A stretch of DNA of 64,000 nucleotides from an uncultured bacterium. Its GTDB lineage: Bacteria; Fermentibacterota; Fermentibacteria; Fermentibacterales; JCC-6. The position numbers were made by a program, and so were the translations under genes. Location of the stretch: assembly GCA_964423505.1 (NCBI GenBank), contig CAYREX010000002.1:24188-88187 (forward strand), in the 5' to 3' direction. Position 1 is the first letter of the stretch. Each line of letters starts with the position of its first letter. Positions 1-64,000 of this stretch are shown here, piece by piece. The notes under the pieces are model-generated. The model ran no database searches and had not been told where the DNA came from. It was given only the letters and a program-made list of their open reading frames with translations.

Positions 1-308
1 AGGTCGTCGTCGACGTCCTCTCCGCGAAGCTGCTCCACCAGGCGGAGCTGACCGGCGCCCGGTCGGTGCTGGTCGCCGGCGGCGTTGCGGCCAACGGGCT
101 CCTGAGGCGAAGGCTCGGGGAGATCTGCTCGGAGCGCGACCTCGAGCTCCATCTCCCGGGGCCGGGCATGTCCACCGACAACGCCATCATGGTGGGCAGG
201 GCCGCGGCGGCTCTCCTCACTCGGGAGCCGGGCGCCTGCTCGCCGGCCGACTCCAACGCGTTCGCGCGGTGGACCGGCGAGCGCCTGGAGGTCCTCGTTG
301 CCCGCTGA
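1..308 (+). CDS. tsaD: tRNA N6-adenosine threonylcarbamoyltransferase TsaD, C-terminal fragment (5' end outside window)
   Basis: Frame-3 translation from base 3 gives ...VLVAGGVAANGLLRRRL...HLPGPGMSTDNAIMVG..., the conserved C-terminus of Kae1/TsaD. Stop TGA at 306-308. Confidence 0.75.
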   Translation, partial: VVVDVLSAKLLHQAELTGARSVLVAGGVAANGLLRRRLGEICSERDLELHLPGPGMSTDNAIMVGRAAAALLTREPGACSPADSNAFARWTGERLEVLVAR

Positions 309-333
309 GCCACCGGGCGCAGCGGGTCTTTCG

Positions 334-708
334 GTGGGAATTGACATGATCGGCATCCGGCGCATGGAGCTGGCCCTCGCCAGGGAGGGGGGGCGATTCC
401 GCTCGAGGGTCTTCACACCCGCGGAGCTGGAGGCGGGGGACGACCCGGCCTTCCTGGCGTCCCGCTGGGCCTTCAAGGAGGCCCTGCTGAAGGCTCTGGG
501 CACCGGCCTCTCCGGAGGGGCGACCTGGCTGGACATGGAGCTGCCCCCGGGGGAGCGGCTCCCGGCACCGCGGGTGAGTGGAGCGACGGCAAAGATGCTG
601 GCCGGGCGCCGTATATTCGTGAGCGTGAGCGTGACCGCCGACAGGGCGGCCGCCCTCGTGGTGCTGGAAGGGAAGGACGAAGGGAGCGGAGCATGGTCTA
701 CTGGGTGA
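334..708 (+). CDS. acpS: holo-[acyl-carrier-protein] synthase (4'-phosphopantetheinyl transferase)
   Basis: Translation VGIDMIGIRRME...FTPAELE...FLASRWAFKEALLKALGTG matches the AcpS family. GTG at 334 is the likely start; TTG 298 and ATG 346 are alternatives. Confidence 0.7.
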   Translation: MGIDMIGIRRMELALAREGGRFRSRVFTPAELEAGDDPAFLASRWAFKEALLKALGTGLSGGATWLDMELPPGERLPAPRVSGATAKMLAGRRIFVSVSVTADRAAALVVLEGKDEGSGAWSTG

Positions 709-2240
709 CACCGGAGGAGATGGCCCTGATGGACCGGAGGACCATAGAGGCGGGCACGCCGGGCCATGTGCTGATGGAGCGCGCCGGGGTCGCCGTGGCC
801 GAAGCCGCTTCGAGGCTGGCCTCCCCGTCGGACGGGCCGGTCCACGTCTGGTGCGGGCGCGGCAACAACGGCGGCGACGGCTTCGTTGTCGCAAGGCACC
901 TTCTCCTCTCCGGCTACGACGTCCTGCTCGTGCTGGCCGCGGAGGAGGAGGTAGGGCTCTCCCCCGACTGCGCCCTGAACAGAGAGCGCTTCGTCGACTC
1001 GGGCGGTGACGTCCTCTACGCCGACAGCGCGGGCTCACTGCCCGGCGAGCCCGCCCTGACCGTGGACGCGCTACTGGGGACCGGCTTCCGGGGGAGGCTG
1101 CGGGGAACCGTAGCCGAGTGCCTCCGGGCGATGGCCCGGGGCGGGGGGAGGGTGCTCGCCGTGGACACGCCTACCGGGGTGGACTGCGGCACCGGCCAGG
1201 TCGACCCGCTCACCCTGCGGGCCACCGCAACGGTCACCTTCGCCGCGCCGAAGGTCGGCCTGCTGCTTCCCCCCGGCTGCGGGATGACCGGGGCGGTGCT
1301 GGTTGCCGACATCGGCATAGAGGTGGACGAGGACCCTTCCAGGAGGGCGTTGGACATGGCCGGGGCGAGGGCCCTCCTGCCGGAGAGACCGGCCGGCGCC
1401 CACAAGGGCACCTTCGGCAGGCTGCTGCTGGTCGGCGGCTCCGAGGCCATGACGGGGGCGCCGCAGCTCATGGCCATGGGAGCCCTCCGCTCCGGCGCCG
1501 GGCTGGTCACCCTCTGCGTGCCCGACGAGGCCTACCCGCTGGTGGCCGGGCGGGTACCGGAGACCCTGGGCGCCCGGTTCAGGAGGACCGACCCCGGCTC
1601 GCTGCCGGACCCCGGCGGCTTCGACGCAGCAGCCCTGGGGCCTGGCATGGGGAACGACTCCTGCACGGCGGCGACGGTAGGACACGTGCTCTCCGGCTGG
1701 AGCGTGCCGCTGGTGCTGGATGCCGACGGCCTGAACGCCCTCGAGGACCCGGTATCCCAGCTCTCCGCATACGGCGGTCCCCTGGTGCTCACCCCGCATC
1801 CGGGGGAGCTCTCCAGGCTGACCGGCTGCGACCCGTCGGACCAGCCGGGCTGCGTGGAGGCCGCCCTGCGGCTCTCCGCGGACACCGGGGCGGCGGTGCT
1901 CCTTAAGGGGAGGCCGACCCGGGTCCTCTCGCCCGACGGCTCGGTAACCCTTGTGGCGGCCGGAAACGACGGCCTCTCCACCGGTGGCAGCGGAGACGTG
2001 CTGACCGGGATGGTCTGCGGGCTCCTCGGGCAGGGTCTGCGGGCCGGAGATGCCGCCGCACTGGCCGCATGGGTACACGGGGCGGCCGCCGAGGCGGCCG
2101 CCTCCAGGACATCGACGAGGTCCCTCCTGCCCACGGAGGTCGCCGACTCCATTGGCGAGACCTTCCGGGCCGTCGAGCTCGGCAGGCCGGAGGGCCTCCT
2201 GACCTCCGGAGGGAGATGGACGCATGAGCTCGCGGACTGA
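693..2240 (+). CDS. nnr: bifunctional NAD(P)H-hydrate epimerase / ADP-dependent dehydratase (YjeF N+C domains)
   Basis: N-terminal YjeF_N motifs (VTPEEMALMDRRTIEAG...GRGNNGGDG). C-terminal carbohydrate-kinase-like domain (GTFGRLLLVGGSEAMTGAPQLMAMGALRSGAGLVTL ... GSGDVLTG). Confidence 0.8.
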   Translation: MVYWVTPEEMALMDRRTIEAGTPGHVLMERAGVAVAEAASRLASPSDGPVHVWCGRGNNGGDGFVVARHLLLSGYDVLLVLAAEEEVGLSPDCALNRERFVDSGGDVLYADSAGSLPGEPALTVDALLGTGFRGRLRGTVAECLRAMARGGGRVLAVDTPTGVDCGTGQVDPLTLRATATVTFAAPKVGLLLPPGCGMTGAVLVADIGIEVDEDPSRRALDMAGARALLPERPAGAHKGTFGRLLLVGGSEAMTGAPQLMAMGALRSGAGLVTLCVPDEAYPLVAGRVPETLGARFRRTDPGSLPDPGGFDAAALGPGMGNDSCTAATVGHVLSGWSVPLVLDADGLNALEDPVSQLSAYGGPLVLTPHPGELSRLTGCDPSDQPGCVEAALRLSADTGAAVLLKGRPTRVLSPDGSVTLVAAGNDGLSTGGSGDVLTGMVCGLLGQGLRAGDAAALAAWVHGAAAEAAASRTSTRSLLPTEVADSIGETFRAVELGRPEGLLTSGGRWTHELAD

Positions 2241-2793
2241 CATTGGCAGGGAAGAGGCGCTGGAGCTGCTGGAGGAGAACCTCGGGAACATCAACCTAAG
2301 GAGACACTGCCTGGCCACCGAGGCGGTCATGCGCCGGGTGGCTCCCCGCTCCGGCGGGGACCCGGAGCTCTGGGGGCTCACCGGCCTTCTGCACGACCTG
2401 GACTACGAGAGGACGTCCGACGACTTCTCCCGGCACGGCATGGTGACGGCCGAGATGCTGGAGGGCAGGCTCCCGGAGGAGGCCCTGAGGGCCATAAGGG
2501 CCCACAACGCGGAGCACACCGGGGTCCGGCGGGAGAGCGACCTGGAGCACCTGCTGGCCGCCGGCGAGTCGCTGACCGGGCTCATCGTGGCCACCGCCCT
2601 TGTCTACCCGGACAGGAAGATAGCCGGCGTGAAGCCGAAGTCGGTCCTGAAGAGGATGCGGATGAGCGCCTTCGCCCGCTCGGTGCCCAGGGAGACCATC
2701 AGGGAGTGCGAGCAGGCCGGCTGGGAGCTCCGCGACTTCGTCACGGAGGCGCTGGAGGCCATGAAGGGCATCTCGGACGACCTGGGCCTCTAG
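2224..2793 (+). CDS. HD-domain metal-dependent phosphohydrolase
   Basis: 189-aa ORF with an H...LLHDLDY HD motif. Overlaps the nnr 3' end by 17 nt. Confidence 0.55.
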   Translation: MSSRTDIGREEALELLEENLGNINLRRHCLATEAVMRRVAPRSGGDPELWGLTGLLHDLDYERTSDDFSRHGMVTAEMLEGRLPEEALRAIRAHNAEHTGVRRESDLEHLLAAGESLTGLIVATALVYPDRKIAGVKPKSVLKRMRMSAFARSVPRETIRECEQAGWELRDFVTEALEAMKGISDDLGL

Positions 2794-2861
2794 CCACGGC
2801 GCCCCGCCCGGGGGGGCACCGACAACGGCCGACGGGACCGAAGCAGCCGACGAGGGGACGC

Positions 2862-4076
2862 ATGGAGTTCTCCGACATCAGGTTCGTCGTAGACTTCGCG
2901 GTGATAGTCATCGCGGCGAAGGCCGCCGGCAGGCTCGTGCATCGCTTCCTCGGACAGCCCAGCGTCATAGGCGAGCTGCTGGTCGGGATGCTCATAGGAC
3001 CCTACGCACTGGGCTCTCTGGACATACCGGGCATCGGGCCGCTCTTCCTGGTGGACGACGAGGGGCTCTTCCGGGAGGGGCTGCTCCACGGGATAACCAT
3101 CGTGGGGATAGTCACCCTCCTCTTCTCGGCGGGACTCGAGACCGACCTCCGCAGGTTCCTCCGCTACGCTCCGAAGGGGCTGGCCATCGGCCTGGGGGGA
3201 GCAATTTTCGGCTTCGCATCCGGAGGCGCGGCGCTGCTACTCTGGGGGGGCGCCGCCGGTCTCGCCGACCCGAGGGTACTGGCTCTGGGGGCGATATCCG
3301 CGGCCACCTCCATATCGCTCACCGTACGGGTGCTCATCGACATGAGGAAGCTGGACTCGCCGGAGAGCGCGACCATCCTCTCGGCCGCGGTGATAGACGA
3401 CGTGATCGGCCTCGTGCTCCTCACCGTGGTTCTCGGGATGGCCGGGCATGGCGGCTCCGTCTCCATGGGGAGCGTTGGCCTGATAGTGCTGAAGGGCTTC
3501 GGCTTCTTCGCGCTGCTCCTTGCCGTCGGGCTCGCCCTGCAGGGACGCATCCTGGCCGGCATCAGGAGGCTCGGCGGCGACTCTGCCCAGGCCGCTGCCG
3601 CGCTGGCCCTCGGGATGCTGGCCGCCGGCCTTGCCGAGATGGCCGGCCTGGCGATGGTGGTCGGCGCCTACGTCATGGGCCTCGGCCTCTCGGGCTCCCG
3701 CACCGCGAGGCACATCTCCTCGAGACTGGAGACGGTGAGGGAGCTGCTGGTGCCGGTCTTCTTCTGCGTCACCGGCATGATGGTCGACTTCAGGACCTTC
3801 GGCTCTGTCATCCGGCTGGGGCTGCTCTATACCGTGCTCTGCGTCGTCGGGAAGTACCTCGGCTGCATGGTGCCGGCCAGGCTCTCCGGCTTCACGCCAA
3901 GGCAGTCGAAGGCCATCGGCGTGGGGATGCTACCCAGGCTCGAGGTGGGCCTGGTGGCGGCCAGCATGGCCATGGTCCGTGGCCTCATAGGCGGCCGGGA
4001 CATGGCCGTGGCCATGATAATGATAATCGTCTCTGCGGTGATAACCCCTCCGCTCCTGCAGAGGACGCTGCGCTAG
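2862..4076 (+). CDS. monovalent cation:proton antiporter, CPA2 (Kef/NapA-like) family
   Basis: ATG 2862 (MEFSDIRFVVDFAVIVIAAKAAGRL...) followed by 10-12 hydrophobic helices, with the typical GELLVGMLIGP motif. The longer N-terminal extension in the track is probably not translated. Confidence 0.7.
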   Translation: MEFSDIRFVVDFAVIVIAAKAAGRLVHRFLGQPSVIGELLVGMLIGPYALGSLDIPGIGPLFLVDDEGLFREGLLHGITIVGIVTLLFSAGLETDLRRFLRYAPKGLAIGLGGAIFGFASGGAALLLWGGAAGLADPRVLALGAISAATSISLTVRVLIDMRKLDSPESATILSAAVIDDVIGLVLLTVVLGMAGHGGSVSMGSVGLIVLKGFGFFALLLAVGLALQGRILAGIRRLGGDSAQAAAALALGMLAAGLAEMAGLAMVVGAYVMGLGLSGSRTARHISSRLETVRELLVPVFFCVTGMMVDFRTFGSVIRLGLLYTVLCVVGKYLGCMVPARLSGFTPRQSKAIGVGMLPRLEVGLVAASMAMVRGLIGGRDMAVAMIMIIVSAVITPPLLQRTLR

Positions 4077-5176
4077 CTCGACGGGGGAGGATCGATGGTC
4101 GCTGCGACCCGGATGCTCCCCGGCACCAGGGGGTCCGGACCCCTGACGGAGCCGGTGAGTATCCTCGCCACCTCCCTGCATCCGCCGTCGCAGCCGCCCA
4201 TATGCCTGCACGGCAGGCACTCCCGGGGCAGGACCCCCCCCCTCCTGTAGGCCATCCAGACATCGCTGGCGCGAAGGCCCTCCCGGTCCCCCGCCATTGC
4301 CAGCCTCAGCTCGGAGTGGTTGCACGCCCGCACCCACCCGGAGGGGCCGACCACGAAGAACCCGGTGGCCGCGCTGCACCTGGAGCCGAAGGAGAGGCTC
4401 GGGTAGTCCTCCTGCCGCGCCACGCAGGGGGGGATCTCCGTGCCCACCGAGCCCCTCCTGCCGGCGCGGGAGAGCACCTCCTCCGCCGTCTCCAGCATCC
4501 GCACCACCCGCCCTCGGTCCAGCTCCAGGCGCTCCCTGTTGGCCAGGCCCCTGCCGCCGGGCAGGAAGCGGTTGAGGAGGACACCGGAAGCCCCGGCGAG
4601 CAGCGCGGCGGCGATGGTCCTGTCCAGCTCATCGAGCCCCGGGGCGGTCACGGCGATGTTGGCGGTGACCCGCAGGCCCTTCGACGAGGCTCTCCGGATG
4701 GCTTCGAGGGCCCTGTCCGGATCGCCGCCCCCGGTAAGGGTCCGATAGGTGGAGAGGCCGGGGAGGCTGACGCTCAGGGCCGCCCCGACGGACGCCAGCA
4801 GCCCCGTCAGCCGGTTCGGCAGCGACCTGCCGCAGGTGAGCAGCGTCAGCTCCGGTGGGCCCTGGCGCCAGGATACTCCCGCCCCCTCCGGCTCCGGGTG
4901 CCTGGCCTCCGTGGAGGCGAGGTGACCGACTATCGCCTCCAGGTCCTCCCTGAGCGTCGGCTCGCCGCCGGTCAGGGCGAATCGGCTCACGCCGTCGTCC
5001 ACCAGTCCGTCCACCACGGCTGTCCACGCCCCGGTCCCCAGCTCAGGCAGCCGCGCGAAGCCGCCTCCCGGCCTCTCCCACGGGCAGGAGCAGAAGAGGC
5101 AGGAGTGGGGGCACCGGTAGGTCAGCTCGAGGACGGCCACTTGGGGCAGGTGGCCACCCGGCTCCCCCCGGGTCAC
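4073..5176 (-). CDS. radical SAM enzyme with C-terminal SPASM auxiliary-cluster domain (protein/peptide-modifying maturase candidate)
   Basis: CxxxCxxC (LTYRCPHSCLFCSCPW) plus FALTGGEPTL. C-terminal 7-Cys SPASM pattern (CVARQ...CSAATGFF...CNHSELRL...CLPCRHMGGCDGGC). GTG start at 5176 overlaps the upstream gene's stop as GTGA. Its stop shares a CTAG palindrome with the convergent antiporter stop. Confidence 0.7.
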   Translation of the reverse strand: MTRGEPGGHLPQVAVLELTYRCPHSCLFCSCPWERPGGGFARLPELGTGAWTAVVDGLVDDGVSRFALTGGEPTLREDLEAIVGHLASTEARHPEPEGAGVSWRQGPPELTLLTCGRSLPNRLTGLLASVGAALSVSLPGLSTYRTLTGGGDPDRALEAIRRASSKGLRVTANIAVTAPGLDELDRTIAAALLAGASGVLLNRFLPGGRGLANRERLELDRGRVVRMLETAEEVLSRAGRRGSVGTEIPPCVARQEDYPSLSFGSRCSAATGFFVVGPSGWVRACNHSELRLAMAGDREGLRASDVWMAYRRGGVLPRECLPCRHMGGCDGGCREVARILTGSVRGPDPLVPGSIRVAATIDPPPSS

Positions 5177-5802
5177 TCCCCGGCCGGGTCCCCGTCGAGT
5201 CCCAGCAGGCCGGCGAGCCTCTGGAGCTCCGACCTCAGAGGCATGTGCGCGTCGTTGTCGGTCACGTAGTAGAGCTCGCCGTCGATGAGCCCGGCGAGCA
5301 TCCTGAGCTCGGAGACGGTGACGTCGCTGCGGTGCTCGGCGCCGTCCTCCCAGGTTACCAGGAGGTCTATGCCCCGGTCCGCGGAATCGCCGCCGCAGCT
5401 GCTGCAGAGACCGGACTCGTCCAGTACGAAGGAGGCGTCCGTCAGCTCGTCCATGGCGGCGACGAGCCTCCTCGCCTCCGGCAGCTCCCTCTCGAGCCAG
5501 GCGAGCTCCCAGTCGCCGCCGAACAGGGTGGTGTCGCCGCATGCCGGACAGACGTGCTGGACCACGTCGGGGACTGCTATCGGCTCGTAGCACATGGCCC
5601 CCATCACCGGCTCCGGCTCCTCCGATGAGCCCACCCTCTCGAGGAGCGCCTCCACGTCGTCCCGGGTGAGACCCTTCATGTACCTGGCGGTCATGGACTT
5701 GGGGACGTGACGGTGACCGCCGCGGAGTGCGCCGCCCGAGCGCAGAGAGCCGGCCGCGAGAACTGCGCCGGCCACCACCAGCGCAAGGATGACGTACTGC
5801 AT
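5173..5802 (-). CDS. secreted/membrane-anchored hypothetical protein with two CxxCGD motifs
   Basis: ATG 5802 preceded by an AGGGAGG RBS. N-terminal signal/TM (MQYVILALVVAGAVLAAGSL). Motifs CPACGDTTLFGGD and CSSCGGDSADRGID. Translationally coupled to the radical SAM gene. Confidence 0.55.
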   Translation of the reverse strand: MQYVILALVVAGAVLAAGSLRSGGALRGGHRHVPKSMTARYMKGLTRDDVEALLERVGSSEEPEPVMGAMCYEPIAVPDVVQHVCPACGDTTLFGGDWELAWLERELPEARRLVAAMDELTDASFVLDESGLCSSCGGDSADRGIDLLVTWEDGAEHRSDVTVSELRMLAGLIDGELYYVTDNDAHMPLRSELQRLAGLLGLDGDPAGE

Positions 5803-5854
5803 TCGAACCTCCCTGCTCCGGCCCGGGACGCTCGGCGGCCCGGGCGTGACGCCC

Positions 5855-7027
5855 TCAGTCCAGCAGCACCACCGGCGCCGACAGGCGCCGCCCCAGGGCC
5901 TCCATCACCACCACGTAGACCCCGGGAGGGGCCTCCCCCTCCCACTCGAAAGCGCTCCGGCCAGCCGGCAGGGCGGCATCGTGAAGGAGCTCCAGGAGCC
6001 TGCCGCGGAGGTCGTAGACCGCCAGCTCCACCCGGCCGGGCTCCTCGAGTCTGACTACGAGGGAGACGGCCCCCGTGGCCGGGCTCGGCGAGGGGGGCGA
6101 GAGCAACGTCCCGGAAGGGTTGCCGGTCTCCCCCGCGCTCTCGTACTCCTCCCACCGGAAGGTGCTCCTGCTGCTGTTCACCCAGCTCCCTCCGGACCGG
6201 GTCCTCGCCACGACCATGTTGTTGTTGCCGTGGACGTCGTAGGAGTACTGGTAGTGCATCCAGTCGACCCAGCCGTCCTCCCAGGTCTCGTAGAGCACCT
6301 CGGAGAGCCGCCCGCCCGAGTAGGTGTAGCTGCACAGCAGGGAGCTCTCCCATGCGGAGCCGGACCAGTCGCTCAGGAGGGACTCGCTGAGGAGGTCGCC
6401 CTGGTAGGTGTAGGTGGTGAGGGAGTGGTTCACCCATGAGCTGCCGGACCAGCTCCGGCCGAGCGTCTCCGAGAGCAGCTCCCCCCGGTAGTCGTAGGTG
6501 TACAGCCAGGAGTTCTCCCAGGAGTCGGCGGCGCTCCAGGTCCGGACGAGGGACTCCGTCATGTTGCCCGACTGGTACTCGTAGGTGGTCAGCGTGCTGT
6601 TGACCCAGCCGCCGGACCACGTCTGAGTGAGAACCTGCCGCGGCTCCTCCCCGCCTTCGTAGGTGTAGGTGCTCAGCTGGCGGTCCTGCCAGGACGAGCC
6701 GGAGCGCTGCTGGTAGAGCATGGTCTCCAGCCTCTCCTGGGAGTCGTATCCGTAGACGTAACGGTAGGAGCTCTCCCAGGAGCTGCCGTCCCAGGTCTCG
6801 TAGAGGACCTCCGCGATTCGGTCGTCGTCCTCTCCGACGTAGGTGTACGTCGCCCTGGTGGTGTAGTCCCAGGAGCCGCCGGACCAGCTCTCGTAGGTGG
6901 CCTCGGTCATCCGGTAGGCGCTCCCCGCAGGCGGCTGCGGCGCCGGATACCCCTCCGGCGGAGGCGAGCCGGACGCCGGGCAGGGCGCGGTCAGACCGAG
7001 GCAGAGAGCCATCAGCAGAGGGTGCAT
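5855..7027 (-). CDS. secreted tandem-repeat protein (approx. 9x ~20-aa W-S-G-S-S-W...Y-T-Y repeats) with T9SS/FlgD-Ig-like C-terminal sorting domain
   Basis: ATG 7027 with GAGAGGAG RBS. Signal peptide MHPLLMALCLGLTAPC. Repeats such as ESWSGGSWDYTTRATYTY, ETWDGSSWESSYRYVYGY, RSWSGSSWVNHSLTTYTYQG. C-terminus VELAVYDLRGRLL...GVYVVVMEALGRRLSAPVVLLD resembles the Por-secretion CTD. Confidence 0.6.
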   Translation of the reverse strand: MHPLLMALCLGLTAPCPASGSPPPEGYPAPQPPAGSAYRMTEATYESWSGGSWDYTTRATYTYVGEDDDRIAEVLYETWDGSSWESSYRYVYGYDSQERLETMLYQQRSGSSWQDRQLSTYTYEGGEEPRQVLTQTWSGGWVNSTLTTYEYQSGNMTESLVRTWSAADSWENSWLYTYDYRGELLSETLGRSWSGSSWVNHSLTTYTYQGDLLSESLLSDWSGSAWESSLLCSYTYSGGRLSEVLYETWEDGWVDWMHYQYSYDVHGNNNMVVARTRSGGSWVNSSRSTFRWEEYESAGETGNPSGTLLSPPSPSPATGAVSLVVRLEEPGRVELAVYDLRGRLLELLHDAALPAGRSAFEWEGEAPPGVYVVVMEALGRRLSAPVVLLD

Positions 7028-7058
7028 CGGGGCTCCTCTCGCGGCCGGGCGGTGCGGG

Positions 7059-7634
7059 TCAGAGCCGGCGGCCCTCCTCGAAGGCCCGTGCGTTGACCTC
7101 CAGCGCCTTCGGGGGGACACGCTCCTCCAGGGCCTTGCTCCAGTTCTCCTCCTCTATGGGGAGGTGGGGGGAGATGGCGCCGAGGAGCACCACGTTGACC
7201 ACCTTCATGTTGCCGAGCTCCTCCGCCTTCTCCAGGGCGGGGATGGTCCTGCAGGGGATGCCCCTCTCCTCTATGATGGCATCAACGTCGGGATAGACGG
7301 CGGAGCCGGTCTGGACGGTCATCGGGTTTATCTCCAGGTCGCAGGCGACTATCCTGCCCTCCGGCGCCAGGTAGGGGGCCCACCTGAGGGCCTCCATCTT
7401 CTCCATGGCGAGTATCATGTCGGCGGCGCCCTTCTCCACCAGGGGGCTGTAGACCTTTTCCCCGAAGCGCACGTGGCTGGAGACGCTCCCCCCCCTCTGG
7501 GCCATCCCGTGCACCTCGCTCTTCTTGACATCGAATCCCTGGTGCATGGCCGCCGAGCAGAGCACCTCGCTTGCGAGCAGGATTCCCTGCCCGCCGGTGC
7601 CGCAGATTATGACGTTGAAGGCCTCCTCCATCAT
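7059..7634 (-). CDS. iorB: indolepyruvate ferredoxin oxidoreductase subunit beta
   Basis: MMEEAFNVIICGTGGQGILLASEVL...; 191 aa. ATG overlaps the iorA stop (ATGA). Confidence 0.85.
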   Translation of the reverse strand: MMEEAFNVIICGTGGQGILLASEVLCSAAMHQGFDVKKSEVHGMAQRGGSVSSHVRFGEKVYSPLVEKGAADMILAMEKMEALRWAPYLAPEGRIVACDLEINPMTVQTGSAVYPDVDAIIEERGIPCRTIPALEKAEELGNMKVVNVVLLGAISPHLPIEEENWSKALEERVPPKALEVNARAFEEGRRL

Positions 7635-9415
7635 TCCAGTCCCTCCATGTCCTTGGAGAGCGCCCCGACCGGGCATACCTGCACGCAGAGGTTGCAGTTG
7701 GGCCAGCAGAGCAGCCTGCTTATCACCGGTCGGTCGTCCTTCCAGCTTATGGCCGGGCAGCCGAGCTTCATGCACTGGCGGCACGAGATGCACGCGTCCG
7801 GGTCCAGCGTCGCCACGGAGCGGCGGGACGGCCGCGTGGCCATGATGCACGGCCTCCTGGTGATTATCACCGAGAGCTCGTCCCTGGCCATCTCCTCCTC
7901 GAAGGCCGCCTTCATCTCCTTCAGGTCGTGCGGGTCGACCACCCTGACGTGCGGCACCCCGCAGGAGCGGCAGATCCCCTCGAGATCCAGGACAGGCGCC
8001 GGCTCGCCGCTGAGGGTTCGGCCGGTGGTCGGGTTCTCCTGTCCCCCGGTCATGGCCGTCAGGCTGTTGTCCATTATCATGACCGTGCCCGTACAGCCGT
8101 TGTAGACCATGTCTATGAGGCCCGTTATGCCGGAGTGCACGAAGGTGGACTCTCCTATGGCGGCCACGAGCTTCCCGTAGCCCTCCCTGCCCACGGCCTT
8201 CTCCAGCCCGCCGAGGACGCCTATGGCGGCTCCCATGCAGACGCAGGTCTCGAGCGCGTTGTAGGGCGGCATCAGGCCCAGGGTGTAGCACCCGATGTCG
8301 CCGGTGGAGCTGCCCCCCAGCCTGCTCAGGGTGTAGAAGGCGCCCCTGTGGGGGCAGCCGGGGCACATGGCCGGCGGCCTGGCCGGCAGCTCCACCGGCT
8401 CCCAGGTCACCGCCCTCGTGGTGCCCTTGCACAGCGCCGCGCGGACAAGCTGCGGGTTCAGCTCCCCCTCCGTCGGTATGACGTCCTTGCCGTGTCCGTC
8501 GACGAGGAACCGGGCCCTTGTCCTCTCCTCGAGGTAGGGCTCGCCCTCCTCGACGAAGACTACCTCGTCCACCATGCCAATGAATCGCTCTATGAGGTTC
8601 CAGGGCAACGGGTTGCTCATCCCTATCTTCAGGACGTGCGCCCGGGGGTGGACCTCCTTCACGTACTGGTAGGAGATACCGCTGGTTATCACCCCGACGG
8701 GGCCCTCCCCCTCCTCGATGCGGTTCAGGGGGCTCTCCGAGCCCCAGGCCTCCAGGTCGCGGAGGCGCCTGTTCACCCTGGGGTGCATCTTCCGGGCGTT
8801 TATCGGTATGGGCACGCGCTTGGCTATGTCGGCCTCGTAGCCCTTGACCGGGACCTCCCTGCGGGGCCCGACATTCACGATGCTCTTGGAGTGGCAGATC
8901 CTCGTGGTCATCCTGAGCAGGACGGGAGTGTCGAAGTCCTCCGATATCCTCATACCCTCGATGACCATGTCCCGGCACTCCTGGCTGTCAGAGGGCTCCA
9001 GCACAACAACCTTGGCGGCCCTGCCCATCAGCCGGTTGTCCTGCTCGTTCTGGGAGGAGTGCATCCCCGGGTCGTCCGCCGAGACTATGACCACCCCGCC
9101 GGTCGTGCCGATGTAGCTCAGCGTGAACAGCGGGTCCGCCGCCACGTTGAGCCCGACGTGCTTCATGGCGGCCAGGCACCTGGCCCCCCCGAAGGAGGCG
9201 CCGGCCACAACCTCCAGGGCGACCTTCTCGTTCGGCGCCCACTGGGAATCTATGTCCGGGTACTCCTCGCCTATGGCCTCCAGGATCTCGGTGGAGGGCG
9301 TCCCCGGGTAGGCAGATGCGAAGTGCACGCCGGCCTCCCAGGCCCCCCTGGCCACCGCCTCGTTCCCGGAAAGGAGGAGCTCTCCCTCCGTGACCGCGTC
9401 CAGCCTGTTCGTCAT
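7631..9415 (-). CDS. iorA: indolepyruvate ferredoxin oxidoreductase subunit alpha (TPP-binding, 2x[4Fe-4S])
   Basis: MTNRLDAVTEGELLLSGNEAVARGAWEAGVHFASAYPGTPSTEILE...; C-terminal ferredoxin Cys motifs (CISCRQCMKLGCP, CNLCVQVCPVGA). ATG at 9415. Confidence 0.85.
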   Translation of the reverse strand: MTNRLDAVTEGELLLSGNEAVARGAWEAGVHFASAYPGTPSTEILEAIGEEYPDIDSQWAPNEKVALEVVAGASFGGARCLAAMKHVGLNVAADPLFTLSYIGTTGGVVIVSADDPGMHSSQNEQDNRLMGRAAKVVVLEPSDSQECRDMVIEGMRISEDFDTPVLLRMTTRICHSKSIVNVGPRREVPVKGYEADIAKRVPIPINARKMHPRVNRRLRDLEAWGSESPLNRIEEGEGPVGVITSGISYQYVKEVHPRAHVLKIGMSNPLPWNLIERFIGMVDEVVFVEEGEPYLEERTRARFLVDGHGKDVIPTEGELNPQLVRAALCKGTTRAVTWEPVELPARPPAMCPGCPHRGAFYTLSRLGGSSTGDIGCYTLGLMPPYNALETCVCMGAAIGVLGGLEKAVGREGYGKLVAAIGESTFVHSGITGLIDMVYNGCTGTVMIMDNSLTAMTGGQENPTTGRTLSGEPAPVLDLEGICRSCGVPHVRVVDPHDLKEMKAAFEEEMARDELSVIITRRPCIMATRPSRRSVATLDPDACISCRQCMKLGCPAISWKDDRPVISRLLCWPNCNLCVQVCPVGALSKDMEGLE

Positions 9416-9456
9416 CCGATCACTGTCCTCTCCTGAGGTCTCGACCGCGGACCGGT

Positions 9457-10539
9457 CTACTCGTAGACACGTTCCGGCTCCACGCCGTCGAGCACGCGGA
9501 GGACGCCCCTGACGAGCGCCTCCATCTCCTGCTCGCCCGGGAAGACCAGTATCTCCCCGAGGAAGGATATCCTCTCGCTCAAGGTCGCCACCATCCAGTC
9601 GTTGTGGGCTATGCCGCCGGTTATCACCAGGGCGTCCACGTCTCCCTTCAGGGTGGTGGCCATGGCCCCCGCCTCCTTGGCTATCTGGTAGGCCATACCC
9701 CGCAGGGCGAGGTCGCATTCGTCCTCCCCATTCTCAGCCCTCTCCCTGGCCTGCCCCACGTGGTCGGTCCCGGTATATGCCACCAGGCCGCCCCGCTTGA
9801 GCAGCATGCCCTTCAGCTCCCTCCATGCGTAGTCCCCGGAGGCGCACAGCCGGGCCAGCCCGGTGGTCGGGAGCGCCCCCGTCCTGGTGGGGCTGAATGG
9901 TCCGCCGTCGTTGGCATGGCTCGTGTCTATCATCCTGCCGCGGCGCAACGGGTTGACGGAGATGCCGCTGCCGAGGTGGAGGACGACCAGGTTCAGCTCG
10001 GAGAGGCTCCTGCCCAGCCTCTCCGCGGCCTTGTAGGCCACCATCCTGATGTTCAGCGCGTGGCTCAGGCTCACCCTGGGCAGCTCCGGGAGGCCGGAGA
10101 GCCTTGCCTCGGGCACCATCTCGTCCACGCATACGGGGTCCACGATGTATGCGGGGAGCCCCGCCTCCTCCGCTATGTCCCAGGCAATGAGGGCACCCAG
10201 GTTGGAGGGGTGGTCCGCCTGCAGGGTGGAGCCGTCGTGTATGTCCTCCACGAGCTTCCCGTTGACCCTGTAGGTCCCGCTGGAGAGAGGCTTGAAGGCT
10301 CCTCCCCTGCCGACGACCGCGGTGAGCTCCGCGAGGGGCACACCGTGTCGGGCCAGCTCCTCGAGGACCAGGTCCCTCCGGTAGCCGTGCTGGTCGAAGG
10401 TGGTTTCGAAGCGGGCCAGCTCACCGGTGTCGTGCCTTATGCTCTCCTCGAAGACCGGCTCGTCCTCGCGGTAGAGCGCCGACTTCGTGGAGGTCCCGCC
10501 GGGGTTCACCGCCAGGATGAGCCTTCCCTCACCGCCCAT
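9457..10539 (-). CDS. buk: butyrate kinase (acetate/butyrate kinase family)
   Basis: N-terminus ILAVNPGGTSTK and overall ASKHA-fold similarity. Overlaps the ptb 3' end by 11 nt. Confidence 0.85.
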   Translation of the reverse strand: MGGEGRLILAVNPGGTSTKSALYREDEPVFEESIRHDTGELARFETTFDQHGYRRDLVLEELARHGVPLAELTAVVGRGGAFKPLSSGTYRVNGKLVEDIHDGSTLQADHPSNLGALIAWDIAEEAGLPAYIVDPVCVDEMVPEARLSGLPELPRVSLSHALNIRMVAYKAAERLGRSLSELNLVVLHLGSGISVNPLRRGRMIDTSHANDGGPFSPTRTGALPTTGLARLCASGDYAWRELKGMLLKRGGLVAYTGTDHVGQARERAENGEDECDLALRGMAYQIAKEAGAMATTLKGDVDALVITGGIAHNDWMVATLSERISFLGEILVFPGEQEMEALVRGVLRVLDGVEPERVYE

Positions 10540-11488
10540 TCCCGGCCTCCGCCACCACGACGCCCAGGGCCAGCGAGTTCAGCTTGCCCACCGCCTTGTC
10601 GGAGCGGGAGAGCATCACCACCGGAGCGGCCGCGCCGGCTATCAGCCCTCCGACCTGCGCGTCCGTCATGTACATGAAGGCTTTGGCGAAGATGTTCCCG
10701 GCGGCTATGTCCGGCGCGATGAGGACGTCGGCCCTGCCGGCGACCGGCCCGGCCATCCGCTTTATCTCCGCCGCCTCGGGGTCCATGGCCCCGTCAACGG
10801 CCATCGGCCCGTCCACCAGCACCCCCTCCACTCCCCTGCGGGCCGCATCGGCGAAGAGGAGGGTCTCCGGCATCTTCTCGTTCTCGACCTCTATGGCGGC
10901 CAGGAGGGCCACCCGGGGCTCGGGCGTGCCGAGCGCGCGGACGACCCCGGCGGCGTTCTGGATTATCTGGGGCAGGGTCTCGGCGTCCGGCTTTATGTTC
11001 ATGCCGCCGTCGGAGATGGCCACCAGCCTGTCCTGACGGGGGACGTGCACCACCGCGACGTGGCTGAGGATGCGCCCGGTCCTGAGGCCCACCTCCTCGT
11101 CGAGCACCGCGCCGAGGAAGACCGATGTCTTCAGCAGACCCTTCATCAGGATTCCCGCCTCGCCGGAGCTGACCATCCGGACGGCCTCCCTTGCCGCCTC
11201 GTGCTGGTCATCGACGTCGAGGAGCTCTATGTCCGGAGGGAGCCGGAGGTCCAGCTCCTCGAGAGTCTCCTCCAAGCCGGCCCTCGGCCCGAGGATGACG
11301 GCCGAGGCGAGGCCCTCCTCCGCAGCGGTCGCCAGGGCCCGCACCGAGGCCGGGTCGTGTCCCATGGGGACCGCCACCCTGGCGCCGCTCACCCCCCGGG
11401 CCGCCTTCCTTATCTCCTCGAAGCTGTCGTACAAGCCGCACCTCCCGCCGTCTTCCGCACGAATGCCTCTTCCGGGTTCCCGGCTCAT
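10529..11488 (-). CDS. ptb: phosphate butyryltransferase / phosphotransacylase
   Basis: 319-aa product with the Pta/Ptb fold (…VPMGHDPASVRALATAAEEG…SHVAVVHVP…IAPDIAAGNIFAK). ATG at 11488. Confidence 0.8.
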   Translation of the reverse strand: MSREPGRGIRAEDGGRCGLYDSFEEIRKAARGVSGARVAVPMGHDPASVRALATAAEEGLASAVILGPRAGLEETLEELDLRLPPDIELLDVDDQHEAAREAVRMVSSGEAGILMKGLLKTSVFLGAVLDEEVGLRTGRILSHVAVVHVPRQDRLVAISDGGMNIKPDAETLPQIIQNAAGVVRALGTPEPRVALLAAIEVENEKMPETLLFADAARRGVEGVLVDGPMAVDGAMDPEAAEIKRMAGPVAGRADVLIAPDIAAGNIFAKAFMYMTDAQVGGLIAGAAAPVVMLSRSDKAVGKLNSLALGVVVAEAGNGR

Positions 11489-11563
11489 GGACCTCCCTGA
11501 GTCAGGTTTTGTATTATGTGACCCATCCGACCGGCCACCAAGGCCGCCTCCCCGGAGGGAGTC

Positions 11564-12286
11564 ATGGAGGGAGCGATGGGCGACACGCACGACGCCGCGG
11601 AGCTCTGGAAGCGCGCCGAGCTGCTCCTGTTCGACTTCGACGGCGTCCTGGCGGACAGCGAGCCGCTCTACAGGCGCTCCTGGAACGAGGCCCTCGAGCC
11701 CTGGGGACACGTCATCCCGGAGGAGGACTACTGGGAGCACTGGTCCTCGAGGGGCGAGGGGCTCGCCGGCGAGATAGCCAGGAAGGGGCTGGAGGGCATC
11801 GACGAAGGGCTGGCCGGCAGGAGGCAGTCGGAGGCGTACGCCAGGCTCTGCCGGGAGGGGCGGGTGCCCCTCTTCGAGGGGGCGGCGGTGCTGCTCCGCA
11901 GGCTCTCCGGCGGCTCGGAGCCGGGCTGCAGGCCCTTCTGTATCGCGTCGAACACCGACTCCGGACTGGTCAGGGTGGTCCTGGAGGCCGGCGGGGCGCC
12001 TGTCCCGCCGATAGTCGGAGGGGAGGGCCTGCCGCGGAAGCCGGCACCCGACATCTTCCTGGAGGCCGCCGGGAGGATGGGAGCGGACCCGCGGTCGACC
12101 CTGGTTCTGGAGGACTCCCTGAAGGGGGCCCTGGCCGCCGGTAAGGGCGGCTTCCGGTGCGTGCTCGTGAGAAACGGGCTGAACGGTGGGATGGACATCC
12201 CCTGCGAGGCAGAGGTAGATGGAACCGAAGGCATGCTTGGGGTCATGGACCTCCTGCAGGCCGGAGAAGGGAGGGCGGATGCTTGA
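11564..12286 (+). CDS. HAD-superfamily hydrolase, subfamily IA (beta-phosphoglucomutase-like phosphatase)
   Basis: LLFDFDGVLADSEP (motif I) and the ...GLPRKPAPDIFLEAAGRMG... motif. Confidence 0.65.
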   Translation: MEGAMGDTHDAAELWKRAELLLFDFDGVLADSEPLYRRSWNEALEPWGHVIPEEDYWEHWSSRGEGLAGEIARKGLEGIDEGLAGRRQSEAYARLCREGRVPLFEGAAVLLRRLSGGSEPGCRPFCIASNTDSGLVRVVLEAGGAPVPPIVGGEGLPRKPAPDIFLEAAGRMGADPRSTLVLEDSLKGALAAGKGGFRCVLVRNGLNGGMDIPCEAEVDGTEGMLGVMDLLQAGEGRADA

Positions 12287-12851
12287 GCTGCTTGGAAGGG
12301 ACCCGACCAGCTGGTCCTTCGTATTCCTGCTGGTAGGGCTGCTGTTCTGCTTCATGGGCCGGAAGATAATGCCGGTCCTGCTGGTGCTCATCGGCTTCGG
12401 AATAGGCTACACCTGGGGGTCGGTACCGCTGTCGGACCTCTTCGGCGCGGAGGCGTGGGTGCCCTGGGTTGCCGGTGCGCTCTGCGCGGTGCTGGCAGTG
12501 GTGCTGTGGAAGCTCTCCGTATTCTTCGCCGGTTCGGTCATCGGGCTCTACCTCTCCCGGTCGGTCTTCCCGGAGCTCGCGGACCTCGCGCACGCCGCCA
12601 TCGCACTCGGCTTCGGCGTGCTGGTGGCCCTCTTCCGCAAGCCCATCATCTGCTTCTTCACCGCCCTGGCCGGCGCTCACACGATAGGGCTGTCGCTGGC
12701 CACGCTGGCCGGCTCCCTGGGGCTCATCGAAACCGTCGGGCTCGTGGCCGAGCAGTCCGCCGGCAACCTGCCCAACATCATCAGGTGGACTGCCACGGCG
12801 CTGTTCACGATCCTCGGTTACCTCTTCCAGATGAGGAAGCTGGAGGACTGA
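12279..12851 (+). CDS. integral membrane protein, hypothetical (5-6 TM helices)
   Basis: ATG 12279 after a [16 protein letters not shown]. Strongly hydrophobic throughout. Confidence 0.5.
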   Translation: MLELLGRDPTSWSFVFLLVGLLFCFMGRKIMPVLLVLIGFGIGYTWGSVPLSDLFGAEAWVPWVAGALCAVLAVVLWKLSVFFAGSVIGLYLSRSVFPELADLAHAAIALGFGVLVALFRKPIICFFTALAGAHTIGLSLATLAGSLGLIETVGLVAEQSAGNLPNIIRWTATALFTILGYLFQMRKLED

Positions 12852-12925
12852 CCCGAGCTGTACCCGGGCGGGGACGCCCGGTATATTACGCGCCGCCGCG
12901 TCCCCGCCCCCAACCTGGAGGAACC

Positions 12926-13456
12926 TTGCAGTCCAGACTGGTAGACTACGCCCTGGTAGCCCTCGTCATAGTGGTGATAGTGGGGCTGTTCCGGCTCTCG
13001 CGCTACCTGCTCAACACGCTGCTCGACAGGATATCGGAGAGGGATGGCGGCCTCACCGCCGACCGGGTGCTCAGGCTGGGGCTGCGCGTGCTCCTGGTCG
13101 GGCTTCTCGGTCTGCCCTTCGTTACGTCGCTCCTCGCCTTCGCGGACCCGCTCAGGCTGCCCGGGGGCATGCCGCTCCACCTCGCAATGGTGGCGGTGAG
13201 CGTGGTGCTCTTCAGCATCGCCGAGGACAGCTTCAGGATATTCAGGGGTTATCCCAGGGACGAGAGGTGGACCGTAGGCAGGCACATGGCGGCCGCCGCC
13301 CCCTTCCTCGTCGGTTTCTGGCTCGTCGGCTGTCTCTTCCTCAGCCCGCTCTTCTACTCGGGGCTGACCGTCATAATCGCCCTCTTCTACCTCTTCGCCC
13401 TCTCATGCAGGCCCGGGCCCTCCGAGACCGGGATGGAGGAAGACCCTGCCGACTGA
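12926..13456 (+). CDS. integral membrane protein, hypothetical
   Basis: Hydrophobic ORF in the frame of track ORF 12455. TTG 12926 is the first plausible start after the upstream stop; the start is uncertain. Confidence 0.4.
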   Translation: MQSRLVDYALVALVIVVIVGLFRLSRYLLNTLLDRISERDGGLTADRVLRLGLRVLLVGLLGLPFVTSLLAFADPLRLPGGMPLHLAMVAVSVVLFSIAEDSFRIFRGYPRDERWTVGRHMAAAAPFLVGFWLVGCLFLSPLFYSGLTVIIALFYLFALSCRPGPSETGMEEDPAD

Positions 13457-13469
13457 CCGTCCGGTCAAG

Positions 13470-16265
13470 GTGCTCCATGTGATAACGAAGCTCGCCGTAG
13501 GCGGCGCTCAGCTTAACACCCTCATCTCCACCCGCGACATAGACGCCATGGGCTGCCCCTCGACAATACTGACCGGCCCAGAGCGGCCGCCCGAGGGCGA
13601 CCTCTACCGCCTGGCGGACGAATGGGGGCTGCGGGTCCTCACCGCCCGCCACCTGACCCGGAACATCGCGCCGGTGCGGGACCTGCTCGCCTTCTTCGAG
13701 ATACGCCGGGAGATAACCAGGGGCGGCTACGACGTGGTACACACCCACGGCTCCAAGGCCAGGTTCCTCGGCAGGCTGGCCGCGGCCACATGTCACGGCG
13801 TGAAGATAGTACAGACCGCCCACGGGTGGCCCTTCTACGACTCGATGAACCCCTTCCTCCAGTGGCTCTACGTGACCCTGGAGAAGATCGGCTTCGGTCT
13901 GGCCCACGCCAACATCGCGGTCAGCCCGATGGACCGGGACAAGGCCATGCGGCACGGCATCGGCCGTTACGACGACTACAGGATAATCCGCAGCGGGGTG
14001 GAGCTGGAGGGGTTCCGGGCGCTCAGGGGCTCCCGCTCCCGCTCCCGGAGGCTCCTGGACATCCCGGAGGACCGGGAGGTGGTCGGCTCGGTGATGCGGT
14101 TCTGCCCGGAGAAGGCGCCGGACCTGTTCGTGAAGGTGGCCGAGAGGGTCCTGGCGGAGCGTCCCGGCGTCCTTTTCCTCCTGGTCGGGGACGGGCCGCT
14201 CTGGCGGCAGACCCGCCACCTGATACGCGCCCGGGGCCTGAAGGAGGACATCGTCCTCCTCGGAAGCAGGGACGACGTAAGGGACATACTGCCCGCCTTC
14301 GACCTCTTCCTCATCACCTCCCGCACCGAGGGCCTCCCCAGGGCGCTGCTCGAGACCCTCGCCGCCGGCGTGCCGGTTGTCGCCACCGACGTCGGCGGGA
14401 TACCGGAGCTGGTCGGCGGCGGCAGGAACGGCATCCTCTGCCCGGAGGGCGATGTCAGGTGCCTGACCGGGGGCGTCCTCCGGCTGCTCGCCGAGCCGGA
14501 GAGGAGGCCTGCCCTCACGGTAGGCGCCGACGAGGACCTCGAGCCTTTCTCGGCCCGCCGGATGGTGGAGCAGCTCCACGAGCTCTACGACAGGATGGTG
14601 TACCCGCCCATGCACGTGGTGCTCCTCTGCGACGACGAGCCCTTCAACATACCGCAGACGGTGACAAGGATAATCCGGAACAGGCCCTTCCTCCGATACA
14701 CGCTGGTCTCCCTGGCCGGCCACGGGTCCATGCGGCATACCGGCACCAACATCAGGCGGTACATGGCCCTCTACGGCCCGCTGGGGTTCGTCCGGAAGCT
14801 TGCCGGCTACGCTCTCCGCAGGGCCGCTGCCGCGCTCAGGCTGCCCACGCGCACCCCGCACTCGCTCAGGAGGGCGGCCAGGCTGACCGGCGCGGGCTTC
14901 GAGCGCATCGAACGACTGAACTCGAAGGCCGGCCTCGAGCGGCTGCGTCAGCTCTCTCCGGACGTCATCATCTCCATAGCCTGCCCGCAGATACTGAAGA
15001 AGAGGGTCCTCGAGCTCCCTCCTCTCGGCGCCTGGAACGTCCATTCCGCCATGCTCCCCAGGAACCGCGGCATGCTGCCCACCTTCTGGGCGCTCCTGAA
15101 GGGCGACAGACCGGGGGTATCCCTCCACAGGATGACGCGGAGGCTTGACGACGGGGAGATTCTCCTCCAGCGGGAGGTGGATGCCGACATGGAGACGGTC
15201 TCCCTCGAGGACCTCCTCTCCGGGACGAAGGAGCTGGCCTCGGAGCTGGTGGTGGAGGGGCTGGACAGGATAGAGCGGGGCGAGGTCGAGCTGCTCCCCA
15301 ACCCGGCCGAGGAGGCAACCTCCAACACCTTCCCGACCAGGGAAGACGTGAGGGTCTTCCTGGACAGGGGAGGGCAGATATCCGGGACCAGGCACCCGAG
15401 GCCGAAGCTGGCCCTCTCCTTCGACGTGGAGGAGTGGTTCCACACCTCCGCCGCCAGGAGGTGGTTCCCGCCGGAGCAGTGGGACGGAATCGAGCCCAGG
15501 GTCCCGGTGGTGATGGACAGCATACTGGAGCTGCTCGAGAGGCAGAGGGCCAGGGCCACCTTCTTCGTCCTCGGGTGGATACTGGAGCGCCACCCGGACC
15601 TGGTCCGACGCATAAGCGACTGCGGTCACGAGATAGCCTCCCACGGCTACAGCCACGTTGAGATAACGCAGCTGAGCAGGGAGCAGTTCGAGAGCGACCT
15701 GGACAGGTTCCGGAGGCTGGTGGACAGGCTCTCCATACCTCCGCCCAGGGGCTTCCGCGCACCGAGCTTCTCGATGGTCTCCGAGACGAAGTGGGCCGTG
15801 GACGCCATAGTCTCGAACGGTTACAGCTACGACAGCAGCGTCTACCCCATGTTCAAGCACCGCTACGGTATGCCAGACGCCCCGCAGGAGCCCTTCATGC
15901 TGCAGGGCGGCCGCTCGTCAATACTCGAACTCCCCCTGGCGTCCATCTCGATGATGGGGGTCAAGGTCCCGGTGGCCGGTGGCGCCTACATGAGGTTCTA
16001 CCCCGGCATCCTCCACAGGAAGTTCCTGGCCGACATAGCGAAAACCGGAAGAGTTCCTGTAATTTATCTGCATCCATGGGAGATAGATTCGGTAAATATG
16101 TCGAGCAGGATGAACATGCTCCAGAGGTTCAGGCAGCACCACAACTCCGGGAGGACCATGGTTCGGAGGCTCGGCAGGATACTCAGGGTCTACAGGACCA
16201 TCACCCTCTCGGAGCTTGCGGAGGACGTGGAGAGGGGCGAGCTGCAGGAGCTCTCGGTCCTGTAG
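13470..16265 (+). CDS. trifunctional fusion: GT4 glycosyltransferase + formyltransferase (Fmt/ArnA-N-like) + NodB-type polysaccharide deacetylase (PEP-CTERM-locus subfamily-like)
   Basis: One uninterrupted 931-aa ORF. Residues 1-370 carry GT4 motifs (ITSRTEGLPRALLETLAAGVPVVATDVGGIPELV). Residues 375-620 are formyl-transferase-like (WNVHSAMLPRNRGMLPTFWALLKGD). Residues 625-931 are NodB-like (LSFDVEEWFHTS...HGYSHVEIT...YLHPWE). Confidence 0.7.
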   Translation: MLHVITKLAVGGAQLNTLISTRDIDAMGCPSTILTGPERPPEGDLYRLADEWGLRVLTARHLTRNIAPVRDLLAFFEIRREITRGGYDVVHTHGSKARFLGRLAAATCHGVKIVQTAHGWPFYDSMNPFLQWLYVTLEKIGFGLAHANIAVSPMDRDKAMRHGIGRYDDYRIIRSGVELEGFRALRGSRSRSRRLLDIPEDREVVGSVMRFCPEKAPDLFVKVAERVLAERPGVLFLLVGDGPLWRQTRHLIRARGLKEDIVLLGSRDDVRDILPAFDLFLITSRTEGLPRALLETLAAGVPVVATDVGGIPELVGGGRNGILCPEGDVRCLTGGVLRLLAEPERRPALTVGADEDLEPFSARRMVEQLHELYDRMVYPPMHVVLLCDDEPFNIPQTVTRIIRNRPFLRYTLVSLAGHGSMRHTGTNIRRYMALYGPLGFVRKLAGYALRRAAAALRLPTRTPHSLRRAARLTGAGFERIERLNSKAGLERLRQLSPDVIISIACPQILKKRVLELPPLGAWNVHSAMLPRNRGMLPTFWALLKGDRPGVSLHRMTRRLDDGEILLQREVDADMETVSLEDLLSGTKELASELVVEGLDRIERGEVELLPNPAEEATSNTFPTREDVRVFLDRGGQISGTRHPRPKLALSFDVEEWFHTSAARRWFPPEQWDGIEPRVPVVMDSILELLERQRARATFFVLGWILERHPDLVRRISDCGHEIASHGYSHVEITQLSREQFESDLDRFRRLVDRLSIPPPRGFRAPSFSMVSETKWAVDAIVSNGYSYDSSVYPMFKHRYGMPDAPQEPFMLQGGRSSILELPLASISMMGVKVPVAGGAYMRFYPGILHRKFLADIAKTGRVPVIYLHPWEIDSVNMSSRMNMLQRFRQHHNSGRTMVRRLGRILRVYRTITLSELAEDVERGELQELSVL

Positions 16266-16286
16266 CGCCCCGCACTGGACAGGGAA

Positions 16287-16316
16287 GGGGTCCGGGCTCG
16301 CTCGAGCCCGGACCCC
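16287..16316. terminator. bidirectional hairpin between convergent genes
   Basis: Palindrome GGGTCCGGGCTCG-CT-CGAGCCCGGACCC followed by a CTTCTCTCTCC tract, between the fusion gene stop and the ferredoxin stop. Confidence 0.45.
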
Positions 16317-16336
16317 GGCTTCTCTCTCCGCTGCGT

Positions 16337-16504
16337 CTAGGGAGCCTCGATGGCCCCTACGGGACAGGCGGCTACGCAGGCGCCGCAGTCGATGCAGGTA
16401 TCCGCATCGATGGAGTACTTCTCGCCCTCGCTTATGGCGTCCACGGGGCACTCGGGCATGCAGGCGCCACAGGCGATGCAGTCGTCGTTTATCTTGTGAG
16501 CCAT
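16337..16504 (-). CDS. fdx: 2x[4Fe-4S] ferredoxin
   Basis: MAHKINDDCIACGACMPECPVDAI...CIDCGACVAACPVGAI. ATG 16504 preceded by AAAGGAGAG. Confidence 0.8.
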   Translation of the reverse strand: MAHKINDDCIACGACMPECPVDAISEGEKYSIDADTCIDCGACVAACPVGAIEAP

Positions 16505-16553
16505 ACGCTCTCCTTTCATGGGGCAGGAACTATGTCAACGCCTGATCCGGGGG

Positions 16554-17423
16554 TCAACTTCCCCTTCCACTCCCGCCGATTATCTCCAGTATCCTGTCCA
16601 GCTCCCGGAGGTCGTGGAAGGATATCTCTATCCTGCCGGAACCACTGCGGGAGACCACCCTCACCCTTGTGCCCAGGTGTCTCTGCAGCCGCTCCTCGAG
16701 GCTCTTCACCTCGGCGGTGGATTCGCCGGTGCCTGTCCTCGGCCTGCGCACCGGACCGGAGGTCTCGCTCCTGACCAGCTCCTCCACCTTCCTCACGGAG
16801 AGGCCGCGGCGGGCCGCCCGGAGGGCCAGACGCTCCATCCTCTCCCCGTCTTCCATGGCCAGCAGAGCCCTGCCGTGCCCCATCTGAAGCCTCCCCTCCC
16901 GCAGCAGGTGCTGCACCTTCTCCGGGAGATCGAGCAGACGGATGAAGTTGGCGACGGCGGATCGGCTCATCCCCATCCTCGAGGCTATCGCCTCCTGGGA
17001 GAGACCGAACCTCTCCCTCAGGGAATGGAAGGCCTCGGCCTTCTCCATCGGCCCGAGGTCCCTTCGCTGGAGGTTCTCGACGAGTGCCATGGCGAGCATC
17101 TGCTCGTCGTCGGCGTCTCGTACGACGGCCGGGACCTCCCTCAGCCCGACCTCGCGTGCGGCCCTGAGCCTCCGCTCTCCGGCTATCAGCTGGAACCGGT
17201 CACCACTCCTCCTGAGAACCAGCGGCTGCACGATGCCCTGCTCCCTCACCGACGCAGCCAGCGCCGATATCTCCACCGGGTCCCACTCCCTCCTCGGCTG
17301 GAAGGGGTTGGGGTCGATGAGCTCTACCGGGACGCTGCCCTTCTCGGTCCCGTCATCGCTCCCGACGCCGGGGAAGAGCTCGTCCAGGCCACGGCCCAGC
17401 GCCTTCCTCCTCCTGCCGCTCAT
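16554..17423 (-). CDS. parB: chromosome partitioning protein ParB (Spo0J)
   Basis: [11 protein letters not shown], the [13 protein letters not shown] box, and an HTH region. ATG 17423 overlaps the parA stop (ATGA). Confidence 0.9.
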
Positions 17424-18172
17424 CGCTCCAGCACCTCCCTCGCAAGGTTCAGATAGCCGAGCGCGCCGGCGCACCTGGCATCGTACATGAGAACCGGCCT
17501 GCCGTAGCTCGGGGCCTCCCCCAGCCTCACGTTCCTGGGGATCCTCGTCCTGAACAGCAGGTCGCCCAGCTTGCTCCCCACCTCTCCGGCAACCTCGTTG
17601 CTCAGCTTCAGCCTCGAGTCGTACATGGTCAGGAGCACGCCTCCGAAGACCAGCCCCGGGTTCCACCTGCTCCTGACGTACCTCATGGTGGTCATCAGGT
17701 GCGAGAGGCCCTCCAGGGCGTAGTACTCGCACTGGAGGGTGACGAGGACCTCGGTCGCCGCCACGAGGCCGTTCAGGGTCAGGAGCCCCAGTGAGGGCGG
17801 GCAGTCGATCAGCACGAAGTCATAGCCCGATGCCTGCTCCTCCAGCGCCTCGGCCAGGAGGAACTCCCTCTGCTCGACCTTGGCCAGCTCTATCTCCAGG
17901 CCGGCCAGCTCCCGGGAGCCGGGGACCGCCCAGAGACCCTCTACGCATGTCTCCCTCACCACATCGGACAGCTCTGCCCTGCCGAGGAGCAGCTCGTATA
18001 CGCTCTCACCCTCTCCGGAGAGGCCGATACCGCTGGTGGCGTTCGCCTGGGGGTCGATGTCCACCAGCAGGACGTTGCGCTCGTACATGGCAAGGCTCGC
18101 CGCGAGGTTTATGGCGGTAGTGGTCTTCCCCACGCCGCCCTTCTGGTTGGCTATCGCGATGGTTCGGGTCAT
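17420..18172 (-). CDS. parA: chromosome partitioning ATPase ParA (Soj)
   Basis: [28 protein letters not shown]; deviant Walker A. Confidence 0.9.
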
Positions 18173-18819
18173 CCGGGCTCCAACCCTTCCTCGTCGGCTC
18201 TGTCCTCGTGGATATGGGGCAAAGGCGGACCGTGACAGCACCGATACTGCACCAACGCCCCGCTACGGTCAAGCGGAGGGACGGGCAGCGACAGGATGAC
18301 GGCCGGCGCCGGTTCCTCCAGGGGCGGAGATGGGAGCCGCAGGGTGAGCGTGAGCGCCGCCTCCCCGCGGCCCCGGGAGGGTATCTCCTCCAAGAGCCTC
18401 TCCGGCGGAGCGACCGCCCTTGCGGCGAACTGGCGGCGCGTGCCGAGGAATGCGGCCGACTCCAGCCTCTCCCCGACGACCTCCACTCCCTCCAGCCCCA
18501 TCTCCCTGGCCGCCAGCTCCAGGAAGAGACGTCTCTTGCGCCTCGGCTCGAGAAGCAGCATCGGAAAGCCCATGGAGGCGAGCACCAGCCCGGGGAAGCC
18601 GGCGCCCGAGCCCACGTCCACCGTCTCCACCCCCGGGTCGAGCAGCAGCGCGTACGCCGCGGACTCGAGGAAGTGGCGCGGCCAGAGCCTGCCCATCTCC
18701 GAGGGGCCGACCAGGTTCACCCTCCCCGAGCGCTCCTCCAGCAGGGCGGCCATCGTCTCCATCCGCTCCAGGGTCCCCTCTGCCAGGTCGAGCCCCAGGG
18801 CGGCGGCGTCCGCCATCAT
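18169..18819 (-). CDS. rsmG: 16S rRNA (guanine527-N7)-methyltransferase RsmG (GidB)
   Basis: ...[22 protein letters not shown]...[15 protein letters not shown]...; start uncertain (ATG 18819 or GTG 18861). Confidence 0.8.
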
Positions 18820-18857
18820 CCTCTCCCGCGGCGGGAGGGGGGCGTGGCCCCGGTGTT

Positions 18858-20669
18858 TCACGTGGAACGTCCTCCACCGGACAGCCAGGCCAGGAGGTTG
18901 CTCACGTCGGATGGCCTCACGCCGGGCAGCCGTGCGGCCTGGCCCATGTTCTCCGGTCTCTCCCTCTCCAGGACCATCCTCGCCTCGGTGCAGATGCTGT
19001 CGATGGACATGTAGCTGACCACGCCGCGCAGGCTCACCCCCGAAGCCCTCCGCATCCGCTCCACCCTGGCCCTGGCCCTGCTCACGTAGGGCGCGTAGCG
19101 CACGTCCAGCATAACGCTGCGGAGAGCCTCCTCCGGCGCATTCCGCAGCGACTCCGCCCGCCTGAGCTCCGACGTCGACGTCCCCGGCCGCCTGCAGAGA
19201 ACCACCCCCGGAACTCCATCTATCCTGACCTCCTCCACGGCCCTCCTCAACCTCTCCGCCTCATCGGCCATCGACCTGGCCTCATCCAGCTCGCGGCCCG
19301 TCAGGGTCCCCAGCCTCTCGGCCAGGGACAGCATCCGCCTACGTGCGTTGTCCGGCCTCAGCCAGAGCCTGTTCTCCGCCCTGGCCGAGAAGAGCCTGTA
19401 GGGCTCCGTGGCCTGACCACTGCAAAGGTCGTCCACAAGCACACCCAGGTAGCTCTCCGCCCGGTCCGGCTCCACCGGATCGAGCCCCAGGGCGCACCTG
19501 GCGGCGTTCGCCCCGGCCAGGAGGCCGAGGGCCGCAGCCTCCTCGTACCCGGACGTGCCGCATACCTGGCCTGCTGCGAAGACGTTCTCCGTCCCGGCGA
19601 GCCTCAGGGTCGCCTCGAGCTCCCCGCCGCTCATGCATGCGTACTCAACCGCGTAACCGTACCTGGAGACGACCGCCCTCTCCAGGCCGGGTACAGTGCG
19701 GAGCATCTCCTCCTGCGCCCTCCTCGGGAGGCTGGTGGAGAGCCCGCTCACGTAGGAGAGCCTGGACCGCCTGCCCATGGGCTCGACGTATACCGGGTGC
19801 GAGTCCCTGTCCGGGAACCTCACGACCTTGTCCTCGAAGCTCGGGCAGTACCTCGGCCCCGTTCCCTCTATCCGCCCTCCGAGGAGCGGCGAGGATCCGA
19901 TGTGCCTCATCGCGGCCTCGGACGTGGACCGACTCGTCCTTGTCCTGAAACACGGCATCCCCTCCTCCGGGAGGCCCGAGTCCGCGGAGAATGAGAACGC
20001 CCCGTGCTCCTCCTGGACTTCCATCCTCTCCCGGTCGATGCTCCCGCTCAGGACCCTCGGGGACGTGCCGGTCTTGAAGCGTTCCACGTGGAACATCCTG
20101 CGGGCGAGGTCCTCGAGCAGCGCCCCTGACGCCACGTCACCCGAGCGTCCGCCCCTCCAGACCTCGTCTCCCCTGAAGAGCCTCCCGCCGAGGAACGTGC
20201 CGGCGGCCAGCACCACGGCGTCCGCCCTCACCTCGCCGAGCCTCCTGCAGAGGACGCCCCCCGGCCTCTCCGTGGCGCCGGCAAGCGCGAGCACCTCGTC
20301 CTCGACCACCTCCACCCCGGCCCTCGCCAGGGCCCTCCCCTGCAGCCGGGCGTAGAGCGCCGCGTCCACCTGCGCCCTCGGGCCCCAGACGGCGGGCCCC
20401 TTCCTCCTGTTCAGCATCCTGAACTGCAGCATCGCCCCGTCGGTCGCCGCCGGCATGGCGCCGCCGAGACCCCGGAGCTCCAGCACCAGGGTCCCCTTCG
20501 CTATGCCTCCTATGGAGGGGTTGCAGGAGAGCTCGCCGATGCCGCTCCTCCTGCATGTCACAACGGTAGCGTCGGCCCCGAGCCTCCGCGCGGCCAGGGC
20601 GGCCTCTATCCCGGCATGTCCGCCGCCTACCACGAGCACCCTTACCGCGCGGGGAGCCCTGCCCGTCAT
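18858..20669 (-). CDS. mnmG: tRNA uridine 5-carboxymethylaminomethyl modification enzyme MnmG (GidA)
   Basis: VLVVGGGHAGIEAALAARRLGA...; the full-length GidA family. ATG 20669 overlaps the mnmE stop (ATGA). Confidence 0.9.
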   Translation of the reverse strand: MTGRAPRAVRVLVVGGGHAGIEAALAARRLGADATVVTCRRSGIGELSCNPSIGGIAKGTLVLELRGLGGAMPAATDGAMLQFRMLNRRKGPAVWGPRAQVDAALYARLQGRALARAGVEVVEDEVLALAGATERPGGVLCRRLGEVRADAVVLAAGTFLGGRLFRGDEVWRGGRSGDVASGALLEDLARRMFHVERFKTGTSPRVLSGSIDRERMEVQEEHGAFSFSADSGLPEEGMPCFRTRTSRSTSEAAMRHIGSSPLLGGRIEGTGPRYCPSFEDKVVRFPDRDSHPVYVEPMGRRSRLSYVSGLSTSLPRRAQEEMLRTVPGLERAVVSRYGYAVEYACMSGGELEATLRLAGTENVFAAGQVCGTSGYEEAAALGLLAGANAARCALGLDPVEPDRAESYLGVLVDDLCSGQATEPYRLFSARAENRLWLRPDNARRRMLSLAERLGTLTGRELDEARSMADEAERLRRAVEEVRIDGVPGVVLCRRPGTSTSELRRAESLRNAPEEALRSVMLDVRYAPYVSRARARVERMRRASGVSLRGVVSYMSIDSICTEARMVLERERPENMGQAARLPGVRPSDVSNLLAWLSGGGRST

Positions 20670-21946
20670 TTCCCCGCGCACATCCTGGCCAGGGCGCCCT
20701 CGACCGCTCGCTCCAGGCAGCCGCTCCCGTCCGTCATGTTGCGGAGAAGCTCCAGCGCCTCACCGGTCATCTGTGCGGAAAGCGCCCAGTCACCGTCGCC
20801 CATCGCTCCCGCGGCATCCTCAAGACCCTCTTCGACCGCCTGCAGCAGGGTCTCCCCTCCGCGCAGCCGGACCAGCTCCGCGACAGACCGGCCGAGCCGG
20901 GCCACGCCCTCTCCGGTGGTTCCGCTCACCCCGATGGCAGCATCCGGCGCGGGGCTCTGGTCGCACCTGCTAGCCACGCGAACCACGCGGCCGGCGGCAT
21001 CAAGGAGGGCGGGAGGCGGCTCCAACGATGCCCCGGGGGACATCCATACAACCACGTCCGACTCACGGAGACCCTCCAGGAAGAGGGCGAAGGCCTCGGC
21101 GTCCAGGCCGCTGCCGCCGTATCCGGCGGTGTCCAGCAGCTCCACCTCCAGGCCTCCGAGTGAAGCGGGAGCGCTCCTGCCGTCCCTCGTCGTGCCCGGC
21201 TGCTCCGAGACCAGGGCCATCCGCCTCCCGACCAGCCTGTTGAAGAGTGTCGACTTCCCCGCGTTGAACGGTCCGGCCAGGACCAACCTGGGCGAGCATG
21301 CGATGGACGCTATCCGGTCTCCCAGCGCCCCGGCCCGGGCGGCCAGGCCGGAGAGCCGCTCCATCAGCTCCTCCCCCCCGAGTCCGCCCCCGTGCCTCTC
21401 GCCCAGCTCTATGGACCCAGCCAGGTCCTCGTGGAGCGCCTCCAGGTCCCCTTCGAGCCTGCGCGCCTCCTCGCCCGGGGGAGGGCCGGACCACTCGCCG
21501 CGCCAGGCATCTGCCAGCTCCAGCACGTCCATGGAGGACATCCTGCCGGAGATCCACGCTCGCCTGGTGAGCTCACCCGGCTCCGCTGGCAGGGCGCCCT
21601 CGGACTCGAGGAGCCTCGCCAGCCTGTCCAGGCGCTCCTGCACGCCGTGGCAGATGAGCTCCACCATCTCCTCGCCGGTGTAGCTCCTCCCCTCCGGCCA
21701 TGAGAGCGCGACCACCCCGTCCACCGGACCTTCGGCGTCGTGCACGCGGCCGACCGCCCTCCTCATCCCGGCCAGCCTGCCGGCGGGCAGACGCATGAGG
21801 CGCTCCACCATCCGCGGGGAGCCGCTGCCGGCAAGCCTCATCACCGCCAGGGCGGAGCTGCCCCTGGGGGTCGCCTGGGCGTAGACCACCACCCGGTGGT
21901 CACGGCCGGCGTCAGAACTGCTGCCCGGAGAGGCTTGACCGGTCAT
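20666..21946 (-). CDS. mnmE: tRNA modification GTPase MnmE (TrmE)
   Basis: G-domain GPFNAGKSTLFNRL...DTAGY; C-terminal ...CAGK. Confidence 0.85.
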   Translation of the reverse strand: MTGQASPGSSSDAGRDHRVVVYAQATPRGSSALAVMRLAGSGSPRMVERLMRLPAGRLAGMRRAVGRVHDAEGPVDGVVALSWPEGRSYTGEEMVELICHGVQERLDRLARLLESEGALPAEPGELTRRAWISGRMSSMDVLELADAWRGEWSGPPPGEEARRLEGDLEALHEDLAGSIELGERHGGGLGGEELMERLSGLAARAGALGDRIASIACSPRLVLAGPFNAGKSTLFNRLVGRRMALVSEQPGTTRDGRSAPASLGGLEVELLDTAGYGGSGLDAEAFALFLEGLRESDVVVWMSPGASLEPPPALLDAAGRVVRVASRCDQSPAPDAAIGVSGTTGEGVARLGRSVAELVRLRGGETLLQAVEEGLEDAAGAMGDGDWALSAQMTGEALELLRNMTDGSGCLERAVEGALARMCAGK

Positions 21947-21956
21947 GAGGAGGCCG

Positions 21957-23672
21957 TCAGGAGGCCCTCCCGGCCTCCCGCTCCAGCTTCTTCTTGATGA
22001 GCTCCTGCTGTCCGATGGTCAGCAGGTTGTTGGTGAACCAGTAGAGCGTCAGTCCCGCGGGGAACCGCATGAAGAGGAAGGTCATGAAAACCGGCATCAG
22101 GTAGAGCATGCCCTTCTGTCCCTGGTCGGTCATGGTCATCTTCTGCTGGACGAACATGGCGGCGCCCATGAGCACGGCCAGGATACCTATCCCGTGCAGG
22201 CCCAGCAGGGGGCTGTCGAAGGGGATCAGTATCTCCGGCCTGGAGAGGTCCTGTATCCAGAGCATGAACGGAGCTCCCCTGAGCTGGACGGAGTTGGCCA
22301 GGACCCTGTAGAGCGCGAAGAAGACCGGCATCTGCATGAGCAGCGGCAGGCACCCGCCCAGCGGGTTGACCCCCTCCTCCCGGTAGAGCTTCTGGAGCGC
22401 CTCCTGCTGCGCCTTGGGGTCGCTCTTGAACTTGGCCTGTATCTCCTTCATCCTGGGCTGTATCTCACGCAGCTTCTGCATGGAGCGGAAGCTCTTGGTG
22501 GTGAGGGGGAGCAGCACCAGCTTTAGAACCACCGAGAGGACGATTATCTTGAGCCCCCAGTTGCCGACGAAGGCGATGACAGAGGTGCTGAACCAGAACA
22601 GCAGCTTGCCTATCTCCCTTATGACCGGCCAGCCGAAGTCGACGATGTTGCCGGTGCCCTCCCCGAGCTCCCGGAGCCTCCTGTAGTCCAGCGGCCCTGC
22701 GTATATCCTCGCGGCAGGGTCCTGCAGCGCTATGGCGGGAGATGTCTCCTCGCTCCCCGGGTAGGCGTAGGCGTATGTCCTCTCGTAGCTCGACGGCATC
22801 ACTATGATGCCGAAGTACTTCGACCTTGTGGCTATCCAGAGGACGTTTCCCGCCTGACGGACCTCCTCGAATCCGCCGGCCCTCTCGGAGCGGACCTTGT
22901 CGGCGTTCCACTGCGCCTGGAAGTAGCCCCGCATTCCCACGTCCTGCTCCGTGACCGGGATGACCCCCGCCTCGATGGCCGTGGTCTGGCCCAGGCCGGA
23001 GGATGCCACTTCGAACCCGTAGAAACCGGGCGAGAAGCGGTACTCGACGGTCTCCCCCCCCGGTCCTTCCAGCCCGACGACGGCGTTGCCGTCCTCCACC
23101 ACCACGGTGTCCGGGGAGTCCGAGACGAACGTAACCTGCCTGCGGAGCCAGGGACCGGCGGCGAGGCTCACGCTGCCGCCGCCCGCAAGCCCGGGCATCG
23201 CCTCGTAGCCGGGCAGCTCCCATCGCACTATCCCCCCGTGCGATGTGGATATTCCCGCCTCTACGATCGGCTCCCCCTCCTGGAGGACCAGGACGGTTAT
23301 GGTCCTCTCCGCCGGCGTCCGGGTGACAGTGGTGTCTGAGAGGATGGCGCTCGTGTCGGCCGGGGCCACGCAGGCCGTGTCCGGTGCCGTCTCTGCGGTA
23401 TCCGGGGTCGATGCCGCCGAATCCAGAGCGGCGGAAGCCGGCGAGCTCCCGGTCACATTGCCCGCAGCGGCCGTATCCTCCGGGGCCCCTGCAGCGGAGG
23501 CCGCATCGGGCGCCGACCCAACACCGGGAGGCTCCACGGTCCCCGCGGCAGCGCCCGCCGCCCCGTCTGGACCGTCATCCCCGCGGGAGCCGCTCCCCAT
23601 GAGCTGCCAGCTCAAGAAGAGGACGACGGCCATCATCCCGGCCGCCAGTAGTAGCCTTGCCTGGTCGCTCAT
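21957..23672 (-). CDS. yidC: membrane protein insertase YidC
   Basis: N-terminal TM plus a periplasmic domain. Conserved C-terminal core (...[16 protein letters not shown]...[13 protein letters not shown]...). Confidence 0.85.
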
Positions 23673-23893
23673 CTCCTATCCTTCCATTCGTCCGGTACGG
23701 GGTCGTATCCGCCGCGCCTGAAGGGATGGCATCTCAGGACCCTCTTCAGGGAGATGAGCCCGCCCCTGAGCAGCCCGAACCTCTCGATGGCGACCCGCGC
23801 ATATCTGCTGCATGTCGGCGTGTATATGCAGCTGCTCGGGAAGAGCGGCGATATCGCCCTCGAGTAGGCCCTTATGACGATGAGGACGAACCT
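23669..23893 (-). CDS. yidD: membrane protein insertion efficiency factor YidD-like (no canonical start codon in frame)
   Basis: Minus-strand translation ...[66 protein letters not shown] carries the YidD signature. Its TGA overlaps the yidC ATG (ATGA). The open frame (23669-23962) has no ATG, GTG or TTG, so the 5' end is unresolved. Confidence 0.5.
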
Positions 23894-23912
23894 CGCCGCG
23901 ACGCCCGTTCCA

Positions 23913-24293
23913 CTATCGGAGCTCGTTCTCCATCCTCTCCAGGAGTCCGAGGAAATCGCTCCTCAGCCCCTCCCAGGTGCTCTCCTCCACGCGCCCGACC
24001 GGGAACACCACCACGTCGGCGCCCACCCTGTACCGGTTCTCCATGGCAAGGCTTCTCAGCCTCCGCCTGAACCTGTTCCGGTGGACGGCGGAGCCGCATT
24101 TCGCGGACAAAGAAAACCCCAGGCGAATCATGCCCAGGGAGTTCTTCCTGTAGGAGGCCCGCAAGTCGGAGCCTCTGAACTTCCTGCCGCTCCTGAGCAC
24201 GCGTCTGAACCGCCACGCGCCGCTCAGGGCGAGCCTGCCGGCGTCATCCCCCTCAGGGGACGAGACGCTTGCGGCCCTTCCGGCGCCTGGCAT
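23913..24293 (-). CDS. rnpA: ribonuclease P protein component
   Basis: ...[19 protein letters not shown]... (RNR-x-KRxxR motif). If ATG 24293 is used, the gene overlaps the rpmH 3' end by 41 nt. Confidence 0.75.
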
Positions 24294-24387
24294 TCAGAAT
24301 CTTCCGGCCGCTCCTGGTGGCCATCCGGGCCCTGAAGCCGTGTCTCCTGGCCCGAGATTTCCTGCTGGGCTGGTATGTCCTCTTCAT
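24253..24387 (-). CDS. rpmH: 50S ribosomal protein L34
   Basis: [42 protein letters not shown]. Confidence 0.9.
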
Positions 24388-24640
24388 CTCTACGCCGTCT
24401 TCTCTCCGTGCAATGGCACCGCCTTGACGGTGGTGCATCCTAGATAGCAGTTTCTTAAGCCGCGAGGCCGGTGGTCTCCCCGCCGGCGCAGCGAAGCTGG
24501 AAGTTAGCCATGAAGCTCCTTTCCGTCAAGTACTTGAAGCTCGCCCGCAGCCAGGAGAGGTTTTCAACAATGGTCGCGTCCCCCAGGGGTCTTGCCGGTA
24601 ACAAGTCATTGCAATACAGCCTCTTAGGGCTTTCAGTACG

Positions 24641-24659
24641 TGTGGATAACCGTGTGGAG
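24641..24659. promoter_or_regulatory. DnaA box(es) in the rpmH-dnaA intergenic region
   Basis: Perfect TGTGGATAA (complement of TTATCCACA) at 24641-24649, followed by a 1-mismatch copy TGTGGAGAA at 24653-24661. Confidence 0.5.
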
Positions 24660-24718
24660 AAGAAACACACCTCCCTACGGGACTTAGGTTTATACGCACG
24701 GACGGCAGCGGTGCCCGA

Positions 24719-26050
24719 ATGAGCCCCGAGCAGCTCTGGGAGCTCTGTCTCGACGGGGCCAGGGACGATCTGGACCCGCTGTCCTTCCAGTCCTGGCTGG
24801 AGAAGTCCTCCTTCCGGGAGCTGGACGGCACCCGGATGGTCATCGAGTTCCCCAACGAGTTCACCGCCAGCCACGCCAAGGCGAGGTTCGGCGAGATGCT
24901 GCAGGCATGCCTGAGCAGGATAAGCGGCAGGAACGACCTCTCTCTGGTCTTCTACGGCCCCCCCGCAGAGCCGACGATGACCCCGGCGAGGTCCCGGGAC
25001 AGGGTGAGGCAGAAGGTCCAGGGAGGGGACTACCTCAGGCCCGGCTACACGTTCGAGCGCTTCGTGGTGGGCCCGAACAACCAGCTGGCCTACTCCGGGG
25101 CCGTGGCGGTCACCGCCGATTCCGGTCAGGTCAAGTACAACCCGCTCTTCATCTACGGAGGCGTAGGCCTGGGCAAGACCCATCTCATCCAGGCCATTGC
25201 CCACAAGGTCAAGGAGAGCGGCAGGGGGAGGACATTCAGGTACCTTTCCGCGGAGCTCTTCCTCCAGCAGTACGTGACCGCACTGGAGAGACAGGAGATA
25301 CCGCTCTTCAGGAACAGGTACCTGAACGTGGACTACCTCCTGATGGACGACATACAGTTCCTGAAGGGCAAGGAGAGGACCCAGGAGGAGTTCTTCCACA
25401 GGTTCAACGAGTTCTATCAGAACGGCAAGCAGATAGTGATAACGGCCGACCGGCCGCCTCACGAACTGGAGGACATCGAGGAGAGGCTGGTGAGCAGGTT
25501 CCAGTCCGGCCTCATAGCCGACATCAAGCCTCCCGAGTACGAGACCCGCCTTGCCATCCTTCACCTGCTGGTCAAGGACGAGTCCGTGGAGGTCCCCGAC
25601 GAGGTCCTCGACTACATAGCCTCCTCGATCCGCAAGAACGTCCGTCAGCTCGCCGGAGTCATACACAGGCTGGCGGCCGCGTCCAGGTTCACCGGATGCT
25701 CCATAGACATGGACATGGCGCAGGGCGAGATAAGCTCGTCGCTGGGCGCTTCCTCCAGAGCCCTCACCCCCGGCAGCATAACCTCACGGGTGGCGGAGGC
25801 CTTCGACGTCACTCCGGGTCAGATACGGGGGAAGGAGAGGAAGCGCTCGGTGCTAATACCGCGCCAGGTGGCCATGTCCCTTATTCGCGAGATGACCAGC
25901 CTGTCACTGAAGGAGATCGGCGCCTTCTTCTCCGGACGGGACCACTCCACCGTCCTCAACTCGATAGAGCGCATCGAGAAGCTGAGCTCCGAGGACCCGG
26001 CCCTCGCCAGGAGGATAGAGGACGTAGGGCGCTCCCTCTCCAGCCTTTGA
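24719..26050 (+). CDS. dnaA: chromosomal replication initiator protein DnaA
   Basis: AAA+ Walker A GGVGLGKTHL, the sensor motifs, and the C-terminal DNA-binding domain (...LSLKEIGAFFSGRDHSTVLNSIERIE...). Confidence 0.95.
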   Translation: MSPEQLWELCLDGARDDLDPLSFQSWLEKSSFRELDGTRMVIEFPNEFTASHAKARFGEMLQACLSRISGRNDLSLVFYGPPAEPTMTPARSRDRVRQKVQGGDYLRPGYTFERFVVGPNNQLAYSGAVAVTADSGQVKYNPLFIYGGVGLGKTHLIQAIAHKVKESGRGRTFRYLSAELFLQQYVTALERQEIPLFRNRYLNVDYLLMDDIQFLKGKERTQEEFFHRFNEFYQNGKQIVITADRPPHELEDIEERLVSRFQSGLIADIKPPEYETRLAILHLLVKDESVEVPDEVLDYIASSIRKNVRQLAGVIHRLAAASRFTGCSIDMDMAQGEISSSLGASSRALTPGSITSRVAEAFDVTPGQIRGKERKRSVLIPRQVAMSLIREMTSLSLKEIGAFFSGRDHSTVLNSIERIEKLSSEDPALARRIEDVGRSLSSL

Positions 26051-26264
26051 GCTCTTTTCCACAGGCCCCCGTTGATAACCGGCCCTCTCCGGGGGGGTGT
26101 GGAAAACCCTCTTCCCACTATCCGGCTATCCACATGTTCTCGACGTTCGTGGTTTACGCTGCAAAGGGCCTGCGTATGGCATCTCGACATTTCCACGAGT
26201 ATAATTACAACAGTAAGGATGTTCTCTCTCTGAGTGTCTATCCTGCAGGGTGGAGGAATTCGAT
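26051..26264. promoter_or_regulatory. oriC candidate (DnaA-box cluster plus AT-rich DUE-like tract) between dnaA and dnaN
   Basis: TTTTCCACA (26055-63), TGTGGAAAA (26097-105), CTATCCACA (~26122-30), TTTCCACG (~26200). AT-rich GAGTATAATTACAACAGTAAGGATGTT immediately upstream of the dnaN RBS. Confidence 0.5.
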
Positions 26265-32158
<5,894 letters not shown>

Positions 32159-32253
32159 GCCTGAAGACGGGAGCTTCCGTAGCGAGGGAGCTCGAGTACT
32201 GGAGCAGGGAGAACGCCACCCGGAGCGTTCCCATCCCCTCTGTCGAGAAGGGA

Positions 32254-35200
32254 ATGCGCCTTCCCTCCCGGTCCGGCGACTCCATGACCGCGGACCCCGG
32301 CACGAGGGCCAGGGTGGAGGCCATCCCCCTCTTCGGAGTGGAATGGACCGCCGCCGGCAGGGCCCTCTCCGTCCTCATCTCCTCCCTGCGGGAGGATGAC
32401 GCCGAGAGGCTGTTCGAGAACATCTCCCACATGAGCGAGCCCCCGCCCATCAGCGAGGAGATGGCGGTCAACTGGTTCCTGGCGATACGGGACCTCCCCT
32501 CCTGCGCCATAGTCACGGCCATACAGGAGTTCCTGCACCTGGGCTGGACGTGGAACCAGATAGGTCCCTCGACCGGCATTTCGTTCGAGGAGCTGCTGGC
32601 CTTCCTCTACCGGGCCTTCGAGACCCTCTCGGAGAACCCGGCGGACATGGAGCTGGCCCGGGAGCTGATAAGGTGCGGCTTCACGTGGCCGGAGAGGTTC
32701 GCCTACATCCTGGACAGGATAAGGACCGGGGGAGCCCCGGTGATAAGGGCCATCGAGAGGGCACGTGAGCTCATGCCGGAGGCCTCCCCTGGCTCGATCC
32801 CGGTTCTGGTCGATTTCGCAGTGGGTATCGGCTGGTACCTGCTGGAGGAGGAGGACCTGCCGATATGGAGGCTGGTCGGCCGGAACGGCGAGCTCCTCTA
32901 CAAGCGCCTGCGGGGGCTGTCGCTCCCCCGCGAGACCCTGAGGCTGCTGGCAGGCTTCCTCGGAAGGATGGAGGAGAGCGGCCAGATGGAGAGGCTGCTG
33001 GAGTTCGCCCTCCCCAGGACGATGCTGTCGATAGTGGGAGACATGCCGGGCAACGTCATGGAGGATGCTCTCGTCAGGCTGTCCAGGGGGACCGTCGCAA
33101 TGCTCAAGCGCAAGGCGGAGAGCGAGATATGCCTGAGCATGCTCTCCTTCCGGGGCGAGCTGGACGAGCCGCTCGAGACCGGTAGGGCGCTGGCGGACGT
33201 GCTGCTGTTCGCCGGCCCCGGAGAGGAGATGGCCGACAACCTCTACGAGCTCCTCGAGATAACCGGGCACGATATGGACTCCCGGGTTGTCAGAGGGCTC
33301 GCCTCGGTGCTGGAGGAGCGAAGGGGCAGGGAGGAGTACGCCGGCCTCGGCCACGAGATACTGATGGACTTCATGAGGACGAGCTGGGAGCTCCTGGCCG
33401 GTGGCGAGGGCTACTCGCGCAAGAAGGTCCATTCCATCGGCAGGCTGATGGACGCAGTCTTCGGCTCCACCGACCCGGCCGCCTCCGTGAGGGAGCTGAA
33501 GGCCCGGGTGAGAGAGTCCGCGCACCCTCCGGAGACGCTCCTGTTCTCCTGCACAATGCTGCTCAGGGGCACGGAGAGGGAGCGGAGTACCGAGGCTCTC
33601 GAGCAGTGCGGCGCATTCGCCAACATCATCACCCTGCTGGACGCGGACTACAGGAGGAGGCTGCTGGAGGGCGACCTGCCCGCCTGGCTGGCTCCGGTCA
33701 GAGACGCCGGGCGCGAGGCGACCGAGGACATCTCCAGGTCACTTGAGCGCATATCGGAGAGGGAGCTCAGGGGCCGCTTCCTCGACAGGCTGGTCACACC
33801 CCTTCTCGTGGATTGCGACCCGACGGACCCGCTGTTCAGCGAGCTGCTCTCCTCCGGCGTGGCTACCTACAACCGCGATCTGGGGATAGAGCAGCTCAGG
33901 GAGGCGGAGACCGAGCTGCTGGGCAAGCTCTTCAGGGCGGAGGACAGGAGCAGGGCGGTCCAGGACACCATGCGGACCATCCTCAACATACCCGGGATAG
34001 AGGACCACAGGGCATCGGAGCTCATCCAGGGCACCAGGGAGCTCTGCGAGGAGCTCTCCCGGCAGGCCGTCTGGCTCGAGGAGAAGGGCAACAGGATGTT
34101 CCGCGGCTTCCTCTCCCGTGGGCTCCAGGACTTCTTCCGCGCCCTCATCGAGAACCCGGGAATGGCCGACAGGCTCACCGGCGGACTGACCGGCGAGCTG
34201 CTCGGGAAGGTAATCCAGGACGGCGAGCGGGAGAGGCAGGTCGCCAGGTGGCAGATGGCCACTCTGGTCGAGCTCTTCGGGAGGATAGTCCCGCTCTCCG
34301 CGGAGATAATGGCCGGCAGGCCGGACCTCTTCGAGGAGTACCTGCGCGAGATGGCCGGGCTCAGCGTGAGGTCGATGCACGGCGAGCCGGCCGGCCACTC
34401 ATTCCTCGGCTGGACGGTCCCGGTTCTCGAGAGACAGCTGGTTGAGGAGTTCATACGCAGGCTCGATGACGAATCCCCGCTGGACGGCATACCGGAGGGG
34501 ATAGTCCCGCAGGCCCTCTTCGACGGCTGGAGCGGCAGCCGGAACAGCGCCTTCGTGATACTCAGGGCCTGCGCATCCAGGCTCAAGCCATTCCTGGCCA
34601 GCAGGACCAGGAGGAGGATACTCGCCCGCGAGGGCAGGCGGCTCGTAGAGGGGCTCCTGGGGAGCGCCCGGGCCGACTTCCTCGAGCCGGAAGCCGAACC
34701 GGAGCTGGCGGGAACGGTATCCGAGCTGGCTGACTACGCCGCGGACACCGACCTGATAGAGGTCGTCCGCTGCATGGAGAGCGGGTTCCCGGACCCGCCT
34801 CCCCCGTGGGAGACCGCGGTCAGGGGTTTCTTCCAGCGCTTCTCCCCCCCCGAGGGCGAGAATCCCTGCCGCCACTGGAGGGAGAGGGCGCTGACCCAGC
34901 TGGACAACATCATGGTGGACGTTCTCCTCCTCTGCAGCGACATGCAGAGCCTCAAGATGATGGACTCGCTGCTGGACGAGTTCGTAGAGGTGGTCGGCTA
35001 CCTGTCGGCAAGCGACGGAGTCGACCTGCCGGTCAGCCTGGACAACCTCTCCAGGTCGCTTTCCGCCGGCCTCTCGCGCCGGGGATCGAGAGGTGTCAGG
35101 GCCGCCGGGAAGAGCCTGGAGAAGACCCTCTACACCTCTCTCTGGAGGCGGAACGCCACCCAGCTCATCAGCGCGGCGGTAGGCGGGCGGGTGCCGACCA

Positions 35201-35805
35201 GACAGCTGGTCTCGGCGCTGTTCGACAGGCTGGCTGAGGAGGACTCCGCCAGGGACAGGCTGCTTTTCACAAGGCGCTACGGAAGCGTTTTCGCAGCGGT
35301 CGAGAGCGGAGTTCTCAGCCGGAAGACCACGGAGATCAAGGCCTTCCGCTCGGTGCTCGAGCACGTCTGGGTCTTCAACGCCGCCTCGGATGCCTCCGGC
35401 TCGATGGTGGAGAACGCCCGCGAGGCAGTGGAGACCTACGTGCAGTACTTCCGTGAGGTAGGTGCGCGAACCGGTGCGGTGAGCGCTCCGGAGGCGGGGG
35501 CGATAAGCCTGGGCATGAAGCGCAGGTACAGGGACAACGCCAACACGGTGGCCACCCTGCTCAAGTGGACCCAAGACCCGGAGAGAGAGAGCCTGCTCGC
35601 CCTCGTCGAGGCGCACCAGCCCCTTCTCGAGGCGGTCAGCCGGGACGCCGAGCTGACCAGGCTGCTCGACGAGCTCTGGACCGACCCCAAGACGAAGAGG
35701 AGCATCAAGTCGATGGCCGACAGGCCCGCGGAGCTCAGGAAGAGGCTCATGAGGGCCGCGGGACGCTGGACGGAGGATGCCGACTCGGGCCTCCACTATG
35801 TCTGA
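32254..35805 (+). CDS. large (1183 aa) all-alpha hypothetical protein, no recognisable domains
   Basis: ATG 32254 after a GAGAAGGGA RBS. Leu/Glu/Arg-rich, no TM helices. Its stop overlaps the downstream asparaginase start (ATGTCTGA). Confidence 0.55.
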   Translation: MRLPSRSGDSMTADPGTRARVEAIPLFGVEWTAAGRALSVLISSLREDDAERLFENISHMSEPPPISEEMAVNWFLAIRDLPSCAIVTAIQEFLHLGWTWNQIGPSTGISFEELLAFLYRAFETLSENPADMELARELIRCGFTWPERFAYILDRIRTGGAPVIRAIERARELMPEASPGSIPVLVDFAVGIGWYLLEEEDLPIWRLVGRNGELLYKRLRGLSLPRETLRLLAGFLGRMEESGQMERLLEFALPRTMLSIVGDMPGNVMEDALVRLSRGTVAMLKRKAESEICLSMLSFRGELDEPLETGRALADVLLFAGPGEEMADNLYELLEITGHDMDSRVVRGLASVLEERRGREEYAGLGHEILMDFMRTSWELLAGGEGYSRKKVHSIGRLMDAVFGSTDPAASVRELKARVRESAHPPETLLFSCTMLLRGTERERSTEALEQCGAFANIITLLDADYRRRLLEGDLPAWLAPVRDAGREATEDISRSLERISERELRGRFLDRLVTPLLVDCDPTDPLFSELLSSGVATYNRDLGIEQLREAETELLGKLFRAEDRSRAVQDTMRTILNIPGIEDHRASELIQGTRELCEELSRQAVWLEEKGNRMFRGFLSRGLQDFFRALIENPGMADRLTGGLTGELLGKVIQDGERERQVARWQMATLVELFGRIVPLSAEIMAGRPDLFEEYLREMAGLSVRSMHGEPAGHSFLGWTVPVLERQLVEEFIRRLDDESPLDGIPEGIVPQALFDGWSGSRNSAFVILRACASRLKPFLASRTRRRILAREGRRLVEGLLGSARADFLEPEAEPELAGTVSELADYAADTDLIEVVRCMESGFPDPPPPWETAVRGFFQRFSPPEGENPCRHWRERALTQLDNIMVDVLLLCSDMQSLKMMDSLLDEFVEVVGYLSASDGVDLPVSLDNLSRSLSAGLSRRGSRGVRAAGKSLEKTLYTSLWRRNATQLISAAVGGRVPTRQLVSALFDRLAEEDSARDRLLFTRRYGSVFAAVESGVLSRKTTEIKAFRSVLEHVWVFNAASDASGSMVENAREAVETYVQYFREVGARTGAVSAPEAGAISLGMKRRYRDNANTVATLLKWTQDPERESLLALVEAHQPLLEAVSRDAELTRLLDELWTDPKTKRSIKSMADRPAELRKRLMRAAGRWTEDADSGLHYV

Positions 35806-36790
35806 CGGCTACAGACGAGTGGCCCTGGTATCGACCGGCGGCACCATCGAGATGATCAGGGGCAGCAGGGGCCTCTCCATGACCGACAGGTTCAACCCGC
35901 TACCCATAGACGGCGAGGTCGTGCCGGACGGCGTCCGGCTCTGCCATCACAAGTTCGCGAGCCTTCCGAGCCCGCACATAACGCCCGTCATGATGGGCGG
36001 GCTCTGCCGCATGCTCCGCGGGCTGACCGAGTGCGGCGACTTCGAGGGAATAGTGGTGACCCACGGCACGGACACACTGGAGGAGAGCGCGTTCCTGGCA
36101 GACTGCTCTCTCCCGGACGACGGTCCGCCGGTAGTCTTCACCGCCGCAATGCGAAGCCCCTCCGAGATGGGGGTGGACGGGCCGAGGAACCTCCGGGGCG
36201 CCATCCTGGTGGCGACGGATGCTGAAGTTCATAACTTGGGAGTTACGGTAGTGCTGAGCGACGAGATCCATGCGGCCGGCCGGGTCACCAAGACCTACAC
36301 GAGCAACGTCAGCAGCTTCAGCTCTCCGGGATACGGGCCGCTCGGCTTCGTCGACCAGGACAGGGTGCTGGTACACAGGAGACCAGCCTGGAGGCTCAGG
36401 CTCCCGCCCATGGAGCTGCGGATGGAGGCTCCCGTATCCCTTGTCAGGGTGGCCTCCGGCTTCGGCGACAGGCCGATACTGGACTGCGTGGAGAGGGGCG
36501 ATGCCGGCATCGTCGTCGAGGCCATGGGCAGGGGGAACGTCCCGCCGCCGGTGGCCGCCGCCGTCGAGACCGCGGTCAGGGAGGGGCTCACGGTATGCGT
36601 CTCGAGCAGGTGTTACATGGGGAGGGTGCTTGGCGTGTACGGCTACGAGGGGGGCGGCGCCGACCTCGAGGAGAGGGGCGCGATTATGGCAGGTGACGTC
36701 CAGGGACACAAGCTGAGGCTCTTCCTCATGGCCGCCCTCGACGCCGGGATGGACCGGGAGCGCATAGCCGAGCTGCTGGCGAAGGCCTAG
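35798..36790 (+). CDS. ansA: L-asparaginase (type I / GatD-like amidohydrolase family)
   Basis: VALVSTGGTIEM (threonine nucleophile motif), VVTHGTDTLEESAF. Confidence 0.8.
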   Translation: MSDGYRRVALVSTGGTIEMIRGSRGLSMTDRFNPLPIDGEVVPDGVRLCHHKFASLPSPHITPVMMGGLCRMLRGLTECGDFEGIVVTHGTDTLEESAFLADCSLPDDGPPVVFTAAMRSPSEMGVDGPRNLRGAILVATDAEVHNLGVTVVLSDEIHAAGRVTKTYTSNVSSFSSPGYGPLGFVDQDRVLVHRRPAWRLRLPPMELRMEAPVSLVRVASGFGDRPILDCVERGDAGIVVEAMGRGNVPPPVAAAVETAVREGLTVCVSSRCYMGRVLGVYGYEGGGADLEERGAIMAGDVQGHKLRLFLMAALDAGMDRERIAELLAKA

Positions 36791-36798
36791 GATGTTCG

Positions 36799-36828
36799 TT
36801 GACACCATGAACGCGGGAGACGTAGTGT
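36799..36828 (+). promoter_or_regulatory. sigma70-like promoter candidate for the bactofilin module
   Basis: TTGACA (36799-804), 18-nt spacer, TAGTGT (36823-28). GAAGGAG RBS and ATG 36862 follow. Confidence 0.3.
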
Positions 36829-36861
36829 ACGGCTTGCGGTGCTCCGAAGGAGCCGCCTGAC

Positions 36862-37224
36862 ATGCTCGGCAGCGGCTTCACCGCGTACTTCGTGCCGCAC
36901 GACGGCAGGAGACGTTACAGGCTGGAGTTCAGCGGGCTCAAGCTGCTGCTCCTGAGGGTTGCGCTTGCGCTCATACTCCTGGTGGTGGCCGCGGCGGTGA
37001 CCATGCTGGCATTCGGCCTGACGAGCGCAGAACGCCTGTCCGAGCTGAGGGGCTGCGTAGCCAGGCTCGAGGACTCCCTTGCGTCCTCCAGCCTCATAGA
37101 GGCCAGGCTCGAAAGGATCGAGAGCGAGCTCGAGGCCATAGGCGATACGCGGGAGACGATAGTCAACATGACCACCCTGCTCCCGGAGGCCGTCGAAGGG
37201 GACTCGCTGGTCCAGAACCGATAG
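36862..37224 (+). CDS. small membrane-anchored coiled-coil protein, hypothetical
   Basis: One TM segment (LLLLRVALALILLVVAAAVTMLAF) then a heptad-like region. GAAGGAG RBS. Confidence 0.45.
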   Translation: MLGSGFTAYFVPHDGRRRYRLEFSGLKLLLLRVALALILLVVAAAVTMLAFGLTSAERLSELRGCVARLEDSLASSSLIEARLERIESELEAIGDTRETIVNMTTLLPEAVEGDSLVQNR

Positions 37225-37237
37225 GAGGACTCTACCC

Positions 37238-37594
37238 ATGCCGAAGAGAGAGGGCTCCCAGGCGATGGACTCTATGCTCGGCTCGGGGAGCTTCTGCGAC
37301 GGTTCCCTCAAGGTCGAGGGAGGGCTGCGGATAGACGGCACCGTCGACGGAGAGGTGGAGGTAACCGGTACCCTGACAGTCGGGCGCGAGGGGGTCATCA
37401 CCGGAAACGTCAAGGTCGATACCGCCATCGTCGCCGGCCGCATCCGGGGTACCGTGCGGGCCACCAGCCAGCTCGAGCTCCAGGGCGGCTCCAGGCTGGA
37501 GGGGGACGTGTTCACGAGGTCCCTCGTCATCGAGGAGGGCGTCTTCTTCGAGGGCAACTGCAGCATGTCCGAGAGGGAGGCCGGCGAGGCCTGA
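37238..37594 (+). CDS. bactofilin (DUF583 polymer-forming cytoskeletal protein)
   Basis: Beta-helical repeats (...GSLKVEGGLRIDGTVDGEVEVTGTLTVGREGVITGNVKVDTAIVAGRIRGTV...). Confidence 0.75.
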   Translation: MPKREGSQAMDSMLGSGSFCDGSLKVEGGLRIDGTVDGEVEVTGTLTVGREGVITGNVKVDTAIVAGRIRGTVRATSQLELQGGSRLEGDVFTRSLVIEEGVFFEGNCSMSEREAGEA

Positions 37595-37595
37595 T

Positions 37596-37702
37596 TGTGG
37601 AAAATGTGGAAAAACACCGAGCATCGTGGATAACTCCATAAATTACTGTGCCGCAGGAACTTGACTGTATTACTTAAAGTAGTTTCGCAGGTTGTATCCA
37701 CA
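37596..37702. promoter_or_regulatory. AT-rich island with four DnaA boxes upstream of the V-type ATPase operon
   Basis: TGTGGAAAA x2 in direct tandem (37596-37613). CGTGGATAA (37625-33). GTATCCACA (37694-702). AT-rich spacer containing TTGACT (37661-66). Confidence 0.55.
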
Positions 37703-37791
37703 ACTTGCATTGGCAAGGAGTCATAGCCGGGAACCCGCCCGACAGGATCGGTTACCCGGCGGGCTCCGGGACCTTCGAAAGGCTGGTGTCC

Positions 37792-38130
37792 ATGTCCAGG
37801 CTCGAAGAGCTCCGAGCGGCCGAGGAGCAGGCAGCCGAGGTCCTCGAGAGGGCCAGGAGGGAGGCTCAGCGGATACGTCTCTCCATCCCCGACGCGCTGG
37901 AGGAGATGGACTCGAGGAAGGACGGCAAGCTCGCCGAGGTGGCCGACAGGGCCGACCGGGCCGTCGAGGAGGAGATGGGGCGGCTCGCCGACAGGCTCGA
38001 GGGCCGTACCCGGGAGCGGCTCGAGGAGCTGGAGGGCCATCGTGGCGACGTCGAGTCCAGGGCCGCGGAGCTCCTGGAGGCCCACCTGCTCCGAGACGGG
38101 GCCGGGGATACCGACGGAGAAGGGGACTGA
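37792..38130 (+). CDS. V/A-type ATPase small coiled-coil stator subunit (G/H-like)
   Basis: MSRLEELRAAEEQAAEVLERARREAQRIR...; charged coiled coil. Stop overlaps the atpI ATG (TGATG). Start uncertain; the track ORF begins at TTG 37705. Confidence 0.5.
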   Translation: MSRLEELRAAEEQAAEVLERARREAQRIRLSIPDALEEMDSRKDGKLAEVADRADRAVEEEMGRLADRLEGRTRERLEELEGHRGDVESRAAELLEAHLLRDGAGDTDGEGD

Positions 38131-40157
38131 TGGCGCTGGACAGCGTCCGGAAGGTCCGCATCCTCTGCCATTCCGGCAGGCGTCACGAGGTCCTGTCCGA
38201 GATCGAGTCCATGGGCAGCGTCCACGTCCTGGACCTGGGGGAGCCCGGGAGAGAAGGGCCGGAGGGTGTCCCCGGATTCCTCAGACCGGCCGAGATAGAC
38301 ACGGCAGAGCTCTCGGAGAGGCTCTCCAGCCTGGAGAGGGCGATATCCTTCCTGCAGGACCGTACAGGCGTCGAGCCGCCCTCCGTGACCGAGCTGGAGG
38401 AATCGGAGCTGGTGGCCGAGGTGGAGAACCGGGAGCTCATCGCCGACGCCAGGCGGGCATGGGTGCTGGCCGTCTCAATGACCAAGCTGGAGGGCGCCAG
38501 GAGGGAGCTGGAGCAGGAGCGCGACTTCCTCGCGGACTGGACCGGCATCCCGCTCCCGCTGGAGAGGCTGGGCGAGGGAGACTCCGTCACGCTGGCGGCC
38601 GGGACGCTCGGCGGTGACGCCGCGGAGGCAGCAGGGCTCATCGAGGCCGAGACCCCCCTCGTGCACATAGAGCGGCTGGGCTCTGACGGACCTCTGGAGC
38701 GGGTGGTGGTCTCGGTGCACCGCGAGGTCGCCCGGGACGTGCTCGGAAGGCTCGGAGAGGTCGGCTTCGTAAGGCAGGACTTCGGGGCCAGGGAGGGGCT
38801 GGTGTCCGACCTCCACTCGGAGGTCGAGAGAGAGATAGCCCTCGTGGACAGGCGGATGTCGGACCTGCATGCCAGGACCCTGCAGCTGGCGGAGGAGCTG
38901 GACCGGCTCGTTGTCCTCCGGGACGCCGCCGGTCTCCTCCTCGAGCGCATGGGCGCCGCCGGCATGTCCCTGGAGAGCAGGCACGTGAGCATGCTGGACG
39001 CATGGGTCCGGGAGCGGGACATCCCCCGGCTCCGGGAGCGACTCGAGGCGCTGGGGGAAGTGGCTGTCACCGAGGCGCCGCTCTCCGAGGGAGAGATCCC
39101 TCCATCGCCGCTCACCGAGCCCCCTGCGGCACAGCCCTACACCATGCTCACGGACATGTACGGCCAGCCCACCAGGAAGGACCCCGACCCAACTCCCATA
39201 ATGGCCCCCTTCTTCGCAGTCTTCTTCGGCATATGCATAGGAGACGCGGGGTACGGGCTGGCTCTCGCAGCCGGCTCCGCCCTGGGCTGGGCCATCGTCA
39301 GACGGAGGCACGGCAACCCGACCCTCTTCCGGCTCCTCTTCCAGGGAGGGCTGGCCAGCATTCTCGTAGGCGTCTTCCTGGGCGGGTGGTTCGGGATAGA
39401 TTTCCAGAGCCTTCCCGGCTTCCTTCAGGCCCCGGCGATGCTGCTGAACCGCCTCGTCCCGGGCTACGTGCCGGGAGGCGAGTCGGAGGGATTCTCGGTC
39501 TCGAAGCAGTTCCTCTACCTCACCCTGGCGCTCGGGCTAGTCCAGCTCACAACCGGGATAGTAGTCAACCTCTTCAAGCGCCTCAGGGCGGGAGAGGGCC
39601 TCCCCGCGGTCCTGGACCAGTCCGGCTGGCTGCTGGCCACCGCCGGCCTCTTCCCCTGGCTCTTCAACAGGTACCTGATGCCGGGGCAGCTATTCCCGGT
39701 GGACGGGCCGGTGGACCAGGCCCTGCTATACGTCCTGGCCCTGGGCGCCCTCCTGATATTCGTCATGGGGGGGAGGGAGGCCAAGGGGATAGGGCGCTTC
39801 GGCCTGGGGGCGTACGCGGTCTACGGCATAGTCAACCTCCTGGGGGACATGCTCTCCTACTCGAGGCTCTTCGCCCTGGCGCTCTCCAGCGCCATCATCG
39901 CGCAGGTGATAAACGAGATGGCGGGGATGCTGATGAGCGAGCTGGGCGTGCCGGTGGTCGGCGTTGTCCTCGCGGTGCTGGTGGTCGCCGGCGGCCACCT
40001 CTTCAACCTGCTGATGGCCTGCCTGAGCGGCTTCATCCATACCGCCAGGCTCCAGTTCGTCGAGTTCTTCGGGAAGTTCTACGACGGTACCGGCGTGCCC
40101 TTCAGGCCGCTCCGCTACCGTCCCAGGTACGTGCACATAAGGGGAAGAGGGGAATAG
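38130..40157 (+). CDS. atpI: V/A-type ATPase subunit I (a-subunit, membrane stator)
   Basis: 675 aa. N-terminal hydrophilic half. C-terminal multi-TM half with the conserved Arg-containing helix (...LSYSRLFALALSSAIIAQVINEMAG...). Confidence 0.85.
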   Translation: MALDSVRKVRILCHSGRRHEVLSEIESMGSVHVLDLGEPGREGPEGVPGFLRPAEIDTAELSERLSSLERAISFLQDRTGVEPPSVTELEESELVAEVENRELIADARRAWVLAVSMTKLEGARRELEQERDFLADWTGIPLPLERLGEGDSVTLAAGTLGGDAAEAAGLIEAETPLVHIERLGSDGPLERVVVSVHREVARDVLGRLGEVGFVRQDFGAREGLVSDLHSEVEREIALVDRRMSDLHARTLQLAEELDRLVVLRDAAGLLLERMGAAGMSLESRHVSMLDAWVRERDIPRLRERLEALGEVAVTEAPLSEGEIPPSPLTEPPAAQPYTMLTDMYGQPTRKDPDPTPIMAPFFAVFFGICIGDAGYGLALAAGSALGWAIVRRRHGNPTLFRLLFQGGLASILVGVFLGGWFGIDFQSLPGFLQAPAMLLNRLVPGYVPGGESEGFSVSKQFLYLTLALGLVQLTTGIVVNLFKRLRAGEGLPAVLDQSGWLLATAGLFPWLFNRYLMPGQLFPVDGPVDQALLYVLALGALLIFVMGGREAKGIGRFGLGAYAVYGIVNLLGDMLSYSRLFALALSSAIIAQVINEMAGMLMSELGVPVVGVVLAVLVVAGGHLFNLLMACLSGFIHTARLQFVEFFGKFYDGTGVPFRPLRYRPRYVHIRGRGE

Positions 40158-40210
40158 GGTCCCGGGGGAGCCTTTCCTGATTCTGTAGTGATCGAGAAGG
40201 GAGACAGTTC

Positions 40211-40654
40211 GTGGAACAGCTAGTCGCCTACCTTGGAATAGCCTTTGCCACCGCACTGGCTGGCATCGGCTCCGCAGTCGGCGTCGGTATAGCCGCTCAG
40301 GCGAGCACCGGCGTCATGAGCGTGGACCCGGGCAAGTTCGGTAAGCTGCTGCTGCTCTCGGCGCTCCCCGGGACGCAGGGTATCTACGGCTTCGTCATAG
40401 CCTTCCTGCTACTGGGCAAGGTCTCCGCCGAGATGGGCATGGCCACCGCCTGGTCGATTTTCGCGGCCGGCCTGCCCATTGCCCTCTCCGGGCTTCTCTC
40501 CGGCATCCATCAGGGCAAGGTCTGCGCAGGCGGCGCCATGATGACGGCCAAGCAGCCCGGCGACTCGGCCAAGTCGCTCATCCTGGCGGTCTTCGTGGAG
40601 TTCTACGCCATCCTCGGCTTCCTGGTCTCCTTCCTCATGCTGCAGGGAATCTGA
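40211..40654 (+). CDS. atpK: V/A-type ATPase proteolipid subunit K (c-ring)
   Basis: GTG start after a GAAGGGAGA RBS. Two hairpins with Gly-rich helices (LAGIGSAVGVGIAA...). Confidence 0.85.
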   Translation: MEQLVAYLGIAFATALAGIGSAVGVGIAAQASTGVMSVDPGKFGKLLLLSALPGTQGIYGFVIAFLLLGKVSAEMGMATAWSIFAAGLPIALSGLLSGIHQGKVCAGGAMMTAKQPGDSAKSLILAVFVEFYAILGFLVSFLMLQGI

Positions 40655-40666
40655 GGCGGCGCACGG

Positions 40667-41254
40667 ATGTCTGTAGAGGCGATACGGGAGAGGATACTGT
40701 CTGAGGCCGAGCGGGAGGCCGGGCAGATAGTAGCCGAGGCCGAAGAGGAGCGCCGTGCCCGCGAGGAGGAGCACGCCGCGGAGCTGAGGGAGCAGTACTC
40801 GAGGGAGCTCGAGCGACTCCAGTCCAAGGCCATGGAGAAGAGACGAATGGGCTCCACCCATGTGCACCGGGAGGCGGAGAGAAAGCTCCAGAGCGCCAGG
40901 CGGAGGATGATAGACGACGCTATCGACGGCGCGGTCGATAGGCTGGCCTCGCTGCCGGACGACCGCTACCTGCCGATAATCGGGGCGATACTCGACCGAT
41001 GCGACCTCGAGGGTGACGTGGAGGTAGTCATCTCCCCGGATGACGAGGGCAGGGTAACGCAGCGGTTCCTGGAGGGGCACTCGGACGGCGACCGGAAGCT
41101 GGTCCTCTCCGAGGAGCGGCACGACCTGGGCGGCGGAGTCATCATGAGAGCGGGCAGCATAAGCCAGAACGGGACCTTCGCCATGCTGGCGACCCTCGCC
41201 CATGACGACCTCGTAATGGCGCTGGCCGAGATGGTCCCAGTGGAGATAGGCTGA
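40667..41254 (+). CDS. atpE: V/A-type ATPase subunit E
   Basis: Charged coiled-coil N-terminus, globular C-terminus; position in operon. Confidence 0.75.
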   Translation: MSVEAIRERILSEAEREAGQIVAEAEEERRAREEEHAAELREQYSRELERLQSKAMEKRRMGSTHVHREAERKLQSARRRMIDDAIDGAVDRLASLPDDRYLPIIGAILDRCDLEGDVEVVISPDDEGRVTQRFLEGHSDGDRKLVLSEERHDLGGGVIMRAGSISQNGTFAMLATLAHDDLVMALAEMVPVEIG

Positions 41255-41258
41255 GCGG

Positions 41259-42233
41259 ATGGGCGGCAAGGGCTTCGTCTACGCGAACGGGAGGGTCTCC
41301 GGCGAGGAGACCACCCTGCTGGACCGCAGGATGTGGCAGATGCTGGTCTCCGCCTCCGACGAGGAGGAGGCCATGAGGCTGCTCGGGGACACATGGTACG
41401 GGCAGTTCATGCAGAGCAGGACCCTGGACGCCTGCCTCGAGTGCGCCCTGGCCGCCACGGAGGATGAGCTGATATCCCTCTCGGAGGACGAGCGCCTGGT
41501 CAGGGGCATACTCCGCCGCAGGGACGTCAGGAACGCCAGGTACGTATGGAAGGCGGCCCTCCTCGGCGTTCCGGAGGAGGAGGTGACCACCGAGAGGGAT
41601 GGTCTGCTGGAGGTGGACACTCTCAGGCGGGCCGTCCGTGACGACGAGGCCCGCTCCTCGCTGCCCGACCTCTTCTCGGAGGCCCTCGATGACCTCGAGG
41701 CGATGGACGGCCCGGGGCCAGTGGCCATCGACAGGCGCATGGACCGGCTGGCCGCCGATGTGGAGCTGGCCGAGCTGCCGGCGCTGGGTCCCGAGTTCGC
41801 CCGTTTCGTCAGGGACAGGATGGAGCTGAAGAACTTCCTCACCGCGGGGAGATGCAGGGTCGCCGGCCTGCAGCGGCCCGAGGTGGAGGCGCTCCTCCTC
41901 CCCGGGGGCCACCATACCCCCGAGGAGGTGGGCGAGGCCTACCAGAGGGGCAGTCTCGGGGAGACCCTTGCCGAGACGCCGGGGCTCGAGGAGCTGGCCT
42001 CCGAGCTGGAGGAGTCAATCGCGCACGGCTCCTTCTACGGCTTCGAGAGGGAGAGCGACAGGAAGCAGCTCGAGCGTCTGGAGCAGGGCACCTACCCGGT
42101 GTTCGGCCCCATCCCGCTGGCCTCCTTCGTTGCAAGGAGGGAGATGGAGATCGTCCACCTGCGGCTGCTGCTGGCGGCCAAGTCGGCGGATATAGGGATG
42201 GGCAGGCTGAGGGACCGCCTTCCCAGGGGATAG
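41259..42233 (+). CDS. atpC: V/A-type ATPase subunit C (d-subunit)
   Basis: 324 aa; operon position and family resemblance. Confidence 0.7.
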   Translation: MGGKGFVYANGRVSGEETTLLDRRMWQMLVSASDEEEAMRLLGDTWYGQFMQSRTLDACLECALAATEDELISLSEDERLVRGILRRRDVRNARYVWKAALLGVPEEEVTTERDGLLEVDTLRRAVRDDEARSSLPDLFSEALDDLEAMDGPGPVAIDRRMDRLAADVELAELPALGPEFARFVRDRMELKNFLTAGRCRVAGLQRPEVEALLLPGGHHTPEEVGEAYQRGSLGETLAETPGLEELASELEESIAHGSFYGFERESDRKQLERLEQGTYPVFGPIPLASFVARREMEIVHLRLLLAAKSADIGMGRLRDRLPRG

Positions 42234-42240
42234 GAGGAGC

Positions 42241-42573
42241 ATGGACTCGGGGACCGTGGCTTTCATGGGCGATGCCGACACAGTCCTCGGCTTCCGTGCC
42301 CTGGGCGTCGAGACGTTCGTGCCGGAGAGCCCCGAGATGGCCCGCGAGATATTCGCCGGCCTGGTGAGGCGCGAGGTCGCTGTGGTGATGATAACGAGCG
42401 AGCTGCAAGAGCACCTCCGGGAGGAGGTCGAGGAGGTCCTGCACAGGCCGCTGCCCGCGGTGATCGTCCTTCCGGGGATCAAGGGCGCGGACAGGCATGG
42501 CAGGGACACCATTAGGGAGCTGGTCATCAGGGCCGTCGGGGTCGACCTGATGTCCGAGAGCGACGGAGCCTGA
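42241..42573 (+). CDS. atpF: V/A-type ATPase subunit F
   Basis: 110 aa; ...VAFMGDADTVLGFRALGVETF...VVMITSEL... Confidence 0.75.
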   Translation: MDSGTVAFMGDADTVLGFRALGVETFVPESPEMAREIFAGLVRREVAVVMITSELQEHLREEVEEVLHRPLPAVIVLPGIKGADRHGRDTIRELVIRAVGVDLMSESDGA

Positions 42574-42607
42574 CGGTTAAGACCATGGACACCCTCGGAG
42601 GCAACGG

Positions 42608-44377
42608 ATGATCAAGGGAACGATCGACAAGATAGCTGGTCCGCTCGTGGTCGCGGACGGGATGAGGGAGGCCAGGATGTACGACCTGGTCTACGTCTCC
42701 GACTACGGGCTCATCGGGGAGATAATCGAGCTCAAGGGAGACAAGGCCTCCATCCAGGTCTACGAGGAGACCGGCGGCCTGAAGCCGGGCGACCCGGTCA
42801 CCGCCACCGGCGAGCCGCTGTCGGTCGAGCTGGGCCCGGGGCTGCTCACCGCGATATACGACGGCATCCAGCGCCCGCTCGACGAGGTCCGGGAGGCCGC
42901 GGGCGACTGGATCACGAGGGGGATTACCATCAGGGGGCTGGACCACGAGAAGGTCTGGGATTACGCCCCCGTAGCCTCCGAGGGCGACGAGGTCTCCGGT
43001 GGCGACGTCCTGGGGGAGGTCCCGGAGACCGAGCTAATCACCCACAGGGTGATGGTCCCCCCGGGCATGGCGGGCCGACTCACCTGGGCCATAGAGCCGG
43101 GCAGCTACGACATCGACACCGTGGTGGCGAAGATGGACTCGGGAGACGGCGAGGTTGAGCTGAGGATGTTCCACACCTGGCCGGTCAGGGCTCCCAGGCC
43201 GGTCGCGGTGAAAATGGCCCCCACGGAGCCGCTGGTCACTGGTCAGAGGGTGATAGACGCATTCTTCCCGCTGGGCAAGGGTGGGACCGCCTGCGTCCCC
43301 GGACCGTTCGGGAGCGGCAAGACGGTCATACAGCACCAGCTCGCCAAGTGGGCCGACGCGGAGATAGTCGTCTACGTCGGCTGCGGGGAGAGGGGCAACG
43401 AGATGACCGACGTCCTCCAGGAGTTCCCCGAGCTGGAGGACCCGAAGAGCGGCAAGCCGCTCATTCTCAGGACCGTCCTGGTCGCCAACACCAGCAACAT
43501 GCCCGTCGCCGCCCGCGAGGCCAGCGTCTACACCGGGATAACCATCGCCGAGTACTTCAGGGACATGGGCTACTCCATAGCCCTGATGGCCGACTCCACC
43601 AGCAGGTGGGCCGAGGCGATGAGGGAGATGTCCGGGCGCCTGGAGGAGATGCCCGGCGAGGAGGGCTACCCGGCCTACCTGGGGACCAGGATAGCCGAGT
43701 TCTACGAGAGGGCCGGCAAGATAAGGTGCCTGGGAGGAGAGGAGAGGTTCGGGGCCCTGACGGTTGTCGGGGCGGTCAGCCCCGCCGGAGGCGACCTCTC
43801 CGACCCGGTGGTGCAGGCCACCCTGCGTGTGGTCAAGGTCTTCTGGAGCCTTCAGGCCAAGCTCGCCTACATGAGGCACTTCCCCGCCATCGGGTGGCTG
43901 GAGAGCTACTCCCTCTACACCGATAACCTCAGGGAGTACTACGACGAGGAGCTCGGCACCGAGTGGGTGACGATGATGAGGGAGGCGATAGCCCTCCTCC
44001 AGAAGGAGGCCAACCTCCAGGAGATAGCGAGGCTGGTCGGCGCCGAGTCGCTCTCGCCGGAGGACCAGCTGGTGCTCTACACCTCAAGGTCGCTCAGGGA
44101 GGACTTCCTGCACCAGAACGCCTTCCACGAGGTCGACACGTACGCCTCCATAGAGAAGCAGAAGAAGATGATGGAGGTCATCATGGCCACCCACGGGGCC
44201 ATGGTTGACGCCCTCAGGAAGGGTGCACCGACCAGGGAGCTCTTCGACCTTCCCGCAAGGGAGCGCATCGCCAGGATGAAGTTCATCCCCGAGTCGGAGA
44301 TGGAACGGATTGACGAGGTCAGGGAGACCATGGGCAGCCAGATAGAAGAGCTGGTCGAGCGCCAGCAGAGCGCCTAG
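42608..44377 (+). CDS. atpA: V/A-type ATPase catalytic subunit A
   Basis: Walker [10 protein letters not shown]; the non-homologous insert region typical of A subunits. Confidence 0.95.
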
Positions 44378-44391
44378 GGGGTGACGGACGC

Positions 44392-45845
<1,454 letters not shown>

Positions 45846-45846
<1 letters not shown>

Positions 45847-46472
45847 TGGCCATCCAGGTCCGGGCAACCCGGATGGAGCTGCTGCAGTACCGCAAGAAGG
45901 TGAAGCTCGCCAGCAGGGGGCACAAGCTGCTCAAGGACAAGCTGGACGAGCTGATGCGGCAGTTCAAGATACTGCTCGCCGAGTACGAGGGGGCAAGGAG
46001 AGAGCTGGAGAACGAGCTCTCCCAGGCCTACGGCGAGTTCCTCTTCGCCAGGGCCGCCATGACCCCGCAGGGGCTGGACGATGCGCTCAGGTACCCGGGG
46101 GCCGAGGCCAGGGTGCAGACCACCACCCGCCGGGTCATGAACCTGACGCTGCCGGAGTTCGAGGTCACGCTGGAGGGAGACGTCAGGAACTACGGGATGT
46201 TCGACACACCGGCGGAGCTGGACGAGGCGCTGGAGGTATATCGGGAGGTCCTGCCCCACATCATAAGGCTGGCGCAGCAGGAGAAGGCCATAAGCCTGCT
46301 GGCCAAGGAGATAGATACTACAAGGAGGAGGGTGAACGCCCTGGAGTACAAGCTCATCCCCGAGCTCGAGGAGGCCATCGCCAGCATCCGTTTGAAGCTG
46401 GACGAGATGGACAGGGGCAACCTCACCCGCCTGATGAAGGTCAAGGAGATGGTCGACGCCAAACGGACCTAA
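45846..46472 (+). CDS. atpD: V/A-type ATPase subunit D (central stalk)
   Basis: MAIQVRATRMELLQYRKKVKLASRGHKLLKDKLDELMRQF... Confidence 0.85.
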
Positions 46473-47606
46473 GCCGGGCGTTCCTTATTTGATTTGGTAA
46501 GCTATCTTTGTCCCCTACAAGCATGATAAATGAATTTGTTGCATCCAGTGGGTTTCCTGGATACACTCGAAGTATGCCGTATGTGATGAGGTTGGATCAT
46601 CCGGGTAGCCTACACCACGTCATGTCGCATTGCGTGGAGGGATGCTGGGCCTTCTCCGGAGACAGGGCTCGGGAGGATTTCGTCCGGCGACTCACGGGAC
46701 TAGTCACTGAATCTCAACTCGCCTTGCATGCCTGGTGCCTGATGGGAAACCACCTGCATCTCCTCGTGGAGGCTGGCGAGAATGGCATTACCCGACCCAT
46801 GCATCGGTTGCTCTGCGGATTCGCCAAGGCCTACAACAAGAGAGAGGACAGACGCGGCCATGTCTTCGATGCACGCTTCAAATCCATTCTTGTGGAGGGA
46901 TGCCTCTATTATCTCGGTCTCATAGCCTATATCCACCTGAATCCCATCAGAGCCGGGGTCCTGGCAGGCTTGGATGAGCTTGTGGAATACCCCTGGACAG
47001 GACACTCCGAGATTATGGGCGAAGTCGAACGCGGCATTCTGACCTTCGGGAGATTGACAGAGGAGTTGAACACGGACATCGGGACTCTCCGGGCCAGCTA
47101 TAAGTGCTTGCTCGAAAATAGGCTACACAATGATGCCCCGGAGTTCGAGAGCGGTACGTATTGCATTGGTCCTGCAGGTCTGATGGAGTACGCAACCGGG
47201 GTCATGAGCTCCAGGGCTTCCCCGATACTGGGAAGCAGGAGCTTCGCGCTGAAAATGTACTCCCGCTACAGAGGAACCGCCAGGAGAACGCTGAGGTGCA
47301 GGGAGTCACAGCACCGGACCCTGGAGGATTTGCTGTCCTCGTTCTCCACAGAATCCGGGATACCCGTCAGTACTCTGAGAAGTGGGGCGCGGGATCGCAG
47401 GCTTGTGCGAGTCAGGCGGAAGCTGACCACCAGAATGTCAGAGCTTGGCATGTCGCAATCCGATATAGCATCCTTCCTCGGGATATCAGCATCCACGGTT
47501 CACAGAATCCTCAGAGGTCGCGACTCATGCTGCAGGCCGTCTGAGTTCGAATAAAGGCCCAAGCGTTCCCAAATAGCCTTACCAAATCAAGTAAGGAAAG
47601 CCCGGC
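46473..47606 (+). mobile_element. IS-like unit: HUH Y1 (IS200/RAYT-family) transposase gene bracketed by ~34-bp imperfect inverted repeats
   Basis: Left GCCGGGCGTTCCTTATTTGATTTGGTAAGCTAT (46473-46505). Right ATAGCCTTACCAAATCAAGTAAGGAAAGCCCGGC (47573-47606) is its reverse complement with ~30/34 identity. The unit exactly fills the gap between the atpD stop and the elbB-like stop. Confidence 0.6.
46523..47554 (+). CDS. tnpA: IS200-like / REP-associated tyrosine (Y1 HUH) transposase with C-terminal DnaA-domain-IV-like HTH
   Basis: RLDHPGSLHHVMSHCVEG, HUH motif HLHLLVE, catalytic Tyr region YIHLNPIRAG. C-terminal SQSDIASFLGISASTVHRIL. Start uncertain (ATG 46523 or ATG 46574). Confidence 0.7.
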   Translation: MINEFVASSGFPGYTRSMPYVMRLDHPGSLHHVMSHCVEGCWAFSGDRAREDFVRRLTGLVTESQLALHAWCLMGNHLHLLVEAGENGITRPMHRLLCGFAKAYNKREDRRGHVFDARFKSILVEGCLYYLGLIAYIHLNPIRAGVLAGLDELVEYPWTGHSEIMGEVERGILTFGRLTEELNTDIGTLRASYKCLLENRLHNDAPEFESGTYCIGPAGLMEYATGVMSSRASPILGSRSFALKMYSRYRGTARRTLRCRESQHRTLEDLLSSFSTESGIPVSTLRSGARDRRLVRVRRKLTTRMSELGMSQSDIASFLGISASTVHRILRGRDSCCRPSEFE

Positions 47607-47607
47607 G

Positions 47608-48258
47608 TCAGAGGAGGTCGGTGAGTTCCTCGACCATGCGGACGGCGCCGGCGTAGACCTCGGCCGGGCCCTTCGCGAGCATGTAGGCCGGGGTGGTGAC
47701 CAGCCTGTTCCGGCGGTCGACCACCGCATCGTCCACGTCGCACTCCACGTGGCTGGCGCCCATGGCCTCTATCGCACCCGCCGTGTCCGGGTCGCTCCCT
47801 ATGGTGACACGCGCGCCGGGGACGGTCTTCGCCAGTATCACCGGGGCGATGCACATCGCCGCAACGGGAACGCCGCCTTCCACCGCCTCTCCTATGAGAC
47901 GCTCCACATCGGGGTCCACCTCGCACGCCGGCCCGTCGGTGGCGAAGGTGGAGAGGTTGAGCGCGGCGCCGAAGCCTCCCGGGAGCACAACCGCGTCGAA
48001 GTCGCCGGCATGTACCTCCGAGAGAGGCGTTATCTCCCCCCGGGCTATCCTGGCGGACTCCGCGAGCACGCTCCTTGCCCCCCCGGCCTCCTCGCCGGTC
48101 AGGTGATCGACGGTCACGGCCTGCTCCCTGTCCGGGGCCGCGAAGGTCACGTCGAATCCAGCCCTGTCCAGGGCTATGAGCGCCGCGACCGACTCATGTA
48201 TCTCCGAGCCGTCCCTGACGCCGCATCCTCCGAGTACGAAGACCACATTCCTTCCCAT
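47608..48258 (-). CDS. elbB: DJ-1/PfpI-superfamily protein, ElbB-like (class I glutamine amidotransferase-like fold)
   Basis: MGRNVVFVLGGCGVRDGSEIHE...AMCIAPVILAK... Confidence 0.65.
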   Translation of the reverse strand: MGRNVVFVLGGCGVRDGSEIHESVAALIALDRAGFDVTFAAPDREQAVTVDHLTGEEAGGARSVLAESARIARGEITPLSEVHAGDFDAVVLPGGFGAALNLSTFATDGPACEVDPDVERLIGEAVEGGVPVAAMCIAPVILAKTVPGARVTIGSDPDTAGAIEAMGASHVECDVDDAVVDRRNRLVTTPAYMLAKGPAEVYAGAVRMVEELTDLL

Positions 48259-48446
48259 TACGACACCTCTCAGGAAGAGATAGCACCTCAGTCGAAACCC
48301 GACCCTTGAGACAGGTCATCCAGACAGCGCCCGAAGGCGCCCACAACGCATACAAAGTCGGGCCCCGGTGGTCCAGAGCCCGCACTTCCCCGGACGGTGT
48401 ACCGGGATTATCTTCCTGCAGTCCGACCGAGAGGGGGAAAGCCTTG

Positions 48447-49109
48447 GTGCTGCGATGCGCCGCCGTCATCCTGCTGCTCTCCAGCTCGTGCTACTACGGC
48501 GCGATGCACGGTGCGCATACCCTGGGGGACGACCACATCACGCTCACCGCGGGGGCGACGCTGCCCGCCTACTTCTCCGCCGACGACCGGGAGGAGGCGG
48601 AGAGCACCAGGGAGGACTACCTCACCACCTACCCGAGCATAGACTTCACGGTGGGCGCCACCGACCAGATCGACCTGGGCGGGTCCATCTTCGCCTACGG
48701 CGTCGGCCCCTTCGTACGGTACGGGCTCCTCCCCTCCACCGACCGCGACGCCCTCTCGGCGACGCTCACCATGAACTACGTGGCTCCCATGCAGGTCATC
48801 ATGCCCCGGCTCTCCCTCTGCGCCGGGAGGATATTCGGCGACGACCTGGAGGTCTTCGCCGGCAGCGACATGGGCTACGGGCCCGACCTGGCCAACATCC
48901 CGGACACGGAGACAGGCAGCCACGACTGGGACAGCGTCGAGAACACCTTCTTCGCGGCGCTCCGGGCCGGCTGCCACTTCACCATAAGATCGCCCGGCGG
49001 GCCGAACGAGGAGAAGACCTATCTGCCTGAGTCCGTGATATTCCAGTTCTCCGTGCCGCTGGGCCTCGACAGGAGCATGATCCTCGCCGGGTTCGGCGTG
49101 AGCTACTGA
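48447..49109 (+). CDS. putative lipoprotein / secreted hypothetical protein
   Basis: GAGGGGGAAA RBS, then GTG 48447 (or TTG 48444). Signal-like LRCAAVILLLSSSC. A competing overlapping ORF (48368) was judged less likely. Confidence 0.4.
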   Translation: MLRCAAVILLLSSSCYYGAMHGAHTLGDDHITLTAGATLPAYFSADDREEAESTREDYLTTYPSIDFTVGATDQIDLGGSIFAYGVGPFVRYGLLPSTDRDALSATLTMNYVAPMQVIMPRLSLCAGRIFGDDLEVFAGSDMGYGPDLANIPDTETGSHDWDSVENTFFAALRAGCHFTIRSPGGPNEEKTYLPESVIFQFSVPLGLDRSMILAGFGVSY

Positions 49110-49116
49110 CTGGGGC

Positions 49117-49941
49117 GTGCCGGCCGAAGTGAGCTCACCGATCTTCGACATGCACGTACACACCGTCGACTCCCCGGACGCGTCTATCCCGGCCGCGGAG
49201 CTGGTAGGCCTCGCCGTCGAGCGTGGTCTCGCCGGACTCGGGTTCGTGGCTCACGTTGACCTGGACCCGGATGACTACTGCTACGGGTGCTTCGACCCCG
49301 CGGGGTACGACCGCTCGCTCTCGAGGGCTGCCGAAGAAGCGCCTGACGGTTTCGCGGTCATGAAGGGCGTGGAGGTGGGAGAGCCCCACCTGCACGGCCG
49401 TGCGGCCTCGGAGCTGGTGGACTACGACAGCTGCGACTTCGTGGTCGGGGCGATGCACTGGACCAGGGGCGTCGGCCTCATCCTCGACGAGGGAGCCTTC
49501 CCCGGGTCAGATCCGCTCGAGGTGGTGGAGGCCTACCTGGCGGAGACCCTCGAGATGGTCCGGGAGGCGGACATGGACGTGCTCGCCCACCTGGGGATGT
49601 TCAGGAGGGGCATGGCAATGGCCGGACACCGGACCGACCTGGACGAGGTCGTCCTCTGGCCCCGCCTGTGCAGGCGCATAATGGAGACGCTCGTGGAGAG
49701 GGGCATCGCACTTGAGGTGAACACCGCCGGGCTCAGGAGGGCAGAGGCGGTGACCTATCCCACTCCCCGGATGCTGGTGCTCTACCGCGAGACGGGCGGC
49801 GAGCTGGTCACTCTCGCCTCCGACACCCACTCGAGGAAGAACCTCTTCTACGGCCTCGGAGAGGGGCTCGCAGTGGTGCGACGGGCCGGGCTCCCCGCCC
49901 CGTGCGCCTTCTCCGGCCGTCGGCCGGTCCTCCCGGGGTGA
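49117..49941 (+). CDS. PHP-family histidinol-phosphatase-like phosphoesterase (HisJ/HisK type)
   Basis: IFDMHVHTVDSPDA (PHP motif I), further His/Asp metal ligands, GLAGLGFVAHVD. Confidence 0.65.
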   Translation: MPAEVSSPIFDMHVHTVDSPDASIPAAELVGLAVERGLAGLGFVAHVDLDPDDYCYGCFDPAGYDRSLSRAAEEAPDGFAVMKGVEVGEPHLHGRAASELVDYDSCDFVVGAMHWTRGVGLILDEGAFPGSDPLEVVEAYLAETLEMVREADMDVLAHLGMFRRGMAMAGHRTDLDEVVLWPRLCRRIMETLVERGIALEVNTAGLRRAEAVTYPTPRMLVLYRETGGELVTLASDTHSRKNLFYGLGEGLAVVRRAGLPAPCAFSGRRPVLPG

Positions 49942-49989
49942 TACCCCTTTACATCTACCCCTTGGTCCCCGATAATGTAATCAGGCGGT

Positions 49990-50085
49990 AGAGCACCGTC
50001 GGGCAAACCGGGGGAGACCCCGGGACGCAAAGCCACGGGTCCCAGCCACCGCATGGGGACGGTGGAAGGACGGCCGGGTTGCCGT
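49990..50085 (+). promoter_or_regulatory. c-di-GMP-I (GEMM) riboswitch, copy 1
   Basis: GGGCAAACC-GGGG-GAGA-CCCC-GGGACGCAAAGCCACGGGUCC...GGACGGCCGGGUUGCCG. This matches the GEMM core (GCAAACC, GNRA loop, GGGACGCAAAGCC, 3' AGCNGGGUUNCCG element). Confidence 0.7.
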
Positions 50086-50168
50086 TTGCAGAGGCAAACC
50101 GGGGGAAACCCCGGGACGCAAAGCCACGGGTCCCAGTCCGGGAGACCGGAAAGGACAGCCGGGCCGCC
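50086..50168 (+). promoter_or_regulatory. c-di-GMP-I (GEMM) riboswitch, copy 2 (tandem)
   Basis: GAGGCAAACC-GGGG-GAAA-CCCC-GGGACGCAAAGCCACGGGUCC...GGACAGCCGGGCCGCC. 43-nt core identical to copy 1 apart from the tetraloop. An 8-bp hairpin CCGCCCCG-GGAA-CGGGGCGG follows, immediately 5' of the GAGGAGG RBS. Confidence 0.65.
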
Positions 50169-50211
50169 AGACGACCGCCCCGGGAACGGGGCGGTTGAGG
50201 AGGTGCTCGAG

Positions 50212-50487
50212 ATGAAGTGGATACCACTACTTATGGTAACGCTTCTTCCGTCGGTGCTGTTTGCTGGTGTAGTCGTGACCTCCGCTCCAGCCACCCCCGA
50301 GAATCTCGTGGTCGTGGCGAGGGCATCCATGGAGGAAGGCGACTACGTGACCGCATGGGCTCTCTACGAATGCGCCCTCAGGAGGGATCCCCACTCTCCC
50401 GAGGCACTCGCAGGCAGACTCGCCGCGAGGGCCGAGCTGGAGGAGCGCGGAGAAGAGGACCTGATAGCGGCATTGTACCGGCAGTAG
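50212..50487 (+). CDS. small secreted protein (91 aa; signal peptide + single TPR-like helix pair), hypothetical
   Basis: GAGGAGG RBS then ATG 50212. MKWIPLLMVTLLPSVLFAGVVVTSAPA signal. First ORF downstream of the tandem riboswitches. Confidence 0.5.
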   Translation: MKWIPLLMVTLLPSVLFAGVVVTSAPATPENLVVVARASMEEGDYVTAWALYECALRRDPHSPEALAGRLAARAELEERGEEDLIAALYRQ

Positions 50488-50591
50488 CACCGTACAGAGC
50501 GAGGGGCGGGCCGAGAGGCCCGTCCCGCCAGTTCCAGAGGCCCCGCGGTACCCCGAGAGAAGATGCCCCACAGGAGAAAGGAAGAACCCGT

Positions 50592-51308
50592 ATGTGCGAG
50601 TTCGACGATGAGCTCTACGAGTGCGAATGCGACGATTACAGGCTGCCCCTCATAGGCGAGAAGGCCCCGGAGTTCGAGGCCGAGACGACCCAGGGCCCCA
50701 TCAGCTTCCCCGAGGACTACAGCGGCAAGTGGGTGGTCTTCTTCTCCCATCCCGCCGACTTCACTCCGGTCTGCACCACGGAGTTCATGACCTTCGCCTC
50801 GATGCAGGACGAATTCTCCCGGCTCGACTGCGAGCTCCTCGGCCTCTCGATCGACAGCAACTTCAGCCACATCGCGTGGGTGAGGACCATACGTGAGAAG
50901 ATAGAGTTCGGCGGCATGAAGAACGTCGACGTCCGCTTCCCCATTATCAGCGACCTCTCCATGGAGGTCGCCATGAAGTACGGCATGCTCCATCCGGACG
51001 CCAGCGACACGCAGGCGGTCAGGGCGGTCTTCATAATAGACCCCGACTCGGTAGTCAGGGCCATCCTCTACTACCCGCTCAGCAACGGCCGGAACATGAA
51101 GGAGATCAAGAGGCTCCTGCTCGCCCTGCAGCACACGGACGAGCACGGCGTCGCAACTCCCGCCAACTGGCATCCGGGCGACGACGTCATCATCCCCCCG
51201 CCGGGAACCTGCGCCGCCGCCGACGAGCGCGTCGAAGGCGCCGGCGACGAGTACCGCTGCCAGGACTGGTTCCTCTGCCTGAAGAAGTGCACCCACGGAG
51301 AGTGCTGA
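50592..51308 (+). CDS. 1-Cys/Prx6-type peroxiredoxin with Cys-rich N- and C-terminal extensions
   Basis: FSHPADFTPVCTTEF peroxidatic motif. N-terminal extension MCEFDDELYECECDD. C-terminal YRCQDWFLCLKKCTHGEC. GGAGAAAGG RBS. Confidence 0.85.
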   Translation: MCEFDDELYECECDDYRLPLIGEKAPEFEAETTQGPISFPEDYSGKWVVFFSHPADFTPVCTTEFMTFASMQDEFSRLDCELLGLSIDSNFSHIAWVRTIREKIEFGGMKNVDVRFPIISDLSMEVAMKYGMLHPDASDTQAVRAVFIIDPDSVVRAILYYPLSNGRNMKEIKRLLLALQHTDEHGVATPANWHPGDDVIIPPPGTCAAADERVEGAGDEYRCQDWFLCLKKCTHGEC

Positions 51309-51333
51309 CCGGCCGGGACCATAGCCGAAGGCA

Positions 51334-51362
51334 GGGGGGCGGGGCCGAACGGCCCCGCCCCC
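51334..51362. terminator. bidirectional hairpin between convergent prx and serS
   Basis: GGGGCGGGGCC-GAAC-GGCCCCGCCCC perfect 11-bp stem. A second hairpin CCGCCCCG-CCTCA-CGGGGCGG overlaps the serS stop. Confidence 0.45.
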
Positions 51363-51383
51363 GACGCCTCAGTCCGCCCCGCC

Positions 51384-52643
51384 TCACGGGGCGGGCAGAG
51401 ACCCCTCCATCCGCTCCTCGATGACCCGGGGGAGCCGTACCGAGCCGTCCTCGCGTGCGCCCCTCTCCACCAGGGCGGCGATTATCCTGGGCAGCGCAAG
51501 CGCCGAGCCGTTCAGGGTGTGGACGAAACCGGGCTTCCCTCCCCCGTCCGGGCGGAACCTGATTCGGCCCCTCCGGGCCTGGAAGTCGCGGAAGTTGGAG
51601 ACCGACGAGACCTCGAGCCACCTCTGCTGGCCGGCCGACCATACCTCGAGGTCGCAGCACCTGGCGGCCGCGAAGCTGAGGTCTCCGGTGGCGAGCAGCG
51701 AGACCCTGTAGGGCAGCTCCAGCTCCCGCAGTAGAGACTCGACGTAGGCGATCATCTCCTCCATGGCGCCGTCGGAGCGGTCCGGGTGCTCCAGCCTGAC
51801 CATCTCGACCTTCTCGAACTGGTGGACCCTGTTCAGGCCCCTCGTCTCGCGGCCGTAGCTGCCCGCCTCCCTCCTGAAGCAGGGAGTGTAGCCGACCAGC
51901 CTGACGGGAAGCTCAGACTCGTCCAGCATGGCCCCCCTGTAGAGGTTGGTTATCGGAACCTCGCCGGTGGGCACGAGGAAGAGGTCGTCCTGCTCCACCA
52001 GGTACATGTCCTCCTCAAGCTTCGGTATCTGGGCGGTGGTGGTCATGCTCTCCCTCGAGGCGAGGAAGGGCGTCCAGACCTCCTCCATTCCCGCCGCGGA
52101 GGCCCTGTCCATCATCCAGCCGATGAGCTCCCTCTGGAGCCTGGCGGCCCAGCCCCGGAGAACGACGAAGTTGGCGGCGGCCACCCCTGCGGCGGCGTCG
52201 CCGTCCAGCGTTTCCCCGAGTACCTCCCAGTGCGGCGCTGCGCCGCCTTCGCTTCCCGGCTCCCCCCACGAGCGGAGAACGGCGTTGTCCGACTCGTCCC
52301 GGCCCACGGGGACGTCTCCGTCCGGCAGGTTCGGGAAGGCCAGCTCCAGCTCGCCCAGCTCCTCTTCGAGCTCTGAGAGCTCTCCCTCCTCCCGGGAGAT
52401 GTCCCTCCCCACGGACCTGCTCTCTTCCATGAGCTCCCCGGCCTCGCCGCCCTCGCGCTTTATCCGGGAGACCTCCCGCGACAGCTCGTTCCTCCTTCGG
52501 CGCAGCTCCTCGATGCCTGTCAGGAGCTCCCTCCTGCGGGAGTCGACCTCCAGCCACCTATCTACGTGGCACGGCTCGCCCTTGGCCTCGCAGGCGCGTC
52601 TGACCCTCTCCGGGTCGTTCCTCAGAAGCTGTCTGTCCAGCAT
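51384..52643 (-). CDS. serS: serine--tRNA ligase
   Basis: MLDRQLLRNDPERVR...; N-terminal coiled-coil arm; class II motifs. Confidence 0.9.
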   Translation of the reverse strand: MLDRQLLRNDPERVRRACEAKGEPCHVDRWLEVDSRRRELLTGIEELRRRRNELSREVSRIKREGGEAGELMEESRSVGRDISREEGELSELEEELGELELAFPNLPDGDVPVGRDESDNAVLRSWGEPGSEGGAAPHWEVLGETLDGDAAAGVAAANFVVLRGWAARLQRELIGWMMDRASAAGMEEVWTPFLASRESMTTTAQIPKLEEDMYLVEQDDLFLVPTGEVPITNLYRGAMLDESELPVRLVGYTPCFRREAGSYGRETRGLNRVHQFEKVEMVRLEHPDRSDGAMEEMIAYVESLLRELELPYRVSLLATGDLSFAAARCCDLEVWSAGQQRWLEVSSVSNFRDFQARRGRIRFRPDGGGKPGFVHTLNGSALALPRIIAALVERGAREDGSVRLPRVIEERMEGSLPAP

Positions 52644-52688
52644 GTGCCTCACCCCCGGGAGCTTGTCATCTGTCGGTCAGTCGGGATA

Positions 52689-53042
52689 CTAGAGGATGCG
52701 GGGCAGGAAGACCAGAGCGCCCACCGCCATCGCCCCCAGAGACGCCAGCAGCACGGAGGCCGCGGCCAGGTCCTTGGCCTTTCGCACCAGGTCGTGCCGT
52801 TCCGGGGCCACGTGGTCCGACAGGAACTCCAGGGCGCTGTTCATGGCCTCCGAAGCCAGCACCAGCGCGGAGGCGAGCGCGACGAGGGCCCAGTCCCCGC
52901 TGCCTATCCGGAGCACGAGCCCGGCGACGGCCACGAGCGCCAGCGCCAGGAGGTGTATCCTGGCGTTCCTCTGGGTGGAGAAGAGCACGCGGACCCCCGC
53001 CAGGGCGTGGGCGAAGCTGGAGGCCAGGCCGTTCCCGCTCAT
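52689..53042 (-). CDS. dgkA: diacylglycerol kinase / undecaprenol kinase family (DgkA)
   Basis: ...FAHALAGVRVLFSTQRNARIHL...; 3 TM; 117 aa. Confidence 0.75.
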   Translation of the reverse strand: MSGNGLASSFAHALAGVRVLFSTQRNARIHLLALALVAVAGLVLRIGSGDWALVALASALVLASEAMNSALEFLSDHVAPERHDLVRKAKDLAAASVLLASLGAMAVGALVFLPRIL

Positions 53043-54187
53043 CCGTAGAAGGAGCGGAGCGCTCCGACCACCTCCTCCAGCTCGGCCTCGGTCAGCTCGC
53101 CGAACACCGGCAGGGAGAGCACCTCCGCGGAGGCCCGCTCCGACTCCGGCATGTCACCACTGCCGTAGCCGAGGTCCGAGAAGCACTCCTGGAGATGGAG
53201 CGGCAGAGGGTAGTAGACTGAGCACCCTATGCCCCGCTCCCTGAGGTGGGCGAGGAGCCCGTCGCGGTCCTCCGCCCTTATCGTGTACTGGTTGTAGACC
53301 GGATCCGCCCTCCGGTCCATGACCGGCGTCGCCACCTGCTCGAGGTCGGCCAGCGCCTCGTCGTAGTAGGCGGCGTTCCGCCTCCTGCCCTCGTGCCAGC
53401 CTTCCAGCGCCGGCAGCTTCACCCTGAGGAAGCCGGCCTGTATGGCGTCCATCCGGCTGTTGAAGCCGACCTCCGAGTGGAGGTAGCCGCTTCCGCCGTG
53501 CTCCCTCAGCCTGACCAGCCTCTCCCTGACCACCTCGCTGGGGGTGGTAACCAGTCCGGCGTCTCCGAGGGCACCGAGGTTCTTCGAGGGGAAGAAGCTG
53601 AAGCAGCCGGCCGCCCCGAGCGAACCGGCCGGCTCCCCCCGCCAGCTCGCCCCTATGGCCTGGCAGGCGTCCTCGACCACCGGGAGCCCCCAGTCGGAGG
53701 CCGTCCCGCCTATCGCGTCCATGTCCGCCACCTGCCCGAAGAGATGTACCGGGAGGATAGCGGCCACCCGGCGGCCGGTCACCCTGTCCACGACCCCCCT
53801 GTCGGTCACCACGCATCGGGAATCGAGCCATCCGTCGAGCTGCTCCGGGGCCATGTTGTAGGTCGCCGGTGAGATGTCCAGGAAGACCGGCGTGCCGCCG
53901 GCCCGGACCACCGCTCCGGCGGTGGCGAAGAATGTGAAGGGCGTGGTCAGGACCAGGTCGCCGCCGGAGACCCCGATCGCCATGAGCGAGAGTATCAGGG
54001 CGTCGGTGCCCGACGCGCATCCGACGGCGTACTCGACGCCGCAGTAGGAGGCCAACTCCTCCTCCAGCGCCTCCAGCTCGGGGCCCTTCACGAACCGGGA
54101 GCTGTCCAGGGCCCTGTCGAGCACCGCCCTGAGCTCCTCCATGAGCGGCTCGTGCTGCCTGTTGATGTCGAGCAGTGGAACCGGCAT
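53039..54187 (-). CDS. DegT/DnrJ/EryC1/StrS family PLP-dependent sugar aminotransferase (ArnB/PseC-like)
   Basis: ...GCASGTDALILSL...FFPSKNLGALGDAG...; Lys-containing PLP motif region. Confidence 0.85.
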   Translation of the reverse strand: MPVPLLDINRQHEPLMEELRAVLDRALDSSRFVKGPELEALEEELASYCGVEYAVGCASGTDALILSLMAIGVSGGDLVLTTPFTFFATAGAVVRAGGTPVFLDISPATYNMAPEQLDGWLDSRCVVTDRGVVDRVTGRRVAAILPVHLFGQVADMDAIGGTASDWGLPVVEDACQAIGASWRGEPAGSLGAAGCFSFFPSKNLGALGDAGLVTTPSEVVRERLVRLREHGGSGYLHSEVGFNSRMDAIQAGFLRVKLPALEGWHEGRRRNAAYYDEALADLEQVATPVMDRRADPVYNQYTIRAEDRDGLLAHLRERGIGCSVYYPLPLHLQECFSDLGYGSGDMPESERASAEVLSLPVFGELTEAELEEVVGALRSFYG

Positions 54188-54221
54188 CTGCCCGCCCCCT
54201 TCCTTCCCTCGGATGTCCCGG

Positions 54222-55622
54222 CTAGTGGGCCCCGGCGCCGGTGAGGACCACCTTGAGCGTCCTGGCCAGGATCTCTATGTCCAGGTATATCGACCTGTTC
54301 TCTATGTAGAAGAAGTCGAACTTGAGCTTGTCAGCGACGCTGTCCAGGTCGGTGTCGTACTCCAGCTTGACCTGCGCCCAGCCGGTCAGCCCCGGCTTGA
54401 CGGTCAGCCGCTTGGCGTAGAACGGGAACACCTTGCGGAGGTCCTCGACGAAAGCGGGACGCTCCGGACGGGGACCGACCACCGACATGTCCCCGGCGAG
54501 CACGTTCAGGAGCTGCGGGACCTCGTCCAGCCTGGTCCTCCGCAGCAGCTTTCCTACGCGGGTGACCCTCGGGTCGTTCCTGCCGGCCCAGACCGGTCCG
54601 CTCTTGCTCTCCGCGTCCTGCACCATGCTCCTGAACTTGTATATGCGGAAGACCTTCCCGCCCAGGCCGACCCGCTCCTGGCGGTAGAAGACGGGGCCCC
54701 TGGAATCGAGCCTGATGGCGGCTGCCACGATTATCCACAGAGGCATCCCCGCCAGTATGGTGACTATGCTGATGCCGTAGTCCATGAACACCTTCAGCAG
54801 CTTCTGCCCGTAGCTGAGCCGCTCGGCCATGATGCTCATGAGCGGCTGCCCCATTATCTGGGTGCTGTGTACGTGGCCGGCGACCACGTCGAACAGGTCC
54901 GGCACGGCCTTGACCCTCGCGCCGGTGACGGCTGCCGGGAGCAGCAGCGAAAGGATGTCCTCGTGGAAGTTCGAGGCTATGGTTACCAGCAGCTCGTCGA
55001 CCCCGTGCCCGGAGATCAGCTCCTCCAGGTCCGCGACACCTCCGAGTATCGCCTCATCCGGCACGGCCCTCTCCATCTCCCCGACGCCGTCGGCCTCGAC
55101 GAAGCCGACTATCCGGTAGCCGAGCGCCGGGTTGTTCCTCAGGTTCTCCGCCAGGGTCACCGCCTGCTCGCCGGTGCCGACCACCAGAGCCTTCCTGTAG
55201 AGCCGTCCCCGCCTCGAGAGACGCCTCTCCAGGAGCCTGGCCACCCCGCGGGAGGCGAAGAGGAAGAGGATTAGGAGGGCGTAGTAGAAGATGATTATCC
55301 ACCGCCCTACGGAGGTGGAGGGCGCTATCAGGAACGCACCGAAGAAGAGGACAATGAACCCGGTGGTGACCGGCCTCATGACCAGCCTGAGCTCGTCGGC
55401 CCAGCTCATGTCCCAGTGGGGCCTGTAGGCGCCGGAGAGGAAGAGGATGGCCCACCAGAACGGCAGCGAGAAGAGGGCGCCCTCCAGCACCATCCGGGGG
55501 GCCATGGGCATGGCCTCCGGGAAGAGGCTGGAGTCGAACTTCAGCCAGGCGGCCACCACCATGGCCATGAAGACCGCGATGCCGTCGAGGATGAAGCCCA
55601 TCAGGGCTACCCTGCGCTTCAT
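54222..55622 (-). CDS. polyprenyl-phosphate hexose-1-phosphate transferase (WbaP/EpsB-like initiating sugar transferase)
   Basis: N-terminal TM helices and a Rossmann-like linker. C-terminal bacterial sugar-transferase domain (...VGPRPERPAFVEDL...GLTGWAQV...). Confidence 0.8.
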   Translation of the reverse strand: MKRRVALMGFILDGIAVFMAMVVAAWLKFDSSLFPEAMPMAPRMVLEGALFSLPFWWAILFLSGAYRPHWDMSWADELRLVMRPVTTGFIVLFFGAFLIAPSTSVGRWIIIFYYALLILFLFASRGVARLLERRLSRRGRLYRKALVVGTGEQAVTLAENLRNNPALGYRIVGFVEADGVGEMERAVPDEAILGGVADLEELISGHGVDELLVTIASNFHEDILSLLLPAAVTGARVKAVPDLFDVVAGHVHSTQIMGQPLMSIMAERLSYGQKLLKVFMDYGISIVTILAGMPLWIIVAAAIRLDSRGPVFYRQERVGLGGKVFRIYKFRSMVQDAESKSGPVWAGRNDPRVTRVGKLLRRTRLDEVPQLLNVLAGDMSVVGPRPERPAFVEDLRKVFPFYAKRLTVKPGLTGWAQVKLEYDTDLDSVADKLKFDFFYIENRSIYLDIEILARTLKVVLTGAGAH

Positions 55623-56749
55623 CCCGAGTCGCCCCCTCTGCTGCTGTCCCAGGTCTCCACCGGCCTGCCCAGGGCTGTCTTGGCGATTCCCGTCAGCGAG
55701 GCCGCGTTCATCAGCCAGAACACATACGGGAAAGAGAGCGGAGACGGTAGCCTCCCGCCGGATGCCAGTCCGGCCAGCGCCAGGGCATGGAAGGCGCACA
55801 GCGCCGCCAGGATCGCTCCATAGGGGGGGGTCGCCGCCAGGAGGCAGGCCGTTGCGGTGGAGAGGACCAGGAAGAGGCCGGTCAGCCAGCGGAGGAGCTT
55901 GTGGAAGAGGAGCTGCAGGAAGAGGCCGACCCTTCCCGAAGCCATCGCCCTGCCCATGAGCATCACGCAGCTGACGCTCATCCAGCTGGATATCCTGACC
56001 AGCCTGCGGAACTGCCTCCTGTCGTCTGGGGAGGGCTCCTCCGCCACCGCCCTCTCCTCGAAGAGGCACCGGTAGCCCCGGACACGGGCCATGGCAGCCA
56101 GCTCGAAGTCGTCGGCCCTGCGGGGGGAGAGAGGCTCGTAGGCCTCGCGCCTGAGGGCGAAGATCGCCCCGGTGGCGCCGAGGACCGCCCCCAGACGGGA
56201 GCAGAGACTCTTCAGCGCCTTCTCGTACCGCCAGTAGATGCTCTCGCTTGTCGGAGAGTCCAGGCTGTTCACCCTGGCCCCGTCCACGCAGCCCACGCGG
56301 GGGTCGGCGAACGGAGCAACCAGCCGCCTGACGGCGTCGGGGGCGAACACGGTGTCCGCGTCGGTCATGACCAGGACCTCGCCGGCCGACATCTCCTCGA
56401 GCCTGCCGATGATGCCCGGCTTTCCCAGCCTCTGTCCGCTCCTGTACAGCCTCACGCCCCTGTCGGCGAAGCCGGAGACAATCTCGTCTGTCCGGTCGGT
56501 GGAGCTGTCCGACCCGACCAGCACCTCCAGCTCTCCCGGATAATCCTGGTCGAGCAGGTTCAGTATCCTGTCGCCTATGTGCTCCTCCTCGTTCCTGGCC
56601 GCCAGCAGGACGCCGACCGCCGGCCACTCGACCGGCTCCGGCAGGCTGCGCCTGCGGGTCAGGACGGAGGCCAGCAGCAGGACCAGCGGGTACAGCAGCC
56701 AGGAGGAGGCCGAGAGACCGAGGAAGGTCCAGAAGAGCGCCTCCGCCAT
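55619..56749 (-). CDS. membrane-bound family-2 glycosyltransferase
   Basis: ...VGVLLAARNEEEHI...VLVGSDSSTDRTDEI... (GT2 DxD region), with N- and C-terminal TM helices. Stop overlaps the WbaP ATG (ATGA). Confidence 0.7.
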   Translation of the reverse strand: MAEALFWTFLGLSASSWLLYPLVLLLASVLTRRRSLPEPVEWPAVGVLLAARNEEEHIGDRILNLLDQDYPGELEVLVGSDSSTDRTDEIVSGFADRGVRLYRSGQRLGKPGIIGRLEEMSAGEVLVMTDADTVFAPDAVRRLVAPFADPRVGCVDGARVNSLDSPTSESIYWRYEKALKSLCSRLGAVLGATGAIFALRREAYEPLSPRRADDFELAAMARVRGYRCLFEERAVAEEPSPDDRRQFRRLVRISSWMSVSCVMLMGRAMASGRVGLFLQLLFHKLLRWLTGLFLVLSTATACLLAATPPYGAILAALCAFHALALAGLASGGRLPSPLSFPYVFWLMNAASLTGIAKTALGRPVETWDSSRGGDSG

Positions 56750-56753
56750 GACG

Positions 56754-58208
56754 TCAGCGCCTCCTTACGAACAGGTGCCGCCTGAAGGTGCCGAAGGCCT
56801 TGAGGGTTCGTCTGCCCTCGGTCAGGGGGTGCCTCAGGGTCTGGAGCGCCTTGTAGAGGAGGTAGGAGGGCCTGAGGTAGAACCGCCTCCTGGCCTCGTC
56901 GCACCACGAGACCAGCCGGTCGGCCGGGAGGCCGGGCAGGTCGACCACGCAGTTGTGAAGACCATCCGGGGTGACCCATCGGTCGAAGCTGCGCGTCCGC
57001 AGCATGCCCTCGGCGGCGTACTCGTCGTAGAGCCTGGTTCCCGGGTAGGCCATGATGGGGAAGAACTGGGCGGTGTCCGGCGCCAGGTCCACGGCCATGC
57101 GGAAGGTCTGCTCCAGCGTCCGTTCCGTCTCCCCCGGGTTGCCGGCCATGAAGCAGCCGTGGACCAGCAGCCCGGCCCTCCTCGCCCTGGAGGCGAACTC
57201 CCTGTTCTGCTCGACCGTCGTCCCCTTGGAGACGCCGTCGAGTATCTCCTGGGCGCCGCTCTCGTAGCCGACGATTATCAGCCTGCACCCGGCCGCCCTC
57301 ATCTTCCTCATGGCCTCCAGGGAGAGGTTGGCCCGCACGTTGGCGGTCCATGGAAGGCGGTTGCCCGCGCGCAGAAGAGCCTCGGAGACCTCCTCCACCC
57401 TCGAGCTGTCTATCGAGAAGGTATCGTCCTCGATGACCACCTCCCTGACCTGAGGGAAGCGCTCGGCGAAGAGGGCCATCTCCTCGGCCACGTGCCCCGG
57501 GGACCTGACGCGGTACCTTCCCCTGTGCATGACCTGCGGCCAGACGCAGAAGGAGCACCTGTACGGGCACCCCCTGCTGGTGATGGTCATCACGCTCGGA
57601 TACCTGGCCGCTGCGAAGAAGTAGTCCTCGGGCCGCAGGTGCCGGCCGTAGACGTCGGCCAGGAATGGGAGAGAGTCCAGGTCCGATATCATCTCCCGCT
57701 CGCCGGTGGCCACCGTCCCGCCATCCCGGGAGAGGACGAGCCCCGGCACGTCCGCCGGGTCCGTCTCCCCCTCCAGGGCCGCGGCCAGCTCCGTCACCGT
57801 GATGTCGTACTCCCCTGCCGCGACGGCGTCCAGGGAGGGGGCGAGCGCCAGGCAGTGATCGGGCAGGGCGCTGGCATGGGTGCCCACCAGCACGACGAAA
57901 GCCTCCGGGAGGGCGGCCTTCGCCATGGAGGCAAGACGCAGGTCGGAGTATATGGACGGCGTCGAGGTGTCCATGACCACCAACCCCGGAGAGATATCCA
58001 CCAGCCCTGCCATGAGCTCGCCCTCCCCGATGCCGGCAGCCGGGCAGTCCAGAAGCCTGACCTCGTGGCCGGCCTCCTCCAGCGAGCCGGTGGCATGCGC
58101 CAGCCAGAAGGGCCAGTAGAGGGTACCGCTCTTGTTAATCGCGGGGGAGCGGGAGGTCCTGGAGAACCGGCCGTCCATGAAGGGCGGGTTCACGACGCAG
58201 ACCCTCAT
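56754..58208 (-). CDS. B12-binding-domain radical SAM protein (class B)
   Basis: N-terminal cobalamin-binding-like domain. CPYRCSFCVWP radical SAM motif. 484 aa, embedded among polysaccharide genes. Confidence 0.8.
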   Translation of the reverse strand: MRVCVVNPPFMDGRFSRTSRSPAINKSGTLYWPFWLAHATGSLEEAGHEVRLLDCPAAGIGEGELMAGLVDISPGLVVMDTSTPSIYSDLRLASMAKAALPEAFVVLVGTHASALPDHCLALAPSLDAVAAGEYDITVTELAAALEGETDPADVPGLVLSRDGGTVATGEREMISDLDSLPFLADVYGRHLRPEDYFFAAARYPSVMTITSRGCPYRCSFCVWPQVMHRGRYRVRSPGHVAEEMALFAERFPQVREVVIEDDTFSIDSSRVEEVSEALLRAGNRLPWTANVRANLSLEAMRKMRAAGCRLIIVGYESGAQEILDGVSKGTTVEQNREFASRARRAGLLVHGCFMAGNPGETERTLEQTFRMAVDLAPDTAQFFPIMAYPGTRLYDEYAAEGMLRTRSFDRWVTPDGLHNCVVDLPGLPADRLVSWCDEARRRFYLRPSYLLYKALQTLRHPLTEGRRTLKAFGTFRRHLFVRRR

Positions 58209-59299
58209 CGCATCGCTCCCTCCACGCCCTCGGCGAACGCCTCCGCCGCCCTCTCCCAGGTGAGCTCGGACGCCCTCCGCCTTCCCCGGACGGAGAGGTC
58301 GCGCCTCAGTTCCGGGTCCGACAGCAGCTCCGCTGCGCCGCGCATGATGTCGGTGACCGACGTCGGGTCCACGAGTACTCCCGCTCCCTCCACGAGCTCC
58401 TCCAGCGCGGTGCCGGATGAGACGAGAACCGGCGCCCCGCCCGCCATCGCCTCCAGCGCCGGAAGGCCGAAGCCCTCCTGCAGAGAGGGCATGAGCAGCG
58501 CCGCGCACGAGCGGTAGAGCTCCCTGAGCTCCTCCTCGTTGATGCCGGAGACCACGTTGATGGAGTCGGCCGCCGGGCTCTCCCGTACCTCCCGCATCAG
58601 GGAGGGCAGCGCCCTGTCCCGCCTTACCACCATGAGCAGCTCCGGGATGTCGCCGCCGGTCAGGGCGTGCAGCCTGCCGTAGGCCACCACTAGCCTGGTC
58701 AGGTTCTTGTAGGCCCTGGCGTTGCCGACGTAGAGCAGGAACCCCTCCTCCCTCTCCCCCCCCTCGCGCTCCGGGTCGAAGAGCTCCTGGCCCTCCCCGG
58801 TGACGAAGGCCAGGCGGCCGGTGCCCGGGAAGGTCTCCTCCAGCTCGCGCAGCGTCGCCCGGGAGGGGACGGCTATCCCGCTGGCGTGGGCCAGCGACCT
58901 GCCTATCCTCCTCCTGAAGTAGAACCTCGAGGGGAGGTTCCGGACCGGGTTCGGACCGAAGTAGCCCGGGAGGTTGAGCACCATCAGGTCGTGGACCGTG
59001 TAGATGGAGGGGACGTCCGGGCACGGCCCGGCCATGGAGAAGCTGGCGTAAGCGTCGGCGCCGGTATCCGAGACCAGGCCCGCGACGGCGCGGTCCTCCC
59101 CGGGCCTGAACCTCGGCGCGTCGCAGAGCAGCACCTCCACGCCGGTGTCCCGGAGGTGCCGCTCCCCTCCGGCGCCGACCGCAACGGAGAGCCTCCAGCC
59201 GGGACGGACATCCCGGAGACGCGACGTTATCCCCAGCGAGTAGCGGCCGATGCCGTCGACCTGCGCCTGGAGAGCCCTGGCGTCTAGGAGAAGGTGCAT
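58205..59299 (-). CDS. glycosyltransferase family 4
   Basis: GT-B C-terminal motif (...LLMPSLQEGFGLPALEAMAGGAPVLVS...). Stop overlaps the B12-rSAM ATG (ATGA). Confidence 0.75.
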   Translation of the reverse strand: MHLLLDARALQAQVDGIGRYSLGITSRLRDVRPGWRLSVAVGAGGERHLRDTGVEVLLCDAPRFRPGEDRAVAGLVSDTGADAYASFSMAGPCPDVPSIYTVHDLMVLNLPGYFGPNPVRNLPSRFYFRRRIGRSLAHASGIAVPSRATLRELEETFPGTGRLAFVTGEGQELFDPEREGGEREEGFLLYVGNARAYKNLTRLVVAYGRLHALTGGDIPELLMVVRRDRALPSLMREVRESPAADSINVVSGINEEELRELYRSCAALLMPSLQEGFGLPALEAMAGGAPVLVSSGTALEELVEGAGVLVDPTSVTDIMRGAAELLSDPELRRDLSVRGRRRASELTWERAAEAFAEGVEGAMR

Positions 59300-59368
59300 A
59301 GGCCACTCCCGGTAAGTTCGTATCTCGGGGCGAGCAGGGCGGAAGATACGGCCTCGAACGGGGTCAAG

Positions 59369-60571
59369 TCAGCGTCCGCCCTCCCGGGCCATGGACATCA
59401 GTATGTCTCCCAGCCGTCCGGCGGCCCCGTCCAGGGTCCTCTCCACGGTCACGGTCTCCACGCCGCCGGCGAGCATACGATGCCTGAGGCCGGGGTCGGA
59501 CATCACGCGGGAGAGGGCCTCCGCCATATCCTCCGGCCTGCGGGCGACCAACAGCCCGTTCCTGCCGTCCACGACGCTCTCGGTGAAGCCGCCCTCGCGG
59601 ACCGCTATGACGGGCGTACCGCAGGCCATTCCCTCCAGCGGGACCAGCCCGTACGGCTCGCGGTGCTGGCAGCAGAGCACGGCCCGGGCTCCCCTGTACA
59701 GCTCCCTCACCCGACCGTCCGGAGCGCCCCGGAGCACCTCCAGCCGGACCCCCCTTCTCCCGGCCTCCTCCTCCAGCCGCTCTCGGTATCCGGGTAGCTC
59801 CCTGTCGCCGACCACCACCAGACCGGGACGCTCCTCCTCCGGGAGCAGGCCCAGGGTCTCCACCGCCATGCCGTGTCCCTTGAAGGGCCAGAGGGCCCCG
59901 ACGCTGAGGACGTATGGCCGGGAGGGTGGCGATGGCCCCGGACGGAAGAAGGAGAGGTCCACCCCCGGGCTGACCACCTCGGCGCTCCTGCCGTAGATGG
60001 TCCCGACCAGGCGGGCCATCCATCCGGAGAGGGTCAGCACCCGCCCGGCCGCCTCCACCGATTCGCGGTCCATCCGCGCCTCGGCCCTCCGCAGGGGCGA
60101 GAGGAGCAGCCTGGCCAGGGGGCTGCGGGCCCTGAGCACTACGTCCGGCTCGTATATGTGCCTCGGGTACTCGTAGCAGAAGTACGCCGCCGGTACCTCC
60201 AGGTACCGGAGGAGTGGAGGGGCGGCCACCAGCATGGAGCCGTGGACCAGGACCACGTCCGACTCCCGCTCCAGGACGCCTGCCATTCTCGAGCAGAGCC
60301 TCTCCAGCGCCCTCAGCCTGGCGGGGGCGGTCAGCGGGGCGGCCAGCCTTCGGAGACCGGAGAGCCTCCTGCCTGCGCGGAAGGGCCATTCGCGGACGTC
60401 CAGCCCGCTCTCCCCGAGAGACGCGGCCCCCTCCGGGCAGTGCACCCTAACCTCGAACCTCCCGGACAGGCGGGAGAGCAGCTGTCCCGCTACCCTGACA
60501 CCGCCGCCGGAGGGCAGGTGGTGGAACACGCCGAGCCTAGGCACGTTCGCCGCCGGGCGCGCTTCGTCCAT
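59369..60571 (-). CDS. glycosyltransferase family 4
   Basis: ...LCCQHREPYGLVPLEGMACGTPVIAVREGG... GT1-type EX7E region. Confidence 0.7.
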   Translation of the reverse strand: MDEARPAANVPRLGVFHHLPSGGGVRVAGQLLSRLSGRFEVRVHCPEGAASLGESGLDVREWPFRAGRRLSGLRRLAAPLTAPARLRALERLCSRMAGVLERESDVVLVHGSMLVAAPPLLRYLEVPAAYFCYEYPRHIYEPDVVLRARSPLARLLLSPLRRAEARMDRESVEAAGRVLTLSGWMARLVGTIYGRSAEVVSPGVDLSFFRPGPSPPSRPYVLSVGALWPFKGHGMAVETLGLLPEEERPGLVVVGDRELPGYRERLEEEAGRRGVRLEVLRGAPDGRVRELYRGARAVLCCQHREPYGLVPLEGMACGTPVIAVREGGFTESVVDGRNGLLVARRPEDMAEALSRVMSDPGLRHRMLAGGVETVTVERTLDGAAGRLGDILMSMAREGGR

Positions 60572-60671
60572 CTCCCTCCGTCCAGGCTCTGCTCGTGCGG
60601 AAAGGTCGATTGCTTATATTGTCCGCTGGAAACTAATACCGCGAGGTCCATCTCTCAAGTTGGGGAGCCAC

Positions 60672-61580
60672 TTGAAAATAGCCTCGGTCGTAGTCAACTA
60701 CGGTCAATGGGAGCTGACAGCGAGGTGCCTGGAGTCGCTGCGCGCCTCCAGGGGGGTCGACGTGGTCACGGTGCTCGTCGACAACGCCTCCCCCGGCGGG
60801 ATTCCGGGCTGGGCGGGGGATCCCGTGCCCGGTCACGTCTTCCTCCCCCTCGGCGACAACCTGGGTTTCGCCGGCGGATGCAACGCCGGGTTCGAGGAGT
60901 CCAGGAGACTGGGGGCGGAGCTGACCTTCTTCCTCAACAACGACGCGGTGGTGGAGCCGGATACCCTGCGGGAGCTGGCCCTCTTCATGTCGGAGACGAC
61001 CGACGCCGGCGTGGTCACCCCGGCGGTCTTCTTCGACGGCGAGAGGGACCTCGTCTGGAGCGCCGGCGGCCTTCTGAACAGGTGGGGGGCGAATCTCAGG
61101 CAGAAGGTTTTCCCGACAAGAAGCGACCTGCCGGATGGGCCGGTGGAGACCGACTTCGCCTCCGGATGCGCCATGATGGTCAGGAGCGGCCTCTTCGGGC
61201 GGCTCGGCGGCTTCAGGGAGGACTACTTCATGTACTACGAGGACGCCGAGCTCTGCCTCAGGGTGCAGGGGGAGGGCTACCGCGTCTACCTCCTGCCGAC
61301 CGCCTCGGCCTATCACCGCGTCGGCTCGAGCGCCGGAGGCGAGATATCTCCGCTCTCGGTCTACTACTCCTTCCGCAACCGCTTCTTCTACTCGCGGGAG
61401 GCGCTGTCCCTCCCGATGCGCGCCTGGTTCCTGCTCTACTACGCAGGGACCCTCCTCAAGAGGATAGCCCTCTACCTGCTCAAGATGCGCAGGCCGGAGC
61501 TGGTCCCGGCGATAGTCCGGGCGGCCGCCCACGCCCTGACCGGCCGGTCGGGCCGAAGGCACCCGGAGGCCCGGCGATGA
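60672..61580 (+). CDS. glycosyltransferase family 2 (rhamnosyltransferase-like)
   Basis: LKIASVVVNYGQWELTARCLESL...VDNASPGG...YYEDAELCLR (GT2 motifs). TTG start inferred; no strong RBS. Confidence 0.65.
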   Translation: MKIASVVVNYGQWELTARCLESLRASRGVDVVTVLVDNASPGGIPGWAGDPVPGHVFLPLGDNLGFAGGCNAGFEESRRLGAELTFFLNNDAVVEPDTLRELALFMSETTDAGVVTPAVFFDGERDLVWSAGGLLNRWGANLRQKVFPTRSDLPDGPVETDFASGCAMMVRSGLFGRLGGFREDYFMYYEDAELCLRVQGEGYRVYLLPTASAYHRVGSSAGGEISPLSVYYSFRNRFFYSREALSLPMRAWFLLYYAGTLLKRIALYLLKMRRPELVPAIVRAAAHALTGRSGRRHPEARR

Positions 61581-62617
61581 GGATACTGGTCGCCTCCGTC
61601 GACGCCATCCCCGGCTACTCCGGCGGCTGGGCCACCCCGCTGGACCTGCTCCAGGGTGAGCACGAGATGGCCTACGCGGTCAAGCGGGGCAGACCCGGCT
61701 CCTACGAGCTGGAGGGGGTGAGGGTCCGGTCGGTGCCCCGGCCGCTGAGGCTCCTTCGGGACTGGCCCACCCTGAACCGGCTTCGGCTGGCCCTGGCCTC
61801 ACCGCCCTTCAGGCGCACCATAGCCAGGGCATTCCGGGAGCACCGGGCCGACTTCGTCCTCTGCCTCAACGTCAGCTCCGCGAGGGAGTGCGTCCGGCTG
61901 GGCCTTCCCTACGCGCTCCGCTTCCACGGGGCGCCCTCTCCCACCGCGCCCGGGGAGCTCCGTGAGCTCATCGAAGGCGCCGCCTTCGCCACCAGGGGCC
62001 CCAGCGTGGAGATACCCGGCGAGGAGGCGGTAGTACCCATAAGCCACTGCGTGGACCTGGAGAGGTTCGAGTACGCCGAGCACCCCCGGGCGGAGAGGGT
62101 CCTCATGCTGTCCACGCTGAACCCCATGCGCAGGCCGGAGCTCTTCATCCGGGGCGTCGCGATGTCGGGGCTTAGGGGGACGGTTGTGGGGGACGGCATC
62201 CTGAGGCGGGAGGTCGAGCGGATGTGCAGGGAGACCGGAGGCAGAGTCGAGTACCACGAGCCGGTCCCCAGGCTTGCCCTCCCGGGTCTGCTCCGCCGGT
62301 TCCAGATAGGCGTCGCATGCTTCCGGAAGGTCCCGCTCATCTACCAGATGAGGGTCAACGAGTACATGGCCTCCGGGCTCTACCCGCTGGTCATGCCCTG
62401 GACCCACCTGGCCCGGGAGGCGCCGGAGCTCACACGGACCTTCGAGACCCCGGAGGAGCTGGCCGAGCTGCTGGACGCGCTCGCCTCGGACTGGGGCTCG
62501 ACGCTGGAATCCAGGAGGAGGGGGAGGCGGTTCGTCCTGGAGCGGTACGACATAGAGCGCCCCAGGGAGAAGATGCGCAGCATCCTCGTGGACGCCTTCG
62601 GCAGCGGGGCGGTCTGA
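61577..62617 (+). CDS. glycosyltransferase (GT-B fold, group 1-like)
   Basis: ATG overlaps the upstream stop (ATGA). Weak GT1 C-terminal similarity. Confidence 0.5.
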   Translation: MRILVASVDAIPGYSGGWATPLDLLQGEHEMAYAVKRGRPGSYELEGVRVRSVPRPLRLLRDWPTLNRLRLALASPPFRRTIARAFREHRADFVLCLNVSSARECVRLGLPYALRFHGAPSPTAPGELRELIEGAAFATRGPSVEIPGEEAVVPISHCVDLERFEYAEHPRAERVLMLSTLNPMRRPELFIRGVAMSGLRGTVVGDGILRREVERMCRETGGRVEYHEPVPRLALPGLLRRFQIGVACFRKVPLIYQMRVNEYMASGLYPLVMPWTHLAREAPELTRTFETPEELAELLDALASDWGSTLESRRRGRRFVLERYDIERPREKMRSILVDAFGSGAV

Positions 62618-62619
62618 CG

Positions 62620-63879
62620 GTGTCCGGGCTGCTCCTTGTTGGTCACTCCGAGGCCAGGCTCGCCCCGGAGATGGGCGGCGGCGCCGCCGTGATGCGGACC
62701 CTCAGGTTCCGCGGCGCGCTGGAGGATGCGGGGCACCGGGTGGACGCTCTCGCGCCGCCTCCCGGACCGCGCGGTGCCCTCGAGGTCCGGGAGCGTCTCG
62801 CGGGCGGCGGCTACGACGCCGTGGTCGCCGTGAGCATGGTTCCGGCCCTTGCGGCTGTCGGCTCCGGGACCGGGCTCCCGCTCTGGATAGACGTCAACGG
62901 GGCGCATATCGCCGAGATGCAGCTGAAGTCGGCTCTCACCCCGACCCGGGAGATACTAGCCCGGACCATAGAGGCGCAGTCCAGGCTGCTCATGCGCGGC
63001 GACCGCTTCTCCGCGGTCTCGGGACCCCAGCGGCACGCCCTGGAGGGGCAGCTTCTCCTGCTCGGCCGCCTGGACGGCTCCGGCACGGGCGAGGAGATGG
63101 TCAGCGTCATCGGGCACTGCGCCACAGCGGTCCCGCCGGAGCGGAGGGGAGACGATGGTGGAGGCCTCGTCGTGCTCTCCTCCGGCTCGTTCAACCTCTG
63201 GTTCGACGGAGAGACGCTCTTCGGGGCGATGGAGCTCCTGATGGAGCGCCATCCGGATGCCCGGTTCGTCTCGGTGGGCGGTGCCGTACCCCATTCCCCG
63301 GAGTCCTACGGCCGGTTCGCGGAGATGGTCTCCGGAAGCTCTCATGCGGACAGGATGGAGCTGCTCGGCTGGGTGGACGGCGACCGGCTGGAGCGCGCCT
63401 ACGGCTCGGCCGACGTCGCCGTCTACGCGGACCTCCCCTGCATCGAGACGGAGCTCGGCGCGAGGACCAGGGTGCTGGACTGGGTGTCCAGGGGCATACC
63501 GGTCGTCTGCACGGAGGGGGCGGAGGTCTCCCTGGACGTCCGCGAGCACGGCCTGGGCATCACCGTGCCCCAACGCTCGCCGGAGGAGCTGGCCGGCGCC
63601 CTCATGGAGCTGGCTGACGCCGGCGCCAGGGCAGCGGTGACGGAGGCGCAGAGGAGGTGGTGCGAGGGACCCGGTTCGCCCGGACGGATGTTCCGGCCGC
63701 TGCTGGACTGGGCAGAGGCCCCGCGGAGGTCGGTGTTCGACCCGGGCGGGGTGGGAAGGCCTCCGGTGGGCGGCCCCCGGAGCATCCGGTTCCTTGCATG
63801 GCTGACCGGAGAGCACCTCCGGAGGGTCGGGCTGCGCGGCCTGGCGGCAAGGGTGGCGAGGAAGCTCAGGGGGGGGTGA
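62620..63879 (+). CDS. glycosyltransferase, group 1-like
   Basis: GTG 62620 directly after the upstream TGA. ...ADVAVYADLPCIETELGARTRVLDWVSRGIPVVCTEGAE... GT-B C-terminal domain. Confidence 0.5.
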   Translation: MSGLLLVGHSEARLAPEMGGGAAVMRTLRFRGALEDAGHRVDALAPPPGPRGALEVRERLAGGGYDAVVAVSMVPALAAVGSGTGLPLWIDVNGAHIAEMQLKSALTPTREILARTIEAQSRLLMRGDRFSAVSGPQRHALEGQLLLLGRLDGSGTGEEMVSVIGHCATAVPPERRGDDGGGLVVLSSGSFNLWFDGETLFGAMELLMERHPDARFVSVGGAVPHSPESYGRFAEMVSGSSHADRMELLGWVDGDRLERAYGSADVAVYADLPCIETELGARTRVLDWVSRGIPVVCTEGAEVSLDVREHGLGITVPQRSPEELAGALMELADAGARAAVTEAQRRWCEGPGSPGRMFRPLLDWAEAPRRSVFDPGGVGRPPVGGPRSIRFLAWLTGEHLRRVGLRGLAARVARKLRGG

Positions 63880-64000
63880 GAGCCTCCCGGTAGACCTCCA
63901 GGGTCATCCGCACCGTCCGCTCCCAGGTGAAGCCGGCGGCCCTCTCGATCCCCTTCGATGACAGGTCGGAGCGCAGAGCCGGATCGGTCGCCATCCGGAG
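63866..64000 (-). CDS. glycosyltransferase family 4, C-terminal fragment (5' end outside window)
   Basis: Minus-strand translation ...LRSDLSSKGIERAAGFTWERTVRMTLEVYREAL* is a typical GT4 C-terminus. Overlaps the convergent upstream gene by 14 nt. Confidence 0.4.
   Translation of the reverse strand, partial: LRMATDPALRSDLSSKGIERAAGFTWERTVRMTLEVYREALTPP

Follow-up and report, generated by a model that had tools for sequence, protein, structure and literature searches.

A radical SAM/SPASM enzyme translationally coupled to a five-cysteine protein with a predicted membrane anchor: a candidate maturase-substrate cassette

Newly found peptide chemistry comes chiefly from radical SAM/SPASM enzymes, very few of which (anSME, QhpD) are known to work on whole proteins. 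In a 64,000-nucleotide stretch of DNA from an uncultured bacterium of the Fermentibacterota (the window), we observed a gene of this type whose start codon overlaps the stop codon of the gene of a small cysteine-containing protein. The question raised by this arrangement is whether the enzyme acts on its partner or on something else. We consider it slightly better than an even chance (roughly 0.55) that the two genes constitute a self-contained cassette, made of a dedicated maturase and its protein substrate.

The enzyme and its place in the window

The enzyme gene and its overlap with the upstream gene have the following features.

4073 to 5176, minus strand: radical SAM/SPASM enzyme gene, 367 aa, GTG start
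5173 to 5176, minus strand: GTGA, in which the enzyme start (GTG at 5176-5174) overlaps the partner stop (TGA)
5084 to 5113, minus strand: SAM-cluster motif CPHSCLFCSC, residues 22-31, with C22, C26 and C29 plus the family-specific C31
4178 to 4426, minus strand: SPASM-type auxiliary-cluster region with seven invariant cysteines (251, 267, 285, 320, 323, 329, 333)

The GTGA overlap, which the initial annotation had described, was read directly, and two identical public contigs, on which genes had been called independently, show the same 209-aa and 367-aa genes. The neighbours in about 5 kb around the pair are iorA/iorB-like POR genes, a repeat protein, a Na+/H+ exchanger, an HD protein, YjeF and ACPS; no sulfatase or Qhp subunit was found there. 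Because the gap upstream of the pair measures 52 nt and a convergent gene abuts it downstream, there is no space for a short precursor gene. Positions 3500-7500 were scanned for promoters and terminators, and none was found.

The protein belongs to the radical SAM superfamily, as it scores 61.8 bits with the Pfam model Radical_SAM (PF04055, cut-off 29.5). Its SAM-cluster motif is CX3CX2C with one additional cysteine and falls within a family signature, C-x-H-x-C-x-x-C-S-C-P-W, of which H24, S30, C31, P32 and W33 are invariant in an alignment of 20 enzyme sequences sharing 44-50% identity. The SPASM subgroup is defined by CX9-15GX4C, a gap, CX2CX5CX3C, a second gap and a final cysteine, together binding two auxiliary clusters (NCBIfam TIGR04085). 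In the enzyme we found C267-x12-G-x4-C285 followed by C320-x2-C323-x5-C329-x3-C333, with C251 upstream, and TIGR04085 matched residues 267-344 with 24.4 bits, slightly below its 27-bit cut-off. The canonical final cysteine is absent from the family, and the invariant Asp348 (4133-4135) appears to occupy its place. In anSME, Aux II is completed by an eighth, C-terminal cysteine, which the present family lacks. The fold aligns with SPASM enzymes across 275-300 residues, and the structural neighbours are peptide- or protein-modifying enzymes (SkfB, SuiB, anSME, CteB), in line with the type assigned in the initial annotation.

None of these relatives is close. Identity to every characterised one is 13-25% (15% for anSME), and for this reason a reaction type cannot be transferred to the enzyme. 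None of the NCBIfam equivalog cut-offs, including those of anSME, QhpD, PqqE and MftC, was reached, all matches being far below; the top ones were PqqE (72.7 bits over the N-terminal part, cut-off 381.35) and MftC (41.6 bits over the SPASM part, cut-off 265). The SkfB model gave 26.5 bits against a cut-off of 300; SkfB itself carries a twitch domain and no full SPASM domain, and no Skf genes are present. The anSME and QhpD models were absent among the best 25 of the 28 NCBIfam matches. Clustering with anSME beside a sulfatase gene would have spoken for an ordinary sulfatase-maturing role, but the enzyme does not group with anSME and has no sulfatase nearby. With no sulfatase, Qhp genes or short RiPP precursor present and the cut-offs unreached, the earlier view that the context is not standard for a SPASM enzyme is supported. 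As its radical SAM core already starts near residue 12, the enzyme has no RiPP-recognition element (RRE). A defence-system identity was considered and discarded, as PADLOC gave just generic viperin-level radical SAM matches for the enzyme and none for the partner.

The partner protein and its family

The features of the partner gene are listed below.

5173 to 5802, minus strand: partner gene, 209 aa, with N-terminal anchor, linker, alpha/beta domain of about 140 aa and five invariant cysteines
5808 to 5814, minus strand: Shine-Dalgarno-like AGGGAGG, 5 nt before the partner ATG, read from the sequence
5734 to 5799, minus strand: N-terminal hydrophobic helix, residues 2-23, QYVILALVVAGAVLAAGSLRSG, followed by an R/H-rich linker
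5587 to 5601, minus strand: G-A-M-C-Y loop, residues 68-72, with the fifth invariant cysteine (C71), candidate modification site
5536 to 5550, minus strand: first knuckle CPACG (C85, C88), at a beta-hairpin turn
5395 to 5424, minus strand: L-D-E-x-x-x-C-x-x-C, residues 127-136, the second knuckle (C133/C136) after conserved acidic residues

The partner had been presented as a double-CxxCGD protein. Both motifs, CPACGD...GGD and CSSCGGDSADRGID, are present as described, but the GD is specific to the window sequence, and what the family keeps is CPxCG and CxxC. A fifth conserved cysteine, that of G-A-M-C-Y, had gone unmentioned; the window protein has exactly five cysteines, which are all five invariant ones of the family. 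Across 148 domains, G-A-M-C-Y is conserved at 85, 93, 88, 95 and 94%, respectively, the C, P, C and G of the first knuckle at 96, 93, 93 and 89%, and the L, D, E, C and C of the second-knuckle region at 93, 91, 94, 98 and 99%. Acidic residues are thus conserved beside cysteines, with L-D-E before C133 and E82 before C85.

The AF2 model of the partner (pLDDT 88.4, pTM 0.76) places G-A-M-C-Y in an extended loop. The domain of about 140 aa is conserved throughout and predicted to be folded, with no leader/core split. Zinc-ribbon and rubredoxin-like proteins are recognised by a pair of CxxC knuckles, each at a beta-turn, that together coordinate one metal ion; here the two CxxC look like both knuckles of such a site. 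In the model CPxCG lies where a hairpin turns, and conservation of the second CxxC is 93% or more. The metal site is putative, and the zinc-ribbon profile matches were all sub-threshold: Nop10 with an E value of 0.003, and Pfam Zn_ribbon sporadically in a few of the 78 family members scanned. The partner matched no Pfam or NCBIfam family, and its AlphaFold model matched no fold in the PDB, including any PqqD-like one. HypC-like ('MC..P') and glycyl-radical readings of G-A-M-C-Y were set aside, because the motif is internal, the fold is different and the glycine is not invariant.

A word-indexed homologue search with the partner retrieved nine proteins, and the impression of a rare family that it gave was misleading. 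A HMM built from these nine detected about 145 copies among six-frame ORFs of loci fetched via the enzyme, and an exhaustive HMMER search counted 897 clusters at 50% identity. The partner family has no entry in Pfam-A (2025) or NCBIfam (June 2026), and the enzyme family is likewise missing from Pfam and NCBIfam. The literature on GAMCY and CSCPW motifs, and on SPASM enzymes with lipoprotein, DksA or transmembrane partners or in the carrier phyla, yielded nothing relevant. Chains with two to four partner domains fused together exist, and some members have no anchor, are fused to DksA/TraR or GAF-MshEN domains, and still adjoin the enzyme.

Conservation of the pair across lineages

Genome loci were collected through enzyme similarity only. 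The 80 loci obtained, all of them from MAGs, represent at least 16 named lineages of anaerobes, including Planctomycetota, Fermentibacteria, Bacteroidota (Bacteroidales), Lentisphaerae and others. A partner homologue was found beside the enzyme, on the same strand and nearly always immediately upstream, in 77 of the 80, which bears out the conserved neighbourhood that would be expected of a functional pair. This pairing, in loci found via the enzyme alone, is far beyond chance. The partner stop and the enzyme start overlap, as they do in the window, in 53 loci (35 of them with a 4-nt ATGA or GTGA), and in 20 further loci the gap is 40 nt or less; the translational coupling to a cysteine-containing partner noticed in the window is supported. 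A single enzyme is accompanied by one to five tandem partner ORFs, with up to six domains in one locus (L077). Of the three loci that deviate, one is explained by a remnant with an internal deletion and another by a contig edge. The third (L023) has an enzyme and no partner within 6 kb, and counts against the cassette reading. An apparently orphan partner (L005) comes from a genome that holds a second partner-plus-enzyme pair (L052) elsewhere.

No third conserved gene emerged when, over 84 loci, every ORF of 90 aa or more lying up to 5 kb from the enzyme was clustered. The four largest clusters are shadow ORFs of the enzyme and partner genes, no cluster after these is found in more than 10 of the 84 loci, and the remaining ones are lineage-specific (cysteine protease, histidine kinase, FeoB, ABC ATPase, DEAD-box helicase). 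The same clustering revealed no conserved protease, exporter, PqqA/B/C/D-like, MftA/B/D/E/F-like or Qhp genes around the pair. The linkage is as tight as that of any RiPP pair, over at least 16 bacterial lineages, and comes without protease or exporter.

Topology and role of the partner

The initial annotation had called the partner secreted, a description that found no support. Among 117 full-length representatives, 111 have an uncharged N-terminus, an uncharged hydrophobic run of about 22 residues and a net positive charge after it, which is an N-out/C-in signature. The window protein begins MQYVILALVV..., with no charge in the n-region, a run of about 22 uncharged residues and then R/H; this differs from the positive n-region, short h-region and signal peptidase I or II site of secreted proteins and lipoproteins. 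Because of this charge pattern, and because anchor-less members are joined to DksA/TraR or GAF-MshEN domains, the partner domain most probably faces the cytoplasm. An exported reading was nevertheless considered, in which the partner would undergo crosslinking (Cys to Asp/Glu) or cysteine conversion (as anSME performs on sulfatases) in the cytoplasm before Sec export. A few Bacteroidota and Verrucomicrobia members do carry classical MKK-type signal or lipoprotein signal peptides, 28 of the 117 representatives have a lipobox-like cysteine at the end of the hydrophobic run, and the acidic residues conserved beside the cysteines would suit such chemistry, for which a precedent exists in QhpD, a SPASM enzyme that forms Cys-Asp/Glu thioethers within the protein subunit QhpC (PMC10114670). 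The count over the 117 representatives and the anchor-less fusions to cytoplasmic domains argue against export, as do the putative Cys4 ribbon, a feature typical of cytoplasmic proteins, the lack of a conserved exporter or leader protease (unlike qhpEF), the missing anSME and QhpD models among the best 25 matches, and the absence of a sulfatase and of a C/SxPxR motif. We regard export as improbable.

In the cassette that we propose, the partner would consist of an N-terminal membrane helix, a flexible linker, a short helix, the extended G-A-M-C-Y loop and a compact alpha/beta domain arranged round a CPxCG...CxxC zinc-ribbon-type four-cysteine site. The enzyme would be made from the same mRNA via coupled translation and, having no RRE, would recognise the partner protein directly. 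SAM bound at the CX3CX2C cluster would give rise to a 5'-deoxyadenosyl radical, which would take a hydrogen atom from a residue of the partner. Analogy with SkfB, CteB, QhpD-type enzymes and anSME makes a covalent change at a partner cysteine the likeliest result. This could be a Cys thioether crosslink within the molecule, for which the substrate thiolate might sit on an auxiliary cluster, or alternatively oxidation of Cys71. Thioether crosslinking of Cys to Asp/Glu in the manner of QhpD, which had been suggested for this pair, is one possibility among several. The product would not be a released peptide; it would remain inside the cell, as a membrane-tethered protein that bears the modification or, in some species, as one fused to a regulator.

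Comparison with known systems delimits this proposal. As in the QhpD/QhpC case, a small cysteine-bearing protein is the partner of a SPASM enzyme and would remain a protein, with acidic residues conserved near its cysteines. However, QhpC (the QHNDH gamma subunit) is unrelated in sequence, the partner being about twice as long, with predicted regular secondary structure and a ribbon-type Cys4 site; qhpA/B/E/F/G genes are neither in the neighbourhood nor conserved in the 80 loci, and with no qhpABC(EFG) operon and no QhpD model among the best 25 matches the enzyme does not qualify as a QhpD. Like anSME, it lacks an RRE, and anSME works on whole proteins. The sulfatase substrates of anSME differ from the present partner, which has no sulfatase domain, carries G-A-M-C-Y and is probably not exported, and the enzyme falls outside the anSME family. 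SCIFF is a peptide of about 45 residues from Clostridia, matured by CteB with its N-terminal RRE, whereas here an RRE-less enzyme faces an anchored, folded partner of about 200 aa in Planctomycetota, Fermentibacteria, Bacteroidota, Lentisphaerae and others. Compared with SkfB/SkfA and PqqE/PqqA, the substrate would be a protein; nor is the pair an RRE-type RiPP system with a leader/core precursor, as there is no RRE, no PqqD-like fold and no conserved protease or exporter.

The substrate reading draws on the conserved linkage, the lack of a third conserved gene, the missing RRE, the five invariant cysteines and the QhpD precedent, and also on stoichiometry: the variable copy number and the fusion of partner domains are typical of substrates. 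The predicted well-folded structure with a probable metal site counts against this role, as radical SAM substrates are typically unfolded, and a folded domain suits an accessory role equally well. The partner might then tether the enzyme to the membrane, or form a Fe(Cys)4 or Zn(Cys)4 module of rubredoxin type that positions the enzyme there or feeds it electrons, while the substrate would be something else, such as a lipid, a cofactor or another protein. The combination of CPxCG with CxxC is the classic one for rubredoxin and zinc-ribbon knuckles, the domain is predicted to be stable and cytoplasm-facing on its helix, and tight 1:1 translational coupling is frequent among enzyme subunits. A subunit would not be expected in one to six domains per enzyme, two to four of them fusable in one chain, nor without anchor and fused to DksA/TraR or GAF-MshEN; a plain metal module leaves the invariant G-A-M-C-Y loop and the fifth cysteine unexplained, and no candidate third component is conserved. 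We judge an accessory role to be unlikely, while giving it real weight.

Less credit still is due to the idea that the partner serves as a scaffold or precursor and, once crosslinked by the radical SAM enzyme, has a small peptide or redox cofactor cut out of it, in the style of PQQ or mycofactocin. The best NCBIfam matches of the enzyme are indeed PqqE and MftC, and an invariant tyrosine, the residue targeted by radical SAM enzymes in PqqA and MftA, directly follows the invariant cysteine. Both scores, however, are far under the cut-offs (381 and 265 bits), and there is no PqqA/B/C/D or MftA/B; genes for a protease, a transporter or PqqB/C/D-like or MftD/E/F-like proteins are not conserved, the full 140-aa domain is maintained without a leader/core split, and the motif is internal rather than C-terminal, so that this origin is quite improbable. 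That the two proteins are independent and their overlap derives from compact gene packing is hardly credible: 4-nt overlaps are common in GC-rich bacterial genomes, but adjacency in 77 of 80 loci from at least 16 lineages, while the other surroundings change, effectively refutes it.

If the partner is the substrate, both the protein modification and the family of membrane-associated proteins that carry it are new, in anaerobes that have been little studied; if it is an accessory subunit, the enzyme is an unusual SPASM enzyme requiring a membrane-anchored ribbon protein. Tentatively, the substrate reading can be extended to an undescribed post-translational modification system across many anaerobe phyla, in which a SPASM enzyme marks a membrane-tethered Cys5 protein of new fold and the modified domain serves as a redox-, SAM- or metal-dependent switch. 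The mark may consist of a thioether staple, of an oxidised cysteine, or of a cofactor formed from the protein itself at the invariant Cys-Tyr. A switch role would explain the recurrent fusion to the RNA-polymerase-binding DksA/TraR and to GAF-MshEN, associated with c-di-GMP-type signalling. The genes of the anchor-less DksA/TraR fusions overlap that of a bona fide family enzyme (575 bits), and therefore the linkage persists through altered architecture.

Gene pair and its neighbours in the window

The cassette analyzed here consists of a gene for a five-cysteine protein (the partner) followed by a gene for a radical SAM/SPASM protein (the enzyme). The features of this region are the following:

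2706-4076, +, Na+/H+ exchanger gene, convergent, 3' of the enzyme gene
4073-5176, -, enzyme gene, 367 aa, GTG start (window ORF and translation)
5173-5802, -, partner gene, 209 aa (window ORF and translation)
5173-5176, -, GTGA, enzyme GTG start overlapping the partner TGA stop (read from the sequence)
5855-7120, -, repeat-rich protein gene, 390-421 aa, signal-like N-terminus, 52 nt 5' of the partner gene
7059-9718, -, iorA/iorB-like indolepyruvate/POR-type oxidoreductase genes (Pfam POR on a 191-aa product), 5' of the cassette and the repeat-rich gene

The same gene boundaries are called on two public contigs carrying identical proteins, the enzyme GTG start is consistent with the N-terminal alignment to 19 relatives, and AGGGAGG lies 5 nt 5' of the partner ATG. 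Around the pair in the window there is no sulfatase, no Qhp subunit and no room for a short precursor gene. Coordinates, gene calls and neighbours therefore agree with the initial annotation, whose description of two overlapping genes lacking these standard companions is correct. The stop codons of the enzyme and exchanger genes overlap (4073-4076) inside the palindrome GCTAGC. A promoter and terminator scan of positions 3500-7500 found nothing; the GC content of the window, per 2-kb block, is about 0.60-0.73. The tail of the repeat-rich protein weakly matches the T9SS type-A sorting model (TIGR04183, 15.8 bits vs. a 23-bit cut-off), and clustering of ORFs around the enzyme showed that its gene is not conserved beside the cassette in other genomes.

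Elsewhere in the window, two back-to-back c-di-GMP-I riboswitch aptamers were observed at 49992-50171 (+; Rfam RF01051, 64.9 and 59.7 bits). In the next plus-strand ORF (50217-51308) an AhpC/TSA 1-Cys peroxiredoxin domain begins only at residue 146, so that the approximately 480 nt separating it from the aptamers have no assigned content.

The enzyme and partner families

The SAM-cluster motif of the enzyme, CPHSCLFCSC, contains C22, C26 and C29 plus an extra C31, and the family signature is C-x-H-x-C-x-x-C-S-C-P-W. Seven more cysteines are invariant in the family alignment and SPASM-like (C251; C267-x12-G-x4-C285; C320-x2-C323-x5-C329-x3-C333). Radical_SAM is the sole Pfam match (61.8 bits). 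The 28 NCBIfam matches are weak and none is near an equivalog cut-off (PqqE, 72.7 bits vs. 381; MftC, 41.6 vs. 265; SkfB, 26.5 vs. 300); the SPASM domain model TIGR04085 gave 24.4 bits vs. a cut-off of 27. The anSME and QhpD models are absent among the best 25 of these 28 matches, in line with the earlier view that the pair does not fit the standard contexts of SPASM enzymes. Its AlphaFold model is confident (pLDDT 89.3, pTM 0.88) and agrees with the PDB profile search. Since the radical SAM core begins at about residue 12, the enzyme lacks a RiPP-recognition domain (RRE). The family does not have the Cys that closes the canonical SPASM motif; at the position of this Cys, about 15 residues past CX2CX5CX3C, there is an invariant Asp, D348 (P-D-P; 4133-4135, -). 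In PqqE an Asp serves as cluster ligand, and by analogy D348 may replace the missing Cys in this role. More than 1,100 proteins among 8,000 candidates tested are related to the enzyme at E<1e-10, the best 120 with 44-52% identity. Judged by sequence similarity, the family is large and broad.

The partner had no match in Pfam, NCBIfam or PADLOC, and zinc-ribbon matches among 78 family members scanned were sporadic and all sub-threshold. A word-indexed search returned 9 relatives; an exhaustive HMMER search extended the family to 897 clusters (50% identity) at E<=1e-3, of which 680 reach E<=1e-10, and in some chains the domain is present 2-4 times. The closest relatives of the partner include proteins from Fermentibacteria MAGs. 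Across 148 copies of the domain, conservation is seen in G-A-M-C-Y (Cys 95% conserved), Y-x-C-P-x-C-G-x-K-T-x-Y, R111, L-D-E-x-x-F-C-x-x-C, P143, D165-L, G175, P-L (188-189), R195 and L-L-G. The window partner has exactly five Cys, which are the five conserved in the family. Of the double CxxCGD motif originally described, the CxxC pairs are a family trait; the "GD" after each is not conserved in the 148 domains.

The AlphaFold model of the partner, built on a 78-sequence alignment (pLDDT 88.4, pTM 0.76), predicts an N-terminal helix spanning residues 2-23 and, behind a disordered linker, a second helix (47-59). An extended loop bearing G-A-M-C-Y (60-79) then leads into a beta-hairpin that has CPxCG at the turn, and this is followed by a long helix (97-120), a small sheet and two further helices; the second CxxC lies in a loop. 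No solved structure related to this predicted fold was found.

Linkage across genomes and location of the partner

We fetched 80 loci, all from MAGs and one genome per species, by enzyme motifs only, and searched their six-frame ORFs with a profile of the 9 partners. According to sequence-record names, the loci belong to Planctomycetota including Phycisphaerae (18), Fermentibacteria/Hyd24-12 (15), Bacteroidota (about 11), Lentisphaerae/Victivallales (5), Verrucomicrobia (4), Myxococcota, Armatimonadia and Melainabacteria (2 each), and Fibrobacteres, Spirochaetes, Desulfobacterales, Syntrophaceae, Aminicenantes, Acidobacteria, Bacillota and Omnitrophota (1 each); 13 are unclassified. The pairing seen in the window is kept in 77 of the 80 loci, the partner adjoining the enzyme on the same strand and almost always directly upstream. 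Among the three exceptions, L075 contains an internally deleted remnant, L059 is truncated by the contig end and gives a weak N-terminal match, and only L023 is without a partner. The genome of an "orphan" partner (L005) carries a second partner, paired with an enzyme, on a separate contig (L052). In 53 of the 80 loci the start codon of the enzyme gene and the stop codon of the last partner gene overlap, 35 of these having the 4-nt ATGA/GTGA, and a gap of 0-40 nt separates the genes in 20 more. Clustering of all other ORFs within 5 kb of the enzyme revealed no third conserved gene.

Partner copy number was counted in 88 loci, including the window and loci fetched through the partner: 0, 1, 2, 3, 4 and 5 partner ORFs were found in 3, 41, 31, 9, 3 and 1 loci, respectively. 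In the last one (L077, Myxococcota MAG, 3289-11149), six partner domains flank a single enzyme gene on both sides, with one two-domain chain downstream.

The N-terminus is without charged residues in 111 of 117 full-length partner representatives (MWY..., MPY..., MQY...); the uncharged run of about 22 residues is followed by a net charge of about +2 over the next 12, a pattern that predicts an N-out/C-in anchor. Four representative clusters (P0193, P0195, P0196 and P0217) have no hydrophobic segment and end in a DksA/TraR C4 zinc finger (29-43 bits vs. a 24.9-bit cut-off). One such fusion precedes an overlapping enzyme gene (575 bits with the profile of the enzyme family), and an enzyme-family radical SAM gene follows the anchor-less fusions at L088:3761-4837 and L089:1527-2603. 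GAF and MshEN domains stand ahead of the partner domain in a Syntrophaceae MAG (L083:4344-5957), and DUF4116 repeats are joined to it in a Lentisphaeria MAG (L067:4684-5952), both being stop-to-stop ORFs whose true starts may differ. Taken together, the charge pattern and the DksA/TraR and GAF-MshEN fusions suggest that the partner domain usually faces the cytoplasm and do not support the secreted protein proposed in the initial annotation. The location evidence is mostly for the cytoplasmic membrane face, but not unanimous: a Cys ends the hydrophobic run in 28 of the 117 representatives, and classical N-terminal signals, either plain signal peptides or those of lipoproteins, are present in a few members from Bacteroidota and Verrucomicrobia. 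The DksA/TraR and GAF-MshEN fusions may point to regulation or sensing as the role of the putative modified partner.

Proposed function of the cassette

The variable number of tandem or fused partners per enzyme, the coupled translation, the lack of any other conserved gene beside the pair and the linkage that persists when other domains replace the anchor all point to a maturase and its protein substrate, a reading to which we assign a probability of about 0.55; our confidence in any particular chemistry is much lower. Its logic resembles that by which anSME acts on sulfatases and QhpD on QhpC, QhpD being a SPASM enzyme that forms Cys-to-Asp/Glu thioethers within a protein subunit (PMC10114670). 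A secreted, QhpC-like substrate is nevertheless improbable, given the topology evidence and the lack of a conserved exporter or protease, and a PQQ- or mycofactocin-like cofactor precursor is still harder to sustain, all tailoring genes being missing.

The partner might instead be an accessory subunit, acting as a membrane tether or a rubredoxin-like electron module. Its folded Cys4 domain and anchor would suit this role, which we nonetheless hold to be unlikely, as it leaves unaccounted for the differing number of partners per enzyme, the chains with several partner domains, the fusions without an anchor and the fifth Cys. Chance adjacency is excluded for practical purposes because the pair is conserved.

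As a maturase, the enzyme would dock on the partner without an RRE, cleave SAM and take a hydrogen atom from the partner, one Cys of which would end in a thioether crosslink or be oxidized. A candidate site is C71, located in the G-A-M-C-Y loop, which is exposed and invariant; alternatively, it could be a Cys of the CPxCG (C85/C88) or CxxC (C133/C136) knuckle, beside the conserved acidic residues E82 and D128-E129. In related maturases, auxiliary clusters directly contact the substrate Cys/Sec (PMC10177961). The product would be a cellular protein, usually membrane-tethered.

The partner reaches no curated family of either Pfam-A (2025) or NCBIfam (June 2026), and the enzyme only Pfam Radical_SAM; in their source records, relatives are called just "radical SAM protein" or "hypothetical protein". 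A literature text search across 8 million papers with cassette motifs and plausible descriptions returned nothing relevant. A SPASM enzyme paired with a cognate Cys-rich partner is a well-known kind of system. What is new is the enzyme family, the partner family, the proposed anchored-protein substrate and the absence of RRE, protease and exporter.

Follow-up and report, generated by a model that had tools for sequence, protein, structure and literature searches.

The stretch of 64,000 nucleotides that was analysed (hereafter the window) carries, on its minus strand, a real gene for an exported protein of 390 amino acids (aa) that consists of nine beta-hairpin repeats followed by a weak-scoring type IX secretion system (T9SS) tail. 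This protein, which is diverged but otherwise ordinary, falls within a very large family that is already catalogued. Its repeats belong to a described but functionally uncharacterised family, being a long-period variant of the YD/Rhs hairpin whose unit is catalogued in Pfam as DUF3836. Its tail is homologous, on family-level evidence, to the T9SS type A C-terminal sorting domains (CTDs), despite scores that fall below the thresholds. The identity of the protein is well supported, while its ligand and its role are guesses. The initial annotation of this DNA had described a leader, nine repeats and a Por/FlgD-Ig-like tail, and this architecture is borne out by the hydrophobic N-terminus and by the nine units that the repeat HMM detects.

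The gene and its product

The minus-strand ORF 5855-7027 encodes 390 aa and ends with the stop codon 5855-5857. The gene upstream, which is POR/iorB-like, stops at 7059-7061, and the ATG (7025-7027) follows 31 nt later. The longest possible ORF starts at a GTG at 7120 and overlaps this upstream gene. The identical 390-aa product was called independently on a Logan contig of 9.9 kb. Since codon-position GC is that of a coding sequence (GC3 0.92, GC2 0.57) and full-length homologues are found at 41-48% identity, 5855-7027 is a real gene. A sigma-70-like promoter and an intrinsic terminator were sought at this gene and neither was found. The features of the gene and of its product are the following:

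5855..7027, minus strand: complete coding sequence (ORF list, GC3 versus GC2, Logan contig call, full-length homologues)
7033..7040, minus strand: Shine-Dalgarno-like GAGAGGAG, 5 nt 5' of the ATG (sequence read directly)
6968..7027, minus strand: putative Sec signal peptide, aa 1-~20, MHPLLMALCLGLTAPCPASG (hydrophobic N-terminus, AlphaFold2 helix, homologue leaders)
6917..6967, minus strand: Pro-rich low-confidence linker, aa 21-37 (AlphaFold2 pLDDT 30-39)
6140..6916, minus strand: repeat region, aa 38-296, modelled as 18 long beta strands that form nine hairpins in one strongly curved antiparallel sheet
6803..6895, minus strand: repeat 1, aa 45-75, YESWSGGSWDYTTRATYTYVGEDDDRIAEVL
6716..6802, minus strand: repeat 2, aa 76-104, YETWDGSSWESSYRYVYGYDSQERLETML
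6629..6715, minus strand: repeat 3, aa 105-133, YQQRSGSSWQDRQLSTYTYEGGEEPRQVL
6548..6628, minus strand: repeat 4, aa 134-160, TQTWSGGWVNSTLTTYEYQSGNMTESL
6461..6547, minus strand: repeat 5, aa 161-189, VRTWSAADSWENSWLYTYDYRGELLSETL
6377..6460, minus strand: repeat 6, aa 190-217, 28 aa
6293..6376, minus strand: repeat 7, aa 218-245, LSDWSGSAWESSLLCSYTYSGGRLSEVL
6209..6292, minus strand: repeat 8, aa 246-273, YETWEDGWVDWMHYQYSYDVHGNNNMVV
6140..6208, minus strand: repeat 9, truncated last hairpin, aa 274-296, ARTRSGGSWVNSSRSTFRWEEYE
6089..6139, minus strand: flexible linker, aa 297-313 (AlphaFold2 pLDDT <50 for aa 297-305)
5858..6088, minus strand: diverged T9SS type A C-terminal sorting domain, aa 314-390, modelled as a beta-sandwich of six strands

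The N-terminus, MHPLLMALCLGL, is hydrophobic and is modelled as a low-confidence helix (aa 3-10, with a pLDDT below 50 over aa 1-28). The putative signal peptide is short, has no basic n-region and lacks a canonical lipobox. Homologues of the protein have classical leaders in which MKK precedes a hydrophobic stretch.

A long-period variant of the YD/Rhs hairpin

The W-x-G-x-x-W cores of the nine repeats start at aa 48, 79, 108, 137, 164, 193, 221, 249 and 277. The period is therefore 27-31 aa (family mode 29) and not about 20 aa, as the initial annotation had it; the strings of about 20 aa that it listed are only the conserved cores, and the last unit is truncated. The units share a pairwise mean identity of 36%, and the Y-x-Y-D-x-x-G-x-L signature is recognisable in repeats 2, 5 and 8 (YGYDSQERL, YDYRGELL and YSYDVHGNN) and degraded elsewhere. 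The repeats are far above chance: with an HMM built from 176 other proteins, leaving out the 390-aa protein and its four closest relatives, the repeat region scores 124 bits, against -15 on average and at most 5 for 300 shuffles, and exactly nine units are detected. TRF finds no tandem repeat in the DNA of the gene, which shows that the array is old. Furthermore, three close homologues (P0002, P0003 and P0004) align with the protein repeat for repeat. Taken with the lack of DNA-level repetition, this shows an old, positionally fixed array that has undergone no recent expansion.

When the whole library was searched by HMMER with only the repeat region (aa 40-300) as query, 3374 cluster representatives were retrieved at E<=1e-3 and 1176 at the stricter E<=1e-10, most of them 400-550 aa long. 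The repeat unit is present in all 181 members that were fetched; the median copy number is nine and the period is most often 29 aa. Its family consensus is YQTWNGSAWVNSSRYTYTYDANGNLTEV, which can be written as the motif Q-x-W-x-G-x-x-W-V-N-x-x-R-x-T-Y-T-Y-D-x-N-G-N-L-T. The most conserved positions are W8 (97%), W3 (95%) and Y18 (89%), followed by Q1 and N10 (76% each) and D19 (64%). Of the two halves of the unit, YTYDxNGNL corresponds to the YD signature and W-x-G-x-x-W adds a hairpin turn to it.

The initial annotation could place these repeats in no known family. On this point it has to be corrected, since 46 of the 93 top relatives match DUF3836 (PF12930; best E 2.1e-16) and 39 match RHS_repeat (PF05593; best E 2.8e-13), and the structure model superposes on both. 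It had also proposed that a match to a described family at E<1e-5 would speak against its view. Such matches are reached at family level and not by the 390-aa protein alone, which matches neither DUF3836 at E<=10 nor RHS_repeat and has no Pfam or NCBIfam family above threshold. The close homologues fall on both sides of the DUF3836 gathering cut-off of 25 bits: P0004, which is 43-49% identical to the 390-aa protein, scores 31.5 bits, P0003 22.3 and P0002 17.1. Moreover, the family profile matches the DUF3836 crystal structures by sequence (4r8o at 3.8e-6 and 4r03 at 7e-5), with the same succession of motifs in the 4r8o alignment as in the repeat family.

Sequence searches of Pfam, NCBIfam and the PDB for which the 390-aa protein alone was the query also returned a phage terminase and DinI, which were sub-threshold or spurious, and a galectin-1 segment (E 4e-4), which is a short compositional match to repeat 8/9 and was likewise discarded as spurious. 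Two of the 93 repeat-region relatives (P0038-P0130) carry a Dockerin_1 domain; hence, the repeat module also pairs with a different C-terminal module. No member of the repeat family has a known function; none of the papers in the literature collection searched mentions DUF3836 or PF12930, and the locus tags likewise led to nothing useful.

Modelled structure of the passenger

The AlphaFold2 model, built with an alignment of 36 sequences, has a mean pLDDT of 88.5, with values mostly of 95-98 in the repeats. In this model, aa 38-294 form 18 long strands, two per repeat, aa 297-305 are disordered and aa 321-388 form a beta-sandwich with six strands modelled. A Foldseek search, for which the initial annotation had envisaged a beta-propeller or a beta-solenoid, points to an Rhs-type curved sheet of hairpins: the Rhs core 8qjc comes first (6.5e-8), followed by 4ghb, TcB/C (4igl) and teneurins. 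The model superposes on solved structures of DUF3836 and of Rhs proteins, the modelled repeats having the fold of 4R8O and 4R03 (TM 0.76 to 4r8o). Other fold matches include the Bacteroides 'porin-like' proteins 4ghb and 3tzg, as well as the 19-strand barrels of VDAC and Tom40, over 212-229 aligned residues. The passenger would thus correspond to about one turn of an Rhs-type spiral sheet, with a curvature close to that of an 18-19-strand barrel.

According to the model and the fold matches, two Trp flank each hairpin turn and the Y-x-Y lies at the opposite end of the strands. Strand alternation places W3, W8, Q1, N10, Y16, Y18 and the first-strand Leu on one face of the sheet, the opposite face being rich in Ser, Thr and Arg. 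The protein contains little Ala (2.7%), Ile (0.4%) or Phe (0.4%), and Ser, Thr and Glu are abundant.

A diverged type A sorting domain

The tail covers about 75 aa (aa ~314-390), which is more than the 60 or so initially proposed. Its own scores are low: TIGR04183, the check that the initial annotation had suggested, gives 16.1 bits for a cut-off of 23 (E 0.0085), FlgD_ig gives 14 bits for a cut-off of 27, and PF18962 is not reported for the 390-aa protein at E<=10. The assignment to type A CTDs is drawn from the family. All three close homologues pass the TIGR04183 cut-off (P0004 33.4, P0003 27.7 and P0002 23.9 bits), and 87 of the 93 top relatives, although gathered with the repeat region alone, carry PF18962 (Por_Secre_tail). 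An HMM of the last 85 aa of 180 other family members gives 34.4 bits on the tail and matches no other ORF in the window. Furthermore, the family profile matches solved T9SS CTDs (8glj_D at 1e-10, 8glk_D at 6e-10, plus the mirolase and gingipain CTDs), and P314, P316, G342, G369 and Y371, at positions conserved in at least 90% of members, are all kept. The tail is thus identified as a type A CTD because of these homologues, relatives, profile matches and conserved positions. It has the Ig-like beta-sandwich of ~70-100 aa with the P-x-P, G and G-x-Y positions that defines these domains, and its modelled fold matches that of solved CTDs. Therefore, the suggestion of a T9SS-like tail holds at family level, through homologues, PF18962-bearing relatives and fold, and fails on the protein's own scores, which are below the CTD thresholds.

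Host lineage, secretion machinery and genomic context

The best named matches of the GyrB encoded in the window are proteins of Candidatus Aegiribacteria and of Fermentibacteraceae/Fermentibacteria, with 70-72% identity. The organism is therefore placed in Fermentibacterota, within the FCB superphylum, in agreement with the FCB or candidate-phylum affiliation initially guessed from the tail. None of the T9SS core genes (SprA/Sov, PorV, PorU, GldK/L/M/N) was recognised within the 64 kb window, and a search of the literature for T9SS in Fermentibacteria found nothing useful. The T9SS is described as a system of the FCB superphylum (PMC11205867).

Searching GTDB representatives for related loci with a four-sequence alignment yielded three loci only, all from Bacteroidota MAGs. 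The neighbours of P0004, P0003, P0014, P0009 and P0037 differ from those in the window and among themselves, which rules out conserved synteny. In the neighbourhoods compared, no conserved partner gene was found near the family members and no toxin or immunity pair was seen beside them. Family members elsewhere are frequently located beside other CTD-bearing genes, and in one case a SprA gene is found at a distance of 3.5 kb. For instance, the contig of P0004 (L004) encodes a 1274-aa C25 (gingipain-like) peptidase at 78-3902 and several further proteins ending in FlgD_ig/Por_Secre_tail, including BNR/sortilin-like and NosD/beta-helix proteins. This C25 peptidase was considered as a PorU candidate and rejected (21.8 bits for an NCBIfam cut-off of 450).

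Directly downstream of the repeat-protein gene (region 4073-5802, minus strand) lies a gene whose product, 209 aa long, has two CxxC pairs and a hydrophobic segment at its N-terminal end and matches no Pfam or NCBIfam family. All that this product has in common with that of a 209-aa gene close to P0003 is CxxC zinc-ribbon motifs. The next gene encodes a radical SAM/SPASM-type enzyme (367 aa according to the gene call on the Logan contig), whose best, weak matches are PqqE and peptide-maturase models. These two genes could form a small maturase cassette.

The window also spans the chromosomal origin region (16554-32158), with parB/parA, mnmG, mnmE, yidC and rnpA on the minus strand and dnaA (24650-26050), dnaN, gyrB (27724-29646) and gyrA on the plus strand. 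The minimum of the cumulative GC skew, at ~24-26 kb, is consistent with an oriC located there. Directly 3' of gyrA, an ORF of ~1100-1200 aa (32200-35802, plus strand) has no Pfam match at E<=1e-3. The gene at 13377-16262 (plus strand) encodes a fusion of 962 aa that joins glycosyltransferase family 4/1, formyltransferase, polysaccharide deacetylase and DUF3473 domains and is an unusual multi-domain enzyme for cell-envelope sugar modification. A polysaccharide biosynthesis cluster (54222-63879) comprises a sugar transferase and several glycosyltransferases and includes a B12-binding radical SAM enzyme (56757-58205). A complete V/A-type ATPase operon occupies 37683-46472 (plus strand; subunits I, K, E, C, F, A, B and D recognised by eye). 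It is followed by an ORF (46508-47551, plus strand) whose weak matches to IS200-like Y1 transposase and HTH domains are at or below the Pfam cut-offs; this ORF may represent a degraded mobile element lying between that operon and the gene that comes after it.

Proposed role and alternative explanations

The explanation that we favour, and that we hold to be rather likely, is an exported, non-enzymatic Fermentibacterota protein made of nine YD-type hairpins and a type A CTD, which would use Sec and then the T9SS and have a binding or scaffold role. The short N-terminal signal peptide would mediate the crossing of the inner membrane by Sec. The passenger (aa 38-296, nine hairpin repeats of ~29 aa) would fold in the periplasm as a continuous curved antiparallel sheet of 18 strands. 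Judging from homology, the last ~75 aa, i.e. the diverged type A CTD, would then hand the folded passenger to the type IX translocon, after which it may be released or anchored at the cell surface. Since no catalytic domain, toxin domain, Rhs plug or Rhs core was found in the 390-aa protein, our guess is that the passenger would most likely be a surface or extracellular module for binding or scaffolding, for example of glycans or other surface polymers.

The tail could also be merely an FlgD/Ig-like beta-sandwich that does not work as a T9SS signal, the protein being then periplasmic or exported by another route. The scores below every curated CTD cut-off (16.1 vs 23 and 14 vs 27 bits), the lack of recognised T9SS core genes in the window and the two relatives in which the repeats are combined with a dockerin domain would all fit this explanation. 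We nevertheless regard it as unlikely, given that close homologues pass TIGR04183, that 87 of 93 relatives carry PF18962, that the conserved CTD residues are kept, that the fold matches solved CTDs and that the host lineage lies within the FCB group.

The other alternatives concern the repeats. An integral, porin-like beta-barrel of the outer membrane appears very improbable. Strand alternation puts the conserved polar Q1 and N10 on the Trp face; polar residues on this aromatic face, together with a marked scarcity of aliphatic residues and abundant S, T and E, disfavour a lipid-exposed barrel. Besides, the solved DUF3836 proteins and their Bacteroides 'porin-like' relatives crystallised as soluble proteins, and a C-terminal T9SS domain is not a known feature of substrates of BAM. 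That the protein would be all or part of an Rhs/YD polymorphic-toxin shell is suggested by the top Foldseek matches, which are T6SS Rhs cores and TcB/C, and by the 39 of 93 relatives that match the RHS_repeat HMM. However, the 390-aa protein itself gives no RHS_repeat match, its period is 29 aa against about 20, and it has only nine hairpins within 390 aa. A closed shell with an N-terminal plug, an Rhs core/aspartyl autoprotease motif and a C-terminal toxin is not what is found here: neither a core nor a plug is present, an autoproteolysis motif and a toxin domain are likewise missing, and the nine hairpins run straight into a linker and then into a sorting domain, which forms the C-terminal end, with no other domain found. 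A toxin shell is therefore extremely improbable, and an exported binding or scaffold protein remains the explanation that we retain.

Significance

The 390-aa protein is by itself of little consequence, being one diverged copy of a common domain combination. Two outcomes are of modest value. The first is that DUF3836 of gut Bacteroidales, RHS_repeat and the 29-aa W-G-W/Y-x-Y-D unit are one repeat type. Proteins built from this repeat type and ending in a T9SS tail number in the thousands across the FCB group, and no function is known for any of them. To our knowledge, secretion by the T9SS has not yet been demonstrated in the phylum Fermentibacterota. The second outcome is that the present analysis documents, at the level of sequence, a putative T9SS-type cargo in this phylum, with a tail that lies under the curated thresholds. 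Hence, standard HMM cut-offs would under-count T9SS cargo in high-GC candidate phyla such as Fermentibacterota.

Comparison with known systems

The closest described proteins are those of DUF3836 (PF12930), with the solved structures 4R8O (BVU_1206) and 4R03 (BDI_3222) and the related 3MSW (BF3112), all from gut Bacteroidales. The solved DUF3836 proteins are stand-alone proteins of about 100-140 aa with 3-4 hairpins, whereas the protein described here has nine hairpins (257 aa) joined to a T9SS domain. Their hosts are Bacteroidota, while the present host belongs to Fermentibacterota and the protein is under the Pfam threshold. The Bacteroides 'porin-like' proteins 4GHB (BACUNI_01323) and 3TZG (BVU_2266) resemble the passenger in fold, with no match detected at sequence level, and we know of no function for them either.

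The YD/Rhs repeats (PF05593) of Rhs T6SS effectors, TcB/TcC cocoons and teneurin YD shells have a period of about 20 aa, against 29 aa here, because of the added W-x-G-x-x-W hairpin turn. Compared with these shells, the passenger amounts to about one turn of sheet, without plug, core, protease motif or encapsulated toxin. Moreover, its export is predicted to depend on a T9SS tail, whereas theirs proceeds by T6SS or Tc. In comparison with the T9SS type A CTDs (TIGR04183/PF18962), such as those of the gingipain RgpB and mirolase, the copy found here scores below the curated cut-offs and reads SPSP in place of the usual PNP motif. The protein is therefore a diverged copy of a common and catalogued combination, in which DUF3836/YD-type repeats are followed by a T9SS type A tail.

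Follow-up and report, generated by a model that had tools for sequence, protein, structure and literature searches.

A single polypeptide of the Fermentibacterota that combines GT4 glycosyltransferase, formyltransferase-like and NodB-type deacetylase domains

Introduction

The exchange of the N-acetyl group of a GlcNAc residue for another acyl group is exemplified by the NodC-NodB-NodA and LpxC-LpxD systems, while the bacillithiol and mycothiol pathways follow the order GT4 glycosyltransferase (BshA or MshA), de-N-acetylase and N-acylation. The deacetylases of the latter pathways, BshB and MshB, are of the LmbE type rather than the NodB type, and acylation proceeds there by Cys ligation and acetylation. 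A third system of relevance is the Arn pathway (PmrHFIJKLM), in which a folate-type sugar formyltransferase (the N-terminal part of ArnA), a glycosyltransferase (ArnC) and a NodB-fold amidohydrolase (ArnD) participate. To our knowledge, all characterized sugar N-formyltransferases use NDP-3- or 4-amino sugars derived from aminotransferases, and not de-acetylated 2-amino sugars. A 2-N-formyl hexosamine, GalNFoA, is present in the O6 antigen of P. aeruginosa. Furthermore, a deacetylase and formyltransferase pair has been inferred to make amine and N-formyl nonulosonic acids at the nucleotide-sugar level (10.64898/2026.04.20.719630). For the so-called XrtA-type NodB deacetylases (TIGR03006), no experimentally defined substrate was found in the literature searched.

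Here, we describe a gene from an uncultured member of the Fermentibacterota, located in a window of 64,000 nucleotides (the whole stretch of DNA that was analyzed), whose product unites a GT4 glycosyltransferase, a formyltransferase-like domain and an XrtA-type NodB deacetylase. A reading of the sequence alone (the sequence-only reading) did not recognize this arrangement from described systems, and indeed no description of the tri-domain architecture was found in the literature searched. The enzyme is regarded as an uncharacterized variant of known enzyme kinds.

Results and Discussion

Gene and domain organization

The gene and its three domains are arranged as follows:

13470..16265, plus strand, tri-domain gene, 931 codons plus stop, GTG start
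13470..14603, plus strand, GT4 glycosyltransferase domain (GT-B, retaining-type), aa 1-378
14610..15380, plus strand, formyltransferase-like (FT) domain, aa 381-637
15396..16262, plus strand, NodB-fold deacetylase of the XrtA-system type (TIGR03006), aa 643-931

The single uninterrupted 931-aa frame which the sequence-only reading had reported was recovered exactly at 13470-16265(+); P0001, a database protein of identical sequence, has 928 aa, which implies that translation begins at GTG 13479 in the same frame. The GC content of this ORF at codon positions 1, 2 and 3 is 0.64, 0.45 and 0.90, respectively, which represents a clear coding signature in a genome of 67% GC, and the ORF is thus a genuine coding gene. 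An antisense ORF of 829 aa (13371-15860, minus strand) failed the codon-position GC filter and is read as a by-product of high GC. All three domains exceed their Pfam gathering thresholds, in agreement with the GT4, formyltransferase and NodB-type assignments made from sequence alone, and the catalytic motifs of all three are intact. The 931-aa enzyme is located in the cytoplasm, since it contains no TM segment and its deacetylase part is fused to enzymes needing cytosolic substrates.

The catalytic domains

The GT4 domain is represented by Pfam matches to Glyco_transf_4 (PF13439; aa 21-180, 61.7 bits against a gathering threshold (GA) of 28.5) and Glycos_transf_1 (PF00534; aa 191-348, 104.6 bits against 26.4), and its C-terminal half carries the EX7E motif as E287-GLPRALL-E295. 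Its nearest solved relatives are BshA, PglA and MshA (HexNAc-transferring) and PimB', of which BshA is the best match, at an identity (25-30%) that is too low to read donor specificity. The domain belongs to neither of the corresponding equivalog families, scoring 117.8 bits with the BshA model TIGR03999, far under the cutoff of 273.7, and 69.7 bits with the MshA model TIGR03449 against a cutoff of 462.5.

The FT domain matches Formyl_trans_N (PF00551) across aa 485-596 with 66.5 bits (GA 26.1). Residues N523, H525 and D560 are invariant across a 40-sequence alignment of the FT family, and the HxxxLPxxRG loop of folate-dependent formyltransferases (PF00551, Fmt/ArnA-N/PurN) is also present, as is a long helical insertion that is specific to the family. 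Formyl_trans_C, the C-terminal domain of Fmt and ArnA, is absent from the ORF. The best solved sequence match is ArnA-N (70.8 bits), on which the FT core superimposes at 1.8-1.9 Å with ~32% identity, while Fmt matches about as well as ArnA; membership of the ArnA family NF005998 can be dismissed on a score of 84.9 bits against a cutoff of 777. The domain defines a distinct, uncurated family of ~260 aa, whose predicted activity, from motifs and modelled structure, is that of a folate-type N-formyltransferase.

The C-terminal domain, with matches to Polysacc_deac_1 (aa 680-773, 73.3 bits) and DUF3473 (aa 789-915, 100.7 bits), is predicted to adopt a NodB fold (pLDDT 92.5). Comparison with TIGR03006, as the sequence-only reading had proposed, gave 277.2 bits for this domain alone (cutoff 276.2) and 273.5 bits, just under the cutoff, within the whole fusion, so that membership is marginal; the score with TIGR04243, a further NodB model, is 48.9 bits. 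Residues D652, E654, H725, H729, R763 and H868 are invariant in a 25-sequence alignment. Among the CE4/NodB motifs, MT2 (HGYSH) fits the canonical H(S/T)xxH, while MT1 (FDVE, containing D652 and E654), MT3 (RAPSF) and MT5 (LHPWE) are variants of TFDD, RxPY and LxH, respectively. The top hits of a Foldseek search of the PDB were 3rxz and 3qbu (TM 0.63), with ArnD (8t0j) at rank 18 (TM 0.56, 14% identity). It has previously been reported that the closest structural relatives of ArnD are 3rxz, 3qbu, 1z7a and 3s6o, which are also top structural matches of the present domain, and the two proteins have only a broad NodB subclass in common. No ArnD model was among the NCBIfam matches at E ≤ 1, and ArnD was absent from the PDB sequence matches at E ≤ 0.01; membership of the ArnD family was rejected on the basis of profiles, PDB sequence search and fold rank. 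The XrtA/EpsH PEP-CTERM locus that is associated with TIGR03006 was not found at eight related loci (L001-L008) or at the window locus, no exosortase gene being called within ±8-10 kb at the former or annotated among the neighbours in the window.

Genomic neighbourhood

Three genes precede the tri-domain gene on the same strand:

11564..12286, plus strand, HAD-IA (beta-phosphoglucomutase-like) hydrolase, first gene of a same-strand unit conserved within the phylum
12219..12851, plus strand, membrane protein resembling TM7S3/TM198 (weak, sub-threshold Pfam match), probably starting at ATG 12279
12926..13456, plus strand, 176-aa multi-pass membrane protein, no family match

Further neighbours are a ferredoxin gene and parB/parA. 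Conservation of the TM7S3/TM198-like gene within the same-strand unit does not extend beyond the phylum. In Fermentibacterota, the gene for the 176-aa protein always immediately precedes the GT4 part, its stop codon touching or overlapping the GT4 start in relatives; the encoded protein is a candidate partner of the tri-domain enzyme. Searches of the upstream membrane proteins against Pfam and NCBIfam (E ≤ 10) yielded nothing usable beyond the weak TM7S3/TM198 match. Genes for an initiating transferase, a flippase and a polymerase are all missing from the Fermentibacterota locus. Outside the phylum, the module was not found to adjoin the HAD and membrane genes. The synteny within the phylum also takes in the plainly unrelated genes pta, ack, POR and parAB, and may be due simply to slow rearrangement of the region.

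The sequence-only reading had linked the gene to a DegT/ArnB-like aminotransferase elsewhere in the window. This gene is real (53039-54187, minus strand, 344 bits), but its partnership is unsupported and it was rejected as a pathway partner: 37 kb separate it from the tri-domain gene, and it is encoded on the opposite strand within a different cluster, where it adjoins DgkA, GT2 and GT4 genes.

Fused, partially fused and split forms

Approximately 59 clusters (at 90% identity) of proteins of ~937 aa, 48-62% identical over 97-100% of the query, exhibit the same tri-domain organization. They derive from independent Fermentibacterota assemblies, those that are named belonging to Aegiribacteria or Fermentibacteria, and share an origin-proximal locus. 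No complete fusion was found outside the phylum when either the whole protein or its FT plus NodB half was used as query.

At the identical locus of two other Fermentibacteria (L007 and L008), the three functions are encoded by overlapping genes for a GT4 of 386 aa, an FT of 259 aa and a deacetylase of 300 aa, which are collinear with aa 1-376, 381-637 and 643-930 of the fusion (identities of 55, 52 and 46-51%, respectively), leaving linkers of 4-5 residues. Because of these collinear overlapping genes, the ORF is best read, from sequence comparison, as the probable end-to-end fusion of a three-gene operon. Such unfused versions also raise the question of an artefact, since a one-base indel at their junctions would fuse them. 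Nevertheless, the prospect that a frameshift or assembly error has falsely merged three genes is close to negligible and was rejected: the full-length fusion is carried by the ~59 independent clusters, which originate from NCBI, JGI, ENA and Logan assemblies, in-frame linkers are retained both in the window and at L001, and the GC3 of 0.90 applies to the ORF as a whole.

Distant partial fusions, which surfaced only upon an exhaustive search with the FT domain, include a GT4-FT fusion (P0255, locus L091) that is 31% identical over aa 1-634 and is followed by a separate deacetylase (221.7 bits), an FT-NodB fusion (P0271, locus L090) that is preceded by an overlapping GT4 gene, and a GT2-FT fusion (P0189). 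The domain order GT4, FT, NodB is constant in the partially fused forms of unrelated organisms. The overlapping genes in Fermentibacteria and the partial fusions elsewhere, i.e., GT4-FT with a separate NodB and GT4 with FT-NodB, strongly support a functional coupling of the three activities, as the sequence-only reading had anticipated.

Linkage of the formyltransferase and deacetylase in other genomes

A genome scan with an 8-sequence FT alignment identified 80 loci, 60 of which matched only the formyltransferase core and served as a negative set. A TIGR03006-like deacetylase gene was directly adjacent, on the same strand, at 14 of the 20 species-representative loci whose FT-family gene is full-length, and at none of the 60 core-only loci (0/60). 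Two of the six FT-family loci without an adjacent deacetylase are at contig edges. The paired loci are found in Bacteria and in one haloarchaeon, linking the parts of the enzyme across phyla, and in the split module the stop codon of one gene overlaps the start codon of the next. Cultivable organisms with the adjacent pair include Aquimarina sp. LLG6339-5, Spirosoma panaciterrae DSM 21099, Larkinella rosea KCTC 52004 and Halopenitus salinus SKJ47. The pairs reside in loci for lipid-linked glycans, being accompanied by Bac_transf, Wzy_C and UDP-GlcNAc 2-epimerase (L009), by Wzy, Wzx, GT2 and a WecA/MraY-type transferase (Aquimarina) or by AglB, Bac_transf and GT4 (Halopenitus). No DegT-type aminotransferase was detected within ±10 kb of the pair, at 20 loci with a single-sequence probe that was run without a positive control and at six by Pfam.

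Predicted chemistry and alternative readings

The most likely chemistry, to which we assign an even chance, is an N-acyl exchange on a 2-acetamido sugar that is coupled to transfer. The substrates, step order and product that we infer are as follows: the NodB domain would take the N-acetyl group off a HexNAc, the FT domain would re-acylate the freed amine with formyl from N10-formyl-tetrahydrofolate, and the GT4 domain would attach the residue to an acceptor that is probably a glycan linked to a lipid or associated with the membrane, to give a glycoconjugate bearing a 2-N-formyl-hexosamine. The exchange may precede transfer, taking place on the nucleotide sugar, or follow it, with the already attached residue as substrate. 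Precedents are provided by the nearest solved relatives of the GT4 domain, which include UDP-HexNAc users, by the deacetylase and formyltransferase pair inferred for nonulosonic acids and by the natural occurrence of GalNFoA. Because no aminotransferase was found beside the pair, the amine is more likely to come from de-N-acetylation, and the order of steps would therefore be the reverse of that in the Ara4N-style proposal. Counting against the exchange are the 3- or 4-amino sugar substrates of the characterized sugar N-formyltransferases, the six FT-family loci at which the deacetylase is not adjacent and the absence of initiating transferase, flippase and polymerase genes from the Fermentibacterota locus. 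More broadly, it is tentatively suggested, with a confidence a little short of even, that a GT, an FT of ~260 aa and a cytoplasmic XrtA-type NodB constitute a widespread, unrecognized module of Bacteria and haloarchaea, which would replace the N-acetyl group of hexosamines by N-formyl, or leave the amine free, while lipid-linked glycans are being assembled.

The nearest solved matches of the GT4 domain, BshA and also MshA, are consistent with a pathway resembling those of mycothiol, bacillithiol or GPI, in which GT4 would glycosylate a membrane lipid or a small phosphorylated acceptor with HexNAc, HAD would dephosphorylate, NodB would de-N-acetylate and FT would cap, yielding a soluble glycoside or glycolipid. 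The composition of the Fermentibacterota unit, i.e., a HAD-IA hydrolase with two small membrane proteins in a housekeeping, origin-proximal region devoid of an initiating transferase, flippase or polymerase, points in the same direction. This is judged unlikely, however, as the BshA score is far under its cutoff, the HAD and membrane genes do not accompany the module outside the phylum, where it instead occurs in Wzx/Wzy-type or AglB-type loci, and the synteny extends to pta, ack, POR and parAB and may represent slow rearrangement only. The sequence-only reading preferred an Ara4N-style direction, whereby FT would formylate an NDP-amino sugar made elsewhere, GT4 would transfer it to a lipid or glycan and NodB would deformylate it, such that formyl is a transient protecting group and the product a free-amine (cationic) sugar. 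The match of the FT domain to ArnA-N, the structural relatives shared with ArnD, the presence of a DegT aminotransferase in the window and the general knowledge that characterized sugar N-formyltransferases all act on nucleotide sugars argue for such a route, which, if real, would offer a new way to cationic surface sugars outside Proteobacteria. This direction is nonetheless poorly supported and distinctly unlikely, considering that Fmt fits the FT domain about as well, that the deacetylase falls within TIGR03006 and far from ArnD, that the transferase is a soluble GT4 and not an ArnC-like GT2, that a decarboxylase domain is absent, and that the DegT gene belongs to a distant cluster and has no counterpart beside the pair at other loci.

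It is also conceivable, if quite improbable, that the three activities are independent modifications of a shared glycan which target separate residues or positions (one sugar might be O- or N-deacetylated while another is formylated), and that they are fused only for co-expression. Multi-domain glycan-tailoring fusions are generally known to be common, four FT-family loci (L013, L016, L021 and L068) are without an adjacent deacetylase, and GT-FT fusions occur without a fused deacetylase. Such independence is at odds with the very specific adjacency (14/20 versus 0/60), the overlapping stop and start codons at the junctions and the recurrence of fusions in a fixed order in unrelated lineages, while even the GT4-FT fusion at L091 still precedes a deacetylase gene.

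Implications

The fusion acts as a Rosetta stone by assigning three enzyme families to a common pathway and by locating a large, uncharacterized family of XrtA-type deacetylases in the cytoplasm beside nucleotide-sugar- and folate-using enzymes. If the N-acyl exchange is correct, N-formyl hexosamines would be formed by a new, aminotransferase-independent route, a surface-glycan modification would become predictable from genomes across many phyla and from haloarchaeal N-glycosylation loci, and a single self-contained polypeptide would be at hand for glyco-engineering. Should the broader module exist as proposed, a function could be assigned to an uncurated formyltransferase family, TIGR03006 deacetylases would act intracellularly on precursors rather than on exported polymer, and GalNFoA and other 2-N-formyl hexosamines would gain a candidate biosynthetic route.

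Comparison with known systems

The Arn pathway employs the same three kinds of enzyme, and the FT core of the window enzyme retains the N/H/D triad and ~32% identity to ArnA-N. In contrast to Arn, the window ORF is without a UDP-GlcA decarboxylase (epimerase/dehydratase) domain, its glycosyltransferase is a soluble GT-B GT4 whereas ArnC is a membrane GT2, and its NodB domain is of the TIGR03006 type with 14% identity to ArnD; furthermore, no adjacent ArnB-type aminotransferase, ArnC, ArnT (GT-C) or ArnE/F was seen, and the step order is probably reversed. The SugarBase preprint (10.64898/2026.04.20.719630) describes a legionaminic-acid-like cluster in Ca. Kuenenia stuttgartiensis that is alike, by logic only, in that adjacent genes are inferred to de-N-acetylate and N-formylate an acetamido sugar, as detected there at the nucleotide-sugar level; the substrates of these unfused genes are, however, CMP-nonulosonic acids, and no GT4 is linked to them. 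As for the XrtA/PEP-CTERM deacetylases, the window domain, scored alone, just reaches the equivalog cutoff and keeps all invariant residues, yet it is fused to GT4 and FT domains and has no exosortase among its annotated neighbours. The bacillithiol and mycothiol pathways share the order of GT4, de-N-acetylase and N-acylation, although the window domain scores far below the BshA and MshA equivalog cutoffs. With the Nod and Lpx systems, the window enzyme has in common the succession of glycosyltransferase, de-N-acetylase and N-acyltransferase as well as a NodB-fold deacetylase, while it differs in that the predicted acyl group is formyl from N10-formyl-THF rather than a fatty acyl, its glycosyltransferase is a GT4 and not a GT2, its N-acylating domain is unrelated to NodA or LpxD, and all three activities are combined in one polypeptide.

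The tri-domain gene

The open reading frame at 13470-16265 on the forward strand comprises 931 codons from a GTG start and runs, as the sequence-only reading had held, uninterrupted through a GT4 glycosyltransferase, a formyltransferase-like (FT) and a NodB/DUF3473 deacetylase domain. A Pfam search recovered three units, every one above its gathering threshold:

aa 21-348, Glyco_transf_4 and Glycos_transf_1
aa 485-596, Formyl_trans_N
aa 680-915, Polysacc_deac_1 and DUF3473

Its codon-position GC values (0.64/0.45/0.90) are typical of genuine genes in a window of ~67% GC, and no hydrophobic stretch of sufficient length for a transmembrane segment was found in the protein. The identical database protein, P0001, has 928 aa, a length that places its start at the following in-frame GTG (13479). 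An antisense frame (13371-15860, reverse strand, 829 aa) covers most of the gene; the codon-position GC filter rejects it, and it is probably a by-product of high GC, of the type that gene callers can mis-report.

Fusion of a three-gene operon

Assemblies from NCBI, JGI, ENA and Logan yield approximately 59 clusters of ~937-aa proteins that match this protein over essentially its full length at 48-62% identity and repeat its architecture; their named carriers are Candidatus Fermentibacteria, Aegiribacteria or Fermentibacterales. The gene order of the window locus is common to all three relatives inspected:

POR, ack and pta, on one strand
HAD hydrolase, TM198-like membrane protein, ~173-aa membrane protein and tri-domain gene, on the opposite strand
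16337-16519, reverse strand, small ferredoxin, between the tri-domain gene and parB (in two of the three relatives)
parB, parA, gidB, gidA, trmE, yidC, yidD and rnpA, after the tri-domain gene and ferredoxin

This gene content marks the window as the replication-origin region of a Fermentibacterota-like genome. With so many full-length clusters across assemblies and a retained locus, a frameshift artefact is very unlikely. The ParB frame (16554-17732, reverse strand) measures 392 aa from its first possible start, as against 285-290 aa in relatives; its Pfam domains begin at aa 133, so translation probably starts ~100 codons further in. Taken likewise from its first possible start, the parA frame overlaps the ParB frame.

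At the corresponding position in two other Fermentibacteria loci, L007 (GCA_014728175.1) and L008, lie three separate genes with overlapping stop and start codons, encoding a GT4 protein of 386 aa, a formyltransferase of 259 aa and a deacetylase of 300 aa. Their products are collinear with aa 1-376 (55% identity), 381-637 (52%) and 643-930 (46-51%) of the window protein, with linkers of only 4-5 residues between the aligned parts; the window gene is therefore three translationally coupled genes of one operon joined end to end. The 176-aa membrane protein encoded upstream is conserved and, in relatives, translationally coupled to the GT4 part. Database protein P0121 (576 aa; longest contig 25,757 bp) contains the FT and NodB parts only, with 58% identity to the window protein, and may represent either a truncated gene call or a further fusion state in the phylum in which GT4 stands apart.

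Linkage of the three parts across lineages

The FT family defined by the middle domain consists, according to an exhaustive search, mostly of stand-alone proteins of ~255-262 aa which span the entire FT domain. It has also been fused independently to other partners:

P0189, GT2-FT fusion
P0255, GT4-FT fusion, matching aa 1-634 of the window protein at 31% identity; the next gene encodes a deacetylase of the XrtA-type family TIGR03006
P0271 (GCA_054922095.1), FT-NodB fusion, preceded by an overlapping GT4 gene

With P0255, P0271 and the three-gene and tri-domain forms, all four fusion states are accounted for, and in each of them the order is GT4, FT, NodB. A scan that took one genome from each species gave 20 loci with a full-length FT-family gene. 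Fourteen of these have a TIGR03006-like deacetylase gene (167-360 bits) as immediate same-strand neighbour, on either side of the FT gene, with the two overlapping or separated by no more than 115 nt; two of the remaining six lie at contig edges. No such deacetylase was found beside any of 60 matches to the formyltransferase core only. Carriers include Binatia, Desulfobacteraceae, Chlorobiales, Gemmatimonadales, Bacteroidota (Aquimarina, Spirosoma, Larkinella), a gammaproteobacterium, Clostridia and Omnitrophica, and the haloarchaeon Halopenitus salinus.

The genes around the pair are of the lipid-linked glycan assembly type:

Locus L009: Bac_transf, GT4, Wzy_C, UDP-GlcNAc 2-epimerase
Aquimarina: two Wzy genes, Wzx, GT2, WecA/MraY-type transferase; UDP-sugar dehydrogenase, NeuB, cytidylyltransferase
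Halopenitus: AglB, Bac_transf, GT4

In Halopenitus salinus (NZ_JBHSXL010000011.1, 9193-11932 of locus L017), FT, deacetylase and GT4 are consecutive overlapping genes a few kb from the AglB oligosaccharyltransferase and Bac_transf genes, which suggests that the module modifies an archaeal N-glycan. In a gammaproteobacterial MAG (OZ255836.1, 8615-15370 of locus L036), DDE, ISL3 and integrase-type transposase genes flank the pair, a hint that it is a mobile two-gene cassette.

Domain assignments

The GT4 domain carries its EX7E motif at E287-E295, and among solved structures it is closest to BshA, PimB', PglA and MshA, with scores far under any equivalog cutoff. The FT domain is nearly equidistant from ArnA-N (84.9 bits), Fmt (82.3) and a generic formyltransferase model (77.6), all far under cutoffs, and an NCBIfam search returned no model specific to its family. 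N523, H525 and D560 are invariant across 40 diverse members. The core of the confidently predicted structure (pLDDT 93.7) superimposes on ArnA-N at 1.8-1.9 Å with 32% identity; in the model a long helical insertion is present, and the C-terminal domain of Fmt and ArnA is missing.

The comparison with TIGR03006 suggested in the sequence-only reading proved apt: the C-terminal domain alone scores 277.2 bits, just reaching the cutoff of 276.2. It retains all family-invariant residues (D652, E654, H725, H729, R763, H868), and in its predicted structure (pLDDT 92.5) it most resembles 3rxz and 3qbu (TM 0.63). ArnD models in NCBIfam did not match it, and by fold ArnD (8t0j) ranks 18th (TM 0.56, 14% identity). 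In a published survey of NodB proteins, ArnD is assigned to a distinct family of membrane-associated esterases, to which the same uncharacterised proteins (3rxz, 3qbu) are the nearest structures.

A putative acyl exchange and its alternatives

An Ara4N-style route, in which an amino sugar is formylated, transferred and then deformylated, had been proposed from the sequence. It would require a supply of NDP-amino sugar. We rate this route improbable: the protein's amidohydrolase is other than ArnD, its transferase does not resemble ArnC and a decarboxylase domain is absent. The DegT aminotransferase gene cited for the route is real but lies 37 kb away on the opposite strand, where it adjoins DgkA, GT2 and two GT4 genes in a separate glycan cluster (52689-60571, reverse strand; the list leaves out 54187-55619 and 56749-58205):

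52689-53042, reverse strand, DgkA-type kinase
53039-54187, reverse strand, DegT aminotransferase
55619-56749, reverse strand, GT2
58205-59299 and 59369-60571, reverse strand, two GT4 genes

Within 10 kb either side of the pair, no DegT-type gene was found in four loci with precomputed Pfam annotation or in two flanks annotated here, and a single-sequence probe, run without a positive control, found no match in 20 genome loci.

A simpler reading reverses the order of steps: the NodB domain would remove the N-acetyl group of a HexNAc, the FT domain would then formylate the freed amine, and GT4 would install the residue before or after this exchange. We give such an N-acetyl to N-formyl exchange about even odds. 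It fits a 2026 preprint (10.64898/2026.04.20.719630) which infers that a deacetylase and formyltransferase pair of Ca. Kuenenia yields nonulosonic acids with a free amine and with an N-formyl group at the level of nucleotide sugars, and also fits GalNFoA, a 2-N-formyl hexosamine known from the P. aeruginosa O6 O-antigen. In Fermentibacterota the gene lies within a block of housekeeping genes near the origin that has no initiating transferase, flippase or polymerase; a small-molecule or glycolipid product, with the upstream HAD phosphatase involved, is the foremost of the alternatives and still unlikely, and uncoupled tailoring steps by the three activities are unlikely too. Since Fermentibacteria are predicted to be diderm with LPS, lipid A, core or another envelope glycolipid is a possible target.

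Firmer than the chemistry is the deduction that the deacetylase, being fused to enzymes which need nucleotide sugar and formyl-THF, works in the cytoplasm; by extension, its stand-alone relatives beside FT genes are probably cytoplasmic also.

Riboswitches elsewhere in the window

Tandem c-di-GMP-I aptamers (RF01051; gathering score 35) lie directly upstream of a further reading frame:

49992-50086, forward strand, aptamer, 64.9 bits
50087-50171, forward strand, aptamer, 59.7 bits
50217-51308, forward strand, C-terminal AhpC/TSA 1-Cys peroxiredoxin, N-terminal ~145 aa without family assignment

A peroxiredoxin-like gene seems an unusual target for a c-di-GMP riboswitch.

Comparison with known systems

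In the literature and curated libraries searched, the tri-domain protein appears undescribed, as had been suspected, and no description was found of the ~260-aa formyltransferase family or of its tight pairing with XrtA-type deacetylases. As all domains belong to known superfamilies and fusions among glycan enzymes are common, the system is not new in kind; the module is a well-supported, testable lead to a new sugar-modification route, in principle unsurprising. De-N-acetylation followed by re-acylation has familiar precedents in NodC/NodB/NodA and LpxC/LpxD, whose step order the proposed exchange would share. PgaB, IcaB, PgdA and PelA act outside the cytoplasm, whereas the fused TIGR03006-type deacetylase is deduced to act within it.

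Follow-up and report, generated by a model that had tools for sequence, protein, structure and literature searches.

A lineage-specific family of large proteins encoded directly after gyrA in Fermentibacterota, with a putative ATA start codon at the gyrA stop

The window analysed in this study is a 64,000-nucleotide stretch of contig CAYREX010000002.1 (assembly GCA_964423505.1) from a member of the Fermentibacterota, an uncultured phylum frequently encountered in anaerobic digesters and in sediments. Directly after gyrA lies a gene for a protein of approximately 1,200 residues, here labelled BIG, whose ORF was first delimited as 32254–35805. The genes and signals relevant to this protein are listed below in window coordinates.

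27724–29646, + strand: gyrB (Pfam HATPase_c, DNA_gyraseB, Toprim and DNA_gyraseB_C), whose ATG overlaps the dciA stop
29636–32158, + strand: gyrA (PF00521, E 1.6e-161, and PF03989), with a TTG start and a TAG stop at 32156–32158
32143–32148, + strand: Shine-Dalgarno-like GGAGGA within the 3' end of gyrA, 5' of the ATA codon
32155–32157, + strand: putative non-canonical ATA start of BIG, overlapping the gyrA stop TAG at 32156–32158 (ATAG, 32155–32158)
32155–32253, + strand: conserved N-terminal extension of BIG, 33 codons, absent from the ORF-finder and NCBI calls
32254–35805, + strand: BIG within its first limits, 1183 amino acids from an ATG, predicted all-α
35798–35805, + strand: overlap ATGTCTGA between the BIG stop (TGA, 35803–35805) and the asparaginase start (ATG, 35798–35800)
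35798–36790, + strand: homologue of cytosolic class-1 L-asparaginases, 330 amino acids (PF00710 and PF17763)
36862–37224, + strand: 120-amino-acid protein with one transmembrane (TM) helix and, after it, a coiled-coil-like region, in a conserved position before the bactofilin gene
37238–37594, + strand: bactofilin (PF04519, E 2.4e-27)
37596–37702, no strand assigned: DnaA-box-like cluster of four 9-mers that ends the conserved block

A compact, origin-proximal operon

The genes are arranged in the origin-proximal chain dnaN-dciA-gyrB-gyrA-BIG-asparaginase, wherein consecutive frames overlap from dciA (possibly from dnaN) through to the asparaginase gene. The dnaN-dciA junction is either TTGA or a 23-nt gap, dciA and gyrB meet in an ATGA (27724–27727), and gyrB and gyrA share 11 nt (TTGACGTCTGA). 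Both the position of BIG immediately 3' of gyrA and the overlap of its stop with the asparaginase ATG are as stated in the preliminary description of this DNA. The octamer ATGTCTGA recurs at the BIG-asparaginase junction of seven further loci, while approximately 12 loci carry a 23-nt overlap (AATGACGG...TCTGA) and others have gaps of 1–170 nt. In the window, an alternative in-frame asparaginase ATG at 35777 would extend the overlap with BIG to 29 nt; the NCBI call is 35798. From 24000 to 38500, the + strand contains no terminator-like site.

The order gyrA-BIG-asparaginase-TM/coiled-coil-bactofilin is frozen across the phylum, as part of a 13-kb block that is syntenic in all loci. gyrA precedes BIG in every locus that covers the upstream sequence, the TM/coiled-coil and bactofilin genes are present in every locus, and the geometry of the DnaA-box-like cluster is identical in 42 of 52 related loci.

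Extent and start codon of the BIG gene

The preliminary description placed the stop of BIG correctly, but probably not its start. Given that protein-level conservation of the frame continues for 33 codons further upstream, to an ATA codon, the gene probably spans 32155–35805 (1216 codons). Among 21 homologues, pairwise differences in the extension are 0.23, 0.20 and 0.51 for the three codon positions, and the frame contains no stops, whereas the two alternative frames contain 61 and 17. ATA, in the form of ATAG or ATAA, is found at the exact homologous site in approximately 26 loci, and the arrangement is common to about 30 species. Two loci (L001 and L021) have an ATA placed 1 nt past a TGA stop, and nine loci offer no ATG, GTG or TTG for 74–91 codons. 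All 22 sequences examined have a GGAG or GAGG core between −9 and −12 relative to the ATA: 16 have GGAG at −11, five have GAGG at −11 with GGAG at −10, and the window has GGAG at −12, where it occupies 32143–32146 and leaves a spacer of 8 nt. The distance between GGAG and the ATA is thus constant at 7–8 nt, and the core is kept although the C-terminal peptides of GyrA vary. As judged from comparative data alone, translation of BIG probably initiates at the ATA. Since this start is non-canonical, public gene calls for the family probably lack 33–43 residues at the N terminus.

In deeper clades, the site homologous to the ATA carries ATGA, cTGATG (TGATG) or GTGA, and the BIG start overlaps the gyrA stop in no fewer than 12 distinct loci of these clades. 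The gyrA-BIG junction resembles ATGA-type coupled cistrons, with which it shares a 4-nt start/stop overlap and a Shine-Dalgarno site inside the preceding gene. Regulated non-AUG starts are also familiar from other genes, an example being the AUU codon of Escherichia coli infC. The weak, near-cognate start of BIG would likewise be expected to throttle expression, but it differs from infC-type starts in that the codon is ATA, is shared by so many species and is tied to the TAG or TAA of gyrA, with ATGA or TGATG in related clades. In E. coli, AUA initiation has been reported to reach approximately 1–2% of that from AUG (10.1101/063800). As a comparative example of a conserved, probable ATA start coupled to the preceding stop codon, the BIG family is a clean one.

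An entirely different route to BIG would be a GyrA-BIG fusion, produced by programmed −1 ribosomal frameshifting before the gyrA stop and stimulated by the GGAG element. Relative to gyrA, BIG does occupy the −1 frame, which stays open past the gyrA stop, nine loci lack a canonical start as noted above, the upstream GGAG is conserved, and elements of the Shine-Dalgarno type promote frameshifting in dnaX and prfB. However, most loci have a stop that closes the BIG frame 5–8 codons 5' of the ATA, and the short interval so delimited holds no slippery heptamer of the form X XXY YYZ (GGGAGAATCGGAATAG; AGAGGAGCAGAAATAA). Deeper clades, moreover, have a plain ATG or GTG at the homologous codon, and the ATA of L001 and L021 lies beyond the gyrA stop. 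On these grounds we judge a frameshifted fusion to be highly improbable.

Sequence, structure and distribution of the BIG family

Homologues of 1184–1211 amino acids, with 21–47% identity, were identified in approximately 60 loci. The search returned 22 matches from 1.84 billion representative proteins, and BIG is present in 23 species genomes titled Fermentibacteria or Aegiribacteria together with 34 metagenome loci, to which word-indexed homologue searches added no further relatives. Within the sequence collections searched, the family is limited to the Fermentibacterota (Candidatus Fermentibacteria/Aegiribacteria) and one nearby lineage, in keeping with the earlier suggestion of a lineage-specific system. 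The genome paper for Hyd24-12 does not discuss BIG or its neighbouring genes (PMC5030696), and nothing relevant was found in the literature on Fermentibacteria asparaginase, on genes downstream of gyrA or on gyrase, bactofilin and the origin.

Because homologues are full-length and colinear in approximately 60 loci, we can rule out that BIG is a frameshifted fusion of several known genes, an artefact that had been raised at the outset; it contains no known domains and is one conserved gene. The protein is very large, soluble and rich in Leu (13.3%), Arg (10.8%) and Glu (10.1%), and no TM-like stretch was detected with a 19-residue Kyte-Doolittle window (maximum mean 1.4), so that composition and hydropathy both agree with the preliminary description. 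Its pI is 5.15, within a range of 5.0–6.5 among homologues, and direct DNA binding is not favoured because the protein is acidic. Conservation spans the entire length and peaks at residues 1076–1100. The invariant residues are mostly Trp, Leu, Gly and Phe, among which no nucleotide-binding or catalytic motif was seen by inspection. The C-terminal tail N-D-G-L/I-x-Y/F-V is also conserved and is encoded within the overlap with the asparaginase gene.

Searches for known domains and folds gave no significant match. No Pfam or NCBIfam match was obtained with the whole protein, with six 200-amino-acid pieces (E up to 10) or with 14 divergent homologues (E up to 5). PADLOC models, at E up to 0.1, matched neither BIG nor the asparaginase nor the 120-amino-acid protein, and an anti-phage defence system was rejected on this basis. 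A weak match between BIG residues 568–618 (LNIPGIEDHRASELI) and the N-terminal region of RadA was obtained with a 22-sequence profile (E 0.077); the segment is modelled as a helix, a 7-residue loop and a helix. This helix-hairpin-helix match disappeared with a broader 14-sequence profile, which gave no match to any Protein Data Bank (PDB) sequence at E up to 10.

An AlphaFold2 model of BIG built from 14 sequences has an all-helical secondary structure with a mean pLDDT of 78.8, and the arrangement of its domains is uncertain because the pTM is 0.47. A model from six sequences was poor (pLDDT 55) and its Foldseek matches were meaningless. A PDB fold search with the BIG model gave no significant match, the best being designed helical-repeat proteins. 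Like helical-repeat scaffolds (HEAT/ARM/TPR and designed), BIG is predicted to be entirely α-helical, but assignment as a HEAT/ARM/TPR/Sel1 repeat protein was rejected, since Pfam gave no repeat match and the best segment-versus-segment hhalign probability was 29%. An SMC/condensin-type protein was likewise rejected, given no family match above cut-off and no structural match for BIG; one homologue matched SMC_hinge at E 0.016, under the cut-off. By these sequence and model-based searches, BIG is placeable in no known sequence or fold family, and, in agreement with the preliminary description, which could assign no motif, nothing was recovered by Pfam, NCBIfam, PADLOC, PDB-sequence or PDB-fold searches. 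The novelty of BIG lies in this unplaceable family; its mechanism remains a proposal.

Relationship of BIG to its neighbours

The overlap of BIG with the asparaginase gene had been taken to imply co-translation, probably a physical complex and perhaps a new amidase complex. The downstream protein matches PF00710 (E 2.7e-44; 151.4 bits, cut-off 22.5) and PF17763 (E 2.2e-23; 82.8 bits, cut-off 34.6), and its nearest solved relative is the asparaginase chain 9d91_A (E 2e-59; residues 7–323 aligned with 4–314), with the 8h49/7c91 group also among the nearest solved chains. Among 26 orthologues, TGGTIEM, HGTDT (THGTDTLEE) and RVTKT do not vary, and the same motifs align in 9d91_A. The protein has the catalytic Thr (in TGGT), the Thr-Asp pair (in HGTDT) and the catalytic Lys. 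It reaches the curated cut-off of none of the NCBIfam models for asparaginases or GatD, scoring 96 bits against 260.5 for the type I model. A type II (periplasmic) enzyme was rejected on scores of 143.4 bits (cut-off 314.3) for TIGR00520 and 129 (cut-off 506) for NF008304, with coverage of residues 68–326 only. The alignment with free-standing class-1 L-asparaginases extends over its whole length, and it has no extra domain; it differs from them in that its gene closes a series of overlapping cistrons in a replication/gyrase operon. With low confidence, we regard it as an ordinary, co-transcribed L-asparaginase that is predicted to be catalytically competent.

An asparaginase-family gene beside that of a larger protein recalls archaeal GatD/GatE, and a comparison had been recommended on that account. 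It fails on the defining features of both partners. The asparaginase scores 99.6 bits against 310 for NF003217 and 89.5 against 324 for TIGR02153, with matches that start at model positions 75 and 62. GatD has an N-terminal domain, whereas the protein encoded here begins six residues before TGGT. A GatE/GatB partner would carry GatB_N and GatB_Yqey, and BIG has neither.

A stable complex could nevertheless be imagined, wherein BIG is a giant scaffold that carries the amidohydrolase, and in which, much as in GatD/GatE, the enzyme either gives ammonia or deamidates a substrate that BIG holds. The two genes are adjacent in all loci covering the downstream sequence except L038 and L032, approximately 43 of 49 distinct junctions overlap or are no more than 30 nt apart, the pairing persists down to 21–27% BIG identity, and the conserved BIG tail is encoded in the overlap. 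The co-occurrence expected of partners therefore holds nearly everywhere, but it breaks in these two loci: L038 has an intact 1193-amino-acid BIG, together with the TM/coiled-coil and bactofilin genes, at a locus from which the asparaginase gene is cleanly gone, and L032 encodes the remote homologue P0025, likewise with no asparaginase. The overlap is not the mark of a complex because each cistron in the window is joined to the next by an overlap of this sort, although the products of these genes do not make up one complex, and start/stop overlaps are no evidence of a protein complex where the entire operon is built in this way. Nor is the adjacency specific to this pair, because the whole block is frozen in synteny. 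No excess of co-evolution was seen either, in a comparison that was itself uninformative: the partial correlation between distance matrices is 0.26 for BIG and the asparaginase versus 0.38 for BIG and bactofilin, with all matrices correlating at approximately 0.9 via shared phylogeny alone. In addition, the asparaginase is without a docking domain, and the GatD scores and the missing GatB/GatE domain weigh against the analogy from which the idea derives. A BIG-asparaginase complex consequently seems unlikely, and the claim that the overlap implies one, or a new amidase system, is not supported.

P0025 is the only remote homologue of BIG (hhalign probability 99.3% over 778 columns). Its gene adjoins gyrA on the downstream side, the flanking genes differ on both sides, and no asparaginase or bactofilin gene was found at the locus. 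The spacer between gyrA and P0025, seen in a single contig, is 201 nt long and contains a hairpin and a T-run. As independent support for an operon link with gyrA, P0025 is weakened by this terminator-like spacer, and what it contributes is adjacency alone.

A further possibility is that BIG serves as the large cytoplasmic adaptor of a bactofilin scaffold, acting with the TM/coiled-coil protein, for example to anchor the origin region to the envelope. The constant presence of the TM/coiled-coil and bactofilin genes, even in L038, and the conserved DnaA-box cluster that closes the block are consistent with such a role, and the partial correlation of BIG with bactofilin is the highest of three, yet weak. 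Bactofilin scaffolds that position ParB-parS have been described, with a bactofilin-PadC-ParAB system in Myxococcus xanthus (10.1101/2020.06.17.156356). The likeness to that system, namely a bactofilin near origin-related functions and a possible large non-enzymatic adaptor, comes from context only, as no homology to PadC or ParB was found in BIG. Given that the asparaginase gene and a 71-nt gap separate BIG from the bactofilin pair, that no bactofilin accompanies P0025 and that the difference between correlations is small, we consider an adaptor of this kind distinctly unlikely.

BIG might also have no functional tie to its neighbours, and be a fast-evolving, lineage-specific protein in a housekeeping operon that is frozen by descent. 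The synteny of the 13-kb block in all loci would be expected in this case, as would distance matrices that correlate by phylogeny, and the evolution of BIG outpaces that of its neighbours by a factor of approximately 3.5 (Kimura distance 1.4 versus 0.4–0.5). However, the overlap with gyrA has been kept through three start-codon solutions (ATGA, TGATG and ATAG/ATAA), which suggests selection on coupled expression rather than mere proximity. The ATA is also retained in about 30 species, and although a single A-to-G change would convert ATAA to ATGA, no member of the ATAA group shows it. Absence of any tie is a real possibility, if a somewhat doubtful one.

We tentatively prefer the view that BIG may be a cytoplasmic, non-enzymatic, all-α scaffold made by coupling to gyrA, which possibly acts with gyrase or the nucleoid, and that the asparaginase may simply be co-expressed. 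Ribosomes that finish gyrA, or that are recruited by the Shine-Dalgarno site, would initiate at the weak ATA, and the output of BIG would be small and linked to gyrA because initiation follows gyrA at so weak a codon. Ribosomes that finish BIG would in turn re-initiate on the asparaginase ATG. The link with gyrA is favoured over that with the asparaginase by the constant upstream position of gyrA, the overlaps in deep clades, L038 and P0025. The adjacency of gyrA and BIG could also reflect inherited gene order in a frozen region.

As a guess of low confidence, BIG could be an adaptor or scaffold for DNA gyrase or the origin-proximal nucleoid. The fuller version of this idea, that BIG is a gyrase- or origin-associated factor of the Fermentibacterota with a new fold, whose dosage is tied to GyrA via the conserved AUA, we hold to be rather unlikely. 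If it were true, BIG would add a new accessory component to bacterial DNA topology or chromosome organisation, and should BIG act with gyrase or the origin region, an essential, drug-targeted enzyme would have an accessory factor of a new type. Residues 1074–1094 (RTGAVSAPEAGAISLGMKRRYRDNA), which are highly conserved and poorly ordered, might form a partner-binding site.

Gene order and overlapping junctions

The gyrB and gyrA genes lie directly 5′ of BIG, the gene for a large all-helical protein, within the following arrangement of the window.

Features and junctions surrounding BIG
First in gene order, before dnaA, minus strand: mnmG, mnmE, yidC
24719-26050, +: dnaA (Pfam)
26055-26134: oriC-like spacer with DnaA boxes, between dnaA and dnaN
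26266 (ATG): dnaN, followed by dciA, gyrB, gyrA, BIG and the asparaginase gene
27395: junction dnaN/dciA, TTGA or a 23-nt gap
27724: junction dciA/gyrB, ATGA
29636-29646: junction gyrB/gyrA, TTGACGTCTGA
32155-32158: junction gyrA/BIG, ATAG
32254-35805, +: BIG ORF as originally called, 1183 residues
35798 (ATG), +: asparaginase, 330 residues, matching both asparaginase Pfam domains
35798-35805: junction BIG/asparaginase, ATGTCTGA, BIG TGA (35803-35805) overlapping the ATG at 35798
3′ of asparaginase: transmembrane (TM)/coiled-coil protein (120 residues), then bactofilin
37596-37702: second DnaA-box cluster, then a V-type ATPase operon

Essentially every related locus keeps the order gyrA-BIG-asparaginase-TM/coiled-coil-bactofilin, and between 24000 and 38500 the plus strand shows no terminator-like site. 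BIG is a member of this operon, and its frame overlaps those of its neighbours. The overlap of its stop codon with the asparaginase ATG, recognized in the preliminary description, is confirmed, but the probable physical complex that it had been taken to imply does not follow. Overlapping is the building style of the whole polycistron and is not particular to this gene pair, and it cannot alone indicate such a complex.

The GyrA C-terminus (32100-32158) is a strongly acidic tail, the codons of which embed the Shine-Dalgarno-like GGAGGA of the next cistron.

A large protein without any known domain or fold

BIG is an acidic protein (pI 5.15) rich in leucine (13.3%), arginine (10.8%) and glutamate (10.1%), and nowhere in its 1183 residues is there a hydrophobic stretch long enough to span a membrane. 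Searches with the whole protein, its 200-residue pieces and 14 divergent homologues gave no Pfam, NCBIfam or PADLOC match. A profile search of PDB sequences yielded one weak match, between residues 568-618 and the N-terminal region of RadA (E 0.077), which was lost with a broader profile. Structure prediction by AlphaFold2 was poor with six sequences (pLDDT 55), and with 14 sequences gave a model that is helical throughout (mean pLDDT 78.8, pTM 0.47). In these respects BIG agrees with the preliminary description, which portrayed a helical, Leu/Glu/Arg-rich protein with no assignable motif.

No internal sequence repeats are detectable in BIG. Its invariant residues are chiefly Trp, Leu, Gly and Phe, with scattered Arg, Asp and Glu, among which no nucleotide-binding or catalytic motif was seen by inspection. 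Segment 1074-1094 is the most conserved yet is predicted with low confidence, a combination that would fit a partner-binding segment. BIG has no known domain or fold and fits none of the known families, whether of sequence or of fold, and we therefore consider it by elimination a new protein family. Candidate phyla often encode giant lineage-specific hypothetical proteins.

A word-indexed search recovered six BIG clusters at 43-100% identity, and an exhaustive profile search matched only 22 of 1.84 billion representative proteins, including full-length members at 25-32% identity. Scanning one genome per species located 23 loci, all in metagenome-assembled genomes titled Candidatus Fermentibacteria, Fermentibacteraceae, Aegiribacteria or ‘uncultured bacterium’, and a metagenome scan added 34 more, with G+C contents from 37% to 68% (the window is ~66%). 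The homologues are all colinear, 1184-1211 residues long and conserved over their entire length, with a peak at residues 1076-1100, and thus the concern that the ORF is a frameshifted fusion of known genes can be dismissed.

A probable start of BIG at the gyrA stop codon

Several gene callers choose different internal ATG or GTG codons as the start of BIG (NCBI selects ATG 32284). When translated, the frame 5′ of these starts carries a conserved peptide, IDVQEIVRxIEAWSxENxLRSxxPPEVGKGFSLP, that reaches the gyrA stop. Among 21 aligned homologues, pairwise differences in this region are 0.23, 0.20 and 0.51 for the three codon positions, and the frame is free of stops, of which the other two frames contain 61 and 17. 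Nine loci lack any ATG, GTG or TTG in the BIG frame for 74-91 codons. In ~26 loci the conserved frame opens with ATA, which overlaps the gyrA stop (ATAG or ATAA), and in loci L001 and L021 the ATA lies one base 3′ of a TGA stop. A GGAG core is positioned at a fixed 7-8 nt 5′ of the ATA in 22 of 22 sequences examined, and is kept despite differing GyrA C-terminal peptides. At the homologous site, the deepest clade carries ATGA, cTGATG, GTGA or TTGATG, and an intermediate clade has an ATG 5-39 nt past the gyrA stop.

At the level of sequence, these comparisons establish that the ATA, the GGAG core and the coding region 5′ of the called starts are conserved. Most simply, BIG would start at ATA 32155-32157 (1216 codons), with initiation coupled to gyrA translation. 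No other unusual feature of the locus is as concrete as this putative ATA start, conserved at the gyrA stop. A −1 frameshift fusion of GyrA and BIG is very improbable, because in most loci a stop closes the BIG frame 5-8 codons 5′ of the ATA, and no slippery heptamer was found. If start at ATA is correct, BIG dosage would be low and tied to gyrA. Translation of the asparaginase would come from re-initiation on its ATG. In Escherichia coli, AUA initiates at ~1-2% of the AUG rate (10.1101/063800); if the same holds in this lineage, BIG synthesis would amount to a small fraction of that of GyrA.

We offer only as a tentative guess that BIG serves as a scaffold or adaptor whose partner is gyrase or the nucleoid near the origin. 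The link to gyrA derives from universal adjacency, an overlap kept through three start solutions, and P0025, a remote homologue of 1475 residues on contig L032 (hhalign probability 99.3% over 778 columns) that gyrA precedes. However, the link is weakened because the whole region is frozen in synteny and because the 201-nt gyrA-P0025 spacer (L032 4897-5097) holds a terminator-like G+C-rich hairpin and T-run (gccccgcc...ggcagggcttttta). A promoter region of its own seems to precede P0025. That BIG has no functional tie to any neighbour is a rival reading of about the same, low probability as the guess above.

Asparaginase, bactofilin and origin-proximal sites

An alternative in-frame asparaginase ATG at 35777 would also overlap BIG, and the NCBI gene call is 35798. 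From end to end, the enzyme aligns with solved asparaginases of the free-standing kind (9d91_A, E 2e-59), and its TGGTIEM, HGTDT and RVTKT motifs are intact and invariant in 26 orthologues. It scores far under the curated cut-offs of the type I, type II and GatD models and, unlike GatD, lacks the N-terminal domain, which disfavours the GatD-like assignment proposed earlier. These features fit best a divergent, presumably catalytically competent cytosolic L-asparaginase, a new member of an already known family.

The pairing with BIG recurs widely: an asparaginase gene follows in all downstream-covering loci but L038 and L032, down to 21-27% BIG identity, and at ~43 of 49 distinct junctions the genes overlap or lie ≤30 nt apart, although some overlap values are unreliable where alignments continued beyond the stop. 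This speaks for a BIG-asparaginase complex, which is nevertheless unlikely in view of the two exceptions. On L038, a 234-kb contig, an intact 1193-residue BIG is followed by a 175-nt spacer (9565-9739) that lacks the asparaginase gene, and then by the TM/coiled-coil and bactofilin genes; this Fermentibacterota genome has cleanly lost the gene at the BIG locus. Downstream of P0025 are DUF1257, DUF2997, TPR and PatA_N genes, with no asparaginase among them. Partial correlations of pairwise distances controlled for gyrA (BIG-asparaginase 0.26, BIG-bactofilin 0.38, asparaginase-bactofilin 0.21) lend a complex no support either, as they reveal no specific BIG-asparaginase signal. A link between BIG and the bactofilin module is more improbable still.

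The 120-aa protein (36862-37224) has a single TM helix between a short cytoplasmic tail and a coiled-coil-like region, and is encoded directly 5′ of bactofilin (37238-37594); the pair is kept in every related locus. Membrane or coiled-coil partners are often encoded beside bactofilins, and this protein resembles them, but without a peptidase domain.

The window contains 14 DnaA boxes where 2.6 are expected, and its cumulative GC skew reaches a minimum at ~24-26 kb. Clusters at 24641-24661 (upstream of dnaA) and 26055-26134 (within the dnaA-dnaN spacer, 26051-26265) are probably oriC, and the spacer also carries a TATAAT-type promoter-like site (26176-26205). Plus-strand ORFs 24719-26050 and 24907-26268 overlap in different frames; only the former is DnaA by Pfam, and the latter (453 aa), which gave no match, is probably a high-GC artefact. 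Four DnaA-box-like 9-mers (TTATCCACA, ≤1 mismatch) at 37596-37702 occupy an AT-rich spacer (37595-37790) between bactofilin and the V-ATPase operon. Their geometry, with two or three minus-strand boxes ~25, 34 and 54 nt past the bactofilin stop and one plus-strand box at ~120 nt, is alike in 42 of 52 related loci. The distance from this cluster to the dnaA-dnaN spacer is 11.5 kb, and the boxes may belong to oriC as a second part of it or to a promoter under DnaA control. Just past the V-ATPase operon, where local G+C falls to 60%, a 348-aa ORF (46508-47554) encodes a C-terminal helix-turn-helix (HTH_31/HTH_3) and weakly matches an IS200-like Y1 transposase (E 8.5e-4); it is possibly left over from a mobile element.
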